Below are positions 1-64,000 of a DNA stretch of 64,000 nucleotides, one piece after another (the first letter of the stretch is position 1; the number at the start of each line of letters is the position of its first letter). The translations under genes and the position numbers were made by a program. The DNA comes from Lachnospiraceae bacterium. Its GTDB lineage: Bacteria > Bacillota > Clostridia > Lachnospirales > Lachnospiraceae. The notes under the pieces are model-generated. The model made no database searches, was not told the origin of the DNA, and worked only from the letters and a program-made list of their open reading frames with translations. The stretch is from positions 5,574 to 69,573 of the forward strand of contig JAZOTM010000003.1 in the NCBI GenBank assembly GCA_045657625.1, given 5' to 3'.

Positions 1-839
1 CCATTGCTGAAATGGATGATGCTTATCCTTTGACCAATCACAATCGTATGGGATTTATTGCGGCAACTTATGCCATGGGCGCAGTGGTGGCACCTCTCAT
101 TGTAGGGGTTACGGTGCAGACAGCCCTTGGCTGGAAAGCTTTTTTTGCCTCTGATTTTTTGATTTCCCTGGTTCTTGGGATTTGGCTTGCAAAAATCAGC
201 TTTGCCCTGCGAGAACTTCCGGAGGGAGCAGAGAGTATCGAACTTGCAGAGATTTCTTTGACTGCTACAAAAGAAGACAGCTTGCGTCCCCAGCTCTTTG
301 GTATTTTCTTGCTTTGCTTTATTATGTTTATTTATGTCGGAGTGGAAAACGGCATTGGATTTTTCTTAAATGGATATTTATATGATGTCATGGAATCTTT
401 CCATGGATATATGGCCTTATCGTTGTTCTGGTTTGCTATGATTCCATCCAGAATATTGTGTGGTATTTTTGCAAAACACAGAAGCGTATTGCTTTGCTTG
501 GCCTCCATTGGCTCCACCTTGTTTTTGCTGTTCTTGGCTATGACGAAGAGCGAGGGATTGACCTTTGTGGTGATTTTTATTTTAGGTATATTCTGTGGCG
601 CTGTTTACCCCAACGTTTTGACTTATGCAGCAGACTTCGCCGGCAAACGCACCGCTACGGTAACTGCAGCCATCACCGTTGCTACGGGAATTGGTGGAAC
701 CGTGGTATCTGCAGCCTTTGGTTTTTGGGAAATGGCCTTAGGCTATCAGAATTCCTTTTTCATTTTGGCTGTGATTATGGCGCTGGACATTGTGGTATCC
801 ATCTGGGTCGTGAAGGGTGCCCACAAGTGGACGAAATAG
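1..839 (+). CDS. MFS-type membrane transporter, C-terminal portion (5' end outside window)
   Basis: ORF 12..839 is uniformly hydrophobic with about 7 helix-like segments. The frame has no stop back to base 3, so the true start is probably upstream of the window. Family call is from overall appearance only. Confidence 0.5.
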   Translation, partial: IAEMDDAYPLTNHNRMGFIAATYAMGAVVAPLIVGVTVQTALGWKAFFASDFLISLVLGIWLAKISFALRELPEGAESIELAEISLTATKEDSLRPQLFGIFLLCFIMFIYVGVENGIGFFLNGYLYDVMESFHGYMALSLFWFAMIPSRILCGIFAKHRSVLLCLASIGSTLFLLFLAMTKSEGLTFVVIFILGIFCGAVYPNVLTYAADFAGKRTATVTAAITVATGIGGTVVSAAFGFWEMALGYQNSFFILAVIMALDIVVSIWVVKGAHKWTK

Positions 840-1220
840 ATTTTGGAAAAGATAAAAATATGGTAGAAACTTATGCTCCTTTTTGAGCACGAAGTACCCC
901 CTTTTTTTTCGCTATAACAAAAGAGAAAGAAAAAAGGGGGGCTTCTTTTACAAAGGCCTATACAGGAAGTCTTTCTACAACAACAGAGAAAGACTTGCTG
1001 GAAAATATGGAACTTCTCCCGGGATATGTACAGTCTCAAAGTACAATGATGTGGGGTGTGGATCATCAAAGATGGCCATGGTTATACTTTAATCATTGTG
1101 GTTGGTTAGAAGAAGAATCTTAAAAAAATTTGTAAACCAAACCTTTTTTTAAAACTTTACTTGTGCTATGCTTAATAAGGTCGTGGAGACGACAATGTAG
1201 CAACGAGGAGGATATGAAAA

Positions 1221-2960
1221 ATGTTTTGCGAGAATTGTGGAACAATGCTCCCGGATGGAAGTGCGTTTTGTAGTAACTGTGGTACAAAACTAGGAGGATT
1301 TGTACAGCAGGTGAATGCAGAAATGCTTCCTCCAAATCAGGAAACGGAAGCAACACCGGTACAACAGCCGGAAGTAAAAGCAGAAGAACAGGTGACACAG
1401 GAGCCTGTTATGCAAGCAGCAGCGACAGAAGAACACGAGACAGAAGAAAATACACAGGAGGCGGTGCAGTCACAAGAGCCAGTACAGCCACAAGAACCGG
1501 TGCAGCCACAAGGTGGATTTGCACCGAATGGTTACGATTCGAACGATTATAACCCGAATGGATTTAACCAAGGTTACAATCAGGGATATAACCCGAATCC
1601 GAACAATATGAATTACAACGGACCAATGAACGGCCCCACGGGACAGCCGATGCCACCGGTGAAGAAGAAAAAAACCGGCTTGATTATTGGCGTTATTGCA
1701 GCTGTGTTGGTGGTATTGCTGTTGGCAGCTGTTGGATATAAAGTGCTTGTGAAACCAACCATAGAGTTGGATCCTTATATCACAGTCTCAGCAGAGGGTT
1801 ATGACACCAAGGGAGAAGCTACGGTGGCATTTGATTTGGCAGCCTTTGAAGAAGAATACGAAGATGTTTTGCAGAAGCGCACCCAGGAAGGTGCTTCTTT
1901 TACACAGGATAGTGCTTATGTGTTTGCAGATGATATGGACGATAGTGCTTCTGCACGTTTCTTACAGATTTGTGTAGGCGGTTCCTTAAGTGAGACAGAG
2001 GATATCAGCAATGGAGATACCATTACTTTTCAATGGGATTGTGATGATGAAAATGCATTGGAAACCTATGGGGTAAAACTTTCCTATTCTGATATTACCT
2101 ATACCGTAAGTGAGTTGGAAGAAGTAGAAATATTTGACCCCTTTGAAGGCATCACCGTTGAATTTAGTGGTGTAGGACCCTATGCTACAGCAAAGATTAG
2201 CGGGACCCCCACCAATGAGGCGGCTCAAGGTCTTTCTTATGAACTGGATGTGGACTCCGGTTTGACTTTAGGGGATGAAGTTACGGTTACTGTTTCCGGT
2301 GGCGGATATGATACCTTAGAGGATTATTGTTTAAAGAATTATGGAATGGTTCCATCGGAAACAACCAAGACCTTTACGGTGGAAGGAATCAGTGCCTATG
2401 TGACAGATATTTCCCAGTTTACTGATGATGCTTTGGCTGATTTGCAGGAAGAAGCCGAAGATGCCTTAGATTATGAAATGTATTACTATTGGTCAGACAA
2501 GGAAACCTTGGTTGACTTTTCTTACCAGGGTATGATTTTAGCAAATCTGAAAGATGGATATGAAGACTACCTGGATTATTTTTCTTATTATGGAATTGAT
2601 GCAGGAAACTTTGTGTTCCTTTGCTATGAAGTGACAGTTCATTGTGAGCAGGGTTCTTATAGTCAGGATAACACCTATTATTGTTATTATGGTTTCAGTG
2701 GTGTGATGATGGATGAAGACGGGAATGTGTCCTATGATGAGGATAATATTATGACTACTTCTGATGAAGTTGATTTTGCTTATTCCGGTGGACGCTTCTA
2801 CTATTATGGATATGAGACCATGGAAGACTTATATGATGCAGCAATTGTACAGGAAGAGTTTGATACAGTTTATGACATTACAGAGAATGTATTAAGTACA
2901 GATGCTACGACCATGAGCCCGGAAGAAGATTTGGACGAAACAAGTAGTTCTGATTTATAA
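1221..2960 (+). CDS. Zinc-ribbon / single-pass membrane protein with large acidic extracytoplasmic domain
   Basis: N-terminus is CENCG..x11..CSNCG (zinc-ribbon). It is followed by a Q/P/E-rich then N/G/Y-rich low-complexity linker, a KKKK + TM (GLIIGVIAAVLVVLLLAAVGY), and a 400-aa D/E/Y-rich domain. SD GAGGAGGA lies upstream. Confidence 0.7.
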   Translation: MFCENCGTMLPDGSAFCSNCGTKLGGFVQQVNAEMLPPNQETEATPVQQPEVKAEEQVTQEPVMQAAATEEHETEENTQEAVQSQEPVQPQEPVQPQGGFAPNGYDSNDYNPNGFNQGYNQGYNPNPNNMNYNGPMNGPTGQPMPPVKKKKTGLIIGVIAAVLVVLLLAAVGYKVLVKPTIELDPYITVSAEGYDTKGEATVAFDLAAFEEEYEDVLQKRTQEGASFTQDSAYVFADDMDDSASARFLQICVGGSLSETEDISNGDTITFQWDCDDENALETYGVKLSYSDITYTVSELEEVEIFDPFEGITVEFSGVGPYATAKISGTPTNEAAQGLSYELDVDSGLTLGDEVTVTVSGGGYDTLEDYCLKNYGMVPSETTKTFTVEGISAYVTDISQFTDDALADLQEEAEDALDYEMYYYWSDKETLVDFSYQGMILANLKDGYEDYLDYFSYYGIDAGNFVFLCYEVTVHCEQGSYSQDNTYYCYYGFSGVMMDEDGNVSYDEDNIMTTSDEVDFAYSGGRFYYYGYETMEDLYDAAIVQEEFDTVYDITENVLSTDATTMSPEEDLDETSSSDL

Positions 2961-3142
2961 AAAAAGAGCATAGAGAACCTCTTTCCTTGGAATGGCATAG
3001 CTGTTCCGGGAAAGGGGTTTTTTAATTTTTTGTGAATAATAGTTTCTGAGGGATGACGTTTTTAGGGAAATATTTATAATGGAAATTAGAAGTATTTTTT
3101 GAAAATACGTATTAGGGAAGGTTACAAAGGAGGAGTGCATAG

Positions 3143-5575
3143 ATGGAGTTGTTGGAGTACGAAAAAGAACATTTGATTCGACTTCGCAAAGGCTTAGGGG
3201 AATGCATGGTTTTACTGAAAAAAGATGGAGAGTTTCCAATTGAGAAGCCTTGTAAAGTGGCTTTGTATGGAAATGGTGCCCGGGAGACTGTGAAAGGGGG
3301 GACAGGATCCGGCGAGGTAAATTCCCGTTACTTTGTAAACGTGGAAAAGGGTTTGGAGAAATCCGGTTTTACCATCACCACCACCAAATGGTTAGATGCA
3401 TATGATGAACAGCGAAAGCTTTTTCGCAAGAACTATATAGCCAAAGTAAAAAAAGAAGCAAAAGAGGCAAAGCAAAATCCGATTATGGTCTTGATGGGGA
3501 TGACCATTCCGGAAATGGAATATGAGATTCCGTTGGATGGAGAAGGAGAAATTGCACTCTATGTGCTTGCCAGAAATTCCGGAGAGGGCAACGACAGAAA
3601 ACCGGAAAAAGGGGATGTGAAATTAACCGATACTGAAGTGCGAGACATTTTGGTCCTCAATCAAAAATATCAAAAGTTTATGTTGTTATTGAATGTAGGG
3701 GGCGTTGTGGATTTAAGCCCTGTGCAGGATGTAAAAAACATTTTGATTTTGTCCCAGTTGGGAGTAGAGACCGGATTCGCATTGGCGGATGTGCTTTTGG
3801 GAAAACAGAATCCATCCGGTAAATTGACTACGACCTGGAGTGCCTATGAGGATTATGCGGAAATCGGTGAATTTGGACAACGAGATGAAACGCGTTATAA
3901 GGAAGGCGTTTATGTAGGGTATCGCTATTTCGATAAAATGGGAAAAAAGGCCTTGTTTCCTTTTGGATATGGACTTTCTTTCACGGAATTCAAGGTTTCT
4001 GAGGAAAAGGTGCATGTAACGGGAACGGAAATTACAGTTTCTGCCACGGTAAAAAATATTGGAAAACACAAAGGCAAGCAGGTTTTACAATTGTATGTCA
4101 GCCCACCACAGGGAAAACTGGATAAGCCATATCAGACCTTGGTGGGATTTAAAAAAACCGGTGTGTTAAAAACCCAGGAAGCGGAGACCATTACCATTTC
4201 CTTTGATTTACGAGATGCAGCTTCCTATGATGAAAAGAGAGCTTTGTACTATCTGGAAGAAGGCGACTATGTCCTTCGTCTAGGTGTATCCAGCATGGAT
4301 ACAAAGCCGGTGGCTCTTTGCAAATTGGAAAAGGAGTTGTCGGTACGACAGGTACAAAATCTGTTGGGTTCCCCGGATTTCCGGGATTTCAAACCTCAGG
4401 TGGAAGAAACAAAAGAAGCCTTGGCAGAAGTACCCTTGTATTTTGTGGATACCAAGGATTACAAAGTGGAAGAGGTTTCCTATGAGACCCAAGATGTCAT
4501 TGAAGACATGGTAAAGAAATTGACTACGGAAGAATTGGCAGCCTTAAATATAGGGTCTTTTAAAACCAAGAGTGGAATTCAAAGTGTAATCGGACAGGCC
4601 AGTGATAAACTTGCAGGGGCAGCAGGAGAAACCTCTTCTGTCGCTGTCAGTCGAGGCATTCAGACTTTGGTCATGGCGGATGGACCGGCAGGTATTCGTA
4701 TCGCAAAGGATTACTATATTGATTCCAAGGGCGCAGCTAAGTCCGTAGGAAATGGCATGATTGAAAGCATGGAAGAGTTTTTCTCTCCGGCAGCCAGGTT
4801 GGTGGTAAAGATGGTAACGGGGTCTGCCAGAAGAGTGACAGAGAACGTAAAACATCATTATGCCACGGCACTTCCCATTGGAACGGCCATTGCTCAAAGT
4901 TTTAATCTGAACTTTGCAGAAACCTGTGGTGATATTGTAGGGGATGAAATGGAACGCTTTGGGGTACATTTGTGGTTGGCCCCGGCGTTGAATATTCATC
5001 GTAATATTTTATGTGGTCGCAATTTTGAATATTATTCTGAGGATCCTTATGTGTCCGGAAAGGTTGCTGCAGCCATTACAAGAGGTGTGCAGAAACACAA
5101 GAATTGTGGGACTACCATCAAACACTTTGCAGCCAATAATCAGGAGTATTGCCGTTATATGAATAACAGTCAGGTATCTGAGCGAGCAATGCGTGAAATC
5201 TACTTAAAGGGCTTTGAAATCTGTGTGAAGGAATCGCAGCCCAAGGCTTTGATGACTTCCTACAACTTGTTGAATGGAACACATACTTCTGAAATGCATG
5301 GACTCAACCAGGATATTTTACGATGCGAATGGGGGTTTCGTGGGATTGTGATGACCGACTGGGTAATCAGTGGCATGGAAGAGAAAAACGCAAAATATGG
5401 AGCACCGGTTCCATATAAGGTGGCCGCATCCGGAAACGATTTATTTATGCCCGGGCACAAGAAAAATTACGAAGATTTGATGCAAGCGGTACAGAACGGT
5501 GACATCAGTAAGCGGGAATTGCAACGCAATGCTTCTCGCATCTATAGACTGACAAAAGAACTAAATCAAGGCTAA
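3143..5575 (+). CDS. Glycoside hydrolase family 3 (beta-glucosidase-like), permuted domain order
   Basis: C-terminal half carries barrel-domain motifs (KHFAANNQE, GFRGIVMTDW with the nucleophile Asp). N-terminal half carries sandwich-domain motifs (SGEGNDR, PSGKLTTTW, YRYFD, FPFGYGLSFTEF) plus an Fn3-like segment. Confidence 0.85.
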   Translation: MELLEYEKEHLIRLRKGLGECMVLLKKDGEFPIEKPCKVALYGNGARETVKGGTGSGEVNSRYFVNVEKGLEKSGFTITTTKWLDAYDEQRKLFRKNYIAKVKKEAKEAKQNPIMVLMGMTIPEMEYEIPLDGEGEIALYVLARNSGEGNDRKPEKGDVKLTDTEVRDILVLNQKYQKFMLLLNVGGVVDLSPVQDVKNILILSQLGVETGFALADVLLGKQNPSGKLTTTWSAYEDYAEIGEFGQRDETRYKEGVYVGYRYFDKMGKKALFPFGYGLSFTEFKVSEEKVHVTGTEITVSATVKNIGKHKGKQVLQLYVSPPQGKLDKPYQTLVGFKKTGVLKTQEAETITISFDLRDAASYDEKRALYYLEEGDYVLRLGVSSMDTKPVALCKLEKELSVRQVQNLLGSPDFRDFKPQVEETKEALAEVPLYFVDTKDYKVEEVSYETQDVIEDMVKKLTTEELAALNIGSFKTKSGIQSVIGQASDKLAGAAGETSSVAVSRGIQTLVMADGPAGIRIAKDYYIDSKGAAKSVGNGMIESMEEFFSPAARLVVKMVTGSARRVTENVKHHYATALPIGTAIAQSFNLNFAETCGDIVGDEMERFGVHLWLAPALNIHRNILCGRNFEYYSEDPYVSGKVAAAITRGVQKHKNCGTTIKHFAANNQEYCRYMNNSQVSERAMREIYLKGFEICVKESQPKALMTSYNLLNGTHTSEMHGLNQDILRCEWGFRGIVMTDWVISGMEEKNAKYGAPVPYKVAASGNDLFMPGHKKNYEDLMQAVQNGDISKRELQRNASRIYRLTKELNQG

Positions 5576-5594
5576 TAGAGCGAAAACAAACTAG

Positions 5595-5630
5595 AGGGAT
5601 TTGTATATTTCCTATATACAAATCCCTTTA
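5595..5630 (+). terminator. Intrinsic terminator after GH3 gene
   Basis: 14-bp perfect stem AGGGATTTGTATAT/ATATACAAATCCCT with a 5-nt loop, then TTT. Confidence 0.7.
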
Positions 5631-5746
5631 GTTGTCTAAATATAGTGCAGTATTTACGACAAATCGCAGGGTTTGTTCATTGACAGTAAAAATGCCATTT
5701 CCTAAAATAAACAAAAAATGAGGAACCATGTAAGAAGGAGGAAGTT

Positions 5747-7240
5747 ATGGCATCGGTAGTAAAGAACGTTTCTCATGCAGCAGAACGTCAGGTATTTAGT
5801 GTTGCAATTGAGAAATTTTTAAAGTCGGTCAAGAATCAGGAAGGTGACCGTACAGAAACATATTTGAAGTTGGTGGATGCTGCCGGAAAGTTCTGGGGAA
5901 AGAATGTAAAGCCGGAGTCTTTAGAAAGCGTAAAGAAAGCAATTCAGGATCCGGACAATCGTTGGGTGAAATTTATCAATCGTGTCATTGATGAAACACA
6001 TCCAAACGTAGCAAAAATGGCCTTGTTGAATTTAGGATACGAAGCCTTTTTCCGTGGAACAAAAACCATTCGTGAAAATAGAGAAAAATACGGTTGTAAT
6101 ATTCCTTGGTTAATTCTTTTTGACCCAACCAGTGCCTGTAATATGCACTGTGCAGGATGCTGGTCCGGCACATATGGTCATAAGAGCAATTTGTCCTTCG
6201 AAGATATGGACAAGATTGTAACCCAGGGTAAAGAACTTGGTGTTTACCTTTATATGTTAACCGGTGGAGAACCATTGGTACGTAAGAAAGACGTTCTTCG
6301 TTTGGCTGAAAAGCACAACGATGTAGAATTTTCTATTTTTGATAACTCTACTTTGATTGACGAAGAATTCTGCCAGGAAGTAGTACGTTTAGGAAACATT
6401 ACCTTCCAGTTATCCATCGAAGGAACTCCGGATACCAACGATGCACGTCGTGGAATCGGACATTATGATGCAGTTATGAATGCCATGGATTTATTCCAGA
6501 AATACGGAATTATTTTTGGTACATCAATCTGCTACACAAGACAGAATATCGAAGCAGTTACTGATGAGAAATTCATCCGTATGATCGCGGATAAGGGAGC
6601 AAGATTTGGATTTTTCTTCCACTATATGCCGGTTGGAAACAATGCCGTTCCGGAATTAATGCCAACAGTAGAACAGCGTGAAAAGATGATTCAGACCATT
6701 CGTGATTTGCGTTCTGATAAATGTGATATTGGATTCTTCCCAATGGATTTCCAAAATGATGGAGAGTACGTTGGTGGATGTATTGCCGGAGGTAGAAACT
6801 ACTTCCACATCAATTCAAACGGAGATGCAGAACCATGTGTATTCATTCACTTCTCCAATACAAACATCCATGAGAACTCTATTTTGGAAATGTTACAGAG
6901 CCCATTATTCATGGCTTACCATGAAGGACAGCCATTCAACCGTAACCACTTAAGACCATGCCCAATGTTGGAAAACCCACAGTTATTAAGAGAAATGGTT
7001 GAAAAGACAGGCGCTCACGGAACCAACGAAGAATCCGAAGAGACCGTAGAACACTTATGTGCAAAATGCGATAATTATGCGGCTGAGTGGGGGCCGGTGG
7101 CTGATCGTGTCTGGGCAAGCCAAAACCACAAGAGACCAAAATACGAGAATTATACAAAAGAAAAGAGAGAACATCCGGAACTCGCAGCTTTCGAGCATGC
7201 AGTAGACTTTGTTGCATCCGAAGAAACAGTTATGGGCTAG
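5747..7240 (+). CDS. Radical SAM enzyme with C-terminal auxiliary Cys-rich (SPASM/twitch-like) region
   Basis: CNMHCAGCW (CxxxCxxC) about 130 aa in. Later GGCIAGGRNYFHINSNGDAEPCVF and LRPCP. Strong SD AAGGAGGA. Confidence 0.8.
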   Translation: MASVVKNVSHAAERQVFSVAIEKFLKSVKNQEGDRTETYLKLVDAAGKFWGKNVKPESLESVKKAIQDPDNRWVKFINRVIDETHPNVAKMALLNLGYEAFFRGTKTIRENREKYGCNIPWLILFDPTSACNMHCAGCWSGTYGHKSNLSFEDMDKIVTQGKELGVYLYMLTGGEPLVRKKDVLRLAEKHNDVEFSIFDNSTLIDEEFCQEVVRLGNITFQLSIEGTPDTNDARRGIGHYDAVMNAMDLFQKYGIIFGTSICYTRQNIEAVTDEKFIRMIADKGARFGFFFHYMPVGNNAVPELMPTVEQREKMIQTIRDLRSDKCDIGFFPMDFQNDGEYVGGCIAGGRNYFHINSNGDAEPCVFIHFSNTNIHENSILEMLQSPLFMAYHEGQPFNRNHLRPCPMLENPQLLREMVEKTGAHGTNEESEETVEHLCAKCDNYAAEWGPVADRVWASQNHKRPKYENYTKEKREHPELAAFEHAVDFVASEETVMG

Positions 7241-7282
7241 TTTTTTTCATACAGGAGAAGGCTTACATATAACCTAAGAAGG

Positions 7283-7320
7283 AAACCCCCTTTGCTGGTA
7301 ACACAGTGAAGGGGGTTTGC
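7283..7320 (+). terminator. Intrinsic terminator after radical SAM gene
   Basis: AAACCCCC...GGGGGTTT stem with an extended imperfect inner stem. Confidence 0.6.
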
Positions 7321-7327
7321 ATAGAAA

Positions 7328-7392
7328 TACGTCAGAAATACTTTTTGAACGATTTAGCGTCAGCGACTAGTGAAAAAAGTTTTTCTGACGTA
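7328..7392 (+). repeat. 65-bp hairpin repeat, family 1, copy 1
   Basis: TACGTCAGAAATACTTTTT-[26-nt loop GAACGATTTAGCGTCAGCGACTAGTG]-AAAAAAGTTTTTCTGACGTA. Nearly identical to copies at 9038 and 19029, in the same orientation. Confidence 0.9.
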
Positions 7393-7468
7393 TTTTGATT
7401 TACGCAGGTGAGAAAAAATAATTATAATAAATGAGAGAGTAATTACATTACATTGGAGGACGGAATTT

Positions 7469-8317
7469 ATGAAAAATGAAAAAGTTTTAAATGGAATACT
7501 GGTTGTGTTAATAGCGGTCTGTGTAGCATGCTGTTCATGTTTTGTTGGGGCAAATAAGGTTCAATCATTTGAATGGGTACAAAATGCGGTAGTGCAATTG
7601 GAAGACAGCCAAGATACAATTATGAGATTTTCAGAGGCGACGTTGGCCATTTCACTTGTACTTGTTTTATTACCTGGGGATGCGGGAGAAAGTCAAATGA
7701 AGGTTTTATCTTATATGGAAGTGTTCTTTATCGCAATGTTGGGAATCATTTTCTTTGAACAATTGCTGGCAATAGAAGGAGGGTATATAGCTTTGCGATT
7801 TTTGATTCCTATAGCCGCTATATTTTTTGTCCTTTTTTGGTTTACGAGAAATGAAAGAGTGAAGAGAATAACGGTGAAGTTGATAGTTATAGCAGTGGCT
7901 TTGATAGCATTAGTTCCAGTGGGTATTAATATGTCAGATTCCATGTGTAGTAATTATTTGGCGTATGTGGAAGAAACAATTGATGAAGCGGAGTTTGGAG
8001 CAGAACAGGTTAATGATATGGTTGAGAATTCTTCTAATGAAGATGCGAGCTTTTTAGATAAAATATCGGAGGCATTTCAAACTGCGGTGAATGGAGTAGA
8101 GGAGTTTGTTGATTATATAAACAGTCTTATTAAAAAATGTATGAATGCAGTGGCTGTATTGCTTATTACAGTTTTTCTTGCTCCATTATTTATTTTTATT
8201 CTTTTGGTTTGGGGCACGGCTCAATTAGTTGGCTTGACTATGGATACAGTTCAAGGCGCTGCAAGTAAACTGATTGAAAGAGAGCATAGAAAAGAGGATC
8301 GAATCGATGAAAAATAA
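7469..8317 (+). CDS. Polytopic membrane protein, unknown function
   Basis: 5-6 hydrophobic helices, with an acidic helical segment (YVEETIDEAEFGAEQVNDMVENSSNED...) before the last TM. SD GGAGGA upstream. Confidence 0.65.
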   Translation: MKNEKVLNGILVVLIAVCVACCSCFVGANKVQSFEWVQNAVVQLEDSQDTIMRFSEATLAISLVLVLLPGDAGESQMKVLSYMEVFFIAMLGIIFFEQLLAIEGGYIALRFLIPIAAIFFVLFWFTRNERVKRITVKLIVIAVALIALVPVGINMSDSMCSNYLAYVEETIDEAEFGAEQVNDMVENSSNEDASFLDKISEAFQTAVNGVEEFVDYINSLIKKCMNAVAVLLITVFLAPLFIFILLVWGTAQLVGLTMDTVQGAASKLIEREHRKEDRIDEK

Positions 8318-8993
8318 GCATTTTTTTTGTTACGGTATTATATATTTTCTATTGATTGCGGGATGTATTGTATCTGTATATTATGGTAAAAATCTTTCGA
8401 AAGAGAATGTAACATATGAAGATGGGGTAGAAAGTATAGATGCAAATACGATTGTGCTTTTAAATAGTGGGGCAGAAGTGACTTTTTCGGAAGTAATCCT
8501 ATCACAACCGCAAGAAACTAGAAAATTGGTTGTTTTTGAACAAGAGGCAGAAGTTAGCTTTACCATAAAAAAATCCAGATTGCTTAAATGGAATGCCTTA
8601 TCTCAAAGCCAGAATATTACATACAAAGCAAAAGGGCAGTTTGTTGTAGATTTGGATTCTTTGACAGAAGAGAACATTATAGATAATTCGGATGAGAATA
8701 TACTTACAATAAAAATTGAACATCCGTATTTGGATGCGATTGTGGTTGACCCAGATAAAATAAGTTTAGAAGATACAGAGAATGGGATTCTTTCTTTTGG
8801 AGATTTAGTGCTTCCTGTAGATGATTTTGTTGAAATTGAAAAAGAATTACAAGACAGGTTAGAGGCTGAATTGGATACCTCCGCCAATGGACAAGCAGCA
8901 GATGATATAGCCATTGAAATGGTGACAGCGATTTATGAACCGGTGGTGAAGGCCGTGGATAAGGACTACACCTTGGTGGTGGAATTTCAATGA
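8307..8993 (+). CDS. N-terminally anchored protein, DUF4230-like appearance
   Basis: Likely start is ATG 8307 (SD AAGAGGA), overlapping the upstream stop by 11 nt. Has an N-terminal TM (FFCYGIIYFLLIAGCIVSVYY) then a mixed beta/alpha domain. The DUF4230 assignment is from memory of the family's shape and is not verified. Confidence 0.55.
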   Translation: MKNKHFFCYGIIYFLLIAGCIVSVYYGKNLSKENVTYEDGVESIDANTIVLLNSGAEVTFSEVILSQPQETRKLVVFEQEAEVSFTIKKSRLLKWNALSQSQNITYKAKGQFVVDLDSLTEENIIDNSDENILTIKIEHPYLDAIVVDPDKISLEDTENGILSFGDLVLPVDDFVEIEKELQDRLEAELDTSANGQAADDIAIEMVTAIYEPVVKAVDKDYTLVVEFQ

Positions 8994-9037
8994 TACAAAA
9001 ATTTGATAGAATTTTTGATGGTCATAGTGTAAATTCA

Positions 9038-9101
9038 TACGTCAGAAATACTTTTTGAACGATTTGCGTCAGCGACTTGTGAAAAAAGTTTTTCTGACGT
9101 A
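9038..9101 (+). repeat. 65-bp hairpin repeat, family 1, copy 2
   Basis: Same sequence as 7328..7392 apart from a 1-nt deletion and one substitution in the loop (GATTTGCGTCAGCGACTTGTG). Confidence 0.9.
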
Positions 9102-9241
9102 TAGTTATATACCCCATGTGAAAGGCATTTTTGGCGGATTCTTTTTATAATTGTTTTAGTGGGTTGAAATAGAAAAAAATAATTTCGTGTGATAAACTAA
9201 AAAAGGATTTGTGTTTAATACATAGGTGTTGGGAGAGAAAG

Positions 9242-9988
9242 ATGTTAGCTAGTTTAAAAATGGAAATCGTGGGGGAAGACATTTCATATAAAAAAGCTTC
9301 TAGTTTTCAAGGAGTTTTGTTCGAAAAGATAGAATCTGGATATGCGGAGTTTCTGCATAATCAACAGATGCATCCTTATAGTCAGTACTTGTGTAAAGAA
9401 CAAGATAAAGTGTATTGGTACATTAATACTTTAGACAAGGATGCATATCAAAATATTATTCAAACTCTTAAGAGTCAAAGTTTTCAATCCTTTTATTTAA
9501 AACATGGGAATACAGAAGTTCAGATTATATCTAAAGAAGAGAAGAATTATTCATATGAAGCATTATTGGCTGATTTTTATAAAAAAAAAGCCGATAGAAA
9601 TCTTTCTATTTCACTGAAGTCAGTTACTTCTTTTAAACAAAGAGGGAGATATAATGTAGTACCTGATCTGAGATTGATTTATCAGAATTTGATGATGCGT
9701 TATAGTGCTGTCGCTGGCAATGAAAACATGATAGATGCGGATGCATTGGAGGAATTAGTTGATGAGTCTATGATAACTCGGTATCGATTAAAAACTGCGA
9801 CGTTTCCGATGGAAGGCCGTATGATTCCGGGTTATATAGGAGACTTGACGATTCATATTAATGGAACGGAAACAATGGCTAGATACGCTAGAATGTTATT
9901 TCAATTTGGAGAATATTCGGGAGTTGGCATAAAAACGGCAATGGGTATGGGTGCACTAGAATTACGGGAGGAAAAAAATGCAAGATAA
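9242..9988 (+). CDS. cas6: Cas6 CRISPR repeat endoribonuclease
   Basis: First gene of the cas operon. C-terminal glycine-rich loop GVGIKTAMGMGAL is typical of Cas6. Preferred start is ATG 9242 (SD GGGAGAGAAAG). Confidence 0.8.
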   Translation: MLASLKMEIVGEDISYKKASSFQGVLFEKIESGYAEFLHNQQMHPYSQYLCKEQDKVYWYINTLDKDAYQNIIQTLKSQSFQSFYLKHGNTEVQIISKEEKNYSYEALLADFYKKKADRNLSISLKSVTSFKQRGRYNVVPDLRLIYQNLMMRYSAVAGNENMIDADALEELVDESMITRYRLKTATFPMEGRMIPGYIGDLTIHINGTETMARYARMLFQFGEYSGVGIKTAMGMGALELREEKNAR

Positions 9989-12341
9989 ATATTTGGAACT
10001 AACAATTGGCGCATTGTTGCATGATATAGGAAAAGTTATTTATCGAGAAGAAAAAGAAAAAAAGACACATAGTCAAAGTGGATATGAGTTTTTAAAAGAA
10101 AAGACTAGTTTGAATAATACGAATATATTAGATTCAATTCGGTATCATCATGCAGGTGCATTAAAAGGAGCTAAGATAGAGGATGATTCTGTAGCTTATA
10201 TAGTTTATATGGCAGATAATATTGCCTCCTCCGTGGATCGAAGAAATAAAATGGAGGATGAAAAAGGTTTTGAAATCCATGTTCCATTACAACCGGTATT
10301 TAATTTGTTAAATGGAAATCGTGGGAATACGTATTATGATCCCTATAAGTTTAATGTGGAGAATGCGATTAATTATCCGGTAGATGAAAAGAAGCTATTT
10401 GCAAAAGAGCAATACACTTCAATTATGCGAAATATAGAGGAAAATTTACGGGGAATAGAATTGTCTTCTAATTATGTGAATTCCTTGCTAGAAATATTAG
10501 AGGCAAATCTTTCTTATGTACCTTCTTCTACATCGAATGCAGAGGTTCCGGATATTTCGTTATATGATCACGTGAAGATTACAGCAGCTTTTGCGTGCAC
10601 TATGATGCAAAAACTAGAAGAACAGCAAATAAATAATTATAAAGATGTTTTGTTTCAAAACTCAGAGACCTATTATGACGAAAAGAATTTTTTGATAGCA
10701 TCTATAGATTTTTCTGGAATTCAAAAATTTATCTATACCATCCAAACGAAGAATGCGTTGCGTAATTTAAGAGCGCGATCCTTTTATTTGGAAATTATGA
10801 TGGAACATATGATAGATGAACTCTTGGAAAAATTAGGTTTATCCAGATGTAATTTGTTGTATTCCGGTGGTGGGCATTGTTATTTGCTTTTGTCTAATAC
10901 CGATGAATGTAAAAAAAGAATTGATGAATATATCGAAAAGACAAATGAATGGTTATTAGATAAATTTCAGGTGGAATTATTCGTGGCGGGAGGATATACG
11001 GAGTGTTCTGCTAATGAATTAAAAAATATACCTAATGGAAGTTATGAAGAAATCTTTCGAAGCTTATCAAGAAGTCTTTCTTATAAAAAACTACATCGTT
11101 ATACTCCGCAAATGTTACGAATATTAAATAATTCTACGGAAGATGATTATTCCAAAGAATGTGGTGTATGTAAACGTGTAGCAAAAATAGATGAAAATGG
11201 TCTTTGTCCTTTGTGTGCAGCTATAGAAAAGATGTCTGCAAATGTCTTGTATTCTGATTTTTTCACGGTGTGCGTAGGAGAAACAAAAGACAAACTTCCT
11301 TTGCCTGGAAATTATAGCTTGATTTGGGATACAAAAGAAAGCTTGACAAATAGAATGAAAAATGATGAGAAGTTTGTACGTGTATATAGTAAGAATAAAT
11401 CTTATACAGGACAACAAGTTGCTACAAAAATTTGGGTAGGAAATTATACGACTAAGTCTTCTTTTGAGGAATTTGCAGAAAGTGCGCAGGGAATTAATCG
11501 AATAGGAATTTTGAGAGCGGATGTGGACAATTTAGGACAAGCCTTTGTTTCTGGTTTTACAAATAAAGAGAATCAAAATCGGTATGTCACTATATCCAGA
11601 ACAGCTACGTTATCTAGACAATTATCTTTGTTTTTTAAACTGCATATCAATAAGATATTAGAAAATCCTGAATATACATTGGATGGAAGAAAACCGGAGA
11701 AAAGAAATATTACCATTGTATACTCAGGTGGAGATGACATCTTTGTTGTGGGGGCTTGGAATGAGGTGATTGAATTCTCTGTGGATTTAAGAAATGCGTT
11801 GAAAAAGTATACAGAGGATACATTACATATTTCAGCAGGTATTGGAATATATGAAAATAGTTATCCAATCAGTGCAAGTGCAATAGAGGTAGAAAACCAG
11901 GTAGATGCATCGAAAGATAATGACGGAAAAGATTCTGTTACATTGTTGGAAGATGGAGAAAAGCATAAAGGTAGCGATAATGATAAGTTTATTAGTGATG
12001 GAACGTATCATTGGGATGAATTCGTTGATGAGGTAATAAAAGAAAAATATCAATTGATTCAATTCTATATGAAAAAGAGTGAGAACATACATGGAAATGC
12101 GCTACTGTACAGATTGTTGGAATTAATCCGGAATCAAAAGGAGCGTATAAATTTTGCGAGATTTATATATGTTTTAGCCAGATTAGAACCTGAAGATAAA
12201 ATGAATCAGGACTTAATGGAATCTTTTGAAGCTTTTTCAAGTAAAATGGCTCAGTGGATAAAGAATGAAAAGGACAGAAGACAATTAAAAACTGCAATTA
12301 CATTATATGTATATTTGAATCGAGGGGAGGAACACGAATGA
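9978..12341 (+). CDS. cas10: Cas10/Csm1, type III-A large subunit
   Basis: N-terminal HD (LLHDIGK; HD codons 10020..10025). Zn-finger CGVCK..x..CPLC. Cyclase motif YSGGDDIFVVGAW (GGDD 11727..11738). Confidence 0.95.
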   Translation: MQDKYLELTIGALLHDIGKVIYREEKEKKTHSQSGYEFLKEKTSLNNTNILDSIRYHHAGALKGAKIEDDSVAYIVYMADNIASSVDRRNKMEDEKGFEIHVPLQPVFNLLNGNRGNTYYDPYKFNVENAINYPVDEKKLFAKEQYTSIMRNIEENLRGIELSSNYVNSLLEILEANLSYVPSSTSNAEVPDISLYDHVKITAAFACTMMQKLEEQQINNYKDVLFQNSETYYDEKNFLIASIDFSGIQKFIYTIQTKNALRNLRARSFYLEIMMEHMIDELLEKLGLSRCNLLYSGGGHCYLLLSNTDECKKRIDEYIEKTNEWLLDKFQVELFVAGGYTECSANELKNIPNGSYEEIFRSLSRSLSYKKLHRYTPQMLRILNNSTEDDYSKECGVCKRVAKIDENGLCPLCAAIEKMSANVLYSDFFTVCVGETKDKLPLPGNYSLIWDTKESLTNRMKNDEKFVRVYSKNKSYTGQQVATKIWVGNYTTKSSFEEFAESAQGINRIGILRADVDNLGQAFVSGFTNKENQNRYVTISRTATLSRQLSLFFKLHINKILENPEYTLDGRKPEKRNITIVYSGGDDIFVVGAWNEVIEFSVDLRNALKKYTEDTLHISAGIGIYENSYPISASAIEVENQVDASKDNDGKDSVTLLEDGEKHKGSDNDKFISDGTYHWDEFVDEVIKEKYQLIQFYMKKSENIHGNALLYRLLELIRNQKERINFARFIYVLARLEPEDKMNQDLMESFEAFSSKMAQWIKNEKDRRQLKTAITLYVYLNRGEEHE

Positions 12342-12730
12342 AATTTATAAGTGAACAAACATATGTTGATGATGCTGAGAAGGTAATTCTGAAGCTGTCG
12401 AATAAGACAGATCAACGGGGAAGAAAAGTAGAGATGGTTTCTACATCAAAAATCAGAAATATACTTTCCATGACTGCAGATATTTATAATAATGTATTAG
12501 TTTTGCAGGATGATAGTTTGACAGACGAATTGAATGGACGTATTTCTTATTTAAGAATGAGAATTATTTATGATTGCGGAAGAGAGCCTAAAGTAAAAGA
12601 TTTTATTACAGAGGCTAAAATACTAGAAGCGCTGAAAGAAATAAACGGAAGTAAAGCAAATTATATTTTATTTAATCATTACATGGAAGCGTTGATTGCC
12701 TTTCATAAATTTTATGATGGTAGAGATTAG
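12338..12730 (+). CDS. csm2: Csm2 small subunit
   Basis: 130-aa helical protein between cas10 and csm3, with start overlapping the cas10 stop. Called by position and size. Confidence 0.75.
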   Translation: MKFISEQTYVDDAEKVILKLSNKTDQRGRKVEMVSTSKIRNILSMTADIYNNVLVLQDDSLTDELNGRISYLRMRIIYDCGREPKVKDFITEAKILEALKEINGSKANYILFNHYMEALIAFHKFYDGRD

Positions 12731-12742
12731 GGGGATTCGATT

Positions 12743-13399
12743 ATGTATGGAAAAATTCAGATAACAGGTACTTTAGAAGTGGTAACCGGCATGCATATTG
12801 GAGGTTCTACGGCTTTCGCAGCGATTGGAGCTGTGGATGCACCTATTGTGAGGGATGTAAGAACAAATTTACCAATGATTCCGGGTAGTTCAATAAAAGG
12901 AAAGATGAGAACTCTTTTATCAAAAGAGTTCAATGAAATGTTAGTGGAACCGAACGATGATTGTGATAGAATTGCAAGATTGTTTGGAACAGCAAAAAAA
13001 GGAAATGTAAAAAGAAGTCGGTTGCTTTTTACTGACATGGTGCTAGATAACGAAGAAGAATTGCGAAAGCTAGGTCTTCAAAGTATGACGGAAGTAAAGT
13101 TTGAAAATACGATTAATCGTAAGACAGCAGTTGCAAATCCTAGACAAATTGAACGTGCAGTACGAGGTTCTTTGTTTGCATTAGATATTATGTATGAAGC
13201 AGAAGTAGAAGAGGAAATATTTGAAGATATGCAAACTTTTTGTGAAGGGCTGAAATTACTTCAATATGATTATTTAGGAGGAAATGGATCTAGAGGATAC
13301 GGAAAAGTGAGATTTTCTGATTTGTATGCAGATGTTGTCGTAGGAAATGTAGAAGATGACATTATGGAACGGTGTAATATGATGTTAAACGAATTCTAA
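12743..13399 (+). CDS. csm3: Csm3 (Cas7-type RAMP backbone subunit)
   Basis: GMHIGG, AVDAPIVRD, IPGSSIKGKMRTL and GGNGSRGYG motifs. Confidence 0.9.
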   Translation: MYGKIQITGTLEVVTGMHIGGSTAFAAIGAVDAPIVRDVRTNLPMIPGSSIKGKMRTLLSKEFNEMLVEPNDDCDRIARLFGTAKKGNVKRSRLLFTDMVLDNEEELRKLGLQSMTEVKFENTINRKTAVANPRQIERAVRGSLFALDIMYEAEVEEEIFEDMQTFCEGLKLLQYDYLGGNGSRGYGKVRFSDLYADVVVGNVEDDIMERCNMMLNEF

Positions 13400-13416
13400 G
13401 TATTTGGAGAATAAAG

Positions 13417-14340
13417 ATGAATTATGGAATATATAAACTTCGATTTCCTTATGGGGTACATTTTGGAAATCGTATGTTAGAAAACTGTAATATCCGTTTT
13501 TGTGCAGATACCTTGTTTTCAGCACTTTGTGTGGAGGCATTAAAAAACAGTAATGAGGAGCTGTTAAATAAGTTTGTAGATCAAACAAGAAAAGGAAATT
13601 TATTATTTTCTGATGCTTTTCCATATGTAGGTGAAGAATATCTTTTGCCGAAACCATATATTCAAATAGTAGGAAAAGAACAGGATTCCGCACAAAAGAA
13701 AAAATATAAGAAGTTGAATTATGTAGCACTTTCTCAGTGGCAACAATATGCTTCCGGAAATTTAGACCTAAGTATTCAAGAACAATTGGAAAAAAACATA
13801 GGGGATTTTTCTATGAGGACATATGCAGCAGTTCGTGGTTTGGAAGAAACTCTTCCTTATCGGGTAAGTTCTTTTTCCTTTTCTGAAGGTGCCGGTTTGT
13901 ATTTGGTATATGGATATGAAAATGATGAGGATGCTGATTTGTTTTATGAGTTACTGGAAAAATTATCGTTTACCGGAATAGGTGGAAAAAAATCTTCGGG
14001 TTATGGGCGGTTTGAAATATACAATGGAAAAATGCCGAAGGAATTTCAAGATAGTTTGGTAAATGAGGCAGAGAAGTATGTTTCGTTATCGGTATGTTTA
14101 CCGAAAGAAGATGAGTTAGAAGCTGTAATGGAATCGTCAACCTATAGTATTGAAAAACGAAGTGGATTTATAGATTCTACTCGGTATGCTTCGTCCATGA
14201 TGAGAAAAAAGGATATTTTCTTGTTTTCATCTGGTTCGACGTTTGCTTCGAAATTTGAAGGAGATATATATGATGTTTCTTCAGGTGGGAACCATCCGGT
14301 ATATAAATACGCAAAACCATTTTTTATGGGGGTATTGTGA
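13417..14340 (+). CDS. csm4: Csm4 (Cas5-type RAMP)
   Basis: GIGGKKSSGYGRF glycine loop. Position after csm3. Confidence 0.85.
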   Translation: MNYGIYKLRFPYGVHFGNRMLENCNIRFCADTLFSALCVEALKNSNEELLNKFVDQTRKGNLLFSDAFPYVGEEYLLPKPYIQIVGKEQDSAQKKKYKKLNYVALSQWQQYASGNLDLSIQEQLEKNIGDFSMRTYAAVRGLEETLPYRVSSFSFSEGAGLYLVYGYENDEDADLFYELLEKLSFTGIGGKKSSGYGRFEIYNGKMPKEFQDSLVNEAEKYVSLSVCLPKEDELEAVMESSTYSIEKRSGFIDSTRYASSMMRKKDIFLFSSGSTFASKFEGDIYDVSSGGNHPVYKYAKPFFMGVL

Positions 14341-15449
14341 TGCATGACTATTTAAAAGAGTATCAAATTGCATTAAAGACGGTAGGACCGGTATTTATTG
14401 GTTCTGGGAAGACCTTGTCAAAAAAAGAATATATTCTTACAAATAAAGATATTATTGTTATGGATGTTGCAAAATTATATACATTAGCATTAAATGCGAT
14501 ACAAAAGAAATCTTTTGAAGAATACTACTTACAAAGAAAAGCCAATGGTTTAGGCGATTGGCTAAAGCAAAATAAGGTATCACAAGAATTAAGTAATAAA
14601 TGTGTGAATTACCGTATGAAATATGCAGACTCATCTTTAGACAGAGGTACATCTATTGATGTTGTTGAGTTTATGAGGGATGCGTATGGCTTACCATTTG
14701 TTCCGGGAAGCTCTATAAAGGGGATGCTGCGCACGATTTTTTTATCTTATGAAATGAAGCAAAATGAAAAGAAGTTTAATTCATTCAAAGAAAAAATAAA
14801 TAGCCAATTATATGGAAATAGCAATCGTGTGAATAGAAATTCCTTTTTGAGACAAGAGCAGAAACAAATGGAGGCGGAAGCATTTTGTAAATTAAATCGT
14901 TCAGAGAAAAAAATGGATGCTGTGAACGACATACTTTCTGGTTTGATTGTAAGCGATTCTGCTCCAATAGATATAGGTGATATGATTCTTTGTCAACGTC
15001 TAGAATATCATGTTGATGGAGAGGAAAAGAACTTAAATGTATTAAGAGAATGTATTAAACCAGGTAAAGAAATTCGGTTCAGTATCACAATAGATGAAAC
15101 GATATGCCCATATACAATAGATGAAATTGAGATTGCTATTCAAGAATTCAGTCATATCTATGATTCTGTTTTTAAAACAAAATTTCATGGTATATCTCCT
15201 AGCGCGGATAATACGGTTTATTTGGGCGGAGGAACGGGATTTGTGTCTAAGACGGATGTATATCCCTTACTAGGAGAAAAGGATGGATTAGATGCGATAG
15301 TAAGAATTTTTGAGCTAACAAAAGTGCCAAAGATGCATAAACATTACTTGGATAAGAAACAAAATGTTTCGCCGCATATTCTAAAGATGACGAAATATAA
15401 TGGAAGTCTTTACCATATGGGGGAGTGTCAATGGAATGTTATTTCTTAG
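14337..15449 (+). CDS. csm5: Csm5 (RAMP)
   Basis: VPGSSIKGMLRT and YLGGGTGF motifs. Start overlaps the csm4 stop (GTGATG). Confidence 0.85.
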   Translation: MMHDYLKEYQIALKTVGPVFIGSGKTLSKKEYILTNKDIIVMDVAKLYTLALNAIQKKSFEEYYLQRKANGLGDWLKQNKVSQELSNKCVNYRMKYADSSLDRGTSIDVVEFMRDAYGLPFVPGSSIKGMLRTIFLSYEMKQNEKKFNSFKEKINSQLYGNSNRVNRNSFLRQEQKQMEAEAFCKLNRSEKKMDAVNDILSGLIVSDSAPIDIGDMILCQRLEYHVDGEEKNLNVLRECIKPGKEIRFSITIDETICPYTIDEIEIAIQEFSHIYDSVFKTKFHGISPSADNTVYLGGGTGFVSKTDVYPLLGEKDGLDAIVRIFELTKVPKMHKHYLDKKQNVSPHILKMTKYNGSLYHMGECQWNVIS

Positions 15450-15597
15450 AAAAAAGATTGTTGTTTTGCCCCGAGGCTTATGCTTTGGGGCTTGACGAAG
15501 AAATAAATTCGATTGTGTACAGTAAAATGATGAGTTTATTGTTTTGCCCCGAAAAAATAGTTTGGGGGCTAGAAATACCTAGGCCTCCCAGGGACAG
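15450..15597 (+). promoter_or_regulatory. CRISPR leader containing two palindromic GTTTTGCCCCGA...GGGGCT units
   Basis: Lies between the csm5 stop and the first repeat. TTGTTTTGCCCCGA occurs at 15461 and 15539, each followed by a complementary TTTGGGG(G)C. Confidence 0.6.
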
Positions 15598-16255
15598 GAA
15601 TTGATATAGATACTCCGAAAGGAGACGGAAACTTTGGTACACCCATTAAATATAATGGAACTATTAATTGATATAGATACTCCGAAAGGAGACGGAAACT
15701 TTAAAAATTCTTTCCATTCGACACCTGATTCTTGGAAATTGATATAGATACTCCGAAAGGAGACGGAAACGTTTTTTTCGAATTAACCGAAAACACGTTT
15801 GCACGAATTGATATAGATACTCCGAAAGGAGACGGAAACGGTAACTATGAAACTGTTACCAAAGTTTACTGACAGAATTGATAGAGATACTCCGAAAGGA
15901 GACGGAAACCTTTAAAAAAACGGTCATTATATAATAATAAACGAATTGATAGAGATACTCCGAAAGGAGACGGAAACTAGTTTCAATAGTTGCATTGTTT
16001 ACAGTTACAGAATTGATAGAGATACTCCGAAAGGAGACGGAAACAGATTCATGGCATTCGCCTGCCCATTGCCACTGACGAATTGATAGAGATACTCCGA
16101 AAGGAGACGGAAACAAGGTTTGCAAAAGGTAAAGTTGCGGTTTCGGTGGAATTGATAGAGATACTCCGAAAGGAGACGGAAACTGTTAGTACGATAATGA
16201 TACCAACACAAGCCAGAAAGGAATTGATAGAGATACTCCGAAAGGAGACGGATTT
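15598..16255 (+). CRISPR. CRISPR array: 10 repeats (35 nt, last one degenerate), 9 spacers of 32-37 nt
   Basis: Repeat is GAATTGATA[T/G]AGATACTCCGAAAGGAGACGGAAAC. Repeat starts are 15598, 15665, 15736, 15805, 15875, 15943, 16010, 16080, 16149 and 16221. The 3' end ACGGAAAC fits a type III 8-nt crRNA tag, and the terminal repeat ends GGATTTG. Confidence 0.97.
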
Positions 16256-16332
16256 GAACGCATAATACAATTAAAATAGTTTTGGCGGTTTTGGAAAGTG
16301 ATTTTGCAAGAACTGAGAAAGGGGATGTAAAA

Positions 16333-17334
16333 ATGAGCCTAATATATGTGGCTGAAAACGGTGCAGTTGTGGGAGTGGAAAATAATCGCTTGACAATTAA
16401 ATACAAAGATGGTTTATTGCGAACGATTCCAATTGAAACGGTGGAAGGTATATCCATATTGGCAAAAGCACAACTGAGCACGGCATGCATGGAAACATGT
16501 ATGGAAAAGGGAATCCCGGTATCTTTTTATTCAAAAGGGGGAAGATATTTTGGACGTTTGATGTCCACGGGGCATATTCACACAGAGTTGCAAAGAAAGC
16601 AGGATTCCTTATATGAAACAGATTTTTCACTAGGTTTGGCAAGACGGATTATCGATTGCAAGATTTATAACCAGATAGTGGTATTGAAAAGGTATGCGCG
16701 CAATGATGAAAAAGATGTAGATGCGTTTGTAAGCAATATGCAAAATAGTAGAAAGAAATTAGAAATGGTGGATTCCATCGCAGAATTAATGGGATATGAG
16801 GGAATAGCGGCAAGAGCCTATTTTGAAGGATTGTCTATGTGTATAGATCAAGATTTTAAGTTTAAGGGTAGGAGTCGAAGACCTCCGATGGATGAGTTTA
16901 ATTCTATGATTAGTTTGGGTTACTCAATTTTGATGAACGAAATTTATGCGGAATTGGAAATGCAAGGATTAAATCCTTATTTTGGATTTGTTCATAAGGA
17001 TGCAGAGAAGCATCCTACATTGGCTAGCGATTTGATAGAGGAATGGAGAGCCGTCTTAATCGATTCATTGGTAATGAGCATGATAAACGGACATGAGGTA
17101 AATAAGGAAGATTTTATTCTTAATATGGATGAACCGGGGTGCTTTTTGACGAAGGAATGTATGAAAAAATATATTTCAAAGTTGGAAATTAAATTAAATA
17201 CAAAAACAAAATACTTGTCTTATATAGATTATCAAGTTACTTTTCGTAGAGCTATATCATTACAAATTGAAAGTTTGAGGGAAGCAATAGAAACAGCAGA
17301 TTATACGAAGTATAGTCCAATTAGAATTAGGTGA
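16333..17334 (+). CDS. cas1: Cas1 integrase
   Basis: MSLIYVAENG..., EGIAARAYFEG, NSMISLGYSIL. Preferred start is ATG 16333 (SD AAAGGGGA); the track ORF starts at TTG 16282. Confidence 0.9.
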   Translation: MSLIYVAENGAVVGVENNRLTIKYKDGLLRTIPIETVEGISILAKAQLSTACMETCMEKGIPVSFYSKGGRYFGRLMSTGHIHTELQRKQDSLYETDFSLGLARRIIDCKIYNQIVVLKRYARNDEKDVDAFVSNMQNSRKKLEMVDSIAELMGYEGIAARAYFEGLSMCIDQDFKFKGRSRRPPMDEFNSMISLGYSILMNEIYAELEMQGLNPYFGFVHKDAEKHPTLASDLIEEWRAVLIDSLVMSMINGHEVNKEDFILNMDEPGCFLTKECMKKYISKLEIKLNTKTKYLSYIDYQVTFRRAISLQIESLREAIETADYTKYSPIRIR

Positions 17335-17339
17335 TTGTT

Positions 17340-17660
17340 ATGGATAGAGAAGATTATTTTTTTGGAGAAATATCTGATAATAGGCGGAATAAGGTATACG
17401 CATTAGTAATATATGACATTGTAGAAAATACGAAGAGGACTAAGTTTGCAAGATTTCTTTCTGGCTATGGGAATCGTGTGCAAAAGTCAGCATTTGAAGT
17501 GAGCATAACAGAAAAAAAGTTTGATGAAATGCTAAGGAAAATTCCCAGTTTTTGTACAATGGAAGACAGCATTCGTGTATATCGGATTTCTGGAAAAAAT
17601 TTAGTTCATAAATGGGGAATCGATTATTTAGAAGAGCAGGAAGATATTATAATTATTTAG
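17340..17660 (+). CDS. cas2: Cas2
   Basis: VIYDIVENTKRTKFARFLSGYGNRVQKSAFE is the typical Cas2 ferredoxin-fold N-terminus. Overlaps the cas1 stop. The alternative start is GTG 17331. Confidence 0.9.
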   Translation: MDREDYFFGEISDNRRNKVYALVIYDIVENTKRTKFARFLSGYGNRVQKSAFEVSITEKKFDEMLRKIPSFCTMEDSIRVYRISGKNLVHKWGIDYLEEQEDIIII

Positions 17661-17669
17661 GAGCATGTG

Positions 17670-18989
17670 ATGGGAAAAACTATTTTATTTTCACCGGTAG
17701 GTGGAACGGATCCAATTTCGATGAACAATTATAGGGATGGTTCATTATTGCATATTTCGAGGGTATATAAGCCTGATGAAGTGTATTTATATATGTCTAA
17801 TGAAATCTTAAAGAATCATGAGGAAGATAATAGATATATTTATTGCTTGGAAAAACTGGCAGAAATGCAAGAAAGAAAAATGGCATATCATATTATCGAA
17901 AGAGAAGAATTGAAAAATGTGCAAGAATTTGATTTCTTTTACAGAGATTTTAAAGAAATTATAGGTAGTATTAGAAATGAGATAAGTGCAGATGATTGTC
18001 TATTAATAAATGTTTCATCTGGTACACCTGCAATGAAGAGTGGGTTACTTGTACTTGCAACATTAGGAGAGTATCCGTTACAGATGGTACAAGTTATAAC
18101 ACCGATGAAAAAAATGAATGAGCATAATCATAATGGGTATGATGTGGAACTGTTGTGGGAATTGAATGATGATAATACGGAGAAGTTTGAAAATCGTTGT
18201 GTTGAAGTAACCTGTCCATCGTTGTCGGTGATTAAACAAGAAGAAGTTATAAAAAAATTAATTACGGAATATGATTATAATGCGGCTATAACAGCAACAA
18301 AGAATTTGCCTTTGAGTACGACAGAGAATTATTTGGAGGTATTGGAAGCTGCCTATAGTAGAATGCAATTAAATTTTAGCAAAATGAACCCTTTGGTAAA
18401 AAAGTATGATATAAAAGGGTTTCCTGTTAAATCTACCGATACGCAAAAGTATTTTGAGTATATTTTATCTTTAGAAATAAAAAGAAGACGAGGGGAATAT
18501 GGAGACTTTATACGGGCAATATCGCCTATTATATTAGATTTATTTGTTTTTATACTACAACATGAGTGTAATGTAAATCTTGAGGATTTAACGTATTCCT
18601 TCGTAGACAAAGGTATGAAATGGGATGAAACAAAGCTGAGGGGGACAGAAGTTAAGAGAATATTAGACGCTAGGAAGAAAGATTATATTGGAAAACCGGT
18701 GTATTCTTCACAGTTAATAGATGTAATTCGCGAATTGGCAAATACAAATATTGATTTAGTAAATACTGTTTCTGCATTAAGAGATATAGAAGCAAATGTG
18801 CGTAATATTGCAGCGCATCAAATAGTATCAATAACAGAAGATAAGGTTAAGAAATTGACTGGTTATGCAACGGCAGATGTTGTGAAATTGTTACATAAGG
18901 CGTGTATATATGCAGGATTTAAGATTAAGGAAGAATATTGGAACGCATATGATGAAATGAATCTTGATATTTTATCAAGAATGCAGTGA
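17670..18989 (+). CDS. csm6: Csm6 (CARF + HEPN cOA-activated RNase)
   Basis: N-terminus ILFSPVGGTDP (CARF). C-terminal R-x4-H HEPN motif RNIAAH (18801..18818). Confidence 0.85.
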   Translation: MGKTILFSPVGGTDPISMNNYRDGSLLHISRVYKPDEVYLYMSNEILKNHEEDNRYIYCLEKLAEMQERKMAYHIIEREELKNVQEFDFFYRDFKEIIGSIRNEISADDCLLINVSSGTPAMKSGLLVLATLGEYPLQMVQVITPMKKMNEHNHNGYDVELLWELNDDNTEKFENRCVEVTCPSLSVIKQEEVIKKLITEYDYNAAITATKNLPLSTTENYLEVLEAAYSRMQLNFSKMNPLVKKYDIKGFPVKSTDTQKYFEYILSLEIKRRRGEYGDFIRAISPIILDLFVFILQHECNVNLEDLTYSFVDKGMKWDETKLRGTEVKRILDARKKDYIGKPVYSSQLIDVIRELANTNIDLVNTVSALRDIEANVRNIAAHQIVSITEDKVKKLTGYATADVVKLLHKACIYAGFKIKEEYWNAYDEMNLDILSRMQ

Positions 18990-19028
18990 TTTTTATGTCT
19001 GACATTTTGCTGCAATAACATAAATTGA

Positions 19029-19093
19029 TACGTCAGAAATACTTTTTGAACGATTTAGCGTTAGCGACTAGTGAAAAAAGTATTTCTGACGTA
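19029..19093 (+). repeat. 65-bp hairpin repeat, family 1, copy 3
   Basis: Same element and same orientation. In this copy the 20-bp stem pairs perfectly (arms ...GAAATAC... / ...GTATTTC...). Confidence 0.9.
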
Positions 19094-19197
19094 CACTCAC
19101 ATACCTTACGTGAAAAAAGCATTTCTAACTTTGACATTTAAAAGCCATATTATTAAAATAAATCTAAGGGGAAAAACAACATAGGAGAGGTTTTTAC

Positions 19198-20070
19198 ATG
19201 CATGAAAAAGAGGCTAAATCGATACTAACTCCCCAAAATGGAATGAATGTGTACAGAGGTTGTACCCAGGGTTGTATTTATTGTGATTCCAGAAGTGATT
19301 GTTATCGTTATGAGTATGACTTTGAAGATGTGGAAATCAAGAAAAACATGGCACAGTTGCTGGAGAAATCTTTGCGAAGCAAGAGACGGCGGTGTATGAT
19401 TGGCATTGGTTCCATGAGTGATCCTTATCAGGAGATTGAGAAATCAGAACAGCTGATGAGAAGTGCTTTGGAACTGATTCATTATTATGGTTATGGGGTG
19501 ACCATTGAGACGAAGTCGGATTTGATTCTCAGAGATTTGGACTTGCTTCAGGCAATTCATACCAAGGCAAAGGTGAATGTGATTGTTTCTTTGACGGCAA
19601 GGGAGGATGCGCTGGCGGCGAAGCTGGAACCCGGTTGCCCTGCTACTTCCAGACGTGTGGAAGTGTTAAAGAAGCTGAAGGCAGAGGGTATTTCCACATA
19701 TGTACATATGGCACCATTGATTCCGGGGATTAATGACTCTGTAGAAAATGTGCAGGGACTGTTGGACCTTTGCGGAGAAGCAAAGGTGGACGGAATTCTT
19801 TATTCCTTTTTAGGCGTGACTTTGCGAAAGGGAAGTAGACAGCATTTTTACAAGAAGTTAACGGAACAATTTCCCGGTATGTTGGAAGATTTTATGGAAC
19901 AGTATGGTGAAATCAATGAAATTCACGTGCCGGAGGAAAAGGAATTGCTGGGGATGATTAAGCAGTATTGTAAGGAACATAGCATTGTTTGCGATCAACA
20001 AAAATTGTTTACTTATTTACGTGCTTTTGAGGACAAGCTCAGCGCCCCTCAGATTCAATTCGAATTTTAA
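19198..20070 (+). CDS. Radical SAM protein, SPL/DNA-photolyase-like (COG1533-type)
   Basis: CTQGCIYC (CxxxCxxC) within the first 30 aa. The roughly 290-aa size is typical of this family. Confidence 0.75.
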   Translation: MHEKEAKSILTPQNGMNVYRGCTQGCIYCDSRSDCYRYEYDFEDVEIKKNMAQLLEKSLRSKRRRCMIGIGSMSDPYQEIEKSEQLMRSALELIHYYGYGVTIETKSDLILRDLDLLQAIHTKAKVNVIVSLTAREDALAAKLEPGCPATSRRVEVLKKLKAEGISTYVHMAPLIPGINDSVENVQGLLDLCGEAKVDGILYSFLGVTLRKGSRQHFYKKLTEQFPGMLEDFMEQYGEINEIHVPEEKELLGMIKQYCKEHSIVCDQQKLFTYLRAFEDKLSAPQIQFEF

Positions 20071-20078
20071 ATATACGG

Positions 20079-20107
20079 TTGACGATTCCTATAGTGGATG
20101 CTATAAT
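20079..20107 (+). promoter_or_regulatory. Sigma-A-type promoter of the polyamine operon
   Basis: TTGACG (20079..20084), 17-nt spacer, TATAAT (20102..20107). Confidence 0.65.
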
Positions 20108-20258
20108 TTGCTAGCCGGAGTCTTTCCGCGTTGATTGAGTTAAAAGCTCAAATTTTATAAGTTGGTTATGTGTTTGAACACGCCCTTGTGAAACGGTCAA
20201 TGTAGAGTAGTAAAAGTAAGTGTTTACTATATAGACTCTGTCTGAAAACTTGTTGAAT

Positions 20259-20295
20259 ACGCAGGTATGTGAAAACACGTACCTGCGTTTTTTTA
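20259..20295 (+). terminator. Leader terminator (attenuator) 14 nt upstream of the speA start
   Basis: ACGCAGGTA/TACCTGCGT stem extended by GTG/CAC, followed by T7. The SD AAGGAG lies immediately downstream. Confidence 0.75.
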
Positions 20296-20308
20296 TTAAG
20301 GAGTTATC

Positions 20309-21757
20309 ATGGGAGAATTGAATCAGGAACGGGCCCCAATCTACGAGGCATTGGAAGAATTCAGACAGGCAAGAGTGGTACCTTTTGATGTGCCTGGACA
20401 TAAAAGAGGAAGAGGAAATAAAGAACTCACAGACTTTTTGGGTGAGCAATGTGTCAGCATTGACGTCAATAGTATGAAGCCTTTGGACAATTTGTGCCAT
20501 CCGGTTTCTGTCATTCGTGAGGCAGAGGAAATTGCGGCAGCAGCCTTTGGTGCAGAAAATGCATTCTTTATGGTAGGCGGAACCACCAGCGCAGTGCAGA
20601 GCATGGTGTTGACAGCCTGTAAAAGAGGGGAGAAAATCATTCTTCCCAGAAACGTACATCGAAGTGTCATCAATGCATTGGTTTTGAATGGTGCGATTCC
20701 GGTTTATGTCAATCCGGAAGTGAACCAGCGCTTAGGTATTTCTCTAGGTATGAAGCTTAGCGAAGTGGAAGCGGCCATTGAAGCAAACCCGGATGCAGTG
20801 GCAGTTCTTGTAAACAACCCGACATATTACGGTGTCTGCAGTGATTTGCAGGGCATTGTAAAAGCGGCACATGCAAAGGGCATGATGGTCCTTGCAGATG
20901 AAGCCCATGGTACTCATTTTTACTTTGGAAAGGGATTGCCGGTTTCCGCGATGCAGGCAGGTGCAGATATGGCCTCTGTCAGCATGCATAAGAGTGGCGG
21001 TAGCTTGACCCAGAGTAGTTTCCTTTTAACCGGAAAAAACGTACATGCAGGATACGTAAGACAGATTATTAACCTGACGCAGACCACTTCAGCCAGCTAT
21101 TTACTTATGAGTAGTTTGGATATTTCCAGACGTAATTTGGCGTTGCATGGAAAAGAGGTTTTTGAACAGGTGAAGTTTTTGGCGGAATACGCCAGAAACG
21201 AAATCAATGAAATCGGTGGCTATTATGCGTTCGGAAAAGAGTTGGTAGATGGCAGCGCTGTTTACGACTTCGATCCGACCAAGTTGTCCGTACATACCTT
21301 AGACATTGGTCTTGCAGGTATTGAAGTATATGACTTATTGAGAGACGAATATGATATTCAGATTGAATTTGGAGATTTGGGCAATGTCCTTGCTTATCTT
21401 TCTATTGGAGATCGTATTCACGAAGTAGAGCGTTTGGTAAGTGCGCTTGCAGAAATCAGACGTAATTTCAGCAAGTCAAAAGCGGGCATGCTGAGTCAGG
21501 AATATATTGCTCCGGATGTGGTGATTTCTCCACAGGGAGCGTTTTATGCGGAAAAAGAGAGTCTTCCTAGAGAACAAGCTTTGGGAAGAATCAGTAGCGA
21601 ATTTGTAATGTGCTATCCACCCGGCATTCCGATTTTGGCACCGGGAGAGCGTGTTACAAGAGATGTGCTGGATTACATTGCCTATGCAAAAGAAAAAGGT
21701 TGTAGCATGACGGGACCGGAAGATCCCACCATTGAAAATTTGAATGTGATTAAATAG
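20309..21757 (+). CDS. speA: Arginine (Orn/Lys/Arg-family, PLP fold I) decarboxylase
   Basis: FDVPGHKRG and SMHKSGGSLTQSS (PLP-Lys) motifs. Operon context with agmatinase. Confidence 0.8.
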   Translation: MGELNQERAPIYEALEEFRQARVVPFDVPGHKRGRGNKELTDFLGEQCVSIDVNSMKPLDNLCHPVSVIREAEEIAAAAFGAENAFFMVGGTTSAVQSMVLTACKRGEKIILPRNVHRSVINALVLNGAIPVYVNPEVNQRLGISLGMKLSEVEAAIEANPDAVAVLVNNPTYYGVCSDLQGIVKAAHAKGMMVLADEAHGTHFYFGKGLPVSAMQAGADMASVSMHKSGGSLTQSSFLLTGKNVHAGYVRQIINLTQTTSASYLLMSSLDISRRNLALHGKEVFEQVKFLAEYARNEINEIGGYYAFGKELVDGSAVYDFDPTKLSVHTLDIGLAGIEVYDLLRDEYDIQIEFGDLGNVLAYLSIGDRIHEVERLVSALAEIRRNFSKSKAGMLSQEYIAPDVVISPQGAFYAEKESLPREQALGRISSEFVMCYPPGIPILAPGERVTRDVLDYIAYAKEKGCSMTGPEDPTIENLNVIK

Positions 21758-21770
21758 AGGAGAAACGTCC

Positions 21771-22622
21771 ATGGATTTATGGTTTTCAGAGCTTCAGACA
21801 CAAAATGTGAAATTGTCTTTGCGTGTGGAAAGACAGATTTTTTCTCAACAATCTGAGGTACAACGAATAGATGTCTTTGAAAGTAAAGAATTTGGTCGTA
21901 TTTTGTCTTTGGATGGACACATTATGTTGACGGAACGTGATGAGTTCATTTACGACGAAATGATTACCCATGTGCCAATGGCAGTGCACAAGACTGCCAA
22001 GGATATCCTGGTCATTGGTGCCGGTGATGGTGGTGTGGTACGGGAATTGACTCGTTATGATCGGGTGGAGCATATTGATTTGGTAGAAATGGACCCACTG
22101 GTTGTGGAAGTTTGTCGTCAATTTTTGCCACAGAATGCCTGCCGTTTGGATGACAAACGCGTGCATATTCATTATGAAAATGGATTGAAATTTTTACGTA
22201 AGTGTGAAAATAAATATGATTTGATTATTGTGGATTCCAATGACCCTTACGGTCCCATGGAAAGTCTTTTCACCAAGGAATTCTATGGAAACTGCTTCAA
22301 GGCGTTAAAGGAAGACGGAATTATGGTCAACCAGCAGGGAAGTCCTTTCTATGATGAGGACGCCAGAGCTTGCAAACGTAGTCACAAACGTATTGTTAGC
22401 ACCTTCCCAATCAGCCGCGTTTACCAGGCCCATATACCGACTTATGCAGCAGGTTATTGGTTGTTTGGATTTGCCAGCAAAAAATATCATCCGGTGGATG
22501 ACTTTGATGCAGCAAGCTGGAGTGTGCTTGGATTAAAGACCAAGTATTACACCACAAGACTTCATCAAGGAGCTTTTTATTTGCCGGCCTACTTAGAGGA
22601 GATGTTGCAGGATGTTGAATAG
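21771..22622 (+). CDS. speE: Spermidine synthase-like aminopropyltransferase
   Basis: LDGHIMLTERDEFIYDEM, VIGAGDGGVVRE and DSNDPYGP motifs. Confidence 0.9.
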   Translation: MDLWFSELQTQNVKLSLRVERQIFSQQSEVQRIDVFESKEFGRILSLDGHIMLTERDEFIYDEMITHVPMAVHKTAKDILVIGAGDGGVVRELTRYDRVEHIDLVEMDPLVVEVCRQFLPQNACRLDDKRVHIHYENGLKFLRKCENKYDLIIVDSNDPYGPMESLFTKEFYGNCFKALKEDGIMVNQQGSPFYDEDARACKRSHKRIVSTFPISRVYQAHIPTYAAGYWLFGFASKKYHPVDDFDAASWSVLGLKTKYYTTRLHQGAFYLPAYLEEMLQDVE

Positions 22623-23481
22623 AAATGTAGAAACCTTTATCGGATGTGAAGCATCTTATGAAGATTCCAATATCGTTTTATTTGGTGCACCTTTTGATTC
22701 TACTACCAGCTATCGACCGGGGACTCGCTTTGCTTCCAAAGCCATTCGAAGCGAAAGTTTTGGCTTGGAAACCTATAGTCCTTACCAGGACCGAGATTTG
22801 ACGGATTATGCGATTTTTGACAGTGGAGATTTGGAGCTTCCTTTTGGAAATACAGAAGAAGCGCTTCGCCAGATTGAGGAACGAACCAGAATCATTTTAG
22901 AGGATGGCAAGTTGCCTTTCATGATTGGCGGAGAACATTTGGTGACTTTGGGTGCTGTCCGAGCAGTATTTGAAAAATATCCGGATTTGCATATCGTACA
23001 TTTTGACGCTCATACGGATTTGCGTGATGAGTACTTAGGCGTTTCTTTGAGCCATGCAGCGGTGATTCGCCGTTGCTATGACTTGGTAGGAGACGGAAAA
23101 ATTTTTCAGTTTGGAATTCGTAGTGGTGATAGACCGGAATTCTACTGGGCTGCAGAGGGGCATACCCACTTGCAGAAATTCAATTTTGGTGGATTACAGC
23201 AGGTCATGGAAAGTTTACGTGGAAAACCGATATACTTTACCATTGATTTGGATGTGCTGGATCCATCTGTTTTCCCCGGAACCGGTACGCCGGAAGCCGG
23301 AGGCGTGACTTTTATCGAATTATTAAATGCCATGCGAACCGTATGTGCAGGCCAGCAAATTGTTGGTTGTGATGTAAATGAACTTGCACCGCTTTTGGAC
23401 CCGACAGGTGCATCCACAGCTGTGGCGTGCAAAGTGGTACGTGAATTATTATGTGCTTTAGAAGGAAAGGAGAACGAATAA
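22612..23481 (+). CDS. speB: Agmatinase-family ureohydrolase
   Basis: GGEHLVT, HFDAHTDL and DLDVLDP Mn-binding motifs. Confidence 0.9.
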   Translation: MLNRNVETFIGCEASYEDSNIVLFGAPFDSTTSYRPGTRFASKAIRSESFGLETYSPYQDRDLTDYAIFDSGDLELPFGNTEEALRQIEERTRIILEDGKLPFMIGGEHLVTLGAVRAVFEKYPDLHIVHFDAHTDLRDEYLGVSLSHAAVIRRCYDLVGDGKIFQFGIRSGDRPEFYWAAEGHTHLQKFNFGGLQQVMESLRGKPIYFTIDLDVLDPSVFPGTGTPEAGGVTFIELLNAMRTVCAGQQIVGCDVNELAPLLDPTGASTAVACKVVRELLCALEGKENE

Positions 23482-23482
23482 C

Positions 23483-24685
23483 ATGGGAAGAGCCCTTATT
23501 ATTGGATGTGGAGGAGTTGCTAGCGTAGCAATTCACAAATGCTGTCAGAACAGCGATGTATTTGAAGAGATTATGATTGCAAGCCGTACAAAATCAAAGT
23601 GCGATGCGTTAAAAGAAAAATTAGAAGGTACTACCAAGACAAAGATTACAACTGCTCAGATTGATGCGGATGATGTGGAAGCTTTGACTGCTTTGATCAA
23701 AGAATACAATCCGGGTGTCGTTCTCAACTTGGCATTGCCATATCAGGATTTGCATATTATGGATGCTTGTCTTGCAGCCGGTGTTAGCTATGTAGATACA
23801 GCAAACTATGAGCCGGAAGATACTGCTCATTTTGAATATAGCTGGCAGTGGGCTTACAGAGAAAAATTTGAAAAGGCAGGATTGACTGCAGTACTTGGTA
23901 GTGGATTCGATCCGGGTGTTACCGGAGTCTATTCTGCTTATGCGTTGAAGCATGAGTTCGATGAAATCAACTACATTGATATTTTGGATTGCAATGCCGG
24001 CGATCATGGGTATCCATTTGCAACCAACTTCAACCCGGAAATCAATATCCGTGAAGTTTCTGCAAAAGGAAGCTACTGGGAAAACGGTGCATGGGTAGAG
24101 ACAGAGCCAATGGAAATCAAGCGCGTTTACAATTTCCCGGAGGTTGGGGAAAAAGATATGTACTTGCTTCACCATGAGGAAATCGAAAGCTTGGCACTCA
24201 ATATGCCGGGGATCAAACGGATTCGTTTCTTCATGACCTTTGGACAGAGCTACTTAGATCATTTGCGTTGCTTGGAAGATGTTGGAATGACCAGCATTGA
24301 GCCAATTATGTTTGAAGGAAAAGAAATAATTCCACTTCAGTTCTTAAAGGCTGTATTGCCGGATCCTGCATCTCTCGGACCAAGAACTGTCGGAAAGACA
24401 AATATCGGATGTATTTTCCGTGGAAAGAAAGACGGAAAAGAAAAGACTTACTACTTGTATAACGTATGTGACCATCAGGAATGCTACAAAGAAGTAGGAA
24501 GCCAGGCTGTTGCTTACACCACAGGTGTACCGGCAATGATCGGAGCGATGATGGTACTTACCGGCACATGGAATATGCCTGGTGTACACAACATTGAAGA
24601 ATTTGATCCGGATCCATTTATGGAGGCATTAAACAAATGGGGACTTCCATGGCAGGAAAGCTTCAACCCGGATTTAGTAGACTAA
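23483..24685 (+). CDS. Carboxy(nor)spermidine dehydrogenase (saccharopine dehydrogenase family)
   Basis: N-terminal IIGCGGVASV Rossmann motif, 400 aa, directly upstream of the decarboxylase partner. Confidence 0.8.
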   Translation: MGRALIIGCGGVASVAIHKCCQNSDVFEEIMIASRTKSKCDALKEKLEGTTKTKITTAQIDADDVEALTALIKEYNPGVVLNLALPYQDLHIMDACLAAGVSYVDTANYEPEDTAHFEYSWQWAYREKFEKAGLTAVLGSGFDPGVTGVYSAYALKHEFDEINYIDILDCNAGDHGYPFATNFNPEINIREVSAKGSYWENGAWVETEPMEIKRVYNFPEVGEKDMYLLHHEEIESLALNMPGIKRIRFFMTFGQSYLDHLRCLEDVGMTSIEPIMFEGKEIIPLQFLKAVLPDPASLGPRTVGKTNIGCIFRGKKDGKEKTYYLYNVCDHQECYKEVGSQAVAYTTGVPAMIGAMMVLTGTWNMPGVHNIEEFDPDPFMEALNKWGLPWQESFNPDLVD

Positions 24686-24702
24686 TTACGTGTTTATAGA
24701 AT

Positions 24703-24736
24703 TGCTCGTGTAGCATCTTGCTGCACGAGCAGTTTT
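24703..24736 (+). terminator. Hairpin plus T-run between the dehydrogenase and decarboxylase genes
   Basis: CTCGTGTAGCA/TGCTGCACGAG stem followed by GTTTT. Confidence 0.5.
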
Positions 24737-24781
24737 CGAATTATCCTGAATTTTAAAATCGTAAAAGAAAAAGGGGAAACC

Positions 24782-25921
24782 ATGAAAAGACAGGAAATAC
24801 ATACGCCTTGTTACATCATTGATGTGGAAAAATTAGAAGATAATTTAAAGATATTAAATCAAGTGGAGCAGGAGACCGGGTGCAAAATTTTGCTGGCACA
24901 AAAGGCTTTTTCTTGTTTTCCGCTGTATTCCCTGATTGGAAAATATATCAGTGGTACGGCAGCCTCCGGATTGTATGAAGCCAGACTTGGAAAAGAAGAA
25001 ATGGGAAAGGAAACCCATGTTTTTTCCGCAGCTTATCGAGAAGATGAAGTGGAGGAATTGGTGAAATATGCAGATCATATGGTGTTTAATTCGGTATCTC
25101 AGCTGGCAAAATTCGGTACTTTTTTCAAAGAAAAAGGAAAAAGTATGGGACTGCGAATAAATCCGGAATGCTCTACCCAGGAAGGACATGAAATTTATGA
25201 TCCTTGTGCAAAGGGAAGCCGTCTGGGTGTGACTTTGGAAAGCTTTGAACGGGAAATGACACCGGAGCTTTTGGCTCTTTTGGATGGATTTCACTTTCAC
25301 ACCCTCTGTGAGCAGAATTCTGACGATTTAGAGAAGACTTTGGTGGTATTTGAGGAAAAGTTCCGCAAATATTTTTCGGGCTTAAAATGGATAAATTTCG
25401 GCGGAGGACATCATATCACTAGAGAAGATTATGATTTGGAATGCTTGAAGCGTTGTATTTGTCATGTGCAGGATACTTATGGCGTGCAGGTGTACTTGGA
25501 GCCGGGAGAAGCAGTGGCTTTGAATGCCGGGGAATTGGATACCACCGTTTTAGATATTACAGAAAACAGTGGATACAATGCAATTCTGGATACCAGTGCA
25601 GCATGCCATATGCCGGATGTTTTGGAAATGCCCTATCGTCCACCACTAAAAGATAGTTTTGAGGCAGAGGAAAAAACATACACCTATCGTTTGGGTGGAC
25701 CGACCTGTTTATCCGGTGATTACATCGGTACTTACTCTTTTGAAACACCGTTACATGTAGGAGATCGTCTGACTTTTCAAGACATGGCAATTTACTCTAT
25801 GGTAAAAAATAACACATTTAACGGAATGCCCTTGCCTTCGATTGTATTGAAAAAAGAACAGGAAAACTACGAAGTTCTAAGGAGTTTCTCTTATTCCGAC
25901 TTTAAAGGCCGTTTGGGGTGA
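24782..25921 (+). CDS. nspC: Carboxy(nor)spermidine decarboxylase
   Basis: PLP fold III decarboxylase appearance (TPCYIID..., GGGHH, EPGEAV). Paired with the upstream dehydrogenase. Confidence 0.8.
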   Translation: MKRQEIHTPCYIIDVEKLEDNLKILNQVEQETGCKILLAQKAFSCFPLYSLIGKYISGTAASGLYEARLGKEEMGKETHVFSAAYREDEVEELVKYADHMVFNSVSQLAKFGTFFKEKGKSMGLRINPECSTQEGHEIYDPCAKGSRLGVTLESFEREMTPELLALLDGFHFHTLCEQNSDDLEKTLVVFEEKFRKYFSGLKWINFGGGHHITREDYDLECLKRCICHVQDTYGVQVYLEPGEAVALNAGELDTTVLDITENSGYNAILDTSAACHMPDVLEMPYRPPLKDSFEAEEKTYTYRLGGPTCLSGDYIGTYSFETPLHVGDRLTFQDMAIYSMVKNNTFNGMPLPSIVLKKEQENYEVLRSFSYSDFKGRLG

Positions 25922-25965
25922 TTTTGTATATTATGTACAAAGATAGGTAAAATTTACGAAAAAAA

Positions 25966-26199
25966 TTGACATTTTAGCAATCTGCTGGTAGTATTTATAT
26001 CAGCGACGATGTTCGAAATGTAGGAAATAATCAAGAAAAAGGTCGACATTTTTTTGCTTATCTTTTTGCTTTTGGGACATGTCAGATTGCTAGAGATGTA
26101 TTGGGGAAATGGGAGCGTGAATTTCTTTTGCAAGGGGGTTGCAAAAGAAACAAAGAGTTATTTAAAAACCTTTCGGTTAGGGGGACCGAAAGGTTTTTT
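25966..26199 (+). ncRNA. Candidate orphan transcript (promoter to terminator, about 200 nt, no convincing ORF)
   Basis: TTGACA (25966), 17-nt spacer, TAGTAT (25989). Internal 9-bp hairpin CTTTTGCAA-GGGGG-TTGCAAAAG. Ends at the 26164..26199 terminator. Points antisense into the convergent ECF gene. Confidence 0.25.
26164..26199. terminator. Bidirectional intrinsic terminator
   Basis: AACCTTTCGGT-TAGGGGG-ACCGAAAGGTT, flanked by an A-run and a T-run. Confidence 0.8.
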
Positions 26200-26225
26200 G
26201 GGTTCAAGGTGTTTTTTCAAAAATT

Positions 26226-26774
26226 CTATTGATTTCGTTTGATGTTTCTCAAAATCGGTGAAAGCAAAATCGCTACAATCACACCGAAGATTCCTTGTAC
26301 AATATTAAAGGGTACACTGGCCAGAGCAGAAGTGGCTGCAGCAAGCAGTGCGGTATCGGATGTACCGGACCCGGATAAGTAGACGAGCCCTGTTTCATAA
26401 AGAAAATAAAAGACAATCATAAAAAGTTCTGCGGGAATTCCGGCGAATAAAACCGGAATCGCCAGAGGTGCTTCTTTTTTCCATTTATGGTACAAAAAAC
26501 CGGCGATGTAAGCAGTACCGGCTTTGATGAAAAATGTGCCCGGTACATAGAGAATATAGCCGGAAAATAAATCGGAAAACATGGAGCCGACTCCGGCAGC
26601 CAAGGCACCGGTCAGGCCATTTAGATAAAAGCCACAAATCAGAACCAGAGCGTCGCCCATATGAATATACCCCATGGTGGGGGTTTGAATTTTTATAATC
26701 ATAGTAGCGATACAAGTAAAGGCGGAAAGTAAGGCGGCCTGTACCAATCGCTGGATTTTTAAGTTTGGGTTCAT
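26226..26774 (-). CDS. ECF-transporter S component-like membrane protein (substrate unknown)
   Basis: 182 aa with 5-6 TM, glycine-rich helices, and an N-terminus of the type QRLVQAALLSAFTCIATMII. Family call by appearance. Confidence 0.6.
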   Translation of the reverse strand: MNPNLKIQRLVQAALLSAFTCIATMIIKIQTPTMGYIHMGDALVLICGFYLNGLTGALAAGVGSMFSDLFSGYILYVPGTFFIKAGTAYIAGFLYHKWKKEAPLAIPVLFAGIPAELFMIVFYFLYETGLVYLSGSGTSDTALLAAATSALASVPFNIVQGIFGVIVAILLSPILRNIKRNQ

Positions 26775-26898
26775 AAGGAAATCTCCTTTTTTATATAAAC
26801 TGAAACAAAGTATACGAAAAAATACAGAAAATGTCTAATCAAAAAAAGTAATGGTCGGTTATACTATATACATAGAATGAAAAAGGTGGGAAAGTGTT

Positions 26899-28047
26899 GT
26901 GAATAAAGTACTTCGTATATTTTTATATGTGGCTTCCCTTGCGGTACTTGGAGTATTGGGGGTTTTCATGTACCGAAGTGTGAAGGCGCAAAACAGTCAA
27001 GTGGATGAAAGTCCTGCAGTAGTGCAGGAAACAGAAGCTGTGCTTCCGGAGACGGAAAGCGAAATTTTGGAGACAGTAGAGGTGGAAACCGAAACGGAAG
27101 AACCGGAGGAAGACAGTACTACGTTGTTTTTTACCGGGGATATTTTAATTGGAGATGCGGTAATTTCCAATTATAACTCCGGTGGATTATCGGCATTGCT
27201 GTCCGACACCTATGTGGAAGAAATGCAAAACGCAGACATTACCATGGTTAATGAAGAATTTCCATTTAGCACCAGAGGGGAAGCAGCAGATAAGGAATAT
27301 ACCTTTGAAGCGGATCCTTCTTATGTTTCGATTTTTCAGGAAATGGGAATTGATATCGTGACCTTGGCAAACAATCACATTTTGGATTTTGGTACAGAGG
27401 CATTGCTGGATACCTGTGATACCTTAGATGCAGCCGGCATTTTGTATGCAGGAGCAGGCGAAAATGCAGAGAGTGCAAAGGCGCTGCAAATTATTGAAAA
27501 GAATGGTATGAAATTTGGATTTTTAGCAGCTTCTCGTGTGTGGCCGGAAACCAGTTGGGCTGCAGGAACAAGCTCTCCCGGGGTGTTTGGTACCTATGAT
27601 CCGACGCAGCTTTTGGCAGCCATTGAAGAAGCCAAAGAGCAATGTGATTTCTTGACGGTCTATGTACATTGGGGCGTGGAAAGAAGTACCACACCGGAAG
27701 ATTACCAAATTTCCTTGGCGACCCGCTATGCAGAAGCCGGTGCGGATTTGATTATTGGGGCGCATCCTCATGTTTTGCAGGGTGCAAGCTATGTAAACGG
27801 TGTGCCGGTTTTTTATAGTTTGGGAAATTTCTTGTTTAGCTATTCTTCCTTTGATACGGCAGCGTTAAAGGTTGTGGTTTCACAGGATGGAAGTGCCACC
27901 TACCAATTGATTCCCGGAACTTCCTCTTCTGCGTATACCACGGCATTGGAAGGATCGCCGGCGATTGCGGCACTGGAAAACATCAGTGCTCTTTCTATTG
28001 ACGCTTATATTGATTCTGAGGGGTATTTACATTCGGAGACGGAATAG
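26899..28047 (+). CDS. CapA-family (PGA_cap metallophosphatase-like) membrane-anchored protein
   Basis: N-terminal TM. Motifs FTGD, NEEFPF, TLANNHILDFG, HWGVE, GAHPHVLQG and YSLGNF. Confidence 0.8.
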   Translation: MNKVLRIFLYVASLAVLGVLGVFMYRSVKAQNSQVDESPAVVQETEAVLPETESEILETVEVETETEEPEEDSTTLFFTGDILIGDAVISNYNSGGLSALLSDTYVEEMQNADITMVNEEFPFSTRGEAADKEYTFEADPSYVSIFQEMGIDIVTLANNHILDFGTEALLDTCDTLDAAGILYAGAGENAESAKALQIIEKNGMKFGFLAASRVWPETSWAAGTSSPGVFGTYDPTQLLAAIEEAKEQCDFLTVYVHWGVERSTTPEDYQISLATRYAEAGADLIIGAHPHVLQGASYVNGVPVFYSLGNFLFSYSSFDTAALKVVVSQDGSATYQLIPGTSSSAYTTALEGSPAIAALENISALSIDAYIDSEGYLHSETE

Positions 28048-28168
28048 CAAATATGTTGTATGAATTTGTCAGAAAAAATTTTTATATAAGCAGAATAGAC
28101 AAATAATTCTTCAAGATATATAATTTTATTAGAATTATGTCTGAAAATCAGAAGAGGCAGAGGTAACT

Positions 28169-29287
28169 ATGGGTAAAAAAATTCTAATCATTGATGATGC
28201 ACAAAAAGACAGAGAGGAAATGAAAGCCGCTCTGGGCCCTCAGTTTGAAGTGTTAGAAAGCCCTTCAGCAAAGGCGGGATTAGAACTTATTTTAAAGGGA
28301 ATGAATGAAATCAGCATGGTGCTTTTGGATTTAGCTATGCCGGAAATGGATGGAATTCAATTACTAACCATGTTGTCCCAAAGAAAAATTACAGAGCGTG
28401 TGTGTGTTGTGGTGGTAACAGCAAATCAGACGGTGGATATGGAAAGAAAATGTTTTTCCTTAGGTGCGAAGGAGTACATTCGTAAACCTTTTGATGCGCT
28501 GATTTTTAAACAGCGTGTTTTGAATTTGCTGACCATTTCAAAGACACAGGAAGCCTTAGAGGCGGAAGTGAAGAAACAGACAGAGACGGTGCGAAAACAA
28601 TACTCCTTACTGGAAGGTCGTACAGACCAATTGAAAGAGGTAAATGAAAAAATCATGGAATCTCTTGGCACCATCGTAGAAAGTCGTAACTTAAATGATG
28701 GAGAGCACATTCATCATGTAAAACATATTACAGAAATTTTGGCAAAACAGGTGCAAAAGGATTATCCGGAATATGGTTTGACGGATGAACTGGTGAGCCA
28801 GTATGTCAATGCCAGCACTTTGCATGACATTGGAAAAATTGCAGTACCGGATAGCATTTTGTTGAAACCGGCAAAATTGACGGCTGAGGAAAAGGACGTG
28901 ATGCGTTCTCATACCACAAAGGGTAGTGAAATGATGCATCAGTTACATTCGATTTTAGGCAGCGGATCGGAAGCAGATAAGGCTTACGAAAAGATTTGCT
29001 ATGACGTATGTCGTTCGCATCATGAGAGATATGATGGTGCCGGTTATCCGGATGGATTAAAGGGGGATGATATTCCTCTTTGTGCGCAGATTGTATCTTT
29101 GGCAGATGAGTATGATAGCTTGGTAAGTGAAAGACCTTATAAAAATGCAATTCCTCGTGCAGAGGCCTTTCAGATGATTATACAGGGAGATTTGGGAGTG
29201 TTTAATCCAAAATTATTGGAATGTTTCCGAAAGAATCAGGTACAGATTCAGGCGGTATTTGATGAGTCACAAATATTGGAATCATAA
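28169..29287 (+). CDS. Response-regulator receiver + HD-GYP c-di-GMP phosphodiesterase
   Basis: ILIIDD...LLDLAMPEMDG receiver. HDIGKIAVP and HHERYDGAGYPDGL (HD-GYP). Confidence 0.9.
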   Translation: MGKKILIIDDAQKDREEMKAALGPQFEVLESPSAKAGLELILKGMNEISMVLLDLAMPEMDGIQLLTMLSQRKITERVCVVVVTANQTVDMERKCFSLGAKEYIRKPFDALIFKQRVLNLLTISKTQEALEAEVKKQTETVRKQYSLLEGRTDQLKEVNEKIMESLGTIVESRNLNDGEHIHHVKHITEILAKQVQKDYPEYGLTDELVSQYVNASTLHDIGKIAVPDSILLKPAKLTAEEKDVMRSHTTKGSEMMHQLHSILGSGSEADKAYEKICYDVCRSHHERYDGAGYPDGLKGDDIPLCAQIVSLADEYDSLVSERPYKNAIPRAEAFQMIIQGDLGVFNPKLLECFRKNQVQIQAVFDESQILES

Positions 29288-29325
29288 AATACTGGAATCA
29301 TAATTAGTTAGCAGGGAGAAGGCTT

Positions 29326-31506
29326 ATGAAACCGGAAGATATTCGAGAACTTCAAGAAGAGGGATTTAGCTCAGATCAAATTGTAGAGTTGGCAAAAGGC
29401 TCTGAAAAAGGCGTAGATATTAGCAAATACAGAGACAAAGATTACATTGCATTACAGATGGAACAGATTCGCTTGGGACTGGAGGAAGGTCTCCCGGTGG
29501 ATAAGTACCGTAGTAAAGAATTTGACTGGTTCCAAATGGAAGAAATCCGTTTGGGCCTCCATTTTGGTGTTCGAGTAGATGTATATGCGAAGCCGGAGGT
29601 GACTTATCCCAGAATGCGCCAGATGCGTTTGGGATTGCAGGATGGAATCAATTTATCTCCGTATATTCGTTTTGACGCAGGGGTACTAAAACAACTACGC
29701 TTATCGTATAAAGACAAAGTCGATATGATTGGCTTCATGAAACAAGGCTACACGGAAGAACAGTTGGAGCCTATTCGTTATGCTTTGACACACAATTTGG
29801 ATATAGAACCGTATATCACACCGGAGTTTCACGGAGCTGCGATTATGCAGATTGTAAAAGGCTTGGAAAAAGGTTTGCCGGTTGCAGAATATGCAGATGT
29901 GAAGCGTGGTTGGCGTGAAATGCGTGAGATTCGCCTAGGCATGGAACATCGTGTGCAGGTGTCCATGTATAGTTCCATTTATTATAATTGGAAGCAGATG
30001 CGTGAAATCCGTTTGGGATTGGAACGCGGAATCAATGTCTCTGAGTATGCGAAGTTGATGTATACGAACAATGACATGGCGAAGAAACGAAAAGAACTGG
30101 AAGAAAAGTTGGCACTGGATTTGGTAATCAATGGTGGCAACGAGACTTCTGTTTTTGAAGATTACTTTATCAGTGTTTCTCCAAATGGTATGGAAGCGAA
30201 AGTCGAAGTCATGGGAGCGATACGTTCCTTGGATCGTACCTTGCTTGCCAGAGCCATGAAGGAAGCGGGAGTGACCCATGGTTTTATTCGTGAAAATCTA
30301 AAGCTTTTGCATGAAGGCAGTTATGATACCAGTAAGGTGGTTGTAGCGAAGGGTAGAAAAGCAGAGAACGGAAAAGATGGATGGTATGAATTTTTCTACG
30401 AAGAAAAAGCCAATCCGGTTCCGACCTTGTTAGAAGACGGATCTGTAGATTATCAGAACATGCAGTTCTTTGACCGTGTAGAAAAAGGTGCTACCATTGC
30501 GATTTACCATCCGGCAGAAACCGGAGCAGACGGTATCACCGTTACCGGTGAAAAACTGATTGCAACCAAAGGAAAAGAACTTCCTGTTTTGACAGGAAAA
30601 GGCTTCCAGGTGCAAGAGGATAAATGTACCTATGTGGCTTCTGTTTCCGGTAGATACAGAAAGAAACAGAACCAGATTGAAATTACAAATATGTTAGAAG
30701 TGGACGAAGTAACCACTTCTACCGGAAATGTAATTTTTGATGGAAACGTTCATGTGAAAGGCAATGTGGGTACCGGTGCCATGATTCAGGTAACCGAAGA
30801 TGTGGTTATTGATGGCGTTGTAGAATCCGCCATGATTTCAGCCGGTGGAAATATTGTTGTAAAATGTGGCGTTACTGCCGGAAATATGGGATTCTTAAAA
30901 GCCAAGGGTGATATCCAGACGAAATTTATTGAGTCCGGAAAATTGACGGCTGGGAATGATATCAAAGCGAACTACAGCTTGAACAGTGAATTGTTTGCCA
31001 ATGGGCAAATTGTGATTTCCGGGAACCATGGTTCCATCACCGGTGGAGTAGCCACTGCAGAACGTGGCATTATGGCAGAAAACATCGGAAATCGAGTAGG
31101 CGTTCATACCCATGTGAAAGTTGGAGTCAGCGAATCCATGATGAAGGAACAAAGAGACATGGAATCCAAGTTAAATCAGATTGGCCATGAACTTTTGATT
31201 TTGATGAATGCTTTAAATGGTTTCAAAGAGAAATTGCCGCCGGAGGTGCGCAATACCAATGAGACTTATTTGAAGGTAGAACAATCCATCTTTGCAAAAA
31301 ATAAAGAAAAAGATGAATTAAAAGAAAAAATCAAAGAACACAAAGAGAAGATGAGTGAACTAATCAAATCCAGTGTAGTGGCTCATGGTACTTTGTTTGA
31401 TGGTGTAAAGGTGGAAGTAAACGGAGCACCTTGGAATTCTCCGGGTAACAGCAAGAACGTTACCGTAAAGATGATTGAAGATCAGGTAGTTATGATAAAT
31501 AATTAA
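29326..31506 (+). CDS. FapA/DUF342-family protein with nine N-terminal 26-aa repeats
   Basis: The C-terminal half has the beta-helix-like G-N-V/I repeats typical of DUF342, plus a terminal coiled coil. The N-terminal repeats are described in the findings. Confidence 0.75.
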   Translation: MKPEDIRELQEEGFSSDQIVELAKGSEKGVDISKYRDKDYIALQMEQIRLGLEEGLPVDKYRSKEFDWFQMEEIRLGLHFGVRVDVYAKPEVTYPRMRQMRLGLQDGINLSPYIRFDAGVLKQLRLSYKDKVDMIGFMKQGYTEEQLEPIRYALTHNLDIEPYITPEFHGAAIMQIVKGLEKGLPVAEYADVKRGWREMREIRLGMEHRVQVSMYSSIYYNWKQMREIRLGLERGINVSEYAKLMYTNNDMAKKRKELEEKLALDLVINGGNETSVFEDYFISVSPNGMEAKVEVMGAIRSLDRTLLARAMKEAGVTHGFIRENLKLLHEGSYDTSKVVVAKGRKAENGKDGWYEFFYEEKANPVPTLLEDGSVDYQNMQFFDRVEKGATIAIYHPAETGADGITVTGEKLIATKGKELPVLTGKGFQVQEDKCTYVASVSGRYRKKQNQIEITNMLEVDEVTTSTGNVIFDGNVHVKGNVGTGAMIQVTEDVVIDGVVESAMISAGGNIVVKCGVTAGNMGFLKAKGDIQTKFIESGKLTAGNDIKANYSLNSELFANGQIVISGNHGSITGGVATAERGIMAENIGNRVGVHTHVKVGVSESMMKEQRDMESKLNQIGHELLILMNALNGFKEKLPPEVRNTNETYLKVEQSIFAKNKEKDELKEKIKEHKEKMSELIKSSVVAHGTLFDGVKVEVNGAPWNSPGNSKNVTVKMIEDQVVMINN

Positions 31507-31508
31507 AC

Positions 31509-31544
31509 AAAAAAAGACGGAAGCAAACGCTTTCGTCTTTTTTA
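31509..31544. terminator. Bidirectional terminator between convergent genes
   Basis: AGACGGAAGC-AAAC-GCTTTCGTCT, flanked by A6 and T6. Confidence 0.8.
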
Positions 31545-31545
31545 T

Positions 31546-31908
31546 TTATTTTTGGATAAATTCTTTGATGGCGTGAAAACTTTCCGGGCTGATGACGTGC
31601 TCCATACGGCAGGCGTCTTCTGTCGCGATCTCTTCCGGAACTCCTAAAGAAATCAGCCATGAAGAAATTGTTTCATGTCGTTCATAAATCATTTCTGCGA
31701 TTTCTTTTCCGGTATCTGTCAAATAGATGTAACCGGCATCGGTAACGGTGATATGATTTTTTTCACGAAGATTTTTCATTGCAATACTTACGCTAGATTT
31801 TTTAAAACCTAACTCATTCGCAACGTCAACAGAACGAACAACAGGAAGCCTTTGACTTAAAACCAAAATGGTTTCCAAGTAATTTTCTGCAGATTCATTT
31901 GTTGCCAT
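31546..31908 (-). CDS. DtxR/MntR-family metal-dependent repressor (short form, no SH3-like domain)
   Basis: Preferred start is MATNESAENYLETILVL (ATG complement at 31906..31908, SD GAGGTGA). Has ERHE and DACRMEH metal-site residues. Confidence 0.85.
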   Translation of the reverse strand: MATNESAENYLETILVLSQRLPVVRSVDVANELGFKKSSVSIAMKNLREKNHITVTDAGYIYLTDTGKEIAEMIYERHETISSWLISLGVPEEIATEDACRMEHVISPESFHAIKEFIQK

Positions 31909-32027
31909 GGTATCACCTCGCTTTTTCATAATTGTCTTCTTTAGTATACCATTTGAGTGTGGCGAATTCAACGTATTAGCATATGAGAATATTTATTGAT
32001 AAGAGAAAAAAGTTTTTCGTATGGTAC

Positions 32028-32056
32028 TTGACATCTAACGATAGTTAGACTATACT
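32028..32056 (+). promoter_or_regulatory. feoA-fur promoter with embedded TCTAAC-N4-GTTAGA palindrome
   Basis: TTGACA (32028), 17-nt spacer, TATACT (32051). The spacer contains the inverted repeat at 32034..32049. Confidence 0.6.
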
Positions 32057-32116
32057 AACTCCGAAGTGAAAAAAATTTATCACTTCGTAAGAGTAGTATA
32101 GAAATGGAGTAAGGAA

Positions 32117-32335
32117 ATGCCATTATCATTGGTTCAAAAGGGCGTAAAGAAAAAAATTGTACGTATCGTCTGTAAAAGTGATTTACAGGATTTTTTAAAT
32201 AACTTAGGTTTCCAGGTAGGAAAAGAATTGCGCATATTGGAAGAAGAACGAGGCAATCTTTTAGTGTTATTGCAGGGTGCGCAAATCGCTATCGGAAAGG
32301 ACATGGCAAATCGCATATATGTAAGCGAAGCATAA
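32117..32335 (+). CDS. feoA: FeoA-domain protein
   Basis: 72 aa, pattern LSLVQKGVKKKIVRI...LGFQVGKELRILEE...IAIGKDMANRIYV is typical of FeoA/SH3-like proteins. Confidence 0.8.
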   Translation: MPLSLVQKGVKKKIVRIVCKSDLQDFLNNLGFQVGKELRILEEERGNLLVLLQGAQIAIGKDMANRIYVSEA

Positions 32336-32343
32336 GAAAGGGG

Positions 32344-32766
32344 ATGTCACTTTTGGAACAAAAGAAAGAAATTCTCATTGAAAAATTAAAAGAACAGGGA
32401 ATGCGTATTACAAAGCAGCGCTTGATGCTTCTGGATATTATTTTGGAAGAGGATTGCAGCAGCTGTAAGGAGATTTATTATCGGGCTACAAAGTTAGATC
32501 CGAATATTGGTACCGCTACGGTATATCGTATGATCAACACGTTAGAGGAAATTGGTGCGATTAATCGCAAAAATATGTATCGTGTGACTTATACCATCGG
32601 TGATGTGGAAAAAGAAGAGGATTATCGTATTGAATTAGAAGATGATACTGTGATTCAGCTCTCTGCATCCAAATGGAAACAGATTTTGCAAAGTGGATTG
32701 GAAGCATGTGGCTATACTACCACGGAGTCTGTACGTAGCGTGTCAGCAGTTCCAATGGCACAGTAA
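32344..32766 (+). CDS. Fur-family-like winged-helix regulator lacking canonical metal ligands
   Basis: ITKQRLMLLDIILEE...TVYRMINTLEEIGAI is the Fur DNA-binding domain. The C-terminal half has no His cluster and no CxxC pairs. Confidence 0.65.
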   Translation: MSLLEQKKEILIEKLKEQGMRITKQRLMLLDIILEEDCSSCKEIYYRATKLDPNIGTATVYRMINTLEEIGAINRKNMYRVTYTIGDVEKEEDYRIELEDDTVIQLSASKWKQILQSGLEACGYTTTESVRSVSAVPMAQ

Positions 32767-32781
32767 CGAAAAGAAGAAATT

Positions 32782-32812
32782 GGGTCGCCTCATAGAGGCG
32801 GCCCTTCTTTTT
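32782..32812 (+). terminator. Intrinsic terminator after the fur-like gene
   Basis: GGGTCGCCTC-ATA-GAGGCGGCCC followed by TTCTTTTT. Confidence 0.75.
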
Positions 32813-32944
32813 ATATCATAGGAAATTCCATTCCTATGATATAAAAAAGCGCTCCGCTATGGAAGCGCACGCGCGCGAGGTGTAAATGTTGCATAAATGC
32901 AACCGCGCTTGGCGCGAGAATGTCGCATGCGACATTCTTTCTTG
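32808..32944 (+). repeat. 137-bp multi-hairpin repeat, family 2, copy 1
   Basis: Identical to 59625..59761 except 2 substitutions. Contains four successive palindromes (TATCATAGGAA/TTCCTATGATA, GCGCTCC/GAAGCGC, GTTGCAT/ATGCAAC, GAATGTCGCATGCGACATTC). Confidence 0.9.
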
Positions 32945-32997
32945 TTTTATAGAAGAGTGTGCTAATGTAATATTAGATGATTGTGAGAGGTTGGTTT

Positions 32998-33783
32998 ATG
33001 TTAAAACTGGAAATTTTACAAGGAATCATGATTCCTTTTTTGGGGACAGCTCTGGGAGCTGCCATGGTATTTATTTTTAAAGAAAATATGCATATGCAAT
33101 TGGAAAAAGTGTTGCAGGGATTTGCTGCGGGAATTATGGTTTCTGCATCTTTTTTTAGTTTGATTTTGCCCGGGATAGAACAAACGGAGACTATGGGGAC
33201 CACTGCATTTTTTGCAGTGCCGGTAGGCTTTTTGTTTGGTATCTTTTTCCTTTTGTTTTTGGATGATGTGGTGCCGCATTTGCATTTATATAGTGAGCAG
33301 GCAGAAGGTCTACACAGTTCTTTTAAGAAAACGACGATGTTGGTGTTGGCGGTGACACTACATAACATCCCGGAAGGTATGGCGGTAGGTGTTGTTTACG
33401 CCGGATGGTTAACAGGCAATGAAAAAATCAGTTTGACAAGTGCCCTGGCCTTGGCTCTTGGTATTGCAATTCAAAACTTTCCGGAGGGCGCTATTATTTC
33501 TATGCCCTTGCATGCAGAGGGGGAAAGCAAGATACAAGCTTTTTTGCAGGGGATGTTGTCCGGCGTGGTAGAGCCGATTGGGGCATTGATTATGATTTTA
33601 GCTGCCGGAAAAATTGTATGGATGATGCCGGCACTTCTGGGCTTTGCTGCCGGCGCTATGATTTATGTGGTTGTGGAAGAATTGATTCCGGAAATGAGTG
33701 CCGGAGAACATTCCAATCGTGGAACGGTCGCTTTTGCCATAGGATTTGTCATCATGATGATCCTGGATGTTCTCCTTGGTTAG
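32998..33783 (+). CDS. zupT: ZIP-family divalent metal transporter
   Basis: HNIPEGMAVG and QNFPEGAIIS signature helices. Preferred start is ATG 32998 (SD GAGAGG). Confidence 0.85.
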   Translation: MLKLEILQGIMIPFLGTALGAAMVFIFKENMHMQLEKVLQGFAAGIMVSASFFSLILPGIEQTETMGTTAFFAVPVGFLFGIFFLLFLDDVVPHLHLYSEQAEGLHSSFKKTTMLVLAVTLHNIPEGMAVGVVYAGWLTGNEKISLTSALALALGIAIQNFPEGAIISMPLHAEGESKIQAFLQGMLSGVVEPIGALIMILAAGKIVWMMPALLGFAAGAMIYVVVEELIPEMSAGEHSNRGTVAFAIGFVIMMILDVLLG

Positions 33784-34045
33784 TTTCATCTCGCTAAAGT
33801 TATAAAGGGAAAATTTGAGTTTGTTTTGTCTAATATGCACAAAAAATACACAGATTTTATAAAGAAAAAACTTGATTTTGTACAAAAATGGAATATAATG
33901 AAGAAAATGGGTATATCGTTCAGGTGTATCCAAATAAGTACGGATGTGTTGAAATACGTGATGGCATGGGAGTTTCAAATAACTTACTGACAACATCAAC
34001 CTATCCGCCGTTCCCAAAAACATATTTAGCAAAGGAGATTATACA

Positions 34046-34309
34046 ATGGATTTCAAGAAATTAGGTTTATTCGCAGGTGGAGTATTATTTGGAACAGCTG
34101 GTATTAAGATTCTTTCCAGCAAGGATGCAAAGAACGCATATACACATGGAACAGCTGCTGTTCTTCGTGCAAAAGATTGCGTTATGAAACAGACAACTGT
34201 AATTCAGGAGAACTGCACAGATATCTATGAAGCTGCTAAGCAGATCAACGAAGAACGTGCAAAAGCAGAAGAAGTTGTTTCTGACGAAGACGTAGCAGAA
34301 GAAGAGTAA
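34046..34309 (+). CDS. Small N-terminally anchored protein, unknown function, coupled to the P-type ATPase
   Basis: 87 aa with LGLFAGGVLFGTAGIKIL TM/amphipathic segment and an acidic tail. SD AAAGGAG. Stop lies 5 nt before the ATPase start. Confidence 0.6.
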   Translation: MDFKKLGLFAGGVLFGTAGIKILSSKDAKNAYTHGTAAVLRAKDCVMKQTTVIQENCTDIYEAAKQINEERAKAEEVVSDEDVAEEE

Positions 34310-34314
34310 AATGT

Positions 34315-36390
34315 ATGAAGTTTATAATCAAAGATGAAATACGAGGACGATTGCGTATTCATGTCATGCAAAACCGCATGACATATGAACAGGCGGATCG
34401 TCTTCAGTATTATTTAGCAAATCAAAAATATGTAACCAATTCTAAGGTTTATGAAAGAACCTGTGATGCGGTGGTACAGTTTGTCTGTGACCGAGACGAA
34501 ATGATCGCCATTTTAAAAGCCTTTGATTATGAAAAACAGGAAGTACCGGAGGTATATTTACAGAATTCCGGAAGAGCCTGCAATGCAGAATATTTTGATA
34601 AATTGGTGACCAAGGTGGTTTGTCATTATGGAAAAAGATTTTTATTCCCGGCGCCACTTCGCTTAGGTCTTAATTTATTGCGTTCTTTTTCCTATATTTG
34701 GAAAGGAACCAAGATTTTATTACAAGGAAAATTAGAAGTGCCGGTATTGGATGCGGTGGCAATCGGAGTATCTATGCTTCGTGGAGACTTTGATACTGCG
34801 GGTTCCGTTATGTTTATGCTTGGCATAGGAGATATCTTAGAAGAGTGGACTCATAAGAAGTCCGTAGATGATTTGGCACGTAGCATGTCTTTACATGTTT
34901 CCAAGGTTTGGTTGAAGTCCGGAGACCAGGAAGTATTGGTTTCTGCAAATGATATCAAAGCCGGAGATCAGGTCGTAATACGCATGGGAAATGTGATTCC
35001 TTTCGACGGCGTGGTTGATTCCGGGGATGCGGTGGTAAATCAGGCTTCTTTGACAGGTGAGTCTGTAGGTGTGCATAAATGCGAGAATGCATCTGTGTAT
35101 GCAGGTACTGTTGTAGAAGAAGGTGAAATCCTTGTAACAGTACGTGAGGTACAGGGTTCCGGTCGCTTTGATAAGATTGTAAAGATGATTGAAGAATCTG
35201 AAAAGTTGAAATCCAATATGGAGAGCAAAGCTTCTCATTTGGCGGATCGTTTGGTTCCATATACGTTGGGAGCATCCGGTCTTACTTACTTGTTTACCAG
35301 AAATGCGGTAAAAGCAGTTTCGGTATTGATGGTAGACTTTTCTTGTGCATTAAAATTGGCAATGCCGATTTCTGTTTTGTCTGCAATTCGTGAAGCGAGT
35401 GTGCACAATGTAACCGTCAAAGGCGGAAAGTTCTTGGAAGCTGTGGCAGAAGCAGACACGATTGTTTTTGATAAAACAGGAACCTTAACAGAAGCAAAGC
35501 CAAAGGTAGTAAAGGTTTATTCTTTCAATGGCGAAAGCGAGGACGAACTCCTGCGCACGGCAGCATGTTTGGAAGAACATTTTCCACACTCGATTGCTAA
35601 TGCTGTTGTAGAAGCGGCGAAAGAGCAAGACCTGGAGCATGAAGAAATGCATGCAAAAGTAGAGTATATTGTTGCACATGGTATTTCTACATCCATTGAA
35701 GAAAAGAAGGTAATTATTGGCAGTCATCACTTTGTTTTCGAAGATGAAAAAACAAAGATTCCTGCGGGAAAACAGGAATTGTTTGATGCGTTGCCTTTGG
35801 AATATTCCCATTTGTATCTTGCAATGGATGGCGAGTTGGCAGCGGTTATTTGCATCGAGGATCCACTTCGTAAAGAGGCAATCGGTGTAATCAATGCCAT
35901 TAAGAAAGCCGGCATTAGCAAAGTAGTCATGATGACAGGTGACAGCGAACGTACCGCATCAGCCATTGCAGAAAAGCTTGGATTGACCGAATACTATGCC
36001 GAAGTTTTGCCGGAAGACAAAGCTCGCTTTGTACAGCAGGAAAAAGAAAAAGGCAGAAAAGTCATTATGATTGGTGACGGAATCAATGATTCACCGGCCT
36101 TATCTGCAGCGGATGTCGGAATTGCCATTAGCGATGGTTCCGAAATTGCCAGAGAAATTGCAGATATTACCATTGGTGCCGATGACTTATATGAAATTGT
36201 AACCTTGATTGCAATTGGAAAAGGTTTGATGAAACGCATTCATCGCAATTATCAAGAAATCGTAGGTTTCAATACGTTGTTGATTGTACTTGGAATGTTT
36301 GGTGTGATTTCACCTACCACTTCTGCTTTGTTACATAATGGTTCCACCATTGGAATCAGTTTGCACAATATGCAGAATATATTGGAATAA
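34315..36390 (+). CDS. P1B-type heavy-metal ATPase with SCA (not CPC) transmembrane motif
   Basis: DKTGTLT, MMTGDS and GDGINDSPAL. TM motif is FSCALKLAMP (SCA codons 35341..35349). The N-terminal ferredoxin-like domain has no CxxC. Confidence 0.85.
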   Translation: MKFIIKDEIRGRLRIHVMQNRMTYEQADRLQYYLANQKYVTNSKVYERTCDAVVQFVCDRDEMIAILKAFDYEKQEVPEVYLQNSGRACNAEYFDKLVTKVVCHYGKRFLFPAPLRLGLNLLRSFSYIWKGTKILLQGKLEVPVLDAVAIGVSMLRGDFDTAGSVMFMLGIGDILEEWTHKKSVDDLARSMSLHVSKVWLKSGDQEVLVSANDIKAGDQVVIRMGNVIPFDGVVDSGDAVVNQASLTGESVGVHKCENASVYAGTVVEEGEILVTVREVQGSGRFDKIVKMIEESEKLKSNMESKASHLADRLVPYTLGASGLTYLFTRNAVKAVSVLMVDFSCALKLAMPISVLSAIREASVHNVTVKGGKFLEAVAEADTIVFDKTGTLTEAKPKVVKVYSFNGESEDELLRTAACLEEHFPHSIANAVVEAAKEQDLEHEEMHAKVEYIVAHGISTSIEEKKVIIGSHHFVFEDEKTKIPAGKQELFDALPLEYSHLYLAMDGELAAVICIEDPLRKEAIGVINAIKKAGISKVVMMTGDSERTASAIAEKLGLTEYYAEVLPEDKARFVQQEKEKGRKVIMIGDGINDSPALSAADVGIAISDGSEIAREIADITIGADDLYEIVTLIAIGKGLMKRIHRNYQEIVGFNTLLIVLGMFGVISPTTSALLHNGSTIGISLHNMQNILE

Positions 36391-36519
36391 AATTGTAGAT
36401 GTTTAAAAGAGCTGTTGCTCCGGACGCTGTTCCGGTGCGATGGCTCTTTTTGTGTTGCCCGGAGCCGAGTTGATGGTATAAGGCAGTGAAAGTAAGAGAA
36501 TAAAAAATCAAAACGGTAC

Positions 36520-36571
36520 TTGACACCGAACCAAAATTAGAGTATATTAACCTCAGTTAGATAAGTCTAAC
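36520..36571 (+). promoter_or_regulatory. Promoter of the DUF3793-flavodoxin operon with GTTAGA-N4-TCTAAC palindrome at about +1
   Basis: TTGACA (36520), 17-nt spacer, TATATT (36543). Inverted repeat at 36556..36571. The -35 context GGTACTTGACA is shared with the feoA promoter. Confidence 0.6.
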
Positions 36572-36595
36572 TTACGAAACGTCAGTGAGGGATAT

Positions 36596-37213
36596 ATGTG
36601 TAAAGAGGTTTTGGAAATCGTTCAAGGGATGGATCGGAATGCATTGGAAACCCAGTTGGTTTTACAGTGTGCGCCAGTGATTTCTCGTTTAAAAGCATCA
36701 AATTTGTTAAATATTGGGGAAGATAAAGAACCCGCTTTATTGCAGATGCTGACAGATTCCGGCCTTTTGGCAGTGAAACTATTGACGGTATCCGGTAGAA
36801 GTACCTTTTTGGTTTATGAGCCTGTGAAATTGGAAAAGTATTTTCACATGCCGGCAGCAAAAAAAGGATTAAAGAACTTCGGGTACAAAGGAGATTCCCT
36901 GGAGGAATGGATTCAGGAATTTGGAATTCGTTTCCAGACCTACATGCTGACAAAACAAGAATTTCCTCATGAAGTAGGTTATTTGCTTGGATATCCGGTA
37001 GAGGATGTAGAGGGATTCGTAAAATACCACGGCCAAAATTATCTAGCTATGGGGTATTGGAAGGTATATGGACATGCTTCTGCGAAGCTTCGTTTGTTTG
37101 CACAGATGGAGAATGAGAAAGAGTATATGATTCAGCAACTTTCCAGACAAATCGCCATGGAAGATATTTTGCAAGAATATAGTTTACAGACACTGCAGAA
37201 AGCAGTTGTATAG
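36596..37213 (+). CDS. Hypothetical protein (DUF3793-like, flavodoxin-associated)
   Basis: 205-aa soluble protein immediately upstream of flavodoxin. The DUF assignment is from memory of this gene pairing and is unverified. Confidence 0.5.
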   Translation: MCKEVLEIVQGMDRNALETQLVLQCAPVISRLKASNLLNIGEDKEPALLQMLTDSGLLAVKLLTVSGRSTFLVYEPVKLEKYFHMPAAKKGLKNFGYKGDSLEEWIQEFGIRFQTYMLTKQEFPHEVGYLLGYPVEDVEGFVKYHGQNYLAMGYWKVYGHASAKLRLFAQMENEKEYMIQQLSRQIAMEDILQEYSLQTLQKAVV

Positions 37214-37222
37214 GAGGTTCAC

Positions 37223-37657
37223 ATGAGTAAGGTACAGGTAGTTTATTGGTCACAGTCAGGAAACACACAGGCTATGGCAGAAGCAGTTGGACAGGGAATC
37301 ACAGAGTCCGGAAATGAAGCTGCTGTTGTATATGTTGGAGAAGCATCTTTAGATGAGTTAAAGAATGCAAAAGCATTTGCTTTAGGATGCCCAGCTATGG
37401 GTGCTGAAGTATTAGAAGAAGGCGAAATGGAACCCTTCGTAGCAGAAGTTGAAAAATTCGCAGCTGGAAAGACCATCGCATTATTTGGTTCTTATGGCTG
37501 GGGAGATGGTGAATGGATGCGTGATTGGGTATCACGTATGCAGAGTGCAGGTGCAACCGTAGTAAACGGTGAAGGTTTAATCGTGAATGAGGCTCCGGAT
37601 GACAGCGCACTTTCTGAATGCAAAGCTCTTGGAAAGGCCGTTGCTGCAGCTTCATAA
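37223..37657 (+). CDS. fldA: Short-chain flavodoxin
   Basis: VVYWSQSGNTQAMAEAV FMN-phosphate loop and GSYGWGDGEWM. Confidence 0.9.
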   Translation: MSKVQVVYWSQSGNTQAMAEAVGQGITESGNEAAVVYVGEASLDELKNAKAFALGCPAMGAEVLEEGEMEPFVAEVEKFAAGKTIALFGSYGWGDGEWMRDWVSRMQSAGATVVNGEGLIVNEAPDDSALSECKALGKAVAAAS

Positions 37658-37674
37658 GCGTAAGAGGAGGCGTT

Positions 37675-37962
37675 ATGAGTGTAGTTATCGTAGGCGGACA
37701 TGACCGTATGGTGTGTCAGTATAAGAAAATTTGCAAAGAGTACAATTGCAAAGCGAAAGTTTTTACACAGATGTCCGGTAATTTGAGAAGCAAAATCGGA
37801 TCTCCGGATTTGGTAGTACTTTTTACAAACACAGTTTCTCATAAAATGATTCATTGTGCAGTAGATGAGGCGACAAAGTGCAATGCAGATATTGTTCGTT
37901 GTCACACCAGTAGTGCTACTGCTTTAAATGAAATATTAAAAGAAGCGTGTGCCGCTAGTTAA
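37675..37962 (+). CDS. DUF2325-like small protein
   Basis: Preferred start is ATG 37675 (SD GAGGAGG). Sequence VVIVGGHDRM...DLVVLFTNTVSHKM. Family assignment is from memory. Confidence 0.55.
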   Translation: MSVVIVGGHDRMVCQYKKICKEYNCKAKVFTQMSGNLRSKIGSPDLVVLFTNTVSHKMIHCAVDEATKCNADIVRCHTSSATALNEILKEACAAS

Positions 37963-38063
37963 TTTGTAGATTTTTCTACAACATGTTAAGAAGTAATTTT
38001 TTGGTTAAAAAAGGGCCGTTGCTCTGATGTTTGAAACATCCGGGGAGCGGTCTTTTTTTGGTA

Positions 38064-38098
38064 TTGACTTTATAATGAACATATGATTAAATGTTCAT
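38064..38098 (+). promoter_or_regulatory. arsR-family promoter overlapped by ATGAACAT-N8-ATGTTCAT palindrome
   Basis: TTGACT at 38064. Inverted repeat arms at 38075..38082 and 38091..38098. Confidence 0.55.
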
Positions 38099-38203
38099 AT
38101 AAAGATATGAAGAATACTTTAGAGGAAAAGTGATTCGAAAATAGTTGAAAAGCAAATCAAAAGATTTCCAAATGGGGAGTTTTGAAGGAAAGGAGGTCAA
38201 TGG

Positions 38204-38515
38204 ATGCTCAGAAATGAGGCAAAGTTTGCATCGGATTACGAGATGCTGGAGGAATTGGCGCAGCTCTATAAGAACTTTGGTGATGTGACCAGAATCCAAA
38301 TTTTAAAGGCGTTATCTGATGATAAGGCACTGACGGTGACAGAACTGACAGAGAAATTGAATATGACACAGTCGGCAGTGAGCCACCAATTAACCATTTT
38401 ACGTAATAGTAAATTGATCAAAGCGACCAGAGATGGAAAAAAGATGATTTACGAATTGGCAGACGAACATGTAAATACGATCTTATGCATTGGTTTAGAC
38501 CATGTAAATGAATAA
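38204..38515 (+). CDS. ArsR/SmtB-family metalloregulator (CadC-like)
   Basis: FGDVTRIQILKAL...LNMTQSAVSHQLTILR helix-turn-helix. Confidence 0.85.
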   Translation: MLRNEAKFASDYEMLEELAQLYKNFGDVTRIQILKALSDDKALTVTELTEKLNMTQSAVSHQLTILRNSKLIKATRDGKKMIYELADEHVNTILCIGLDHVNE

Positions 38516-38533
38516 AAAATGGAGGATTTTATT

Positions 38534-38752
38534 ATGAAAAAAACATATGGTATTGAAATTGATTGTGCAGCATGTGCAGCAAAGGTAGAAGAAGCAGCAA
38601 AGCAGGTAGCCGGAGTTAAGGAATTATCTATTTCTTTTATGACACAGAAGATGAAGGTAGATTACGAAGATGGCGTGGATGAAAGCGCTGTTTTAGATGA
38701 AATCTATAAGACCGGAAAGAAAATCGAACCTGATTTTTCTATTGAAAACTAA
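38534..38752 (+). CDS. Heavy-metal-associated (HMA) domain protein
   Basis: IDCAACAAKVE CxxC metal-binding loop. Preferred start is ATG 38534 (SD GGAGGA). Confidence 0.8.
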   Translation: MKKTYGIEIDCAACAAKVEEAAKQVAGVKELSISFMTQKMKVDYEDGVDESAVLDEIYKTGKKIEPDFSIEN

Positions 38753-38794
38753 GAAATATGAGACAGAGCAATTTGTGAGAAAGAAGGAATCAAA

Positions 38795-40687
38795 ATGAGT
38801 AAGAAACAAAAAAAGGCCTTATATCGAATTATAGCAGCGGTGGTGCTGTTTGCAATTTTATGGGTATTACCTTTGGATGGCATATTCCTTTATTTATTCT
38901 TGGTTCCCTATCTCATCGTTGGATATGACATTTTAAAAAAGGCAGTACTTGGCATTTTTCATCGACAGTTTTTAGATGAAAACTTTTTGATGAGTGTGGC
39001 TACCATAGGTGCCATGGTTTTAGGAGAAATGCAGGAAGCCGTTGCGGTTATGCTGTTTTACCAGATTGGTGAGTTGTTCCAAAGCTATGCAGTGGGTAAG
39101 AGTAGAAAAAATATTACTGCGTTGATGGATATTCGGCCGGATTATGCCAATGTGGAAATCGATGGAAAAGTCGAGCAGGTGGATCCGGATGATGTGGAAA
39201 TCGGTTCCGTGATTTTAGTACAAGCCGGAGAAAAAGTTCCTTTGGATGGAAAGGTTGTGGATGGATTTGCAACTTTAAACACCAGTGCTTTAACCGGAGA
39301 GAGTCTTCCGAGAGAGGTAAAAGTAGGAGACGAAGTCCTTAGTGGTTGCGTCAATATGAATGGCGTGCTTCGTGTGGAAACTACAAAGGAATTTGGGGAG
39401 TCTACGGTTTCTAAGATTCTGGAATTGGTAGAAAACTCCAGTATGAAAAAAGCAAAAACCGAAAAATTTATTTCTCGTTTTGCAAAGTATTACACCCCAA
39501 TCGTATGTTTTGGCGCTTTGGCGCTGGCAGTTTTACCACCAATGATTCAGGCGGTGATGGGACAGAACCCGGAGATTTCTAAGTGGGTGTTCCGTGCATT
39601 GAACTTCTTGGTTATTAGTTGCCCTTGTGCCCTTGTTATTTCCATTCCGCTCAGTTTCTTTGGAGGAATTGGTGGAGCCTCAGCAAAGGGAATTTTGGTA
39701 AAAGGTTCCAATTACTTGGAAGTCTTATCTCAGGTGAAATACATGGTTTTTGATAAGACAGGTACTTTGACCAAGGGTGTTTTCCAGGTGACGGAAGTGC
39801 AACCGATCGAGGGTGTGACCAAGGAAGAACTTTTGCAAGTTGCAGCTATGGTGGAAAGCTATTCCAATCATCCGATTGCAAAGAGCATCAAAGAAGCTTA
39901 TGGAAAATCCGGAATGGATGCGCGAAATACAGACGATCTTTCTCAGGTAAAAGAGGAGGGTGGCTACGGAATTGAAGCGAAAATCCGAGAAATTCCGGTG
40001 GCAGTCGGAAACAACCATTTGATGGAACGTTTGGGCATTACACCACAAAAGGTGACATCTGTCGGAACTGTTTTGTATGTGGCAAAAGAGGGTGCATACA
40101 TTGGCTACTTAGTGATTTCCGATGTGATGAAACCGGAAACAGAAGGTGCCTTAAAGAATTTGAAAAAAGCAGGTATTCGTAAGAATATTATGTTGACCGG
40201 TGACCGGAAAGAAGTGGCTGATCGGGTGGCAGAATCCTTGGCCATTGATGAAGTCTTTAGTGAACTTTTGCCGGGGGACAAAGTAGAAAAAGTCGAAGCT
40301 GTATTAGCAGCTGCCGGTGAAAAAGAAGCAGTGGCATTCGTGGGAGATGGCGTCAATGATGCACCGGTACTTTCCCGTGTAGATGTGGGTATCGCCATGG
40401 GAGCCATGGGCAGTGACGCAGCCATTGAAGCAGCGGATATCGTTTTGATGGACGATAATCCGGAAAAGATTGCTTTGGCCATTGCGATTGCAAAGAAAAC
40501 CATGTGTATCGTTTATGAAAACATTACCTTTGCCATTGGTGTAAAAATCTTATTTTTGATTTTAAGTGCTTTCGGTCTTGTAGGTATGTGGTGGGCGATT
40601 TTCGCAGATGTTGGAGTAATGATTTTGGCAGTGTTAAATGCTATGAGAGCATTGACTTTGTCAGAGAAAAAAACGCAAGCGAAGTAA
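38795..40687 (+). CDS. cadA: Cd/Zn/Co-type P1B ATPase
   Basis: SCPCALVIS (CPC), DKTGTLT and GDGVNDAP. The N-terminal HMA domain is encoded separately upstream. Confidence 0.9.
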
Positions 40688-40722
40688 CTATTTCGCGGAG
40701 CGTCTGGATAAAAAAATGAGGG

Positions 40723-42081
40723 CTACGGATTTTTCCGTAGCCCTTTTGGATAGTGATTTTTCATAATGTTTCCTGCGAGTTTTCCAAAACCGAGACTGTA
40801 GCCTTCTACGGTAATCAGGTGGAAGCCCTTTTCTCCTTCGGCAGGGAAAGTCAAACCTTGCAGGTAGGATTTTGCTTCTTCGATTGTTAAATTTGTTTTT
40901 CGCGTAACCTCTTCTGAAGATAGGGAGAGTGCTAATGCATGGGCGGGTTCAAATCGTCCTTTTTTTATGGTACCTAAGTGTAGTCCCGGACGCAAAACTT
41001 TTAATCCCGCAAGGGAAGGAGACTCTTCCGGTAAAAGATAGAGCTGATCTTTGTTCAACAACACTTTTCCGGTAAGCATTTCATTGCCTGCAGGAGTCAA
41101 GAAGGACTGGGAAAAATCTTCCCATTCTTTTGGAAATTTGGGATAGTTTTTTGCAACTTCGGTAATTGGACAAAGTCCATCTTTTTCCAAAACAGCGAGG
41201 TAATGTCCTTCGCCTTTTAACAGGTGTGGCCATAAACGAATGGTTTTTGTCAGTTCGACATTGTTGTCCGTACTCCATTCCGGACGACCGGCAGCCATGC
41301 CACCTACTTTTTCTGCATCCACGAGATGAAATTCCGGATGCGCTGCTAAAAAGTGAGAAATCACCTGCTCATTTTCCTCCGGGGAAAAGGTACAAGTGGA
41401 ATAACACATGCGACCACCCGGCAATAGCATGGCAGCGGCATGCTCTAAAATCTCTTTTTGTCGATCCGCGCAGAGTAAAACATTTTCTTCGTTCCATTGT
41501 GCTGTGGCTTCCTCATTTTTTCGGAACATACCCTCGCCGGAACAAGGAGCGTCGACTAATATGCGGTGGAAGAACCCGGGAAAATGTTGGTGTAAAGTAC
41601 CGGCATCTTCGTTGGTGACAATGGCATTTCGTATGCCGAGACGTTCTATGTTTTCGGACAAGATTTTTGCTCTGGCCGGATGGACTTCATTGGTGATTAA
41701 AAGACCGGATCCCTGCAATTTCCCAGCGATTTGTGTGGATTTTCCGCCGGGGGCAGCACACAAATCCAAAACCCGTTGTCCCGGCTCTACCTGTAAATAT
41801 TCTACAGGAGCCATGGCGCTCGGTTCTTGGATGTAATATAATCCTGCTTCATGGAAAGGGTGTTTTCCGGGACGTTCGGAATCTTCATAATAAAATCCGG
41901 TTTCAGCCCAAGGAATAGGACTTAATGAAAAAGTATCTTTTAGCAAAGAGTCCTCTTTTTTTACTTTCAAAGGATTGATGCGCAAACCGTGATATTCCAC
42001 GGCGTCATATCCTTGGAAAAAAGAATCCCATTCTTCCTGTAAGAGGTTCTTCATTTTTTCTTGAAATAATTCTGGTAACAT
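40723..42081 (-). CDS. rsmF: RsmB/RsmF-family rRNA m5C methyltransferase
   Basis: DLCAAPGGKSTQ SAM motif and DAPCSGEGMFRK catalytic Cys motif. Confidence 0.85.
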   Translation of the reverse strand: MLPELFQEKMKNLLQEEWDSFFQGYDAVEYHGLRINPLKVKKEDSLLKDTFSLSPIPWAETGFYYEDSERPGKHPFHEAGLYYIQEPSAMAPVEYLQVEPGQRVLDLCAAPGGKSTQIAGKLQGSGLLITNEVHPARAKILSENIERLGIRNAIVTNEDAGTLHQHFPGFFHRILVDAPCSGEGMFRKNEEATAQWNEENVLLCADRQKEILEHAAAMLLPGGRMCYSTCTFSPEENEQVISHFLAAHPEFHLVDAEKVGGMAAGRPEWSTDNNVELTKTIRLWPHLLKGEGHYLAVLEKDGLCPITEVAKNYPKFPKEWEDFSQSFLTPAGNEMLTGKVLLNKDQLYLLPEESPSLAGLKVLRPGLHLGTIKKGRFEPAHALALSLSSEEVTRKTNLTIEEAKSYLQGLTFPAEGEKGFHLITVEGYSLGFGKLAGNIMKNHYPKGLRKNP

Positions 42082-42259
42082 GCCTACTCCTTTTTGGTGA
42101 TTTTTCGTTTCTAAAATACTTTGTTCATTATATCACGCGGTTTCTACTAGACAAATAAAATTTTCTGTACTACAATAGATTATATTTATATTAGGTACGT
42201 ACATCTATAACGAGTGGTTATATCGCGTATAAGTGTAAGACAGGATGGAGGATAAAGTA

Positions 42260-43285
42260 ATGGAAAAGAAGAATCTTGATTGGGCCAACATTGGATTTGG
42301 CTATCAGCAAGCGGATTATCGCTATGTATCCTATTATAAGAATGGAAAATGGGATGATGGTGAAATTATCACAGACGCAAATATCACTTTGAATGAATGT
42401 GCCGGTGTATTTCAGTATGCACAGACCGTATTCGAAGGATTAAAAGCATATACAACAGAGGATGGACATATTGTCTGCTTTAGACCTGACTTGAATGCGT
42501 CTCGTTTGTGCGACTCCGCAGCTAGACTTGAAATGCCGATTTTCCCGGAAGAGCGTTTCTTGGATGCTGTAAAGCAGGTAGTGCTTGCAAATGAAGCATG
42601 GGTACCACCTTATGGTTCCGGTGCAACACTTTATATTCGCCCATATATGATGGGAACCAATCCGGTTATTGGGGTAAAACCGGCAGATGAATATATGTTC
42701 CGTATTTTGGTTACTCCGGTAGGACCATATTTTAAAGGCGGCGCTAAGCCAATTACTATTAAGGTTTCTGACTATGATCGTGCAGCACCACATGGAACCG
42801 GTCATATCAAAGCTGGTTTGAACTACGCTATGAGTTTGCATGCGATTGTACAGGCTCATGAAGAAGGATATTCTGAAAATATGTACTTGGATGCAGCTAC
42901 ACGCACCAAGGTAGAAGAAACCGGTGGAGCAAACTTCATTTTCATTACAAAAGACGGAAAATTGGTTACTCCAAAGTCTGATAGTATTTTACCTTCCATT
43001 ACCAGACGCTCTATCATGGTAGTTGCTGAAAAATATTTGGGACTTACGGTAGAACATAGAGAAGTTGCATTTGATGAAGTGAAAGACTTTGCAGAATGTG
43101 GACTTTGCGGAACTGCAGCAGTCATTTCTCCGGTAGGAAAAATCGTAGATCACGGCAACGAGATTTGCTTCCCAACCGGTATGGATGAAATGGGACCGAC
43201 CTTAAAGAAATTATATGATACATTAACCGGTATTCAGATGGGACAGATTGAAGCACCGGAAGGATGGATTTATACCATCAAATAA
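42260..43285 (+). CDS. ilvE: Branched-chain amino acid aminotransferase
   Basis: FEGLKAY, LYIRPYMMG and ETGGANFIFI motifs. Preferred start is ATG 42260 (SD GGAGGA). Confidence 0.85.
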   Translation: MEKKNLDWANIGFGYQQADYRYVSYYKNGKWDDGEIITDANITLNECAGVFQYAQTVFEGLKAYTTEDGHIVCFRPDLNASRLCDSAARLEMPIFPEERFLDAVKQVVLANEAWVPPYGSGATLYIRPYMMGTNPVIGVKPADEYMFRILVTPVGPYFKGGAKPITIKVSDYDRAAPHGTGHIKAGLNYAMSLHAIVQAHEEGYSENMYLDAATRTKVEETGGANFIFITKDGKLVTPKSDSILPSITRRSIMVVAEKYLGLTVEHREVAFDEVKDFAECGLCGTAAVISPVGKIVDHGNEICFPTGMDEMGPTLKKLYDTLTGIQMGQIEAPEGWIYTIK

Positions 43286-43290
43286 TAGAC

Positions 43291-43334
43291 AAAAAAAAGG
43301 CTTTTCTTCCGAATTGGAAGAAAAGCCTTTTTTT
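43291..43334. terminator. Bidirectional terminator between convergent genes
   Basis: AAGGCTTTTCTTCC-GAATT-GGAAGAAAAGCCTT, flanked by A8 and T6. Confidence 0.85.
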
Positions 43335-44985
43335 ATACCGGATGTAGTGCTTTTAAGCGCTTTTTGTCTTCGTACATTTGTTGGTCGGCACGGTCTCTGG
43401 TGTCTTCTAAATTGCGGTCGGTATTGGGATCGAAAATCGCGTAACCGGCGGCAATTTGAATGGGAAAAGCGCCGGCAATTAAACCGGCTTCTTCTTCCCT
43501 TAGGTGAAGTTCGTAAAGATAAACCGGAAGATTGACTTCATCTGCATGGGGGATGAGTACACAAAATTCATCGCCGCCAATGCGGTAAACTTCTCCAATG
43601 GGGGAGAAAAGTTGTTTGATAATCATGGCAGCTTTGGTTAAGTAATGATCACCGGAACTGTGTCCGTGGGAATCATTGACTTCCTTTAGGTAATTCAAAT
43701 CAAAGGACACGATGCCATAATTTTTCTTTTCTATGATGTTACTCATTCTCTGTTCATAAGCGTTGCGGTTATTGAGACCGGTCAAAATATCTTTGATTGC
43801 TAACTCTTTGTAGATCTCCAGTCGTCTTGCTTCAAATTGTAAGTCCATGTTGTCCATGGAAACCCCGTACCAAAGGAACGCACAGTAAACTAAAAAGCAA
43901 GTAACCGGAAGTACCATCAAATGTGAAAAACGGAAGAAGTAGAACACGATGGTAACACTTAAACCAAAGGCCAAGGAGAAGAGCCCGTAGGCATTCATAT
44001 AAACACGGCGGTCGGGCTTTCTGGTAGTGAGTCGTTTGATGGTGACGTAAATCAGATAAATAACTTCAATCACCATTAAGATAGCCGGAATAAATGCGGT
44101 TTCTCGGTAACAAGCAAGTCCTGTGATTTGTAAGAACAGGGATAGTAAAATATTGAACTGACAAATCATGCAAAGCACATTGCAAAATTTTTTTTCACGA
44201 ACCATAAAGTAATTTCTTACAAAGAGAATAAATGGTACCGGGAGTAAGGATAAAATGACGTAACTTCCAAAGTAAATAAAAATCGGATTGTCAATCACAA
44301 TGAGGAAGAAGTCGCTTTTGAATATGGTCCAAAGCCCCAAGATGGAACTAAAGATTCCGAAGGACAACATATAACTGTTGTTTCTGCTGTGTTTTGAGAA
44401 GAAACTCCAGTGCATAATAAGGTAAAAGCCGATGACAAAGATGATAAAACTTAAGGTGATTTCCGGCAAAGATTTCAAAATAATGTAACGATAAATGCTG
44501 ACACCGCTACCGTAGAGGAAGGAGACATCCAACATTTTCAAACTGGGGAAAATGCGTTTCACTCGGATTTCCAGGGTAGAGCAGGTGTTGGAAGGTGTGT
44601 AAATATTCCAAACGTTTCCGGTGGTTCCGCCAAAGATGGAATTGGCTTCCCGCAGGGAATACACCAAGGTACCGTCTTCAAAAATGTCGACGGTTTGATG
44701 CTTGGTGTAGAAGACAAAGGTATGATTGTCTAGTCTGTATTTGCTGGTAGATTGTTTTTCTTCATTGAATTTTTCGTTCGTAGAAAGATTTTCCATGTCG
44801 AACGTGTAGGTATAGACATCGGTTTCATAGGATGCAGTGTTTGGTTCCACAAAAGAAAAATCGTTGTTTCCAAAACGAGAAAGATAAGAACTTTGCACAT
44901 AAGAAATCACAACAATCAGGGTGCAGATTGCTACTAAAAAGGCATACATGATGTTGATTTTTTTTGGCAAAGAATTTTGAAACAT
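43333..44985 (-). CDS. Membrane-bound sensor diguanylate cyclase (GGDEF)
   Basis: N-terminal periplasmic-like domain plus about 7 TM. C-terminal GLNNRNAY...YRIGGDEFCVLI. Confidence 0.85.
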   Translation of the reverse strand: MFQNSLPKKINIMYAFLVAICTLIVVISYVQSSYLSRFGNNDFSFVEPNTASYETDVYTYTFDMENLSTNEKFNEEKQSTSKYRLDNHTFVFYTKHQTVDIFEDGTLVYSLREANSIFGGTTGNVWNIYTPSNTCSTLEIRVKRIFPSLKMLDVSFLYGSGVSIYRYIILKSLPEITLSFIIFVIGFYLIMHWSFFSKHSRNNSYMLSFGIFSSILGLWTIFKSDFFLIVIDNPIFIYFGSYVILSLLPVPFILFVRNYFMVREKKFCNVLCMICQFNILLSLFLQITGLACYRETAFIPAILMVIEVIYLIYVTIKRLTTRKPDRRVYMNAYGLFSLAFGLSVTIVFYFFRFSHLMVLPVTCFLVYCAFLWYGVSMDNMDLQFEARRLEIYKELAIKDILTGLNNRNAYEQRMSNIIEKKNYGIVSFDLNYLKEVNDSHGHSSGDHYLTKAAMIIKQLFSPIGEVYRIGGDEFCVLIPHADEVNLPVYLYELHLREEEAGLIAGAFPIQIAAGYAIFDPNTDRNLEDTRDRADQQMYEDKKRLKALHPV

Positions 44986-45181
44986 AATATTAACCTCACT
45001 ATATAAAAATTATAGCATTCTGTAAGGGTTTCAATTATTAAAGAAATCGAAAAATAGGGAAGTTTTTGGAAACTGTTTCATAAGAGAAAGTGTTGAAAAA
45101 AAGCGGTTTTTTGTATAAAATAGAGAACATATAGTGGCATACTATAGCACAAACTAGATTATAGGTTAGGGATACGTTTTT

Positions 45182-47833
45182 ATGCAGGATTATTTAGGGA
45201 GAGTAGATGTTTCAATGGATGATTATAGTCAGGCATTATTAGACAGTAATGTCATGCAGGAATTACAGGATCGTTTTTGTAGAGCGCAAAACGTCTACGC
45301 AGTATGTTTCAGTCGCACCCAGGGACTTGTGACAAAGGCATACGGGAGCAAAGAAGAACATTCCTATCTTTATGAGCGAATCGATATGGGGATTTATATG
45401 GATTTAATGAATCGGCTCATAAGCTCGGATTTGGAGAGCGTGGTGGAAGCGGATGTGGCAGATCCGCATTTGAAGTGTTGTGGTGTGGCAGTCCGCATAG
45501 AGGATTCCATTGCTGCGATTTGGGTTGTCATGGGGGTGATAGCCGATGAAGCAGACGAGGAAATTCCGGATTACATAGCAGTAACTTCAGAAGAGCGTTT
45601 TTATCATTGCTTGGAGTTCTTGGAGAGTTTATCGAAACAGTTTTTGCAGTCTAAGTTAAAAGAACTGTTTATCGAAGAAAAGTATCAGCGGACAAAGGAA
45701 GCACAGGAAGAAGTAGAGCTACAGCTGAAGCGAAATGAGGCAGTGACCAGCATTGTGCAGCAGTTGGAAAGTGACGAAGAATTTTCTGTGATTGTGAAGG
45801 ATATCTTACAGGAGGTTTGTACCTATCTGGATATCAGTAGTGCTTCTTTATTGCGTTATGAAAAAGACAATGCATATTTGGATGTCATTTGTGAATATGT
45901 TTCAAAATCAGGAGTATCTTACAAGGATCGGGGACAGCATGTGCCAAGGGAAAAACTACCCTTTGCAACAGGAAAACCCTATATTATTTCCGCCGGATCC
46001 ATGAAGCCGGTGGAATTCGAGACTTTTTTCCAAAAAGAGGCGATTCTTGCAGGCGTGAGTCTTCCGATAGAAATCAACGGAAAAGTCAGCATGTATGTTT
46101 GCTTCGTGGAAAATACCGTGGATCGTACCTGGGAAAATGCGGATTTGAAGTTTTTGAATGATGTAAAACAGATCATTCAGAGTATTTTATCCAAGAGAAT
46201 TGCAAAGAATTCATTGGCTAGTTCTTATGCGTCCTTGGAGGCTATTTTGGAAAATGTGGGTTGTGGTATTTATGTGACCGATCGCTTTAGCGGCAAGATT
46301 TTATTCCGCAATCAGACTTTTCGGGATATGTTCCAGAATTCCGGTGAAGATGTGCGGATTCAGGACATTATCGGAGAAGTATCTGAAACAGAGCAGGAGT
46401 TCTCGGAAATCTTTATGGATGCAGAGGACGGCTGGTATGATGTACGGCATATTCAGATTCACTGGGTAGATGGTAGAGAAGTCGATTTGTATACGATTTA
46501 CGATATCACTGCCAAGAAAAAGAGTCAGCAGGAGATTGAACGTCAGGCCAATAACGATTATTTGACCGGACTTTACAATCGTCGTCGTTGCGAAGAAGAT
46601 TTGGCAAAATATATTGCGCAGTGCAAGGAGTTCCGCGGAAATGGAGCCCTGTTGTATATGGATTTGGATGATTTTAAGCATATCAATGATGGCTTAGGAC
46701 ATCAGTACGGAGATGTATTGCTTCGTTCGATTTCTCATTGTCTGCAAAATATTAACGGTATTGAAAATACCTGCTATCGTATGGGCGGCGATGAATTTAC
46801 GGTTATTTTGCCTTACCATCAAGTGCATCTGCTGGATCAGGTGTTGGATGAAATTCGTGGTATTTTTGCAAAGCCATGGTATTTGAAAGATCGGGATTCT
46901 TATTGTTCCATCAGTATCGGTGTTGTGCGGTTTCCGGAGAGCGGAGATGATGTGCAGGATCTGATAAAAAAAGCAGATATTGCTTTGTACGAAGCAAAAC
47001 GCCAAGGAAAAAATACGGTGGTCATGTATGACGATAAAGTGGAGCTTACTTCTTTCCGACGCATCGATATGGAAAAGAATTTGCGTGAAGCGGTGATTAA
47101 TGGTTGCCGTGAATTTGAAGTTTATTACCAACCGGTAGTGAATATTCAGAGTCCCGGAAATCCTTGCCATGGAGCGGAGGCTTTGATTCGTTGGAATTCC
47201 GAGAATCTTGGTATGGTTAGTCCGGTGGATTTTATTCCGTTGGCAGAGTATTTGCGTTTGATCAATCCCATTGGGGACTTTATTTTGGAAGAGGCGTGCA
47301 AACGTTGCAAATATTGGAATGATTATGGACATCCGGAGTATCGCATCAATATTAATTTGTCTGTGGTACAGCTTTTGCAAAACGATATTGCAGAGCGAAT
47401 TCGAAATGTCATTCGCCGTACCCAGGTGAAACCTACCAATATTACTTTGGAGGTTACGGAAAGTCTGGCTATCAGTGATATGACACGTATGAAGAAGGTA
47501 TTGGCAGAGATCAAAAAAGTCGGTGTTTGGATTGCTTTGGATGATTTTGGAACCGGCTATTCTTCCTTGAATCATATTCGGGAATTGCCGATTGATATTA
47601 TTAAAATTGACCGCTGCTTTGTAGTGGATATTGGAAAAGATGAATATTCCGAAGTCTTCGTCAAAATGGTAACAGAACTTTCAGAGACCTTAGGCGTGCA
47701 GGTGTGCGTAGAAGGGGTGGAAGAAGATGTGCAGTTTGACAAAATTCGGGAAATGAACGTGCAGTTTATTCAGGGTTATTATTTTGATAAGCCGATGACT
47801 GCAGAAGCTTTTGAAGCGAAGTATTTGAAATAA
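45182..47833 (+). CDS. Multidomain GAF/PAS-GGDEF-EAL c-di-GMP protein
   Basis: YRMGGDEFTVIL, EALIRW and DDFGTGYSSL. Both catalytic motifs look intact. Confidence 0.9.
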   Translation: MQDYLGRVDVSMDDYSQALLDSNVMQELQDRFCRAQNVYAVCFSRTQGLVTKAYGSKEEHSYLYERIDMGIYMDLMNRLISSDLESVVEADVADPHLKCCGVAVRIEDSIAAIWVVMGVIADEADEEIPDYIAVTSEERFYHCLEFLESLSKQFLQSKLKELFIEEKYQRTKEAQEEVELQLKRNEAVTSIVQQLESDEEFSVIVKDILQEVCTYLDISSASLLRYEKDNAYLDVICEYVSKSGVSYKDRGQHVPREKLPFATGKPYIISAGSMKPVEFETFFQKEAILAGVSLPIEINGKVSMYVCFVENTVDRTWENADLKFLNDVKQIIQSILSKRIAKNSLASSYASLEAILENVGCGIYVTDRFSGKILFRNQTFRDMFQNSGEDVRIQDIIGEVSETEQEFSEIFMDAEDGWYDVRHIQIHWVDGREVDLYTIYDITAKKKSQQEIERQANNDYLTGLYNRRRCEEDLAKYIAQCKEFRGNGALLYMDLDDFKHINDGLGHQYGDVLLRSISHCLQNINGIENTCYRMGGDEFTVILPYHQVHLLDQVLDEIRGIFAKPWYLKDRDSYCSISIGVVRFPESGDDVQDLIKKADIALYEAKRQGKNTVVMYDDKVELTSFRRIDMEKNLREAVINGCREFEVYYQPVVNIQSPGNPCHGAEALIRWNSENLGMVSPVDFIPLAEYLRLINPIGDFILEEACKRCKYWNDYGHPEYRININLSVVQLLQNDIAERIRNVIRRTQVKPTNITLEVTESLAISDMTRMKKVLAEIKKVGVWIALDDFGTGYSSLNHIRELPIDIIKIDRCFVVDIGKDEYSEVFVKMVTELSETLGVQVCVEGVEEDVQFDKIREMNVQFIQGYYFDKPMTAEAFEAKYLK

Positions 47834-47846
47834 GGGAGATTTGAGA

Positions 47847-49142
47847 ATGAAAAAGCTTCGGGAAAAGAAAGGAAGAGATTTATACTGGGACAGATTAGAC
47901 AACACCGCAAATCTCTTCCCGGTGATTGCCGGGGAAACGCTGACAAACGTATATCGTATTTGTGTGACACTGACAGAAGATGTACAACCGAATTTACTAC
48001 AGGAAGCTCTTGATTTGGTATTACCCAAGTTCAAGGGCTTCAATTTGCGTCTACGTTTTGGTTTGTTTTGGTTTTACTTTGAAGAAAACGGAAAGGCTGC
48101 ACCGCGGGTGCACAAGGAAAATAATTATCCCTGTCGTTACATTCGAGAAAACCGTAACAACAACTATTTGTTCCGTGTGACTTATTACAAGAATCGCATT
48201 AATTTGGAGGTGTTCCATGCTTTGACAGATGGCATGGGCGGCTACAATTTTTTAACGGAATTGACTTATCAGTATTTGCGATTGTCTCATCCGAAATTAC
48301 GGAAAAAATATGGAGACGCCTTGTCTCCAAACACTTCCTTAAACCGTGAAGATAGCTTTTTGAAAAATTGTCCCAAGCGTAAAAAAGGAAAAGCCTATGG
48401 TTCCGGAAAGGCCTTTTTGATGAATGGAGAAAGACTTCCAAAAGGGGAGTTTGGCGTTATGCATGTGTATGTGCCTGTGGCAGAGATCAAAAAGACAGCC
48501 AAGAGTAAAGGCGCCAGCATCAATGACTTTTTGGTGGCGAATACGATTTATGCGATTTATATGGAGCAGTATCGAAATCGTAGAAAAAAAAGACCGATTC
48601 GAATTTCGGTACCTGTAAATTTACGCCCTTATTTTGAATCCATTACTACAAAAAACTTTTTTGTCATGGTTTCCATTGAGTTTGAACCTCAGAAAGAGGA
48701 ATACACGTTTGATGAGGTCTTGGAAATTACAAAAGAGGAAGTGCGAAAGAAAATTACGAAAGAGAATTTGGAAATCACGGTTTCCTACAATGTGGCAAAG
48801 GCGGAAAATATCATTGGAAAATTTGTTCCTTTGCCTTTGAAAAATATTGCTATGAATATTGTTTATCGTTTTATTGCAAGGGCCAATACCACTACGGTGA
48901 CCAACATTGGAGCTTTGAAGGTGGAAGAAGCATACGCACCGTACATTACGATGTTTCATGGTATTTTATCTGTATCCCAGGGGCAATTGTTGAAGGGAAC
49001 GATTTGCTCGTATGGAGATACCTTGGTATATACTTTTAGTACCCTGTATAAGGATACAGGAATAGAAAAGCGTTTTTGTAAAACCCTAGTGGAAGAGGGG
49101 ATTTCTGTAAGGGTGGAAAGCAATGGCGTTTTCCAATTGTAG
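47847..49142 (+). CDS. Condensation-domain-like acyltransferase (HxxxDG)
   Basis: FHALTDGMGG active-site motif. Starts 8-14 nt after the GGDEF-EAL stop (TTG 47841 or ATG 47847). Confidence 0.65.
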   Translation: MKKLREKKGRDLYWDRLDNTANLFPVIAGETLTNVYRICVTLTEDVQPNLLQEALDLVLPKFKGFNLRLRFGLFWFYFEENGKAAPRVHKENNYPCRYIRENRNNNYLFRVTYYKNRINLEVFHALTDGMGGYNFLTELTYQYLRLSHPKLRKKYGDALSPNTSLNREDSFLKNCPKRKKGKAYGSGKAFLMNGERLPKGEFGVMHVYVPVAEIKKTAKSKGASINDFLVANTIYAIYMEQYRNRRKKRPIRISVPVNLRPYFESITTKNFFVMVSIEFEPQKEEYTFDEVLEITKEEVRKKITKENLEITVSYNVAKAENIIGKFVPLPLKNIAMNIVYRFIARANTTTVTNIGALKVEEAYAPYITMFHGILSVSQGQLLKGTICSYGDTLVYTFSTLYKDTGIEKRFCKTLVEEGISVRVESNGVFQL

Positions 49143-49153
49143 AAATTGTATTT

Positions 49154-49187
49154 GTGTGACTGCGGTGTGACTAAGTCAACTTATACT
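49154..49187 (+). promoter_or_regulatory. Heptamer-repeat promoter P1
   Basis: GTGTGAC (49154), N4, GTGTGAC (49165), N10, TATACT (49182). No TTGACA-like -35. Confidence 0.65.
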
Positions 49188-49229
49188 TTGAATGAAAATC
49201 CAAAAGTATATTTTGGGGAGGAGACTTTA

Positions 49230-49925
49230 GTGAAGAAAAAAACAGTGATACTTGGGGCGTTGCTTGTGGCTGTGGTGGCTGTTTCAGTAGGTGCTACTTT
49301 GGCGGTGACTGTTCTGGGTGGTACAGAGGATACCGCGCAAGAAGCGGATATTCAAATAAATGATATTGGTATCGTATTTACAAATACAGGTACGGAAACC
49401 GTTGCACTTGGAACCGGCAAAATTGTTCCGGGAGACGAAGTGGAAGTGCATCAGAGTGTTGCCAACCAAGTAGATGGAGACGATGGATACGATATTTATT
49501 TAAAAGTAGAGATTGATAAGTATTGGAAAGACGAAGATGGCGACTATATGGAATTCGATTCCGATGTGGTGGCAGATCGTTTGTTTGTGGAGGTAGACGG
49601 CGTATCTACTGAGATTCCTTATTTGGAAGAAGGAGAGCAGACACAGCTTGGCAACTGGATTTTGACTGAGTCAGATATGGATCATGTGGTGATGTTTTAT
49701 ATCTATCCATTGCAGCAAGGCGAAGAAACAACTGAATTTATTAGTTCTATCTTGTTTGACGGTTCCATAGATAACAGTTTTTCGGGAATGTCTTACAGCA
49801 TTGAAGCTACCGGTACAGCAGTGCAGGCTACCAATGGAGAGGCAGCTGTTGCAGCGGAACTTGGTATGTTCTTGACGTTTGACGAGGATGGAACCATTCT
49901 TTCTATCAGTGAAAGCAAAGAATAA
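49230..49925 (+). CDS. TasA/camelysin-like secreted protein (paralogue 1)
   Basis: Preferred start is GTG 49230 (SD GGGGAGGAG). Signal is KKKTVILGALLVAVVAVSVGATLAV. PGDEV strand and C-terminal IEATGTAVQATN. The track's upstream ATG 49146 would lie inside promoter P1. Confidence 0.65.
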   Translation: MKKKTVILGALLVAVVAVSVGATLAVTVLGGTEDTAQEADIQINDIGIVFTNTGTETVALGTGKIVPGDEVEVHQSVANQVDGDDGYDIYLKVEIDKYWKDEDGDYMEFDSDVVADRLFVEVDGVSTEIPYLEEGEQTQLGNWILTESDMDHVVMFYIYPLQQGEETTEFISSILFDGSIDNSFSGMSYSIEATGTAVQATNGEAAVAAELGMFLTFDEDGTILSISESKE

Positions 49926-49953
49926 TGGGACCGGAATGAGAGGAGAGACGAGG

Positions 49954-50748
49954 ATGAGAAAAAAACTTGGGACATTTTTGTTGACTTGTTGTATGACCAT
50001 ATCTTTGCCTGCTTTGGTAAATGGAGATACCGTAGATTTGACTGTGGTAAACAACGACACTTCCATCACTTTTGATGGAGACCTTTCGGATGCCTTTTCC
50101 GGTATTATGCCGGGCGGTACGGAAACAGTTGTGATTTCCTTGACCAACAACGGTAGTCAAACTGGCAATTATTATATGACACAGTCCACATTAGAGACAT
50201 TGGAAGAGACAAGTAGCGGCTCCGGTGGAGCTTACGCTTATACCGTGACGGTGGGATCCAGTGAAGAGGATGCCACGGTTCTTTTAGATACCAGCACCGG
50301 TGGATATACAGAGGCGGATACAGCAAGCGGCACAGACCTTAGCTCTATTACAGAATTAAATGGTTATACGTATTTTGCTACGTTGGCACCGGGGGAAAGT
50401 ACCAACGTATATATGACATTGACTTTGGATGGGGAAGGATTTGATAGTGTCACAGACAATGATTATTCCAATTCTTCTGCAGCCATTTCCGTAAATTTCC
50501 GTGTACAGTTTGAAAGTGCACAGGGCGGTACTACCACAGTGGTGACGCGTTACGTAGAACAGACAGGAGCGAATACCTTTGTAAATACAATTTTGGAAGA
50601 AGTAATTCCATTGGCCGGAGGAGTACAGACCGGAGATCCGTTCTCCATAGGGGTGTTGGCCCTTCTTCTCGGCGGAGGTATTTTCTTGATTGTAATAGCT
50701 GTGAAAAAGCAGATGGGAGAGCAGACACATGAAGAAAAAATTTCCTAA
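49954..50748 (+). CDS. Secreted protein with C-terminal VQTG sorting signal
   Basis: Preferred start is ATG 49954. Has a Sec signal ...LPALVNG. C-terminus is PLAGGVQTGD + hydrophobic helix + KKQ (VQTG codons 50623..50634). Confidence 0.7.
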   Translation: MRKKLGTFLLTCCMTISLPALVNGDTVDLTVVNNDTSITFDGDLSDAFSGIMPGGTETVVISLTNNGSQTGNYYMTQSTLETLEETSSGSGGAYAYTVTVGSSEEDATVLLDTSTGGYTEADTASGTDLSSITELNGYTYFATLAPGESTNVYMTLTLDGEGFDSVTDNDYSNSSAAISVNFRVQFESAQGGTTTVVTRYVEQTGANTFVNTILEEVIPLAGGVQTGDPFSIGVLALLLGGGIFLIVIAVKKQMGEQTHEEKIS

Positions 50749-51700
50749 AATCCTTTTGTTTGTCTTTTCATTAAGTATCTTTTTCTTTGTCCTGCCTATA
50801 AGCGTTTGGGCGGAGGAAACTTATACCATTACGTTTCGCGCAGGGAATGCCCGTACTTTTGATGTAGAGACACTTGCGTTCGAAGCTTATGAAAACGTGG
50901 AAGTCAATGAGAACTACGTCAAGATTCAAGTGGAGGTAAAAAAAGGTACTACCATCGGAGATGCGTTGGGACTCACCAATGAAGAACTAACAGCGGTAAT
51001 TCAAAGTGCACTTTCTGAGGATGGCAATGAGACCTATGCATTACGGACTTTAACGTGTGCAGATACAGAACTGATTAAGAACACCGATGTGGTATTGGAT
51101 TATAGTCGTATTGTAAATCCGGTTTCCTATTCCATTTCTTATGTGGATGCTACCGGGAATGCTATTTATCCATCAGTAATGGCCTATGGAAGTGAAGGCG
51201 AAGAGATTACAGCTTCCCCGCTCACGATTGCTTATTACGAGACAGAGGATACCGAAAAGACCATTGTATTGACAGCAGGAGAAACCAATGCCATTGTCTT
51301 TACTTATACATACACCGGAACGATTTCAAATACGGAGATTACCAATTTGATTCCGATTTATATTCCGGGGACGACGACTTATACTACGACGGTGAATACG
51401 GTTATACAGGATGCCGGGACGACGGTGACCAATGTGGCCGGTGGTGGAGCAGCGAATGCGCAAGCAGGAGCCGATGTAGATGATGAAGAAGAGGAAATTT
51501 CGGATGAAGAAACTCCGTTAGGCGGAGATGGTGAAGGACTTTTGAGTAATATTCTAGGCGAAGAAACACCTCTTGCAGCGCTGGTAGAAGGAAACAGTGT
51601 TTTGGTTCCGGCGGTGATAGGAGTGGTGGCAGCCTTGGTTGTGGTAGGCTTATTCTTTATTCAGAAGAAAAAAAGCAAATATGTTCAAGAATCTAAATAA
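50729..51700 (+). CDS. Surface protein with MucBP-like repeat and C-terminal TM anchor
   Basis: Signal peptide ...ISVWAEE. YSISYVDATGNAIY...IVFTYTY beta-rich module. T-rich linker. EETPLG / EETPLAA motifs, then TM + KKKSK. Confidence 0.65.
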   Translation: MKKKFPKILLFVFSLSIFFFVLPISVWAEETYTITFRAGNARTFDVETLAFEAYENVEVNENYVKIQVEVKKGTTIGDALGLTNEELTAVIQSALSEDGNETYALRTLTCADTELIKNTDVVLDYSRIVNPVSYSISYVDATGNAIYPSVMAYGSEGEEITASPLTIAYYETEDTEKTIVLTAGETNAIVFTYTYTGTISNTEITNLIPIYIPGTTTYTTTVNTVIQDAGTTVTNVAGGGAANAQAGADVDDEEEEISDEETPLGGDGEGLLSNILGEETPLAALVEGNSVLVPAVIGVVAALVVVGLFFIQKKKSKYVQESK

Positions 51701-51806
51701 TTTATTAAACATCCGTTTTTTACTGGAAAAACGGATGTTTTTTTGTTACAAAAAAACTAATTATGATATAGTAGTAGGGGTTGAGAGAGAGAAACGGGGA
51801 GCATAA

Positions 51807-53003
51807 ATGATTGTTCATACATTGGGAAAGTTTCAAATAATTGAAAAGGAAGCAGTTGTGACAGATGATAGTTTGAACTCGGCGATGATGATGAAACTGT
51901 TTGTTTTTTTGATTTTGCATCGAGATCAAGATGTCAGTGTGGAAGAATTAGCGGCTGCCTTATGGCCGGGGGACGAATCGGATAGTCCTGCGGGAGCTCT
52001 AAAAAATTTAACGTATCGTTTGCGAACGACGTTAAAAAAGAATTTTGGGGAATCCACTTATATTTTATCGAATCGAGGTTCTTATCGTTGGAATCCGGAG
52101 ATTCCGTTAACGGTGGATGTAGAAGAATTTGAGGAGTACTTGAAAGCGGCTCGGGAAAAAGAGGACATGGAGGAGATTATTCATGATTATGAAGAAGCCA
52201 TGTTGCTGTTTAAAGGAGACTTCATGAGCTGTATTCAAGATACACATTGGGCTGTTACTTTAAATACTTACTATCATGGACAGTTTTTACAATTGACCAA
52301 GGATTTAGAGGATTTATATCTCGAACAGGAAGATTATGTTCGTATGGAGCAGCTGGCTGGCGAGGCTCTCAAATTAGACAATCTGGATGAGGATTTGTAT
52401 TACTATTTAACCTTAGCCAAGATGAAACAAGGGCAATACCGTCAAGCACTGGAAGTTTATGAAACAGGATGTCGTATTCTGGAGGTAGAACTTGGAGTGA
52501 AACGTCCAAGACGATTGAATGAATTATACGGGGAGCTGCTAAAGGTGAATAAAACCAAGCAGGAAGAAGATATTATACAGGTGCAGACGGATATGCAGGA
52601 AGAAGAACCGGAAGGTGCTTTTTTTTGCGGATACCCGGTTTTTCGGGAAATATATCGATTGGAAGCTAGAAAAATATTACGCAGCGGGGAGTCAGAGCAT
52701 GTGTTGCTTTTGACGTTGCGTACTGTGGAAGCACCTACGGAAAAGGCGCGACAGTATCGTATAAAAAAAGGCATGGAACTTTTAAAAACGATTTTGGGAA
52801 CTAGTCTTCGTGTAGGGGATGTGGCTGCAGAATATAGCGATTCACAATATGTGATTTTGCTTCCGACCTGTACATATGAGGGGGGCATGATTGTGGCGGA
52901 TCGAATTATCTCACGTTTTCAAGAACTATCTAAGCAAAAGGAGAGCGTTCAGATTTTGCCGAGTTTAGTGGAAGTTGGGTTAGCGAAAGATATATTGGAA
53001 TAG
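51807..53003 (+). CDS. SARP/BTAD transcriptional activator fused to a degenerate GGDEF domain
   Basis: wHTH (VSVEELAAALWP, LTYRLRTTL), BTAD (AMLLFKGDF..., ALEVYETGCRILEVELGVKRPRRLNELYGELL). C-terminal RVGDVAAEYSDSQYVILLP aligns to RxxD-x5-GGDEF-VILLP. Confidence 0.8.
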   Translation: MIVHTLGKFQIIEKEAVVTDDSLNSAMMMKLFVFLILHRDQDVSVEELAAALWPGDESDSPAGALKNLTYRLRTTLKKNFGESTYILSNRGSYRWNPEIPLTVDVEEFEEYLKAAREKEDMEEIIHDYEEAMLLFKGDFMSCIQDTHWAVTLNTYYHGQFLQLTKDLEDLYLEQEDYVRMEQLAGEALKLDNLDEDLYYYLTLAKMKQGQYRQALEVYETGCRILEVELGVKRPRRLNELYGELLKVNKTKQEEDIIQVQTDMQEEEPEGAFFCGYPVFREIYRLEARKILRSGESEHVLLLTLRTVEAPTEKARQYRIKKGMELLKTILGTSLRVGDVAAEYSDSQYVILLPTCTYEGGMIVADRIISRFQELSKQKESVQILPSLVEVGLAKDILE

Positions 53004-53012
53004 TTAGGAGAC

Positions 53013-53441
53013 ATGCGTATGGAACAACAGTATCCCAAAAATGGATTTCGTGTATGTGTGGACAAAGTGGAGAACGACGTAGAGGGCAGAATTTATTCTC
53101 CGTTGTTTAAGGACAAAAAACCTTTTTCCTCTTTTGCAGAAGTGATTTTAGTTATGGATAATGTTTTCGATGCAACGGGATATCCTCATGCATTTCAAGA
53201 AAGTAGAAGTTTTGTGGAACGTCGGGGCACAAAGCCTTATCAACCGAAGAAACAGGAAGAGATTCCAAGACGCAGAGTAGAAGATCAAAAAGGAAAAGTG
53301 TATACGGTTGATATTGTAGTATTAGAACGGCGCGGCAGTAGTTGGCAAGGTGTTGCGAGAAATACGAATACCGGGGAAGAAAAAGAATTTCATAGTGAGA
53401 TGGAACTGTTTGAAATGGTTCGAAAAGAATTAGATCAGTAA
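53013..53441 (+). CDS. Small protein with two copies of a beta-beta-WQG-helix module
   Basis: Coupled 9 nt after the regulator. Its C-terminal half resembles the 59358..59585 product. Confidence 0.6.
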   Translation: MRMEQQYPKNGFRVCVDKVENDVEGRIYSPLFKDKKPFSSFAEVILVMDNVFDATGYPHAFQESRSFVERRGTKPYQPKKQEEIPRRRVEDQKGKVYTVDIVVLERRGSSWQGVARNTNTGEEKEFHSEMELFEMVRKELDQ

Positions 53442-53469
53442 AGGATGCTTTTTGGCATCCTTTTTTTTA
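53442..53469 (+). terminator. Intrinsic terminator
   Basis: AGGATGC-TTTTTG-GCATCCT followed by T8. Confidence 0.8.
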
Positions 53470-53478
53470 CTTTTTTCT

Positions 53479-53512
53479 GTGTGACCGACGTGTGACTTGA
53501 GATTGGTATAGT
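53479..53512 (+). promoter_or_regulatory. Heptamer-repeat promoter P2
   Basis: GTGTGAC (53479), N4, GTGTGAC (53490), N10, TATAGT (53507). Confidence 0.65.
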
Positions 53513-53589
53513 GGAACACATATAAAGGGAAGTTTGTGAAAGAGTTGTAATAACGAGTACCCTCGAGTTGGATGGAGGAAAAGAGGAAC

Positions 53590-56500
53590 ATGAGGAGAGT
53601 TTGGAAATCGATTCTGGCAACCGGTCTGATTGCAAGCATGAGCTTAGGCGAATTATCGACTGTTTACGCCTCAGAAACCCAAGAATCAATAGATACGAGC
53701 ATATATATGGAGTCTCAGGAAAGCACTGAGACTTCTTCTGATGTTGTAATAGATGCCGATACGACAGAAAGCACTGAGGTGGCTGCAGAGTCCACGGAAG
53801 GCACAAGCGAAGCAACCACAGCTACAACTAAAGCTACAGAGGATATTGCTGATGCCACAGAAGAGACATCTGCAGAAGTAAGGGAAGCAGAGTTGTCCTT
53901 TACTTCGAATGTTGCATCTGATGGCGTGACAGTTACTATTTCCGGTCCGGAAAGTGCATTTCCTTCTGCAGCACTTACGGTTGCTCTTGAAGTAAAAGAA
54001 GACGACGATTACATTGAAGAAGTTGTTTCTGCGTCAGATGTTTCCATTGCAGACTATGTGGCATATGACATTACACTACTGGTGGATGGCGTAGAAGTAG
54101 AACCCCTTGGAGAGGTGTCTGTTGTTTTTTCTGCAAATACATTAGGAGATGCTTCCGCAGAAGTTTATCATGTAAACGAAGAAACAAATACTTTGGATGC
54201 TGTGACAGAGACCAGCGTTACAGAAGATTCCATTTCCATGACTACGGATCATTTTTCTACCTATTTGGTTGGAGCTAGCGATACCAGATGGGGAGTACAA
54301 ACAACTTATGGGTATATTCAAACGGATAAAGATCCGAAGAATGGTGACTATAGTATTGTAGGAGAAATCTATTATAATGGGCAAAAAATAGATAGCTCTG
54401 ATGAAAAAATATTTAAATCCAAGACCCATAAATTTACTGCAGTTGCAGCGGAAGGTTATACTTTAGAAAAAGTAACCTATTATTATACTTATGCATATTA
54501 TTATGATAATTGGAGTAATGGTCAAACGGAAGAAAAGGTTTGGGACTGCTCCCAAAGTTTTACTATGGAGTATAAATATAATTCATGGGAATATGATGAG
54601 GGAAAAAATGACTATAGAGGATATTTTGTTTTACATGTCAGAGCTTATTTTGTAGATAAAACGAAAAGTGTAGATGTCGCTTTTACTACCAAAAACAGCA
54701 TGACAGAAAATGTGATTCAGGGGGTATCCTTTTCTTTAGCTGGAGAAGATGGCACTACATATACAGCAACCTCCGATTCTTCCGGAGATGTGTCATTTTC
54801 AGGTATTCCGCTAGGAACTTACACCTTAACAGAAAATCAGTTGATGGGTTATGAAACACCAAATCACACCTGGACAGTAACTGTGACAGAAACAGATACT
54901 TATACCATTGTCAGCGACAGTACGGAAGAAGCGGACTTGGAAGGCAGCTACAGTGAAGGTTATGTAGTATGGATTACACCACAGACAGAACCGGTGGTTT
55001 CTACAGATAAAGATACGGATCTTTATGATTGGGATAATCGTATTTATCAAGTGAAACTTGAAGGCAGTGCGATGCAGCAGGTGGTAGAGACAGCCTCAGA
55101 ACCGGTAAATGTGGTTCTGGTTTTGGATATGTCAGGGTCCATGCTATTTCCGAATGATTTAACAAATGAAACAACCATGTATATCTGGAACTTGGACACA
55201 TCTAAAACTTACTATTATATTGTTGAAGATGAGGCAGGTACTGTTTACACCGTACAGTATCGTACGGAAAGCGGTGTCAGTGGATGGTATTACAAGGATT
55301 CCTCTTATGTTTACGCAAATTCTGGGCAAAGTTGGACCTTGATTACTGACAAGTCTTCTGTACTAAATTACTACAAATCTTATAAGTTTTATACATCTCC
55401 TTCCGTGGGGGCCAGTATTCGTTTACAGGACACAAAGGCTGCAGCAGAATCTTTTATAAAAACTTTGGCAGAAGCAAATGAAAAGAATCAAGTAGCAATT
55501 GTAACTTTTGCAAAAAGTACTTCATCAAAAACAGAAATTGTTTGTGGTTTAACTGAATTAAGCGAGAGTAATGTGGAAACATTATTAAGTGAGATAGAGG
55601 GATTATCAACAGATGGCGGTACCAATCAGTATGCAGGACTTGAACTTGCAAATTCAATTTTAACATCGAACACGGAATCGGCAACTGATCATTCAGCAAT
55701 TGTATTGATTTCTGACGGTACCATTAATGAAAATGTAGAAGATTCCTATAAAGAAACACAAATCAGCACAGCACAGTCATTAGCAACGGTTTACACCGTT
55801 GGTATTGATATTAATGTGAATGCTACGGTGAAAGAAAAAGCGTCTACTTTGTTAAAAGAAATCGCTACGGATGAAAATCGATTCTATGAGGTTGGTTCAG
55901 ATGCTTTACATGCAATCTTATCAAGTATTGCAGTGGATATTCTTGGAAGTATTCCGTTGACAGCGACGGTTGTAGATTATATCGATGAACGGTTTCAGTT
56001 GGTGGATACTTCAGGAAATGCGCTGAGTGTAGGAGATACAATTTCAGCAAGACAAGTGACGGATGGTAAGATTGTTACCATTAACGGTACCATTGGTGAA
56101 GATGAAAATGGCGTATATGTAAAATGGGAAAGCGATGGCTTAAATGGTTTTATTGCTGAATTTTATGTGCAGGCCAAGGAGGATTTCCTAGGTGGCTATG
56201 TGGTAAAAACCAACGAGCTTGTTTCGAATATTACTGCCACATCTACAGAGGGAGAAATTGTCAGTGAAACTTTTCCGGTACCAACTGTAAATGTGAAACT
56301 CCTGGATTTGAGTATGGGGGATTTAAGTGAGACTCTTTTTCTGGGAGATGAGATTTCTTCCGGTGAGTTTGCAGAGGCATTGAATGAAACCATTCTTTTT
56401 AATGAAACAAATGGAAGCTTACAATTAACAGTGGCACAGATTGCCACCTTAATGGAAACAGGAACGGTGGAAGTTCCATATTCCTATGGTGACACCAATG

Positions 56501-57297
56501 ATGCGGTAGGTACTTTGACTTATACCTTGACTTGTTCCGGAGATACCGCTTCTTTGGAAAATCATACAGCCACAGTGGTTGGAGATAATGTGGAGACCTA
56601 TACCTTAAAGGTGAGTTATACACCATATACCTTAGAAGCAAGAAAAAATACGGCAACAACTGCAGGGTATGTGGTACCAAACAGCAGTTTTAATGGCCAC
56701 ACATTGAAAACTTCCAAAGAAACTTCAGGAAAGTATGTGATTTCTGTAGTAGCAGGAACCATTACCATTACAAAAACAATTTCCAAAGAGGACTATAAGG
56801 AAATTAAGGGAGATCCAATTTTTACCTTCCAAATCAAAAACACGACTACCGGAGATGTATATTATAAAACTCTTCGATTTACCAGTGGGGTGGAAGAGAC
56901 AAATGGAAATTATACTTTGTCTGTTGTGCTTACGGATATGAAGAGAGGCATCTATGAGGTTACGGAGCTTTCAACTATGCGGTTTACTTTAGATGAAGTG
57001 ACGATTTCTTCCAGCCAAAAGCAATTACCATCCAAGAGTATGGAAAACGGATATTGTTTTGCTATTGGATATTCTTCTACGGCTGCTGACACAGCATTAG
57101 AAACCCTTGCTTATAAGGATGCAACCATTTCTTTTGTAAACAGTATGGAAGTAGAAAACTATTTCTCAGATACGGACGTGGTGGTAAATACTTATCGGGT
57201 ATCTGATGGAAAAGTAATTTCCGGTGCAGAGGTACAGGATCGTTTAAATGGTTCTGCTAAGATTTACAGTGCTGCAGATTTCACAACAGTGGAGTAA
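53590..57297 (+). CDS. Large secreted vWA-domain / Cna-B-like adhesin without a recognisable anchor
   Basis: Signal peptide RRVWKSILATGLIASMSLG...VYASE. MIDAS DMSGS (55126..55140). Cna-B-like GTYTLTENQLMGYETPNHTWTVTVTE. The alternative start is ATG 53572. Confidence 0.8.
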   Translation: MRRVWKSILATGLIASMSLGELSTVYASETQESIDTSIYMESQESTETSSDVVIDADTTESTEVAAESTEGTSEATTATTKATEDIADATEETSAEVREAELSFTSNVASDGVTVTISGPESAFPSAALTVALEVKEDDDYIEEVVSASDVSIADYVAYDITLLVDGVEVEPLGEVSVVFSANTLGDASAEVYHVNEETNTLDAVTETSVTEDSISMTTDHFSTYLVGASDTRWGVQTTYGYIQTDKDPKNGDYSIVGEIYYNGQKIDSSDEKIFKSKTHKFTAVAAEGYTLEKVTYYYTYAYYYDNWSNGQTEEKVWDCSQSFTMEYKYNSWEYDEGKNDYRGYFVLHVRAYFVDKTKSVDVAFTTKNSMTENVIQGVSFSLAGEDGTTYTATSDSSGDVSFSGIPLGTYTLTENQLMGYETPNHTWTVTVTETDTYTIVSDSTEEADLEGSYSEGYVVWITPQTEPVVSTDKDTDLYDWDNRIYQVKLEGSAMQQVVETASEPVNVVLVLDMSGSMLFPNDLTNETTMYIWNLDTSKTYYYIVEDEAGTVYTVQYRTESGVSGWYYKDSSYVYANSGQSWTLITDKSSVLNYYKSYKFYTSPSVGASIRLQDTKAAAESFIKTLAEANEKNQVAIVTFAKSTSSKTEIVCGLTELSESNVETLLSEIEGLSTDGGTNQYAGLELANSILTSNTESATDHSAIVLISDGTINENVEDSYKETQISTAQSLATVYTVGIDINVNATVKEKASTLLKEIATDENRFYEVGSDALHAILSSIAVDILGSIPLTATVVDYIDERFQLVDTSGNALSVGDTISARQVTDGKIVTINGTIGEDENGVYVKWESDGLNGFIAEFYVQAKEDFLGGYVVKTNELVSNITATSTEGEIVSETFPVPTVNVKLLDLSMGDLSETLFLGDEISSGEFAEALNETILFNETNGSLQLTVAQIATLMETGTVEVPYSYGDTNDAVGTLTYTLTCSGDTASLENHTATVVGDNVETYTLKVSYTPYTLEARKNTATTAGYVVPNSSFNGHTLKTSKETSGKYVISVVAGTITITKTISKEDYKEIKGDPIFTFQIKNTTTGDVYYKTLRFTSGVEETNGNYTLSVVLTDMKRGIYEVTELSTMRFTLDEVTISSSQKQLPSKSMENGYCFAIGYSSTAADTALETLAYKDATISFVNSMEVENYFSDTDVVVNTYRVSDGKVISGAEVQDRLNGSAKIYSAADFTTVE

Positions 57298-57309
57298 GGG
57301 AGAGGGAAA

Positions 57310-57915
57310 ATGAAAATAAAGTGGAATAGAATAACAAAAAAAACAGCCCTCCTAATTGTAGCAGTGGTTGGAATATTGACAGTGGGAGTGGGAAGTACCT
57401 ATGCAGTGGTTTTATCCCATACTGCAAATACAGTGACGAATACTTTTACCATTGGCTCCGTGGAGACGGAGATTTATGAAGATACCTCTTCCTACGGGAC
57501 CAAAACCGTACAGGTGGTAAATACCGGAGATAGCCCCTGCTTGATTCGCGTGAGAGTCCATGTATCACCGGAAGATGCAGGCGTGACCATTACCGGGTGG
57601 GATACGGAACACTGGTCTACTTTACAGGAGGACGGTTACTATTATTATTTAGGAGTCCTGTCTGATAAAGGAGAAAATGCTACTTATTATGCTACACCGG
57701 CATTGTTTACCGGTTACACTGTAGCAGGTGTTGATGAAAATGGAAATGTGGAAGATGGAACGACTGTTCCGGATTTTTCCATTACGGTTTATCAGGAAAG
57801 CATTCAATACGAAGCGACCAATGAAGTCGGAGAAACCCTAACAGTCTATGATGAAAATGGGAACTTTTCTTTGGCGCAGGCCAAAGAGTTGTATGCCCTA
57901 TATGAAAGTAAGTAA
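57310..57915 (+). CDS. TasA/BsaA-like protein with SipW-type signal peptide (paralogue 2)
   Basis: ...LLIVAVVGILTVGVGSTYAVVLSHTANTVTNTFTIGSVETEIYED. C-terminal FSITVYQESIQYEA. Confidence 0.75.
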   Translation: MKIKWNRITKKTALLIVAVVGILTVGVGSTYAVVLSHTANTVTNTFTIGSVETEIYEDTSSYGTKTVQVVNTGDSPCLIRVRVHVSPEDAGVTITGWDTEHWSTLQEDGYYYYLGVLSDKGENATYYATPALFTGYTVAGVDENGNVEDGTTVPDFSITVYQESIQYEATNEVGETLTVYDENGNFSLAQAKELYALYESK

Positions 57916-57937
57916 GAGAAAGTGAAAAGGAAGTATT

Positions 57938-58450
57938 ATGATTCAGAAGATATGTAATGTGTTATCTACAATGATTTTAATAGTTTTATTACTGATGGCA
58001 GCGGCTTTGTTTGTGCCGAAACTTCTGGGGATGAACGAGTATGCAGTGTTGACCGGAAGTATGGAACCTACCATTTCCGTTGGATCTTTGGTGTATGACT
58101 GGGAATTCGAGGAGACTGAATTAGAAGTTGGTGATATTGTGACCTATCAGATTTCCGAAGGAACCTTGGTGACGCATCGAGTAGTGGAAATCAATGAAGA
58201 AGAGGCAACAGTTATTACCCAGGGAGATGCCAATAATGCAGAAGATGCAAATCCGGTACCTTTTGAAAATATTGTAGGGGTATGTACTTTTCATATACCG
58301 GCCTTGGGATATATTTCTATTTACATGAGAACCGGTTTGGGGATTGGCGTGATTTGCGGAATTGTTGTAGTGATTTTGTTATTAAACTATTTACCGGACC
58401 TGCTTTCAAAAGAGAGTAAGAAAGCTGTTACTGAAAAAGAAGAAATTTAG
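57938..58450 (+). CDS. sipW: Signal peptidase I, SipW (archaeal/ER) type
   Basis: N-terminal TM, LTGSMEPTISVGSLV (catalytic Ser), VTHRVVEI (His), C-terminal TM. Confidence 0.85.
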   Translation: MIQKICNVLSTMILIVLLLMAAALFVPKLLGMNEYAVLTGSMEPTISVGSLVYDWEFEETELEVGDIVTYQISEGTLVTHRVVEINEEEATVITQGDANNAEDANPVPFENIVGVCTFHIPALGYISIYMRTGLGIGVICGIVVVILLLNYLPDLLSKESKKAVTEKEEI

Positions 58451-58454
58451 AATT

Positions 58455-58488
58455 ATATGACCATGGTGTGACCAAGGCTTGTTACAAT
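58455..58488 (+). promoter_or_regulatory. Heptamer-repeat promoter P3
   Basis: ATATGAC (58455), N4, GTGTGAC (58466), N10, TACAAT (58483). Confidence 0.55.
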
Positions 58489-58534
58489 CGGTCTATAGAA
58501 TAAAACAAATTTATTTTTTAAGGAGAGTATTCAG

Positions 58535-59191
58535 ATGAAAAACAAGAAATTAGTTGTAACTTTAGGCGCTGTAGCATTGATCGCTGCAATTGGGGTAGGC
58601 AGTACTTTTGCATATTTGACAGCTACCACAGACACTGTTACCAATACTTTCACAATTGGTGAAGTGACTTTCACAACTCCGGATCCAGATCCAAATGATC
58701 CAGATTCCAGCATCAATTCCGGACTTGTAGAATCTGCTGTAGAAAGAGATGAGACCGGTGCATATGTAGATGCTGACGGAGATGATACATGGACTGTTAC
58801 CGGAAATGATTATACAGATGTATTACCTGGCGAAGTGATTTACAAAGATCCTACCGTTCTTGGTTTGACAGAGGATTCTGTTGATGCATATGTATTTGTT
58901 ACCGTTGCAGGCGAAGATGAAAGCCTTAGTGTAACAGAATATTCTAGCGAATGGACAGAATTAGGTAAAACTGACGATGGAAAGACTGTATTATATCGTG
59001 TATATGACAGTGCTGATGCAAAAAAAACTCCATCTACTATTTTCAGTTCTGTAACAGTTTCTACTGATGCAGATGAAGATACTGAGTTTACAGATATTGT
59101 AATTAATGCATATGCAATTCAGATGGCAGGCTTTGATTCACCAGAAGCTGCATTCGCTCAGTTTTCTGAACAGGCAGGAACATTAAAATAA
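58535..59191 (+). CDS. TasA/BsaA-like protein with SipW-type signal peptide (paralogue 3, own promoter)
   Basis: MKNKKLVVTLGAVALIAAIGVGSTFAYLTATTDTVTNTFTIGEV. C-terminal FTDIVINAYAIQMAGF. SD AAGGAGAG. Confidence 0.8.
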   Translation: MKNKKLVVTLGAVALIAAIGVGSTFAYLTATTDTVTNTFTIGEVTFTTPDPDPNDPDSSINSGLVESAVERDETGAYVDADGDDTWTVTGNDYTDVLPGEVIYKDPTVLGLTEDSVDAYVFVTVAGEDESLSVTEYSSEWTELGKTDDGKTVLYRVYDSADAKKTPSTIFSSVTVSTDADEDTEFTDIVINAYAIQMAGFDSPEAAFAQFSEQAGTLK

Positions 59192-59357
59192 ACTGAAAAA
59201 ATAAATACTTTTCAGAAAACAATATTTTTGGTATAATTATATGGAATATGTGAAATGAATTTGCTTTATAAAAGGATTTTCAATGGAAGTGTAAGGATAC
59301 CGGACGATGGAAGTCGTCTCGAAGGGCCGTTTTAGCGGAACGGTCGAAAGGAGCAAG

Positions 59358-59585
59358 ATGAAAAAAACGTCATTAGGCAACAGCCAAAACTTTGTAGTTA
59401 CAGTGCGTAGCCAAGAGAATCATACTTGGCAGGGAACCGTTTCCTGGGTAGAAGGGAAACAGCAGTCAAATTTCCGAAGCGTTTTGGAATTGTTGCATTT
59501 GATGGACTCTGCAATTACTCCGGAGGAGGAAGATGTAGAAGACTTGATGAATGATTCGAAGACGATGGAAGAAGTAGAAAAGTAA
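59358..59585 (+). CDS. Small protein, single beta-beta-WQG-helix module
   Basis: Preferred start is ATG 59358 (SD AAAGGAG). Sequence QNFVVTVRSQENHTWQGTVSWVEGKQQSNFRSVLELLHLMDSAI. Confidence 0.6.
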   Translation: MKKTSLGNSQNFVVTVRSQENHTWQGTVSWVEGKQQSNFRSVLELLHLMDSAITPEEEDVEDLMNDSKTMEEVEK

Positions 59586-59592
59586 TCAAGAC

Positions 59593-59629
59593 GGATGGAT
59601 TTGAGAAGACTCAAATCCATCCTTTTTTT
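59593..59629 (+). terminator. Intrinsic terminator
   Basis: GGATGGATTTGA-GAAGAC-TCAAATCCATCC followed by T7. Confidence 0.85.
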
Positions 59630-59761
59630 ATATCATAGGAAATTCCATTCCTATGATATAAAAAAGCGCTCCGCTATGGAAGCGCACGCGCGCGAGATGT
59701 AAATGTTGCATAAATGCAACCGCGCCTGGCGCGAGAATGTCGCATGCGACATTCTTTCTTG
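59625..59761 (+). repeat. 137-bp multi-hairpin repeat, family 2, copy 2
   Basis: Matches 32808..32944 with 2 substitutions (G>A, T>C). Same orientation, and again abuts the T-run of a terminator. Confidence 0.9.
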
Positions 59762-59887
59762 CGTCATAGGAAGGTTTGACCTAAAAATACTTTTGGATTT
59801 TTTATGATATAAATTCTTAATTATGATAGACTAAGGGTAGTTGTTTTGACAGAAAAGGAAAGTTGGCAGGACATAAAGGACAGTGAC

Positions 59888-60628
59888 ATGAAGAAAAAGA
59901 AGGGAAATGCACTTTTATTTCTAGGAGTGCTATTGGTTTTGGCCGGATTAGGATATCTTGGTTATATGTTTTACAGTTATAAAAAAGCAGAGGATGCTTT
60001 CGCTGAAATTGCGGATACTTACGTAGAGCAGCAAGAAGAGGAGACACAGTGGTGGGAGACATTATCCATTGACTTTGAAGGCCTGAAAGAACGAAATCCC
60101 GACGTAATTGGATGGATTTATATGCCGGGAAATGAATACATCAATTATCCTATTTTACAAGGAGAAGATGATGATACCTATTTGCGAAGGGATTTGGATG
60201 GCAATGCTTCTTCCAGTGGATCGATTTTTATGGAGACATTAAATGCCAGTGATTTTTCAGATTATCATACCATTTTGTATGGGCATAATATGAGAAATAA
60301 ATCCATGTTTGGGTCATTGAAATTATTCAAAGACGAATCTTATTATGAAGAGCATAGTATCTTCTATATTTACACGGAGAATGCGGCGTATTGCTACACC
60401 ATCTTTTCTTATCATGATGTGCCGGAGGATAGTTCTATTTATACTATTGGGTTCCAACCGGGTGAAATCTATGAAGCCTTTTTGGAAGAACTGCTTCGTG
60501 CATCCTATTATGATTGTGGTGTGGAAGTAAACGAGGAAGATCAAGTGGTGACATTATCGACCTGTTCTGCTACCGGGTATCGTTTTGTGGTACATGGTGT
60601 TTTGACGGAAATCCATGTATATGAATAA
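59888..60628 (+). CDS. srtB: Class B sortase
   Basis: N-terminal TM, DVIGWIYMPGNEYINYPILQG, ILYGHNM (His), TLSTCS (Cys), RFVVHG (Arg). Preferred start is ATG 59888; the track ORF starts at TTG 59846. Confidence 0.85.
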   Translation: MKKKKGNALLFLGVLLVLAGLGYLGYMFYSYKKAEDAFAEIADTYVEQQEEETQWWETLSIDFEGLKERNPDVIGWIYMPGNEYINYPILQGEDDDTYLRRDLDGNASSSGSIFMETLNASDFSDYHTILYGHNMRNKSMFGSLKLFKDESYYEEHSIFYIYTENAAYCYTIFSYHDVPEDSSIYTIGFQPGEIYEAFLEELLRASYYDCGVEVNEEDQVVTLSTCSATGYRFVVHGVLTEIHVYE

Positions 60629-60645
60629 GAAATTGGAGTTATAAA

Positions 60646-61311
60646 ATGAGTTATTGTAAGAATTGTAAAGTAGAAATCGGTGATCAGACCAGTGTTTGTC
60701 CTTTGTGCCAAAATGTTATGGAGGAAGGACCTAAAGTAGAAAATATGTATCCGGATATTCGCCAATTAGAAAAGAAAGTGGCGCTGGCATCTCGAATTTA
60801 TATTTTCCTTGCTATTTTAACAGAGGCAATTCTGGTTCATATAAATGCGACACTTACTCCGCAAATATGGTGGAGTGCCATTGTGGGTGGTGCCTTTTTG
60901 TTGATATATATTGGATTGAAACTGTTGATTGAGTATGAGTATACATATCGCAGCCGTATTTTTCTATTAACCATTGCAGGAACGGCTTATTTGGTTTTGA
61001 TTGACTATGTCGTTGGATTTTATGGCTGGTCTTTGGAATTTTGTTTGCCATCCTTTATTTTGGCGATTGATGTAGTGATTGCATTTTTGATGATTTTTAA
61101 TCGTAGAAATTGGCAAAGCTATATGACTTGGCAATTGGTGATGCTGGGTTGGAGCTTTTTAAATATGTTGTTGATTTATATTGTGCATGGACATATTTAT
61201 TTCATGGTGTATATTGCGGGAGCGATTACTTTTTTCTTTTTCCTTGGAACGTTTATCATTGGGGGAAAGAGATCTGCGGCAGAAATGAAACGTCGCTTTC
61301 ATATTGATTAA
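60646..61311 (+). CDS. Zinc-ribbon membrane protein, unknown function
   Basis: CKNCK..x..CPLCQ followed by 5 TM helices. Confidence 0.6.
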   Translation: MSYCKNCKVEIGDQTSVCPLCQNVMEEGPKVENMYPDIRQLEKKVALASRIYIFLAILTEAILVHINATLTPQIWWSAIVGGAFLLIYIGLKLLIEYEYTYRSRIFLLTIAGTAYLVLIDYVVGFYGWSLEFCLPSFILAIDVVIAFLMIFNRRNWQSYMTWQLVMLGWSFLNMLLIYIVHGHIYFMVYIAGAITFFFFLGTFIIGGKRSAAEMKRRFHID

Positions 61312-61413
61312 GAGAAATATGCAGAGAATTAGGATGATGTGTTGATTTATAATTGACGGAGTACGCTAAGGTGCGAGAATGCCACAAAGGGCATTCTTGC
61401 TTTAGCAGTGAAA

Positions 61414-62646
61414 TTATTTATGCATAAGATGAGGAACCTCTAAAAATGCGGGGGTTCCTTTTTTATAGGCAACTTCCGGTTCGCCTTGAATCAACGGCTC
61501 CATATAAGTAAAGAGTGCATCTGTGATATCGCAATGGTTTTCTGCAATCCAAGAAAGCGGAACTTTTTTCTCTTGGTTGGCGATGTCGCCAATTGGAGCG
61601 TAGGAATAAGATACTTGATAAGGGGCATCGGAAGTACGATTGATGGTAACCATGATGCCGGTTTTTCCTTCCTGGGCAAAAAGGGTTGCTTGTTTTCCTT
61701 CTTCAAAGGATTCCTCTAAATCTGTTTTCGATGTCAAGTGAGCTGCAGCACGCTGCAATACATTGATTTCTACAGAACGAACTTTTATGGAAAAGTGTTC
61801 TTTTACCAAATATTCTAAGGTTTTTCCGGTGCCGGACAATTGATTATGGCCGAAAGCATCGGCGGTGTCTGTAGCGGAAATATAGTTGCCTTTTTCATCA
61901 CGTACCCCTTCAGAAACTGCAATGATGACATTGCGATGTTCTTTTTGGGCGTTTTTGATATCTTCTATAAATTGTTCTGTTTGGAAGGGAGCTTCCGGAA
62001 GGTAAATTAAATGGGGAGCACCCATACCGTTTGCTCTTGCTAAAGCAGAGGCAGCGGTTAACCAACCGGCATCGCGGCCCATGATTTCCACGATGGTAAT
62101 ACTTGGAACCGGATAAATATATGCGTCATAGGCGATTTCCTGCAAAGTGGTTGCGATGTACTTTGCTGCGGAACCATATCCTGGTGTATGATCGGTGCAA
62201 ACCAAGTCATTATCAATGGTTTTTGGAATTCCAATAAATTGAATAGGGCTGTTGATATGCGCTCCATACTGCGACAATTTCAAAACGGTGTCCATGGAGT
62301 CATTGCCTCCAATGTAGAAAAAGGCCTGTACTTCTTTCTCTTCTAAAAATTGAAAAATTTGTTCGTAAATTTCAGGGGTTTCTTCGTAAGATTTTAGTCG
62401 ATATCGGCAAGAACCAAGATACATAGCGGGGGTAGTCATTAAGCGAGAAACCGCATCCCCATTGTTTTGAAATAAGTCACTTAAAGAAATAAGATTATGA
62501 TTTAAAATGCCTTCAATTCCGTGAACGGAACCGTAGATCTCGTCGAAAAACGAGGACTCTAAAATGCCGGAAATGACACCGGCTAAACTGGCATTGATGG
62601 CGGCTGTCGGACCGCCGGATTGTGCGACAATACAATTCTTTTTCAT
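61414..62646 (-). CDS. pfk: 6-phosphofructokinase (ATP- or PPi-dependent, long type)
   Basis: AQSGGPTAAINAS, GGNDS, IPKTIDNDL and MGRDAGW motifs. Confidence 0.85.
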   Translation of the reverse strand: MKKNCIVAQSGGPTAAINASLAGVISGILESSFFDEIYGSVHGIEGILNHNLISLSDLFQNNGDAVSRLMTTPAMYLGSCRYRLKSYEETPEIYEQIFQFLEEKEVQAFFYIGGNDSMDTVLKLSQYGAHINSPIQFIGIPKTIDNDLVCTDHTPGYGSAAKYIATTLQEIAYDAYIYPVPSITIVEIMGRDAGWLTAASALARANGMGAPHLIYLPEAPFQTEQFIEDIKNAQKEHRNVIIAVSEGVRDEKGNYISATDTADAFGHNQLSGTGKTLEYLVKEHFSIKVRSVEINVLQRAAAHLTSKTDLEESFEEGKQATLFAQEGKTGIMVTINRTSDAPYQVSYSYAPIGDIANQEKKVPLSWIAENHCDITDALFTYMEPLIQGEPEVAYKKGTPAFLEVPHLMHK

Positions 62647-62851
62647 AAAAGTCAGATTACTCCTACCTCATTAATTAATAACCTTCAACACTATATATGA
62701 AATTTTTGAAAAGTTCAAGGGACAGTGAAAAGAATATTTTACCTAAATTTCACAAAATGGGAAGGGGGCACAGGTTGACTGAAAAATGATGGTTTTTTAT
62801 AATAAGGGATGAAAGTCGTTGGGGAAACGACAGAAGAGGAGTATAAGGGAC

Positions 62852-63643
62852 ATGTTTCAAACAATAAATACATTTTTAATTGCAACGGCAGGATCTACAG
62901 AACTGCCTATTTCTGAAGCTTATGAGGAGTTATCGCAACAGTTTACATCCTTTATTCAGATGGCTAGAATCGTTTTTGTTGTGATGGCTGTTTTGAATAT
63001 TTTACTTGTTATTTCTGTGATTGTACTGGCTGTAAAGCTTGGCAAATCCAAAAAAGTAGCAGAACAGGAAACGCTGAATGACGTTTTGCTTCCGGAGAAA
63101 AAAATCGATGAACTCATGAAACGTGAAGAAGTCTATGATTCTATGTTGCGTGAGATGGAGACTCCGGTGTCTTTGCAAGTAGATGATTTTGATTTTGCGG
63201 AAGAATCCGAAGAAAAACCGGAGACAAAGCAAGTTTCTACATCCACCGAAGAATTGCAGTCTATTTGGGAGCAGGCTATTGCAGAGACAGAAGCAAAGGA
63301 AAGACGCGAAGCTTCAGCAGTAGCTGTGGAAGAATCTGAACCGGAAGAAGAACCGGCAAATGAGAGTCGTGGTTTGTTGCGTTTCTTCAAAGTCGAAGAA
63401 GAGGATGATTTAGAAGAAGAGGAATTAGACTGGGATGAACTCGAAAAAGAGTACAAAGAAGAAATCGATGAAAAGGCTTTAAAACGCCAGGAAAAAGAAG
63501 AAAGAAAACGTATGGCAAAGGAAGCCAAAGAAGAAAAGAAGTTGCAGAAGCAGCAGAAAAAAGCAGAAAAATCAAAGAAAAAGGAAGAAAGCGTTTCTTC
63601 TGACTTTGATGACATTGAAGTCATTGACTTGAATGATTTATAG
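62852..63643 (+). CDS. Single-pass membrane protein with E/K-rich charged tail
   Basis: TM is IVFVVMAVLNILLVISVIVLAV, followed by a highly charged region (EEEDDLEEEE, KKLQKQQKKAEKSKKK). The start is uncertain (TTG 62819 or ATG 62852). Confidence 0.55.
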   Translation: MFQTINTFLIATAGSTELPISEAYEELSQQFTSFIQMARIVFVVMAVLNILLVISVIVLAVKLGKSKKVAEQETLNDVLLPEKKIDELMKREEVYDSMLREMETPVSLQVDDFDFAEESEEKPETKQVSTSTEELQSIWEQAIAETEAKERREASAVAVEESEPEEEPANESRGLLRFFKVEEEDDLEEEELDWDELEKEYKEEIDEKALKRQEKEERKRMAKEAKEEKKLQKQQKKAEKSKKKEESVSSDFDDIEVIDLNDL

Positions 63644-63672
63644 ACGTAATAAGAAGACAACGGAGGTAGTAC

Positions 63673-64000
63673 ATGCAGAAAGCATATACCGAAAAAGCGA
63701 AAAAAGTCATGGGTTTCGCAGGGAAAATCTCCAAATCCATGCATCATAATTATATTGGAACCGAACATTTGCTGGTGGGCTTGGTGCGGGAAGGCACTGG
63801 CGTAGCAGCAAAAGTTTTATTGGAAGCCGGGGTAGAAGAAGAAAAATTATTAGACCTCATTGAACATTTGATTGCTCCTTCCGGAGAAGTGGTGATTCTG
63901 GACAAGGATGGTTACTCTCCCCGTATAGCAGAAGTATTGGAAAATGCGGAAAAAGAAGCAGAACGTTTTCATAGCGAGAAAATCGGTACGGAACATTTGC
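63673..64000 (+). CDS. clpC: ClpC-type AAA+ chaperone, N-terminal fragment (runs off window)
   Basis: Two Clp_N repeats: HNYIGTEHLLVGLVREGTGVAAKVL and SEKIGTEHL. SD GGAGG. No stop before the window end. Confidence 0.85.
   Translation, partial: MQKAYTEKAKKVMGFAGKISKSMHHNYIGTEHLLVGLVREGTGVAAKVLLEAGVEEEKLLDLIEHLIAPSGEVVILDKDGYSPRIAEVLENAEKEAERFHSEKIGTEHL

Follow-up and report, generated by a model that had tools for sequence, protein, structure and literature searches.

How does a complete CRISPR-Cas locus that carries no mobility gene come to lie between two conserved chromosomal genes, next to an unrelated pair of genes bounded by the same short repeat? To our knowledge, only a few vehicles are known to move complete CRISPR-Cas loci (plasmids, SCCmec, Vibrio islands and transposon-associated systems). 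In the region considered here, a discrete hairpin brackets both a two-gene module and a minimal 9.9-kb locus devoid of mobility genes, and the answer depends on what this hairpin is. If it is a true recombination site, defence systems in gut or rumen Clostridia would have a compact cassette format that is mobilised in trans, and a recombinase yet to be identified would be implied; if it is instead a MITE or a repeat carried along passively, this would be just another ordinary defence islet, recently acquired.

Three hairpins delimit two cassettes

A first-pass annotation of the window (the whole stretch of DNA analysed, 64 kb) had proposed three near-identical hairpins in the same orientation, and we located all three, as + strand copies of a 65-nt imperfect palindrome with pairwise identities of 94–97% (Table 1). 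Each folds into a 19-bp stem, with a T.T mismatch at stem position 12 in copies 1 and 2 and perfect pairing in copy 3, closed by a loop of 27 nt (copies 1 and 3) or 26 nt (copy 2), and the folding z-scores are −5 to −7 whichever strand is taken, both as RNA and as DNA. Copy 3 is distinguished from copy 1 by 2 positions, and copy 2 differs from copy 1 by one 1-nt deletion and one substitution; three of these four differences are in the loop and one is in an arm, with no mosaic pattern that could place a crossover. Every copy reads TA/CGTCAG...CTGACG/TA, with the extreme ends ATACGTC and GACGTAT. Similarity among the copies beyond the palindrome is marginal (P about 0.014–0.016), and since the repeat unit thus coincides with the palindrome, we take the hairpin itself to be the conserved unit.

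The hairpins divide the 11.8 kb between two radical-SAM genes into segments of 1.6 and 9.9 kb, whose gene content is as first described, namely two membrane genes in the one and the whole cas6 to csm6 locus with its array in the other. Cassette 2 belongs to type III-A, as it contains cas10/csm1, csm2–5, cas6, a CARF-HEPN csm6, a cas1–cas2 adaptation module and an array, of which the first four repeats are a one-base variant and the last, adjoining cas1, is degenerate. A search of 5.8 billion proteins gave no homologue of the 282-aa membrane protein of cassette 1, and neither this protein nor its DUF4230 partner matches any PADLOC model. Each hairpin lies just 3′ of the last gene of its segment, 87 nt after the stop codon of the radical SAM/SPASM gene, 44 nt after that of the DUF4230 gene and 39 nt after that of csm6. 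That both cassettes end 39–44 nt before their own hairpin suggests a fixed cassette layout.

Table 1. Coordinates of the insertion, its hairpins and its flanks, counted from the first letter of the window.
Feature	Position	Strand	Details
Left flank gene, radical SAM/SPASM protein	5747..7240	+	497 aa; Pfam Radical_SAM and SPASM; G+C 0.413
GC-rich stem-loop AAACCCCCTT...AAGGGGGTTT	7283..7318	+	read from the sequence; 3′ of left flank gene
Hairpin copy 1	7328..7392	+	65 nt, identical to consensus; covariance model 101.5 bits
Cassette 1	7393..9037	+	1.6 kb; two-gene membrane module
Promoter-like site, cassette 1	7399–7428	+	
Membrane protein gene, cassette 1	7469–8317	+	282 aa, multi-pass
DUF4230 protein gene, cassette 1	8307–8993	+	longest ORF starts at 8274
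Hairpin copy 2	9038..9101	+	64 nt; private 1-nt deletion and one private loop substitution; covariance model 96.5 bits
Cassette 2	9102..19028	+	9.9 kb; complete type III-A CRISPR-Cas locus
cas6	9209–9988	+	NCBIfam/Pfam/PADLOC models above curated cut-offs, as for all cassette 2 genes
cas10/csm1	9978–12341	+	NCBIfam equivalog Csm1, 761 bits
csm2	12338–12730	+	NCBIfam equivalog above curated cut-off
csm3	12743–13399	+	NCBIfam equivalog above curated cut-off
csm4	13417–14340	+	NCBIfam equivalog above curated cut-off
csm5	14337–15449	+	NCBIfam equivalog above curated cut-off
CRISPR array (inside cassette 2)	15598..16255	+	10 repeats of about 35 nt
cas1	16282–17334	+	
cas2	17331–17660	+	
csm6	17667–18989	+	CARF-HEPN
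Hairpin copy 3	19029..19093	+	65 nt; two private substitutions, one giving a perfect 19-bp stem; covariance model 101 bits
Solo right-arm-like sequence GTGAAAAAAGCATTTCTAAC	19110..19129	+	18/20 match to right arm; 17 nt 3′ of copy 3
Strong promoter-like site of right flank gene	19131..19159	+	TTGACA, 17 nt, TAAAAT; 11/12 consensus positions, consensus match only
Right flank gene, SPL/PA0069-type radical SAM protein	19198..20070	+	290 aa; G+C 0.422; followed by polyamine-synthesis cluster

The enclosed DNA is foreign in composition

The enclosed DNA had appeared AT-richer from a few spot counts, and whole-segment values bear this out. The G+C content is 0.351 in cassette 1 and 0.338 in cassette 2, compared to 0.42 and 0.409 in the flanks, where no window of equal size is as low as either cassette, and GC3 follows the same course (0.24–0.33 inside the cassettes, 0.38–0.45 outside). 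The shift is sharp and falls exactly at the hairpin repeats. An assembler that passed through a shared repeat of about 65 nt into DNA of another locus or organism, and then back, would also produce changes of composition exactly at repeats of roughly k-mer length, and the 74-kb contig, from an organism without close relatives in the collections, possibly belongs to a metagenome-assembled genome. Against this, the path returns precisely to the gene that is the syntenic neighbour in relatives, the private substitutions of each copy make the three junctions distinct sequences, and it is common for defence islands to be AT-richer than the host genome; we thus regard a chimera as very improbable.

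Seven contigs of related Lachnospiraceae-like genomes have the two flanking radical-SAM genes side by side, 99–171 nt apart, and the 11.8 kb is therefore an insertion. The left flank protein is 82–83% identical to the product of the same-position gene in relatives. The right flank gene occupies an equivalent position in relatives, among equivalent neighbours, but its product is only 52–54% identical to theirs, compared to 82–92% for its neighbours, and its other homologues (at most 57% identical) are found in other contexts. Composition and synteny together support the view that the 11.8 kb is horizontally acquired, AT-rich DNA lodged between two conserved chromosomal genes. The proposal that the CRISPR-Cas system arrived, or can be lost, as a cassette through recombination between the repeats is thus supported in part, as regards the acquisition, while the role of the repeats in arrival or loss is putative; the one hairpin copy that it predicts for the empty site was not seen at the relatives' sites. 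This is a weak test, since the relatives are distant and not conspecific (G+C 0.47–0.53 compared to 0.41 here, protein identities of 52–92%), such that their intergenic DNA is not alignable to the window. Nearly all proteins of the window are singletons at 90% identity, and hence there is no conspecific genome in the collections. Comparison of the flanks of the hairpin copies with the empty-site intergenic DNA found no resemblance, a shared 9-mer (TTACGCAGG) not being significant.

A further possibility is that the hairpins are REP- or terminator-type intergenic repeats of an AT-rich donor, from which a single 11.8-kb fragment with two operons and three repeats was integrated once, by illegitimate, hairpin-stimulated or flank-homologous recombination, the repeats having no dedicated role. 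The position of each copy shortly 3′ of an operon end is the usual place for such repeats, the nearly equal G+C contents of the two cassettes fit a single donor, and the divergence of the right flank protein could reflect replacement of that flank by homologous recombination during the import. However, the foreign DNA ends exactly on a repeat at both sides, a fit that a passenger repeat does not predict, and no donor rich in the element is present among the species representatives or metagenomes searched below. Moreover, the native gene 5′ of copy 1 is already equipped with its own terminator-like stem-loop. This GC-rich stem-loop, which the terminator scan missed because its loop is 16 nt, is, judged from the sequence, the last clearly native DNA on that side, and relatives have a different terminator in its place. 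The scan also flagged none of the three hairpins, whose stems are AT-rich and whose loops are 26–27 nt, and a T-run directly follows copy 1 only; as consensus matches differ among the copies, a promoter or terminator function was rejected. We consider passive carriage quite unlikely on this evidence.

The hairpin in other sequences

When the window was searched with a 28-nt probe allowing up to 3 mismatches, exactly three sites were found compared to 0.00 expected, and neither arm-only searches nor a covariance model built from the copies added a further one in the 64 kb, in agreement with the first reading. The covariance model found 0 copies in the 52 kb of native flank and no copy in about 260 kb of relatives' and homologues' loci; its matches at window position 43290 and at position 8953 of L033 are ordinary terminators. 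Homologous III-A loci elsewhere (L027, L031, L036 and the complete locus L037) have no analogous flanking hairpins or direct repeats, which argues that the hairpin is part of the vehicle, as opposed to the CRISPR system.

We also scanned the GTDB species representatives (185,579), JGI metagenomes and IMG/VR for both arms separated by a free loop of 17–40 nt, and IMG/VR additionally for a single arm joined to the first part of the loop. The hairpin was found in none of them, the 11 matches of the two-arm scan in genomes and metagenomes being unrelated palindromes. When the hairpin and its flanks were compared by blastn with plasmid and phage sequences, the only matches, 21–33 nt long, were of chance level, one of them lying inside a phage transposase gene, away from an element end, and no Rfam family matches at its gathering score anywhere in the window. 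In the collections searched, the hairpin does not look like a generic repeat of the REP or BIME type, which would be expected in high copy number at unrelated intergenic sites. With no second genome carrying the element in any of these genome, metagenome, virus, plasmid and phage collections, neither its mobility nor a second type of cassette is demonstrable from them.

Proposed tandem accretion of cassettes without an integrase

The explanation that we favour, with a probability of a little under one half (about 0.45), is that non-autonomous cassettes use the hairpin as their attachment site and have built up in tandem by means of a recombinase encoded elsewhere. A site-specific recombinase supplied in trans, either from another part of the genome or from a helper element, would join the hairpin on a circular cassette with a chromosomal hairpin. 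The order site-cassette-site-cassette-site would then arise if two cassettes were inserted one after the other, or if a pair already stacked was inserted in one step. Were any two of the direct copies to recombine, by a site-specific reaction or by a RecA-dependent event occurring at low frequency across 65 bp, either cassette or the two together would be excised in circular form, with one copy remaining in place. What favours this reading is that three copies in the same orientation lie exactly at the three boundaries of composition and gene content with none in the native flank, that the site is empty in relatives, that the hairpin is the conserved unit, and that most of the differences among copies are confined to its loop. 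From these features we infer that the repeats would act as recombination sites, that the enzyme would act in trans, and that the cassettes could be excised.

Several observations count against accretion. No recombinase or transposase domain of Pfam is present in the ORFs examined across the 64 kb, the first-pass annotation likewise having seen no recombinase, and the window contains no tRNA gene that might have served as a target. The lack of a hairpin at the relatives' empty sites weighs little given their distance. Additionally, no characterised core site that we know of consists of a 19-bp perfect inverted repeat around a 27-nt spacer.

The hairpin could instead be a MITE, with terminal inverted repeats of 17–19 bp (CGTCAGAAATACTTTTT) and perhaps a TA target duplication, whose copies bracket the cargo as a composite that was moved by a transposase encoded elsewhere into a TA between the radical-SAM genes. 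Pairs of MITEs are known to mobilise the DNA between them. The element is small and non-coding, its copies are nearly identical, its inverted-repeat arms stop exactly at the ends of the 65-nt unit, and TA is present at both edges of every copy; the model also predicts that empty sites have no copy, as is seen in relatives. However, the TA belongs to the palindrome and is thus not scorable as a duplication, and no longer target duplication surrounds either the single copies or the whole island. MITE-bracketed units resemble this region in having small non-coding elements with terminal inverted repeats around a cargo free of transposase, but in such units the target-site duplications are clear, the genome holds multiple copies and the parent insertion sequence can be recognised, whereas here at most TA is duplicated and neither a full-length insertion sequence nor another copy with these ends occurs in plasmids, phages or IMG/VR. 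The genome and metagenome scans required both arms within 40 nt of each other, and a full-length element would therefore be missed by them. The window also lacks a transposase. Finally, all three copies share one orientation, which tandem att sites would require and which an element with symmetrical ends would show with a chance of one in four. On balance we judge a MITE origin unlikely.

Comparison with known systems

The layout looks like that of integrase-less cassettes stacked at one recombination site, and we propose accretion as the mechanism behind it. Islands that lack an integrase but keep their att sites, and the tandem accretion of such islands, are documented (PMC5704250). Closest are the CIMEs (cis-mobilizable elements) of Streptococcus thermophilus, related to ICESt1 and ICESt3, which likewise lack integration genes, are flanked by att repeats, occur as att-island-att-island-att in one orientation and depend on a recombinase in trans (PMC5704250). 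Their att sites, however, lie as short direct repeats at a target gene's 3′ end and go back to ICEs or IMEs that have decayed but have relatives with a known integrase, whereas here the site is a free-standing intergenic hairpin of 65 nt, the cassettes are tiny, and neither a cognate recombinase nor a parent element is known.

A similar picture is presented by integron arrays and CALINs (attC clusters that lack an integrase), including sedentary chromosomal integrons with species-specific attC repeats, in which promoter-poor cassettes are each followed by an imperfect palindrome, the palindromes being near-identical within the array and pointing in one direction. We know of no integrons in Firmicutes, and the 9.9-kb, multi-operon cassette 2 is far larger than a usual integron cassette. 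The window has neither an IntI integrase nor an attI site, nor any tyrosine recombinase. Defence genes are a known cargo of integrons (PMC12614218). An attC site, as defined there and generally, has terminal core sites RYYYAAC/GTTRRRY, extrahelical bases and an unpaired central spacer (PMC12614218). The hairpin is not an attC: the conserved AAC and GTT triplets are absent, its ends reading as given above, and its 19 continuous base pairs, with at most the one T.T mismatch and no bulges, leave no extrahelical bases and no unpaired central spacer. It could conceivably be a folded, single-strand-type recombination site of an undescribed cassette-capture system in Firmicutes, with an attC-like function, an unrelated sequence, a recombinase elsewhere and the whole 10-kb type III-A locus as one cassette, but this we hold to be improbable.

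For type III-A loci specifically, excision within SCCmec is documented, and the staphylococcal SCCmec/SCC elements resemble this region in that a chromosomal cassette with direct repeats at its ends carries a complete type III-A locus, can be stacked in tandem and is excised as a unit (PMC10434264). SCC elements insert in rlmH (orfX), have short integration-site repeats, use serine recombinases of the Ccr type and span tens of kb, all of which are absent here. Islands of the Xer/dif-like kind (IMEXs, the gonococcal genetic island and pdif modules) are also recombinase-free modules bounded by a repeated palindromic site and served by a chromosomal enzyme, and a host enzyme of the Xer type would explain the missing recombinase. 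A dif-type site has 28 bp, made up of two 11-bp arms and a 6-bp spacer, and by eye this layout is not matched in the hairpin or its flanks; nor, again by eye, does the hairpin have the layout of IS200/IS605-type ends.

Beyond the three complete copies, there is a seventh arm-like sequence, the solo right-arm match 3′ of copy 3, where 0.02 such matches would be expected by chance in the whole window. Judged by its sequence, it is a candidate for either the remnant of a further hairpin copy or an extra binding site, and its place beside copy 3 suggests that the arms are separate sites in their own right and that this location has seen more than one event.

Three direct copies of a hairpin repeat

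The first-pass annotation had reported three copies of a 65-nt hairpin in one orientation, with no other in the 64 kb, and both points hold. A 28-nt probe allowing up to 3 mismatches matched only the three copy sites listed below (expected 0.00), and no other copy came up in arm-only searches or with a covariance model trained on the three. The hairpin folds into a 19-bp stem with a 26–27-nt loop, which itself holds a weak inner stem, and the entire unit is an imperfect palindrome with 31-nt arms. As DNA, either strand gives an equally stable fold (−16 to −19.5 kcal/mol, z −5 to −7), and the same is true of RNA. Copies 1 and 2 each contain three CGTCAG motifs, one in the loop and one in each arm (that of the right arm inverted); the loop of copy 3 has CGTTAG in its place, and the arm substitution in this copy turns a T.T mismatch into a base pair. 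The conserved unit is the palindrome itself, as the similarity of the copies' flanks is marginal (P about 0.014–0.016). Identity as a terminator was rejected on the usual criteria.

Features of the hairpin-bounded island and its borders
Feature	Position	Strand	Remarks
Radical SAM/SPASM gene	upstream of copy 1		own GC-rich stem-loop
Hairpin copy 1	7328-7392	+	equals the consensus
Cassette 1	copies 1-2		282-aa membrane protein and DUF4230 protein
282-aa multi-pass membrane protein	7469-8317		partner is the DUF4230 protein
Hairpin copy 2	9038-9101	+	private 1-nt deletion and one substitution, both in loop
Cassette 2	copies 2-3		complete type III-A CRISPR-Cas: cas6, cas10, csm2-5, 10-repeat array, cas1, cas2, csm6
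CRISPR array	15598-16255		10 repeats, between csm5 and cas1
Hairpin copy 3	19029-19093	+	one substitution in loop, one in arm
Solo right-arm-like 20-mer	19110-19129		18/20 identical to hairpin right arm; 17 nt downstream of copy 3
Right-flank features, in order	downstream of copy 3		strong promoter-like site; SPL/PA0069-type radical SAM gene; polyamine-synthesis cluster

The copies were also correctly placed 3′ of the last genes of their segments, 87, 44 and 39 nt past the stop codons for copies 1, 2 and 3, respectively. Beside copy 3 lies a solo arm, a kind of match for which only 0.02 occurrences are expected by chance in the whole window. It borders directly on the −35 box of the promoter-like site downstream, and at an equal offset after copies 1 and 2 there are weaker GTGA-A-rich sequences. 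The solo arm points to separate putative binding sites, or else to a previous event.

An AT-rich island absent from relatives

The enclosed DNA had been described as AT-richer from spot counts, which the window G+C profile and a comparison with size-matched flank segments bear out. Cassettes 1 and 2 have G+C contents of 0.351 and 0.338 against 0.42 and 0.409 in the flanks, where 0/490 windows of cassette 1 size and 0/350 of cassette 2 size are as low, and GC3 is 0.24–0.33 in every inside gene compared to 0.38–0.45 in genes outside. For the 282-aa membrane protein of cassette 1, no homologue was detectable among 5.8 billion proteins, and there was no Pfam, significant NCBIfam or PADLOC match. 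Within the CRISPR array, GATATAGATAC is found in the first four repeats and GATAGAGATAC in those after them, and the repeat adjoining cas1 is degenerate, which suggests that the leader is on the csm5 side.

At 90% identity, almost every window protein forms a cluster of its own, so the collections contain no conspecific genome. We compared the site with Lachnospiraceae-like contigs reached via the spermidine synthase encoded 2.7 kb downstream, whose protein cluster has 29 members. An empty site had been predicted to show the two radical-SAM genes adjacent with one repeat copy between them. Seven contigs (L012, L013, L016, L017, L018, L021 and L024) span the region, and in every one the genes are indeed adjacent, 99–171 nt apart, and followed by the same polyamine genes, which indicates that the arrangement without the 11.8 kb is ancestral. 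Together with the composition, this adjacency supports the proposal that the CRISPR-Cas locus was acquired as an insertion. The single repeat copy did not appear: no hairpin was found in the radical-SAM intergenic regions of the seven contigs, all from distant relatives. Their G+C is 0.47–0.53, protein identity for four neighbouring genes is 82–83%, 86–87%, 91–92% and 70–72%, and no alignment of their intergenic DNA with the window is possible, so that the missing copy tells little about this genome's immediate ancestor. An assembly chimera is very improbable, as the sequence returns to the syntenic neighbour gene and each copy has private substitutions.

The right-flank radical SAM gene (19198–20070), with a host-like G+C of 0.42, has only 52–54% identity to its positional counterpart in the relatives. 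Its neighbours reach 82–92%, and among the relatives themselves this gene is 92–95% identical. Replacement or rapid divergence may account for the difference, perhaps linked to the arrival of the island. In two of the relatives (L012 and L013, positions 2580–5012), an IS1595-family transposase and an IS605 OrfB/TnpB gene lie just upstream of the left radical-SAM gene, and the neighbourhood is thus insertion-prone in this group.

Searches for the hairpin elsewhere

In 185,579 species-representative genomes and the JGI metagenomes, scans with the two arms and a free loop between them hit nothing but unrelated palindromes; IMG/VR gave no hit. Plasmid and phage collections gave chance matches only, Rfam gave none, and the covariance model found no copy in the loci of relatives and homologues (about 260 kb). 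The generic REP that the first-pass annotation had named as the contrary case is thus not seen in the species representatives, JGI metagenomes, IMG/VR, plasmids, phages or Rfam. The native flanks (52 kb) have 0 copies and the 11.8 kb have 3, all at boundaries, which ties the element to the island irrespective of how many copies occur elsewhere. Matches of the arm scan in metagenomes and genomes (L001–L011) are unrelated long hairpins, found in diverse metagenomes and built on GTCAGAAA...TTTCTGAC, with a nested or duplicated palindrome in L006 and L007; the motif alone does not identify the window element.

The hairpin was rejected as part of the CRISPR system, since homologous III-A loci lack comparable ones. 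The closest Csm6 is 58% identical to that of the window, and loci with Csm6 at 52–58% identity have neither comparable hairpins nor flanking direct repeats. One of them, L037, is a complete III-A locus with the same gene order and has no comparable hairpin.

A candidate attachment site

We rank first, at a probability of roughly 0.45, the reading that the hairpin is the attachment site of non-autonomous cassettes that would have accumulated in tandem through a recombinase encoded elsewhere. Five features speak for a dedicated recombination site: the hairpin marks the internal boundary of the island as well as both its ends, all copies share a single orientation, the palindrome is the conserved unit, both cassettes end the same short distance before their hairpin, and a solo arm lies by copy 3. 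The ranking also leans on analogy: CIMEs, islands that lack an integrase but retain their att sites, are documented to accrete in tandem (PMC5704250), and excision of a type III-A locus within SCCmec (PMC10434264) illustrates the same principle for this CRISPR subtype. Domain searches of the window ORFs agree with the earlier remark that no recombinase is visible, and no recombinase, transposase or tRNA gene was found in the 64 kb. From this single genome sequence we infer that the repeats may take part in cassette arrival or loss.

That the hairpin is instead a MITE seems rather unlikely; this would account for the perfect terminal inverted repeats, the TA at both ends and the empty sites without a hairpin, but the TA belongs to the palindrome, and neither a parent element nor a further copy turned up in the collections searched. 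It is quite unlikely that the hairpins are passive intergenic repeats of a donor, brought in with one imported fragment: that they follow operons and that the two cassettes are equal in G+C would fit, yet this leaves unexplained why both island ends fall on a repeat, and the collections hold no donor rich in the element.

In form, the locus is closest to an integron cassette array or CALIN, where each cassette is followed by a near-identical imperfect palindrome. However, the AAC/GTT core, extrahelical bases and central spacer of attC are absent from the hairpin, and IntI is absent from the window. Identity with attC was rejected, as every defining feature testable here failed (definition from PMC12614218 and general knowledge), and an integron-like hairpin-site cassette system in Firmicutes is improbable. 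We file the locus as a genomic islet bounded by direct repeats, with an unusual free-standing hairpin as its att-like site.

Other loci in the window and in relatives

The relatives (L012–L026) have a variable hotspot past a conserved HTH-hipA module downstream of an arginase-family gene. It contains a restriction-modification pair (L016), a PIN/MazE toxin-antitoxin (L012, L013) or kinase/FHA or DUF87/colicin-DNase genes (L022, L023); this position in the window genome is occupied by other genes, a saccharopine dehydrogenase-like gene and a decarboxylase. Further along the window, four consecutive ORFs without Pfam match (47841–51700) are followed, up to 60628, by a BTAD regulator, a 1241-aa VWA/SpaA-domain protein, three small matchless ORFs and a sortase; the whole segment (47841–60628) looks like a pilus or adhesin locus.

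Follow-up and report, generated by a model that had tools for sequence, protein, structure and literature searches.

A surface-protein gene cluster with three repeat-bearing promoters

The window (the whole 64-kb stretch of Lachnospiraceae DNA analysed here) contains a cluster of + strand genes for secreted and surface proteins, together with a gene for a SARP-type regulator. The first genes encode a secreted 231-aa protein (49230..49925) with a weak BsaA/TasA-family match (TIGR04090, E 1.4e-5, below cut-off); a secreted protein (49951..50748), syntenic in 38 loci, that ends in IPLAG, a transmembrane segment, and a basic tail, resembling a sorting signal; and a MucBP-like surface protein (50729..51700) that ends in TPLAA, a transmembrane segment, and KKKSK. 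Downstream of the regulator gene lie genes for a secreted 1235-aa protein with vWA and SpaA/prealbumin-fold domains (53590..57297), a 201-aa protein with a SipW-type N-terminus (57310..57915), and a SipW-type signal peptidase I (57938..58450; TIGR02228, 106 bits vs. a cut-off of 51.85). The 201-aa protein is paralogous to the product of the next gene, a 218-aa protein with a SipW-dependent-type signal peptide (58535..59191; TIGR04088, 23.1 bits vs. a cut-off of 19). The cluster continues with a small 92-aa WQG-domain protein (59307..59585), which in other taxa belongs to the regulon and has a box to itself, and with a sortase (59846..60628) and a DUF6320 membrane protein (60646..61311), both conserved cluster members without a box of their own. 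The putative fibre proteins have no TasA match at the Pfam or PDB level, and the label "TasA-like" that an earlier, sequence-only reading had applied to them is weakly supported; the SipW, vWA-domain, and SipW-type signal-peptide assignments are solid. An Rfam scan of the whole window matched no family at gathering scores.

Three intergenic + strand sites, at 49154, 53479, and 58455, carry the arrangement GTGTGAC-N4-GTGTGAC-N10-TAnnnT, the copy at 58455 with two mismatches. P1 (49154..49187; GTGTGACtgcgGTGTGACtaagtcaactTATACT) has repeats at 49154-49160 and 49165-49171 and a −10 element, TATACT, at 49182-49187. P2 (53479..53512; GTGTGACcgacGTGTGACttgagattggTATAGT) has repeats at 53479-53485 and 53490-53496 and an extended −10 element, TGgTATAGT, at 53504-53512. 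P3 (58455..58488; ATATGACcatgGTGTGACcaaggcttgtTACAAT) has repeats ATATGAC at 58455-58461 and GTGTGAC at 58466-58472, and TGtTACAAT at 58480-58488. P1 is predicted to drive 49230-51700, P2 to drive 53590-58450, and P3 to drive 58535-59191 and probably 59307-59585 as well.

The three sites stand alone in the window. A pattern search for GTGTGAC-N4-GTGTGAC with up to 3 mismatches, of the kind that the sequence-only reading had proposed for the genome and run here on the 64-kb window, returns P1, P2, and P3 as the only sites with ≤2 mismatches; the other three matches have 3 mismatches each, and all lack a −10 element. With a position weight matrix built from related loci, P1, P2, and P3 score 32.9, 42.5, and 33.6 bits, and a scan of both strands of the window finds nothing else above 12 bits. 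Isolated GTGTGAC words occur at 47962, 48175, 25227, 32582, 37901 (− strand), and 39813, and none is paired. P1-P3 lack a proper −35 element, because the best matches to TTGACA at a 16-18 bp spacer are 2 of 6, 3 of 6, and 1 of 6, respectively. The shared layout, the absence of a TTGACA-like −35 element at proper spacing, and the unpaired state of lone heptamers had all been claimed from the sequence-only reading, and all three stand.

Conservation of the box in related loci

Phylogenetic footprinting, also proposed in that reading, was performed on 80 species-representative loci carrying homologues of the regulator. In 56 of the 80 species-level loci the box stands beside a homologous regulator with its geometry exactly kept, and the operons that follow it are orthologous to the three in the window. 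Across the 80 loci, matches to the box at ≤2 mismatches number 110 on the regulator's strand vs. 1 on the other; a gap of N4 alone is enriched, every other gap length giving 0-12 matches; and 60 permuted heptamers give a mean of 3.7 matches and a maximum of 13. In 101 of 113 sites, the −10 element (TAnnnT) follows at a distance of exactly N10. Conservation extends to unselected positions, with Y at position 8 and TA at positions 3-4 of the −10 element, and to an A/T-rich tract upstream. The genes downstream of boxes are orthologues of 49230 (36 loci), 53590 (about 32 sites), and 58535, plus SipW and orf92.

Class-specific signatures of P1, P2, and P3 are maintained across species. The P1 class, comprising orthologous boxes upstream of TasA1 orthologues (31 distinct sites), has TGn in 0/31 sites; the P2 class is conserved as aTGTGACC.acgTGTGACT and has TGn in 27/32 sites; and the repeats of the P3 class are weaker in other species as well. 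In 24 of the 80 regulator loci there is no box in the locus DNA examined; some of these loci are truncated, and in others the regulator is fused into an operon of SipW and sortase genes. Most matches to the exact box in metagenomes have no regulator within about 14 kb, so linkage of box and regulator is not obligatory. Elsewhere in gut metagenomes, boxes identical to these lie in front of operons for adhesins and pili. In relatives from the Oscillospiraceae, the residue that corresponds to AfsR T88 is Thr, and the boxes have the form WTGTRAC-N4-WTGTAAC-N10-TAnnnT; this pairing of a variant box with a variant recognition helix, seen at four sites in a single lineage, is a hint of covariation.

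A regulator with a SARP module and a degenerate GGDEF domain

The regulator (51807..53003; 398 aa) comprises an OmpR-type wHTH (residues ~1-100), a BTAD (residues ~103-245), a flexible linker (residues 249-267), and a degenerate GGDEF domain (residues ~268-398). The match to BTAD (64.9 bits) is above cut-off, the match to Trans_reg_C (23.3 bits) is just below the Pfam cut-off, and a family profile of the regulator matches the AfsR SARP domain over residues 31-248 with weak similarity (E 6.5e-6). The best PDB matches of an AF2 model (pLDDT 86) are AfsR in a transcription initiation complex (8K60, 8HVR; TMt 0.76-0.78, Foldseek) and EmbR. AfsR DNA-contact residues W74, R87, T88, S91, R92, and R94 align with the family-invariant residues W53, K66, N67, Y70, R71, and R73. 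The model thus supports a SARP-domain fold and, with the BTAD score, bears out the earlier identification of a SARP-type gene here. The regulator is co-transcribed with a gene for a small 142-aa protein (53013..53441; present in 31/80 loci) that has a WQG...F.S..EL domain to which no function is assigned. The candidate promoter of this operon (51743..51772; TTGTTA-18-TGaTATAGT) is sigma-70-like, a consensus match only, with no heptamer box.

The C-terminal degenerate GGDEF domain had been missed in the sequence-only reading. It contains RVGD at residues 335-338 and SDSQY at residues 344-348; in an alignment to an active cyclase, RVGD corresponds to the RRSD I-site and YSDSQY corresponds to YGGDEF. 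A GGDEF-equivalent 5-mer was recovered by regex in at least 125 of 140 full-length family representatives; it is mainly S-x-x-Q-[YF], and its 25 most frequent forms include no canonical GG[DE]EF. At least 125 of the 140 representatives retain RxxD at its canonical distance. A GGDEF gene lies adjacent, as does an intact GGDEF-EAL gene, whose PAS-GGDEF-EAL product (45182..47833), with intact GGDEF and EAL motifs and syntenic in some loci, is a candidate source or sink of signal.

The combination of a degenerate GGDEF domain and an intact RxxD I-site suggests gating by c-di-GMP. An intact RxxD is not proof of c-di-GMP binding, and we regard a role of the domain as c-di-GMP sensor as having close to, and perhaps slightly less than, an even chance. 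The regulator may instead bind and activate as proposed below, but with a GGDEF-like domain that serves as a dimerisation or partner-binding module, or that binds another nucleotide, a reading that we would also place just short of even. Strong conservation of both the S-x-x-Q-[YF] that replaces the A-site and the segment GVFFCGYPVFREIYRLEARK suggests a new function, and WQG-domain proteins, which are possible partners, are both co-transcribed with the regulator and co-regulated; against this, RxxD is retained at canonical distance, GGDEF/EAL genes are adjacent, and matrix and adhesin outputs are typical of c-di-GMP.

Activation from the box and comparison with known systems

In published work on AfsR, the afs box spans −40 to −19, the −10 element ends at −7, a poor −35 element spans −38 to −33, and each AfsR protomer is in contact with bp 1-8 of its 11-bp repeat. 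If the −10 elements of P1-P3 occupy −12 to −7, the box here also spans −40 to −19, coinciding with the afs box in 11-bp frames. Each repeat of the present boxes has 8 conserved positions. The sequence-only reading had called the arrangement the established architecture of SARP activators. Taken literally, the 10 bp from heptamer to −10 element differ from the canonical rule in the literature, in which the 3' repeat lies 8 bp from the −10 element; in the 11-bp frame of AfsR, the two agree. The SARP reading as a whole is supported in silico by the fold, by the box geometry conserved in 56/80 loci, and by the afs-box position.

We propose that P1-P3 are activator-dependent sigma-A promoters bound by the cluster's SARP-type protein, an overall explanation to which we assign a probability of roughly 0.7. 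The 22-bp box would consist of two 11-bp direct repeats (GTGTGACYnnn, twice) at about −40 to −19, in place of a −35 element, and two molecules of the regulator (51807-53003) would lie side by side on each box, each protomer inserting one recognition helix (K66, N67, Y70, R71, R73) into one major groove. RNA polymerase would be recruited and positioned by the wHTH and BTAD surfaces, which would give sigma region 4 a docking point, as in the "sigma adaptation" shown for AfsR. The three operons would thereby be switched on, yielding SipW-processed fibre proteins, a vWA adhesin, sortase substrates, and a small WQG-domain protein. The catalytically dead GGDEF-like domain, which keeps the RxxD inhibitory site, would most likely sense c-di-GMP, and it could form a bridge between two protomers over the flexible linker (249-267). 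Expression of matrix and adhesin genes would in this way follow the c-di-GMP levels that neighbouring GGDEF/EAL enzymes set. Activator dependence is less certain for the P2 class, because an extended −10 element can work without a −35 element.

The geometry alone does not single out SARPs, because the PhoB pho box has the same layout: two 7-bp direct repeats with an N4 gap, 10 bp upstream of the −10 element and replacing the −35 element, read by tandem winged-helix domains. The boxes could thus be bound by a different OmpR/PhoB-type winged-helix protein, for example a phosphorylated response regulator encoded elsewhere, in line with metagenome contigs in which exact boxes are distant from any regulator gene. 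We consider this unlikely: the conserved gene set contains no response regulator, the SARP-like gene and box co-occur at fixed syntenic positions in 56/80 species, the invariant residues of the SARP-like family are AfsR DNA-contact positions, and a variant box accompanies a variant recognition helix.

We consider it very unlikely that the SARP-like protein binds the boxes as a repressor or dual regulator, occluding the −35 region of promoters for which a −10 or extended −10 element would suffice. The box does overlap the core promoter, the TGn of 27/32 P2-class sites may make them −35-independent, and in Bacillus tapA-sipW-tasA is controlled by repression. However, P1-class promoters, which have neither a −35 element nor TGn, should for that reason be very weak unaided; the exact −10 phasing (101/113) suits recruitment, whereas occlusion would tolerate variable spacing; and characterised SARPs are activators at the same position. 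That the repeats arose by chance or from base composition, or belong to an alternative-sigma promoter, is favoured only by the TGAC in the heptamer, a partial −35-like core, and is extremely improbable: shuffles, permuted heptamers, and gap scans statistically refute chance, and heptamer cores 9 and 20 bp from a sigma-A-type TATAAT are at spacings used by no sigma-70-family factor.

A literature search found no paper on this SARP-type box system, and none on a protein that joins a degenerate GGDEF domain to the DNA-binding and activation module of a SARP. Activation by the SARP-type protein, as proposed here, resembles the AfsR system in the wHTH-BTAD module of the same fold, in the conserved DNA-contact positions, and in a box that overlaps a non-functional −35 element at fixed phase to the −10 element; AfsR and the small SARPs (ActII-ORF4/DnrI-type) likewise use two direct repeats spaced by one helical turn, in which about 8 bp of each 11-bp unit are conserved. 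Unlike in Streptomyces, the host is a gut anaerobe of the Bacillota and not an actinomycete, the targets are surface-fibre, adhesin, and pilus genes and not antibiotic clusters, the repeat is GTGTGACY, the promoters are AT-rich with a near-consensus, often extended, TATAAT, and the C-terminal addition is a degenerate GGDEF domain vs. NOD/TPR in AfsR and FHA in EmbR. The 7-N4-7-N10 layout is shared with the pho box, but the regulator, unlike PhoB, has no receiver domain and has a BTAD and a SARP fold.

The dead A-site with RxxD retained five residues upstream and the biofilm-matrix outputs recall known c-di-GMP systems, namely RxxD-using degenerate-GGDEF receptors such as PelD and PopA and the c-di-GMP-responsive transcription factors VpsT, FleQ, BldD, and MrkH. 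For Clostridia, the literature surveyed describes c-di-GMP control of surface proteins mainly via riboswitches. The pairing of a SipW-type signal peptidase with SipW-type-signal-peptide proteins is that of tapA-sipW-tasA in Bacillus and sipW-bsaA in Clostridium perfringens, here with a sortase and a vWA adhesin in the same context; unlike in those operons, the putative fibre proteins lack a Pfam- or PDB-level TasA match, and the predicted control is by a SARP-type box vs. SinR/AbrB-type repression. The two-repeat arrangement recurs across dozens of gut Lachnospiraceae species and, if our reading is correct, extends Streptomyces-type activation, possibly c-di-GMP-gated, to major gut commensals.

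Paired heptamer boxes in the surface-protein gene cluster

Three promoters on the forward strand, P1 (49154-49187; GTGTGAC-tgcg-GTGTGAC-N10-TATACT), P2 (53479-53512; GTGTGAC-cgac-GTGTGAC-N10-TATAGT), and P3 (58455-58488; ATATGAC-catg-GTGTGAC-N10-TACAAT, beginning 4 nt past the sipW stop codon), carry a box of two direct heptamers followed, at exactly 10 bp, by a −10 hexamer. All three reread identically to the sequence-only reading, which had also claimed that the paired pattern occurs at these promoters alone and that none has a proper −35 element. Both claims hold: a search of the window allowing up to 3 mismatches returned three matches at ≤2 mismatches, namely P1, P2, and P3, and the best TTGACA match at a 16-18 bp spacer is at most 3/6. 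The window contains 11 copies of GTGTGAC, where 4.0 would be expected, and 5 of the 11 are inside P1-P3; a weight matrix built from other species scores P1-P3 at 33-42 bits and the rest of the 64 kb at ≤12 bits. We conclude, at a probability of roughly 70%, that P1-P3 are activator-dependent sigma-A promoters in which a SARP-type box stands in for the −35 element and is occupied by two molecules of the regulator, a 398-aa SARP-type protein encoded within the cluster; binding, transcription starts, activation, and the ligand of the regulator are alike features that we infer. A 13-nt inverted repeat at 49177-49215, with arms that are 85% complementary and 13 nt apart, overlaps the P1 −10 element and the predicted start of the 5' UTR, and may be due to chance.

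Genes of the region are on the forward strand unless stated otherwise. Directly upstream of the cluster lie genes for two c-di-GMP enzymes, a 7TMR-DISM GGDEF protein (43333-44985, reverse strand) and a PAS-GGDEF-EAL protein (45182-47833) with GGDEF and EAL motifs both intact; synteny of the GGDEF-EAL gene extends to several related loci (L003, L007, L010, L027, L033, and L036). The next gene (47841-49142), which ends 11 nt before P1, encodes a 433-aa protein with faint C-terminal similarity to wax-ester-synthase/acyltransferase; because a homologue was found in 0 of the 80 related loci described below, we place it outside the conserved cluster. There follow genes for a secreted protein (49230-49925), a surface protein (49951-50748), and a MucBP-like surface protein (50729-51700), the latter two ending in (I/T)PLA(G/A) followed by a transmembrane segment and then a basic tail, an arrangement that resembles a sorting signal of non-LPXTG type. 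The regulator gene (51807-53003) is preceded by a terminator (51707-51740) and, between terminator and gene, by a sigma-70-like promoter (51743-51772), and is co-transcribed with orf142 (53013-53441), which encodes a small 142-aa protein. A further terminator (53440-53463) separates orf142 from P2. Downstream of P2 lie genes for a vWA/SpaA-fold adhesin (53590-57297), a protein with a SipW-type N-terminus (57310-57915), and SipW (57938-58450); downstream of P3 lie a gene for a protein with a SipW-type signal peptide (58535-59191), orf92 (59307-59585), encoding a small 92-aa protein, a terminator 3' of orf92 (59593-59622), and genes for a sortase (59846-60628) and, next after it, a DUF6320 membrane protein (60646-61311).

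The targets had been called TasA-like, a label that is weak. The P2 operon encodes a SipW-type (archaeal/ER-type) signal peptidase I (TIGR02228, 106.4 bits versus a cut-off of 51.85; 95 bits against the Bacillus SipW equivalog, for which the cut-off is 190), and the 58535 protein carries a SipW-type signal peptide (TIGR04088, above cut-off); assignment to the TasA/BsaA family itself is weakly supported, the 49230 protein giving a weak match to BsaA (TIGR04090, E 1.4e-5). The putative fibre proteins gave no Pfam match and no PDB sequence match, and an AF2 model of the 58535 protein, built with three paralogues in the window, was too poor to use (pLDDT 39).

The products of orf142 and orf92 share a domain (…V.V.S.EN.(T/S)WQG.V.W……F(R/H)S.LEL..L…) that has no Pfam or NCBIfam match and is also found in the related loci L074, L075, L077, and L078. 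The core of orf92 is 60-80% conserved; orf92 has its own heptamer box in three related loci (L009, L058, and L060) and also in Oscillospiraceae, where it is divergent from the regulator gene. Homologue searches with the orf142 protein and with the 49230 protein returned the query alone. The 92-aa WQG-domain protein is a candidate partner or feedback element.

Conservation of the box across species and in metagenome contigs

A scan of the regulator alignment against one genome per GTDB species yielded 80 loci (1.34 Mb; regulators 34-52% identical), nearly all from Lachnospiraceae (Roseburia, Agathobacter, Lachnobacterium, Acetatifactor), with a few from Oscillospiraceae or Erysipelotrichaceae. 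Phylogenetic footprinting of orthologous loci, which the sequence-only reading had proposed, shows the box to be conserved: at ≤2 mismatches there are 110 matches on the regulator strand versus 1 on the opposite strand in the 1.34 Mb, and sixty permuted heptamers gave a mean of 3.7 matches in the 80 loci. In a scan of gaps from 0 to 26 bp in the same loci, every gap except 4 gave 0-12 matches, so that an 11-bp period, and only that period, emerges. Of 113 sites, 101 have a TAnnnT hexamer at a spacing of exactly N10, although the search did not require a −10 element. Conservation extends to positions outside the selection: the eighth base of the repeat is a pyrimidine, the −10 hexamer has TA as its third and fourth bases, and an A/T-rich tract lies just upstream.

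At least one box is present in 56 of the 80 loci, the others being partly truncated or differently organised. The gene directly downstream of the box is the orthologue of 49230 (31 distinct sites), 53590 (32 sites), or 58535 (14 sites); at occasional sites it is SipW or orf92, and in a single case the regulator gene (L063, at 6547, the one species with a box upstream of that gene). Synteny is kept in the order 49230 gene, orf2, MucBP protein, regulator, orf142, and vWA protein, and continues through the 57310 gene, SipW, 58535 gene, orf92, and sortase. Across species the P1 class has perfect repeats and a TATAaT hexamer, with TGn in 0 of 31 sites; the P2 class reads aTGTGACC.acgTGTGACT, with a TGn extended −10 element in 27 of 32; and the repeats of the P3 class are weaker.

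A de novo heptamer-repeat search of 24 box-less loci gave nothing convincing save variant boxes in Oscillospiraceae. In four Oscillospiraceae loci the variant WTGTRAC-N4-WTGTAAC-N10-TAnnnT, with the same geometry, lies upstream of the divergent orf92 homologue.

Two further arrangements were observed. Double boxes 76-84 bp apart, each with a −10 element, occur in three related loci (L021, 13707/13791; L023, 11944/12026; L043, 11498/11574), where they precede the large first gene after the regulator, the vWA orthologue in L021 and L043. In L038, L040, L046, L059, and L068 the regulator gene is followed directly by sipW and sortase genes, an intergenic promoter being absent, and no box was found within ±10 kb; these loci are a different wiring of the same components.

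In the reverse direction, metagenome contigs scanned for the exact box plus TATAnT yielded at least 121 sites in at least 120 loci. Among the matches listed, 28 of 121 sites lie upstream of 49230 or 53590 orthologues, and the regulator is also present in 19 of 120 loci. The remaining listed sites form a handful of very abundant human-gut site families that are placed like promoters, ~80-105 nt ahead of a start codon; among the matches listed, these have no regulator within about 14 kb. Because the listed metagenome sites are mostly without a nearby regulator, linkage of box and regulator gene is not obligatory. In L081 the box precedes the gene for a 1727-aa Big_3 Ig-like surface protein, in L112 a Cna/SpaA pilus operon that includes a sortase, in L126 the gene for a 798-aa secreted protein, and in L129 that for a transglutaminase-like protein; orphan sites adjoin an EssC-like ATPase gene (L092) and a CsoR-copA operon, and L103 belongs to the same set. 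The results suggest that the box marks a dispersed surface-protein regulon.

A regulator with a SARP module and a degenerate GGDEF domain

The regulator matches BTAD over residues 103-245, after the wHTH (Pfam, 64.9 bits versus a cut-off of 22.1), with a Trans_reg_C match that falls short of its cut-off (Pfam, 23.3 bits versus 26.2; E 6.6e-5) and weak NCBIfam AfsR/SARP matches; over residues 31-248, the family profile aligns with the SARP domain of AfsR. An AlphaFold model from 65 homologues (pLDDT 86; linker 249-267 disordered) has as its best PDB matches in Foldseek the AfsR initiation complexes 8K60 and 8HVR (TMt 0.76-0.78, rmsd 3.2-3.4 Å over ~250 columns) and EmbR, and the predicted structure superposes on the SARP domains of both. 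By cryo-EM, AfsR contacts the DNA backbone through W74, R87, S91, and R94, repeat position 5 through T88, and repeat position 3 through R92 (PMC10936776). In the alignment, AfsR W74, R87, S91, R94, T88, and R92 correspond to W53, K66, Y70, R73, N67, and R71 of the regulator, all six of which are invariant across the regulator family. In the Oscillospiraceae regulators, Thr replaces Asn at the equivalent of T88, the residue that reads the variable repeat position 5, a hint at sequence level that box base and recognition residue may covary, from one independent event in a single lineage with four loci. The family comprises at least 649 representative clusters (50% identity) at E ≤ 1e-30, and annotation pipelines already call homologues 'BTAD domain-containing' or 'SARP family'.

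Binding of the boxes by a response regulator instead is a disfavoured alternative: the layout equals that of the PhoB pho box, in which the distance from heptamer to −10 element is likewise 10 bp, but neither the regulator nor any conserved neighbour has a Response_reg match, and the conserved gene set contains no receiver-domain protein. A CRP/FNR-type site, for which TGTGA would be a CRP half-site, is rejected on sequence grounds, the repeats being direct, not inverted, and phased to the −10 element; LytTR-type repeats (9 bp, ~21-bp spacing) are rejected by the 11-bp period of the gap scan, and invertible promoters by the lack of flanking inverted repeats common to P1-P3. A c-di-GMP riboswitch is ruled out because an Rfam scan of the whole window returned no RNA family.

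The C-terminus of the SARP-type regulator has a GGDEF fold, with Foldseek matches to 3EZU, WspR, SadC, and DosC, weak NCBIfam diguanylate-cyclase matches over residues 327-393, a match of the family profile to GGDEF cyclases over about residues 290-390, and a precomputed PF00990 match for some homologues. Alignment with the active cyclase 4URG sets RVGD (R335-V-G-D338) against its RRSD I-site and YSDSQY against its YGGDEF; SDSQY occupies the GGDEF position, five residues downstream of the RxxD motif. R-x-x-D followed by S-x-x-Q-[YF]-type residues is present in 80 of 80 related loci (one R-V-A-D, one R-V-S-D). Among 140 full-length representatives of 50%-identity clusters, RxxD is kept in at least 125; S-x-x-Q-[YF] predominates among the 5-mers recovered at the GGDEF position, and none of the 25 commonest 5-mer forms is a canonical GG[DE]EF.

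Gating of regulator output by c-di-GMP at the I-site is, in our estimate, at best an even bet, argued for by an I-site conserved beside a dead A-site, by the adjacent genes for GGDEF/EAL proteins, and by the type of outputs. The flexible 249-267 linker would let the GGDEF domains of two protomers pair symmetrically across a ligand while the DNA-binding domains stay head-to-tail. A dead GGDEF domain with a retained I-site predicts c-di-GMP binding and c-di-GMP-dependent activation; if the prediction holds, the second messenger would be tied to matrix production through a protein, not a riboswitch.

More tentatively, the regulators may constitute a c-di-GMP-gated SARP family in which ligand at RxxD licenses two modules on the −40 to −19 GTGTGACY box, recruiting sigma-A polymerase, in Roseburia, Agathobacter, Lachnobacterium, and Acetatifactor, abundant butyrate-producing gut Lachnospiraceae. 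The dispersed regulon would comprise SipW-processed fibres, vWA adhesins, sortase pili, and giant Ig-like proteins, with WQG proteins as partners or feedback elements. If true, this would make the family the first c-di-GMP transcription switch that is protein-based and of SARP-GGDEF architecture, and its regulon the first SARP regulon to be defined outside Actinobacteria; a full-text literature search found no description of the regulator family, box, regulon, or SARP-GGDEF fusion. The cis-element GTGTGACY-N3-GTGTGACY-N9-TAnnnT could be used to predict co-regulated surface structures in Roseburia/Agathobacter-type commensals, in which genetics is hard and adhesion and aggregation are important for colonisation.

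Comparison with SARP promoters

SARPs are the textbook activators of actinomycete antibiotic production. The name historically covers actinomycete proteins that control secondary-metabolite clusters, and SARPs have been described as 'mainly found in actinomycetes', whereas the homologous loci studied here come from Lachnospiraceae, Oscillospiraceae, and Erysipelotrichaceae and the targets are surface proteins. SARP targets have direct repeats spaced by 11 or 22 bp, the 3' copy lying 8 bp from the −10 element (PMC10936776). The 10 bp at P1-P3-type sites departs from the 8 bp of classical SARP heptamers only because the heptamer is drawn at another place. The afs box comprises two 11-bp repeats from −40 to −19, with a poor −35 element at −38 to −33 and a −10 element ending at −7, and in each repeat the first 8 bp are contacted by one AfsR protomer (PMC10936776). 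With the hexamers of P1-P3-type sites placed at −12 to −7, the two GTGTGACYnnn units likewise span −40 to −19, exactly as in the afs box, with 8 conserved positions per 11-bp unit and a −35-like GTGACY at −38 to −33. At SARP promoters the SARP dimer serves as the docking platform for sigma region 4, a mode of activation termed 'sigma adaptation' (PMC10936776); a large gut-Bacillota family with SARP promoter geometry would make 'sigma adaptation' a general bacterial strategy.

Follow-up and report, generated by a model that had tools for sequence, protein, structure and literature searches.

In Clostridium perfringens, srtB lies beside the cluster sipW-bsaA-bsaB-bsaC-bsaR-bsaS-bsaD, in which bsaC codes for a vWA protein, and an LPXTG-bearing BsaB-like protein is reported from most strains (PMC7395162, PMC11580942). 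According to the same sources, BsaA polymerizes by donor-strand exchange and forms an N35–K74 isopeptide bond catalysed by E56; SipW is needed, and deletion of srtB leaves the BsaA polymers and the pellicle unaltered. TasA-superfamily loci that include LPXTG anchors, sortases, SpaA-domain or tip proteins, a signal peptidase and c-di-GMP enzymes have also been reported (PMC11580942; bioRxiv 10.64898/2026.01.04.697558). Among these, AbpX-like and other loci carry SLH or LPXTG anchors (bioRxiv 10.64898/2026.01.04.697558; PMC11580942 Fig. 9C), and for C. amylolyticum AlphaFold3 predicts donor-strand complementation between an LPXTG anchor and a fibre subunit (bioRxiv 10.64898/2026.01.04.697558). 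The tapA-sipW-tasA operon of Bacillus subtilis (TasA fibre, PDB 8AUR) likewise shows SipW-dependent export of a donor-strand-exchange beta-sandwich superfamily and has a paralogue-like accessory by which fibres are nucleated or attached, TapA being a strand-complementing accessory (PMC10151520), but it lacks a sortase, a subunit with a sorting signal, a vWA giant and a donor-strand Asn. Comparable clusters have already been described, in C. perfringens and in two recent preprints.

We studied a locus in a 64,000-nt stretch of DNA from a Lachnospiraceae bacterium (JAZOTM010000003.1; hereafter the window) and established its gene content, homologies, motifs, co-conservation and operator conservation. 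A preliminary description had proposed a composite locus here, and its gene positions hold, every listed gene being present on the + strand. The locus is real and co-conserved; what does not stand is the view of the known SipW systems as simple operons, contradicted by the C. perfringens cluster as described in PMC7395162 and PMC11580942, and with it the claim that a hybrid of TasA-type and sortase-type logics is uncharacterized, since PMC11580942 and bioRxiv 10.64898/2026.01.04.697558 already report such loci. Loci of this particular type are not known to have been investigated before. New are the recognition of the sorted protein as a TasA-like paralogue, the recurring gene set, a TGTGAC operator, and a C-terminal domain shared among the giant proteins together with their pairing with T2. 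The gene cluster is conserved over several gut Firmicutes, and its product is most likely a fibre of the TasA/BsaA type that is anchored at its base by sortase and bears a giant adhesin.

Four + strand units make up the locus. In the first, the gene for a TasA-like subunit (T1) stands with those for a protein sorted by GVQTGD and a protein anchored in the membrane, and the unit ends at a terminator-like hairpin of 15 pairs followed by a T run (51707–51740). A SARP-like regulator and a small WQG protein (WQG1) form the second unit, after which a further terminator-like hairpin is found (53440–53463). The third contains the vWA giant, T2, SipW, T3 and a second WQG protein (WQG2) and is closed by a hairpin of 13 pairs and a T run (59593–59622), while the fourth consists of the class B sortase (SrtB) with a DUF6320 protein. 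Like the C. perfringens cluster, the locus has a dedicated SipW, TasA-like paralogues (there BsaA as major and BsaB as accessory subunit), a vWA protein, an adjacent srtB and a dedicated regulator, and in both a TasA-like protein carries a sorting motif (BsaB-like in most C. perfringens strains). It differs in that its subunits fall into four classes, the giant being regularly paired with T2 and the sorted protein with T1, in its sorting motif (VxTGD instead of LPXTG), and in additional conserved genes, which encode the MucBP-like protein with its membrane anchor and the WQG proteins. With AbpX-like and other such loci it shares the general plan proposed for these from genome neighbourhoods and AlphaFold3 models, namely major and minor subunits, a predicted tip, a dedicated signal peptidase, nearby second-messenger genes and a wall anchor that would join the fibre through donor-strand complementation; the subfamilies are different, however, and AbpX uses a 10-TM signal peptidase. 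In a non-exhaustive survey of the AbpX/TasA-superfamily literature, we found no account of the VxTGD anchor family, the giant–T2 pairing or the TGTGAC operator.

Three proteins carry a SipW-type signal: T1 (49230–49925, +; 231 aa, signal VGATLA), T2 (57310–57915, +; 201 aa) and T3 (58535–59191, +; 218 aa). Among the 128,000 residues of the window's six-frame translation, VG[SA]T[FYL]A is found three times and no more, each time at the N-terminus of one of these proteins. The SipW-cognate signal assigned to all three is present, with the correction that T1 fits VG-A-T-L-A and not the G-x-G pattern first given. Only T3 passes the SipW-signal HMM TIGR04088 (23.1 against a cut-off of 19). Their description as TasA/BsaA-like paralogues is not supported by family HMMs applied to single sequences: T1 stays below the cut-off of the BsaA family TIGR04090 (25 against 60, E 1.4e-5), none of the three matches Pfam Peptidase_M73, and none reaches the curated Pfam/NCBIfam thresholds for TasA, BsaA or camelysin; in scoring below the BsaA family cut-off, the window proteins differ from the C. 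perfringens system. Kinship with TasA/BsaA is nevertheless supported at the profile level, where hhalign gave probabilities of 99.8 for the T2 against the T3 family, 99.4 for T1 against T3 and 94.6 for T3 against B. subtilis TasA. Within the T3 family of 22 members, 12 match Peptidase_M73, 15 match TIGR04090 and 19 match TIGR04088.

Family alignments show N44 and E57 to be invariant in T2, and in T3 the donor-strand Asn N37 together with E50 and K104; the T1 donor strand has no conserved Asn. The Asn, Glu and Lys of T3 follow the order of the BsaA lock triad, a pattern suggestive of a similar isopeptide 'lock' in a major subunit. An AlphaFold2 model of T2 (pLDDT 76) is a beta-sandwich with a disordered N-terminal strand, for which Foldseek returned no TasA match.

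As originally noted, sipW (57938–58450, +) lies between the T2 and T3 genes. The identities of SipW and SrtB were confirmed: SipW, an ER/archaeal-type signal peptidase I, scores 106 bits with TIGR02228 (cut-off 51.85), and SrtB (59846–60628, +) scores 188 bits with TIGR03064 (cut-off 153.75). SipW keeps the motifs GSMEP (S41), THR (H80) and GDAN and, with its Ser and His motifs in place and a score above the cut-off of the active-enzyme family, looks catalytically active. SrtB has H147, TLSTC (C240) and R246. Seven of the nine related loci that encode a sorted protein also encode an SrtB homologue. Within ∼20 kb, none was found at L005 or at L008, where a differently built sortase gene lies beside two LPETG proteins instead. 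Downstream of SrtB, a DUF6320 zinc-ribbon membrane protein (60646–61311, +; PF19845, E 2e-45) is encoded; its gene was not found in the related loci, and its membership of the system is doubtful.

The sorting signal first noted was confirmed: the 264-aa sorted protein (49954–50748, +), the putative sortase substrate, has an ordinary signal peptide and ends in GVQTGD, a hydrophobic helix and a basic KK tail, and this is the sole sorting signal in the window. V-x-T-G-D is invariant among its homologues. The wider family comprises 1093 representative clusters; [VPAI]xTGD is present in ∼125 of the best 150 of these, a PKTGD variant occurs inside the family, and 7 of 111 members match the Gram_pos_anchor model. 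The preliminary description overlooked that, by profile comparison, this protein is a fourth, divergent TasA-like paralogue. Hhalign probabilities are 96.2 against the T1 family and 95.5 against the T3 family, and its N-terminal strand aligns with the donor strand of the TasA-like families. The top three Foldseek PDB matches of its model are TasA, though the model is of low confidence (pLDDT 55) and the TM-scores are only 0.3–0.4. The clostridial class B sortase SrtB of C. difficile acts on (S/P)PxTG substrates, which share x-[P/V]-x-T-G with the motif found here, but its substrates are adhesins and hydrolases unrelated to TasA, and an NVQTG peptide was not cleaved in vitro (PMC4155245).

The giant (53572–57297, +) is a secreted protein of 1241 aa when read from the first ATG; the 1236 aa given earlier correspond to a start at the second Met, whereas the vWA and Cna-B assignments were correct. 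An ordinary signal peptide is followed by an acidic Ser/Thr-rich linker, a SpaA/Cna-B-like domain (SpaA prealbumin-like), a vWA domain (VWA_2/VWA) with a complete MIDAS site (D519-x-S-x-S523, T684, D715) and a C-terminal Cna-B-like domain, in which K1068, E1132 and N1206 form a pattern that fits an intramolecular Cna-B bond. We found no anchor, YPK pilin motif, recognizable donor strand or TasA-like domain in the giant. The same C-terminal Cna-B-like domain closes otherwise different giants in 11 related loci, and the T2 gene directly follows the giant gene in every locus with a T2 homologue. Compared with C. perfringens BsaC, the giant is about twice as large and has in addition the SpaA domain and the conserved C-terminal module.

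The remaining genes code for accessory proteins. The membrane-anchored protein (50729–51700, +; 323 aa, secreted) contains a YxVTFRAGN domain conserved in its family alignment, a MucBP-like segment and DEETPLA repeats. Its designation as an anchored protein agrees with a C-terminal membrane helix and basic tail, but the MucBP match falls below the cut-off (21.9 bits against 23), and no xTG sorting motif was found in it. WQG1 (53013–53441, +; 142 aa), apparently co-transcribed with the regulator, matched no family in Pfam or NCBIfam; in the WQG family alignment, to which WQG2 (59307–59585, +; 92 aa) also belongs, W-Q-G and an F are invariant.

On the point of co-conservation, comparison of related loci does not refute the preliminary description. 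At least five further lineages contain the complete gene set, in many cases with its order unchanged. In L005 and L008 it recurs without an SrtB homologue. In L015–L017, T1, the VxTGD-sorted protein, membrane protein, giant, T2, SipW, T3 and SrtB stand in the same order at ∼40% identity. The order is permuted in L018–L020, which have a contiguous giant-T2-SipW-T3-T3-SipW-T1-sorted-membrane protein-SrtB array; L001 has the same array, except that the end of the contig truncates the giant. In the related loci, the T1 gene always adjoins the sorted-protein gene, which the membrane-protein gene always follows.

We consider it somewhat probable (∼0.55) that the locus encodes a heteropolymeric fibre built by inter-subunit strand exchange and tethered to the wall via SrtB; its polymerization, the order of its subunits and its wall anchoring we infer from the features above. 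T1, T2 and T3 would be exported via their SipW-type signal peptides, and cleavage by SipW would expose an N-terminal donor strand, TNTFTIG in both T2 and T3. T3, with an internal promoter to itself and with Asn, Glu and Lys in lock-triad order, is probably the major subunit; it would polymerize by donor-strand exchange and might be locked by an Asn–Lys isopeptide bond as in C. perfringens BsaA. SrtB would cleave the sorted paralogue at [GA]-V-x-T-G-D and link it to peptidoglycan, giving a covalent fibre base, with T1, always encoded beside it, as the probable adaptor. T2 is the probable link between giant and fibre, acting through the conserved C-terminal Cna-B-like domain of the giant, whose vWA domain, with its complete MIDAS, would be the adhesin. 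A putative vWA tip and sortase-attached base had already been suggested at the outset.

It is also possible, though on balance we think it unlikely, that the locus encodes two co-regulated but physically separate modules. One, on the model of C. perfringens strain 13, would be a released BsaA-type matrix made of T2/T3 polymers and a vWA matrix protein in soluble form. The other, comprising the SrtB-anchored TasA-like protein together with T1 and the membrane protein, would stay bound to the cell outside the polymer and serve as surface receptors or non-covalent matrix holders. The normal BsaA polymers of the C. perfringens srtB mutant point in this direction, as do the absence of BsaB from long oligomers and the secreted, soluble state of BsaC in that species; here, the two sets form distinct transcription units with the terminator at 51707–51740 between them, and L005 has no SrtB homologue near its locus. 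On the other hand, both sets are fused into a single unbroken gene array in L001 and L018–L020, the operator described below is common to both, and the sorted protein is itself TasA-like, its N-terminal strand matching a donor strand.

Sortase-assembled pili offer another precedent. In the S. pyogenes FCT and S. pneumoniae PI-2 pili, a class B-type sortase operates with SipA/LepA; every known subunit of such pili bears a sorting signal, the sortase forms the inter-subunit bonds, and SipA is catalytically inactive. Such pili resemble the present locus in their often vWA/Cna-B-containing tip adhesin, wall-linked base, class B-type sortase and signal-peptidase-family gene. SrtB could accordingly be a pilin polymerase that joins the Thr of VxTGD to a Lys of the giant or another subunit, with the signal-peptidase homologue as an assembly factor, and the clustering of both genes with Cna-B/SpaA-domain proteins and the conserved lysines in T2, T3 and the giant would suit this scheme. 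We regard it as improbable: locus and window hold a single sorting signal, T1–T3 are TasA-like with SipW-type signals in its place, the giant is without the YPK motif, and SipW appears to be an active enzyme. Finally, that the TasA-like proteins are monomers cut by ordinary signal peptidase (camelysin-type 'peptidases', or spore or coat-associated proteins), clustered to no assembly purpose, is very hard to credit, for although relatives match a Pfam family named Peptidase_M73 and polymerization here is a prediction, a dedicated SipW accompanies cognate signals on exactly T1, T2 and T3, synteny is strict over lineages, the N-terminal strand of the T2 model is disordered as expected of a donor strand, and the camelysin protease assignment is regarded in PMC11580942 as a likely misidentification.

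Expression of the putative fibre genes appears to be coordinated through direct repeats. TGTGAC-N5-TGTGAC (49155–49171) followed after 10 nt by TATACT (49182–49187) lies upstream of T1, the same repeat with TATAGT upstream of the giant gene (53480–53512), and a weaker form, TATGAC-N5-TGTGAC with TACAAT, at an internal promoter upstream of T3 (58456–58488). These three matches, against 0.23 expected in the window, are all intergenic and on the + strand. Counting sites with at most one mismatch before fibre genes, we also found the operator upstream of T1 genes in L005 and L015–L017 and upstream of giant genes in L005 and L009, and the TATGAC variant at the equivalent T3 position in L005 and L015–L017. 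The 10-nt spacing to the −10 hexamer is constant at the window sites and at fibre-gene sites in L005, L006, L009 and L015–L017, and a repeat at this distance, occupying the position of a −35 box, is what one would expect of promoters under an OmpR/SARP-type activator.

The regulator (51807–53003, +) has a winged-helix DNA-binding domain (Trans_reg_C, 23.3 bits, below the cut-off of 26.2), a BTAD domain (E 1.3e-17) and a degenerate GGDEF-like C-terminal domain. It most likely activates the T1, giant and T3 promoters, although no SARP gene was found within 20 kb of L005 or L009, which both carry the operator. A dedicated regulator, as first proposed, is plausible in view of the conserved operator before three operons; its match to the repeats, and a link to c-di-GMP, we infer. 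Here the locus departs from C. perfringens, which uses the BsaR/S two-component system. The B. subtilis operon, too, is regulated by SinR/SlrR and not by a SARP-type activator. Of the earlier label 'SARP-GGDEF', the SARP-like part is upheld by BTAD, whereas the GGDEF motif is replaced by SDSQY, GGDEF is below threshold in all four regulator homologues (best E 0.0023), and comparison with a true GGDEF domain by hhalign was negative. The RxxD-like RVGD is kept, with R335, G337 and D338 invariant among homologues. A search for c-di-GMP riboswitches found none. c-di-GMP may nevertheless be an input, given the retained RxxD and nearby GGDEF/EAL genes: a PAS-GGDEF-EAL protein, context rather than core of the locus, is encoded upstream (45182–47833, +), and L015–L017 likewise have a GGDEF-EAL gene upstream of the locus.

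Tightly packed on the + strand between 49.1 and 61.3 kb, a run of 13 genes contains those named in the preliminary description, for which HMM searches and motif scans required small corrections only. T1 (49230–49925, 231 aa), the first of three TasA/BsaA-like proteins with a SipW-type signal, gave a weak match to the BsaA family (TIGR04090, E 1.4e-5). It is followed by a 264-aa protein whose C-terminus consists of GVQTGD, a hydrophobic helix and KK (49954–50748; hereafter the sorted protein) and by a 323-aa membrane-anchored protein (50729–51700) with a sub-threshold MucBP match and a C-terminal membrane helix. Downstream lie a SARP-like regulator with a winged helix (51807–53003, 398 aa), WQG1 (53013–53441, 142 aa), which is one of two small proteins with a W-Q-G core, and a giant protein of 1241 aa with VWA, VWA_2 and SpaA domains (53572–57297). 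T2 (57310–57915, 201 aa), recognized as TasA-like via profile comparison, then precedes SipW (57938–58450, 170 aa), T3 (58535–59191, 218 aa), WQG2 (59307–59585, 92 aa), a class B sortase, SrtB (59846–60628, 260 aa), and a DUF6320 protein (60646–61311, 221 aa; PF19845). Neither WQG1 nor WQG2 has a family match.

The dedicated signal peptidase, the class B sortase and the vWA protein claimed for this locus are all borne out by family models and by their functional residues. SipW scored 106.4 bits on TIGR02228 (cut-off 51.85) and its catalytic motifs GSMEP (S41), THR (H80) and GDAN are intact; the Bacillus-specific SipW equivalog NF046067 was not reached (95 versus 190). SrtB scored 188.1 bits on TIGR03064 (cut-off 153.75), with H147, C240 (in TLSTC) and R246 present. 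The giant exceeds the VWA_2 cut-off (49.5 versus 27), possesses a complete MIDAS (D519-x-S521-x-S523, T684, D715) and lacks a YPK pilin motif. With giants of related loci it shares a C-terminal domain of ∼170 residues, in which the invariant K1068, E1132 and N1206 form a pattern that fits a Cna-B-type intramolecular isopeptide bond. Since these residues fit such a triad, a C-terminal VVNTY sequence considered as a TNTFT-like donor strand was set aside.

The TasA-likeness proposed for T1, T2 and T3 holds at the level of family profiles but not at the thresholds of curated family HMMs, Peptidase_M73 included. Taken individually, none of the three exceeded the cut-off for Peptidase_M73 (Pfam), TIGR04090 (BsaA) or NF046066 (TasA), T1 reaching 25 of the 60 bits required by TIGR04090, and a Pfam search matched 0 of 3. 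Homologues were gathered from metagenomes and GTDB genomes, and members of the T3 family matched Peptidase_M73 (12/22), TIGR04090 (15/22), the SipW-signal model TIGR04088 (19/22) and the TasA model (2/22). Family-versus-family hhalign comparisons gave probabilities of 99.8 for T2–T3 and 99.4 for T1–T3, and the T3 family aligned with Bacillus subtilis TasA, whose sequence was checked to be identical to PDB 8AUR, at 94.6 over the N-terminal 76 residues. At the family level the tie of T1–T3 to the TasA/BsaA/camelysin superfamily is good. The T1, T2, T3 and sorted-protein family profiles gave chance-level matches only against PDB sequences, with no TasA among them. AlphaFold2 models T2 (pLDDT 76) as a beta-sandwich in which the first 20–25 residues of the mature protein are disordered, as would be expected of a donor strand; Foldseek searches with this model gave generic Ig/Caf1-like matches only (E 0.02 or worse), and TasA was absent from the top 50 PDB matches.

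The SipW-cognate signal ascribed to the three proteins was confirmed by its distribution: when the window is translated in all six frames, VG[SA]T[FYL]A turns up just three times, at the N-termini of T1, T2 and T3. The TIGR04088 model detects T3 alone (23.1 bits, cut-off 19), T1 and T2 escaping it and nonetheless carrying the motif. Also conserved in the T2 and T3 families are a donor-strand Asn (TNTF), a Glu one strand further on and, past a PG motif, a Lys. In the T3 family N37 and K104 are invariant and E50 nearly so; in the T2 family N44 and E57 are invariant and one Lys aligns with that of T3. The Asn is missing in T1 and in the sorted protein, and B. subtilis TasA has Ala at this position. 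Judged from residue order alone, these Asn/Glu/Lys residues may be equivalent to N35/E56/K74 of Clostridium perfringens BsaA, an experimentally defined lock triad in a protein that assembles by donor-strand exchange and carries an N35–K74 isopeptide bond (Kivimaki et al., PMC11580942).

The sorted protein carries the sole sorting signal of the whole window, in which GVQTGD precedes a hydrophobic stretch and KK, so that a candidate substrate with a tripartite signal is encoded near the class B sortase. V-x-T-G-D is invariant in its family, with a membrane helix and then a basic tail after it, in agreement with the VQTG-sorted protein described earlier. A word-indexed search with the sorted protein alone as query retrieved only the protein itself, and homologues were retrieved only with a profile query. 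An exhaustive profile search then gave 1093 representative clusters (50% identity) at E ≤1e-3 and 697 at ≤1e-10. Among the best 150 clusters, ∼125 carry [VPAI]-x-T-G-D, VKTGD being the commonest variant (57), with VQTGD in 17, VRTGD in 10 and PKTGD in 8. No Pfam family covers this group, and the Gram_pos_anchor model is matched by 7 of 111 members.

Two comparisons connect the sorted protein with the fibre subunits. In hhalign, the 111-sequence family profile gave probabilities of 96.2 against the T1 family (109 columns) and 95.5 against the T3 family. The structural model is poor (pLDDT 55), and its top three Foldseek matches among 350,000 PDB chains are TasA structures (8AUR, 5OF1 and 5OF2; probability 0.96–0.98, E 3.5e-3 to 2e-2). 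On the basis of these matches, the predicted SrtB substrate is most probably one more TasA-like subunit, equipped with a wall-sorting signal and a signal peptide of the ordinary kind, which makes it a concrete candidate for the link between TasA-type and sortase-type assembly logics. The membrane-anchored MucBP-like protein was dropped as a second sortase substrate because its family has no conserved xTG motif. One member of the anchor family (P0030, L017:9552–10610) contains an internal duplication with a second GVRTGD in mid-protein (352 aa versus 267 aa in close relatives), which may reflect either misassembly or a recent duplication in tandem.

Related loci, spread over several lineages of Bacillota, came from Lachnotalea, Acetatifactor, Thomasclavelia and metagenome contigs. 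At ∼40% identity, metagenome contigs L015–L017 encode T1, a VRTGD protein, the membrane protein, SARP, a VWA giant, T2, SipW, T3 and SrtB in the order found in the window, and their anchor cluster has 1505 member sequences in metagenomes. Loci L018–L020 (GC 0.52–0.58) form a single array of giant, T2, SipW, T3, T3, SipW, T1, GVQTGD protein, membrane protein and SrtB; L001 has the same array on a contig that begins at T2, hence its giant is unseen. The structural genes are present in Lachnotalea sp. AF33-28 (L005), where a SrtB homologue was not found within 10 kb, and an Acetatifactor MAG (L008) has T2, T1, an AVKTGD protein, the membrane protein and SipW. Wherever a locus has a T2 homologue, this gene follows a giant, the giants varying in their domains (VWA, DUF5979, Flg_new), and T1, the sorted protein and the membrane protein follow one another in strict order. 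Considering these adjacencies and the common C-terminal domain of the giants, T2 is likely to be the adaptor of the giant and T1 that of the anchor. The locus set therefore recurs across genomes, and the proposal of a composite, co-conserved locus stands.

In L005 (10530–14041), L001 and L018–L020, a single locus contains a pair of sipW paralogues and two to three T3-like genes; the module appears to grow by duplicating SipW–subunit pairs. In the Acetatifactor MAG an operon that resembles one for a classical sortase pilus (L008:308–7026) immediately precedes the TasA-type module and encodes two proteins of ∼900 aa with a C-terminal LPETGG and membrane helix and a putative class C-like sortase, the latter read by eye from its N-terminus.

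The best explanation of the locus, to which we assign a probability of roughly 0.55, is that it encodes a SipW-dependent heteropolymeric fibre of the TasA/BsaA type with a SrtB-anchored TasA-like base, carrying the vWA giant via T2 and controlled by a SARP-type activator. The main rival, rather unlikely, is that the matrix is released and the cell-bound proteins are separate from it. In C. perfringens, BsaA forms SipW-dependent, SDS-resistant polymers that were unchanged by deletion of srtB (PMC7395162), and the SrtB of Clostridioides difficile did not cleave NVQTG in vitro (PMC4155245), a result that calls for caution over the predicted cleavage of VxTGD by the SrtB of the window. An LPXTG-bearing BsaB-like protein is encoded by most C. 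perfringens strains (Kivimaki et al., PMC11580942), and in the present locus type the predicted anchor itself resembles the subunits and adjoins T1.

The preliminary view that known SipW systems are simple operons is out of date, since the C. perfringens operon comprises sipW-bsaA-bsaB-bsaC-bsaR-bsaS-bsaD with srtB adjoining, BsaC being a vWA protein (PMC7395162). [quoted passage not shown] A sortase-assembled (LPXTG) pilus has sorting signals on all pilins, a pilin-motif Lys and a class C sortase, whereas the window has one sorting signal, no YPK in its giant and a class B sortase. A 2026 preprint describes AbpX-like TasA-superfamily loci that carry SLH/LPXTG anchors and sortases together with predicted tip proteins, minor subunits and c-di-GMP enzymes, and AlphaFold3 models in which an LPXTG anchor pairs with a fibre subunit (10.64898/2026.01.04.697558). 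Given the bsa locus, the LPXTG BsaB-like proteins and these loci, the general idea has already been published as a proposal from bioinformatics, and the claim of an unrecognized hybrid, unlike that of a composite, co-conserved and separately regulated locus, is not upheld (10.64898/2026.01.04.697558; PMC11580942). A wall-anchored TasA-type fibre has no experimental demonstration in the literature. Particular to the window locus type are the pairing of a VxTGD anchor family with a class B sortase, a four-class subunit set in fixed pairings, a common C-terminal domain on interchangeable giants, a SARP-type operator, and the uncharacterized WQG and membrane-anchored proteins.

Strong terminator-like hairpins at 51707–51740, 53440–53463 and 59593–59622 suggest a division into four transcription units: T1/sorted protein/membrane protein, regulator/WQG1, giant/T2/SipW/T3/WQG2 and SrtB/DUF6320. 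The operator TGTGAC-N5-TGTGAC is present in the intergenic regions 5' of T1 and of the giant, with TATGAC-N5-TGTGAC 5' of T3, and a −10-like hexamer (TATACT, TATAGT, TACAAT) begins exactly 10 nt past each repeat. These three sites are all the matches in the window at ≤2 mismatches, where 0.23 were expected. Equivalent sites on the same strand and with the same spacing were found in four other lineages: in L005 (T1, giant, T3), L015–L017 (T1, T3), L006 (SARP gene) and L009 (giant). In L005 and L009 the operator is present with no SARP gene in the DNA examined around the locus; the gene upstream of the L009 operator was rejected as a SARP homologue. OmpR/PhoB-type winged-helix activators, SARPs included, are known to target direct repeats that stand in for the −35 box and are spaced by one helical turn. 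The locus regulator combines an OmpR-type winged helix (Trans_reg_C 23.3 versus a cut-off of 26.2, but matched by 4/4 homologues, best E 5.4e-7) with BTAD (E 1.3e-17), and the three window promoters carry direct repeats at 11-bp spacing beside a −10 box. Since this domain pair matches the direct-repeat architecture, we infer that the regulator acts on the TGTGAC operator.

The regulator had been described as SARP-GGDEF, of which the SARP part is upheld and the GGDEF part is not. Its C-terminus stayed below the cut-offs of GGDEF HMMs (Pfam, NCBIfam; best E 0.0023–0.014), has SDSQY in place of GGDEF and gave a negative hhalign comparison with a true GGDEF domain, and was accordingly demoted to degenerate and GGDEF-like; all family members keep an RxxD-like RVGD. 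Two c-di-GMP enzyme genes (43333–44985 and 45182–47833) lie directly upstream of the locus, and one lies upstream in L015–L017. In view of these genes and of RVGD, c-di-GMP input is plausible but unproven. A c-di-GMP riboswitch was excluded as the regulator, since a whole-window Rfam search at gathering thresholds found no riboswitch and a permissive scan of 44800–61600 gave a single chance snoRNA match. The TGTGAC operator is absent from the higher-GC clade, in which an ECF-type sigma factor gene (L001:7250–7774, L020:11008–11532) or a divergent BTAD regulator gene (L019:1–977) flanks the locus; regulation seems to have been exchanged between lineages.

TasA-type fibres are the main protein scaffold in Bacillus and Clostridium biofilms. 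Tentatively, the locus could be the founding example of a distinct and widespread class of Gram-positive fibre, a four-paralogue heteropolymeric TasA-type pilus with a class-B-sortase anchor and a SARP/c-di-GMP switch. Its shaft subunit would polymerize and be locked by an isopeptide bond; a tip adaptor would serve interchangeable giant adhesins via one C-terminal docking domain, and a separate paralogue would act as base adaptor. The TasA-like anchor would be held covalently on peptidoglycan by a class B sortase recognizing [VP]-x-T-G-D, and the SARP-type activator would switch the fibre on, its degenerate GGDEF domain sensing c-di-GMP. If so, non-covalent donor-strand assembly and sortase anchoring would occur in one organelle. 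This combination is shown by no tested system; C. perfringens strain 13 has lost the anchor and its srtB is without phenotype (PMC7395162, PMC11580942). With its clear subunit classes, defined sorting motif and defined operator, the locus type offers a clean genetic system for testing a sortase-anchored TasA-like subunit as a cell-wall tether. The anchor family is widespread (∼1,100 clusters) and could matter in adhesion and aggregation of gut Firmicutes, and the VxTGD/SrtB pair and the possible Asn–Lys lock could serve as protein-ligation tools.

The WQG proteins share an invariant W-Q-G...F core (consensus TFxIxI..Q..SWQG..xWV......FRSxLELI) and match neither Pfam nor NCBIfam. Besides the window pair, members were found at L005:4043–4522 and 12571–12861, L006:4252–4905 and L008:7075–7323; a longer form has an additional N-terminal domain. 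In L006 the WQG gene directly follows the SARP gene, and these proteins may be regulatory. The DUF6320 protein, a membrane protein with an N-terminal zinc ribbon encoded directly 3' of SrtB, was not found in related loci and so probably lies outside the system. On the other flank, 47841–49142 encodes a protein of 433 aa that contains HALTDGMGG, an HxxxDG-like motif, and gives only a weak WS/DGAT acyltransferase match, well short of the cut-off (TIGR02946, E 2e-7). Its gene begins 8 bp past a PAS-GGDEF-EAL gene and stops just 5' of the T1 operator. Elsewhere in the window, a low-GC stretch (9209–18989, GC 0.33–0.36) carries a type III-A CRISPR-Cas gene set with Cas6, Cas10/Csm1 with an HD domain, three RAMP/Csm proteins, Cas1 and Csm6 (CARF-HEPN).
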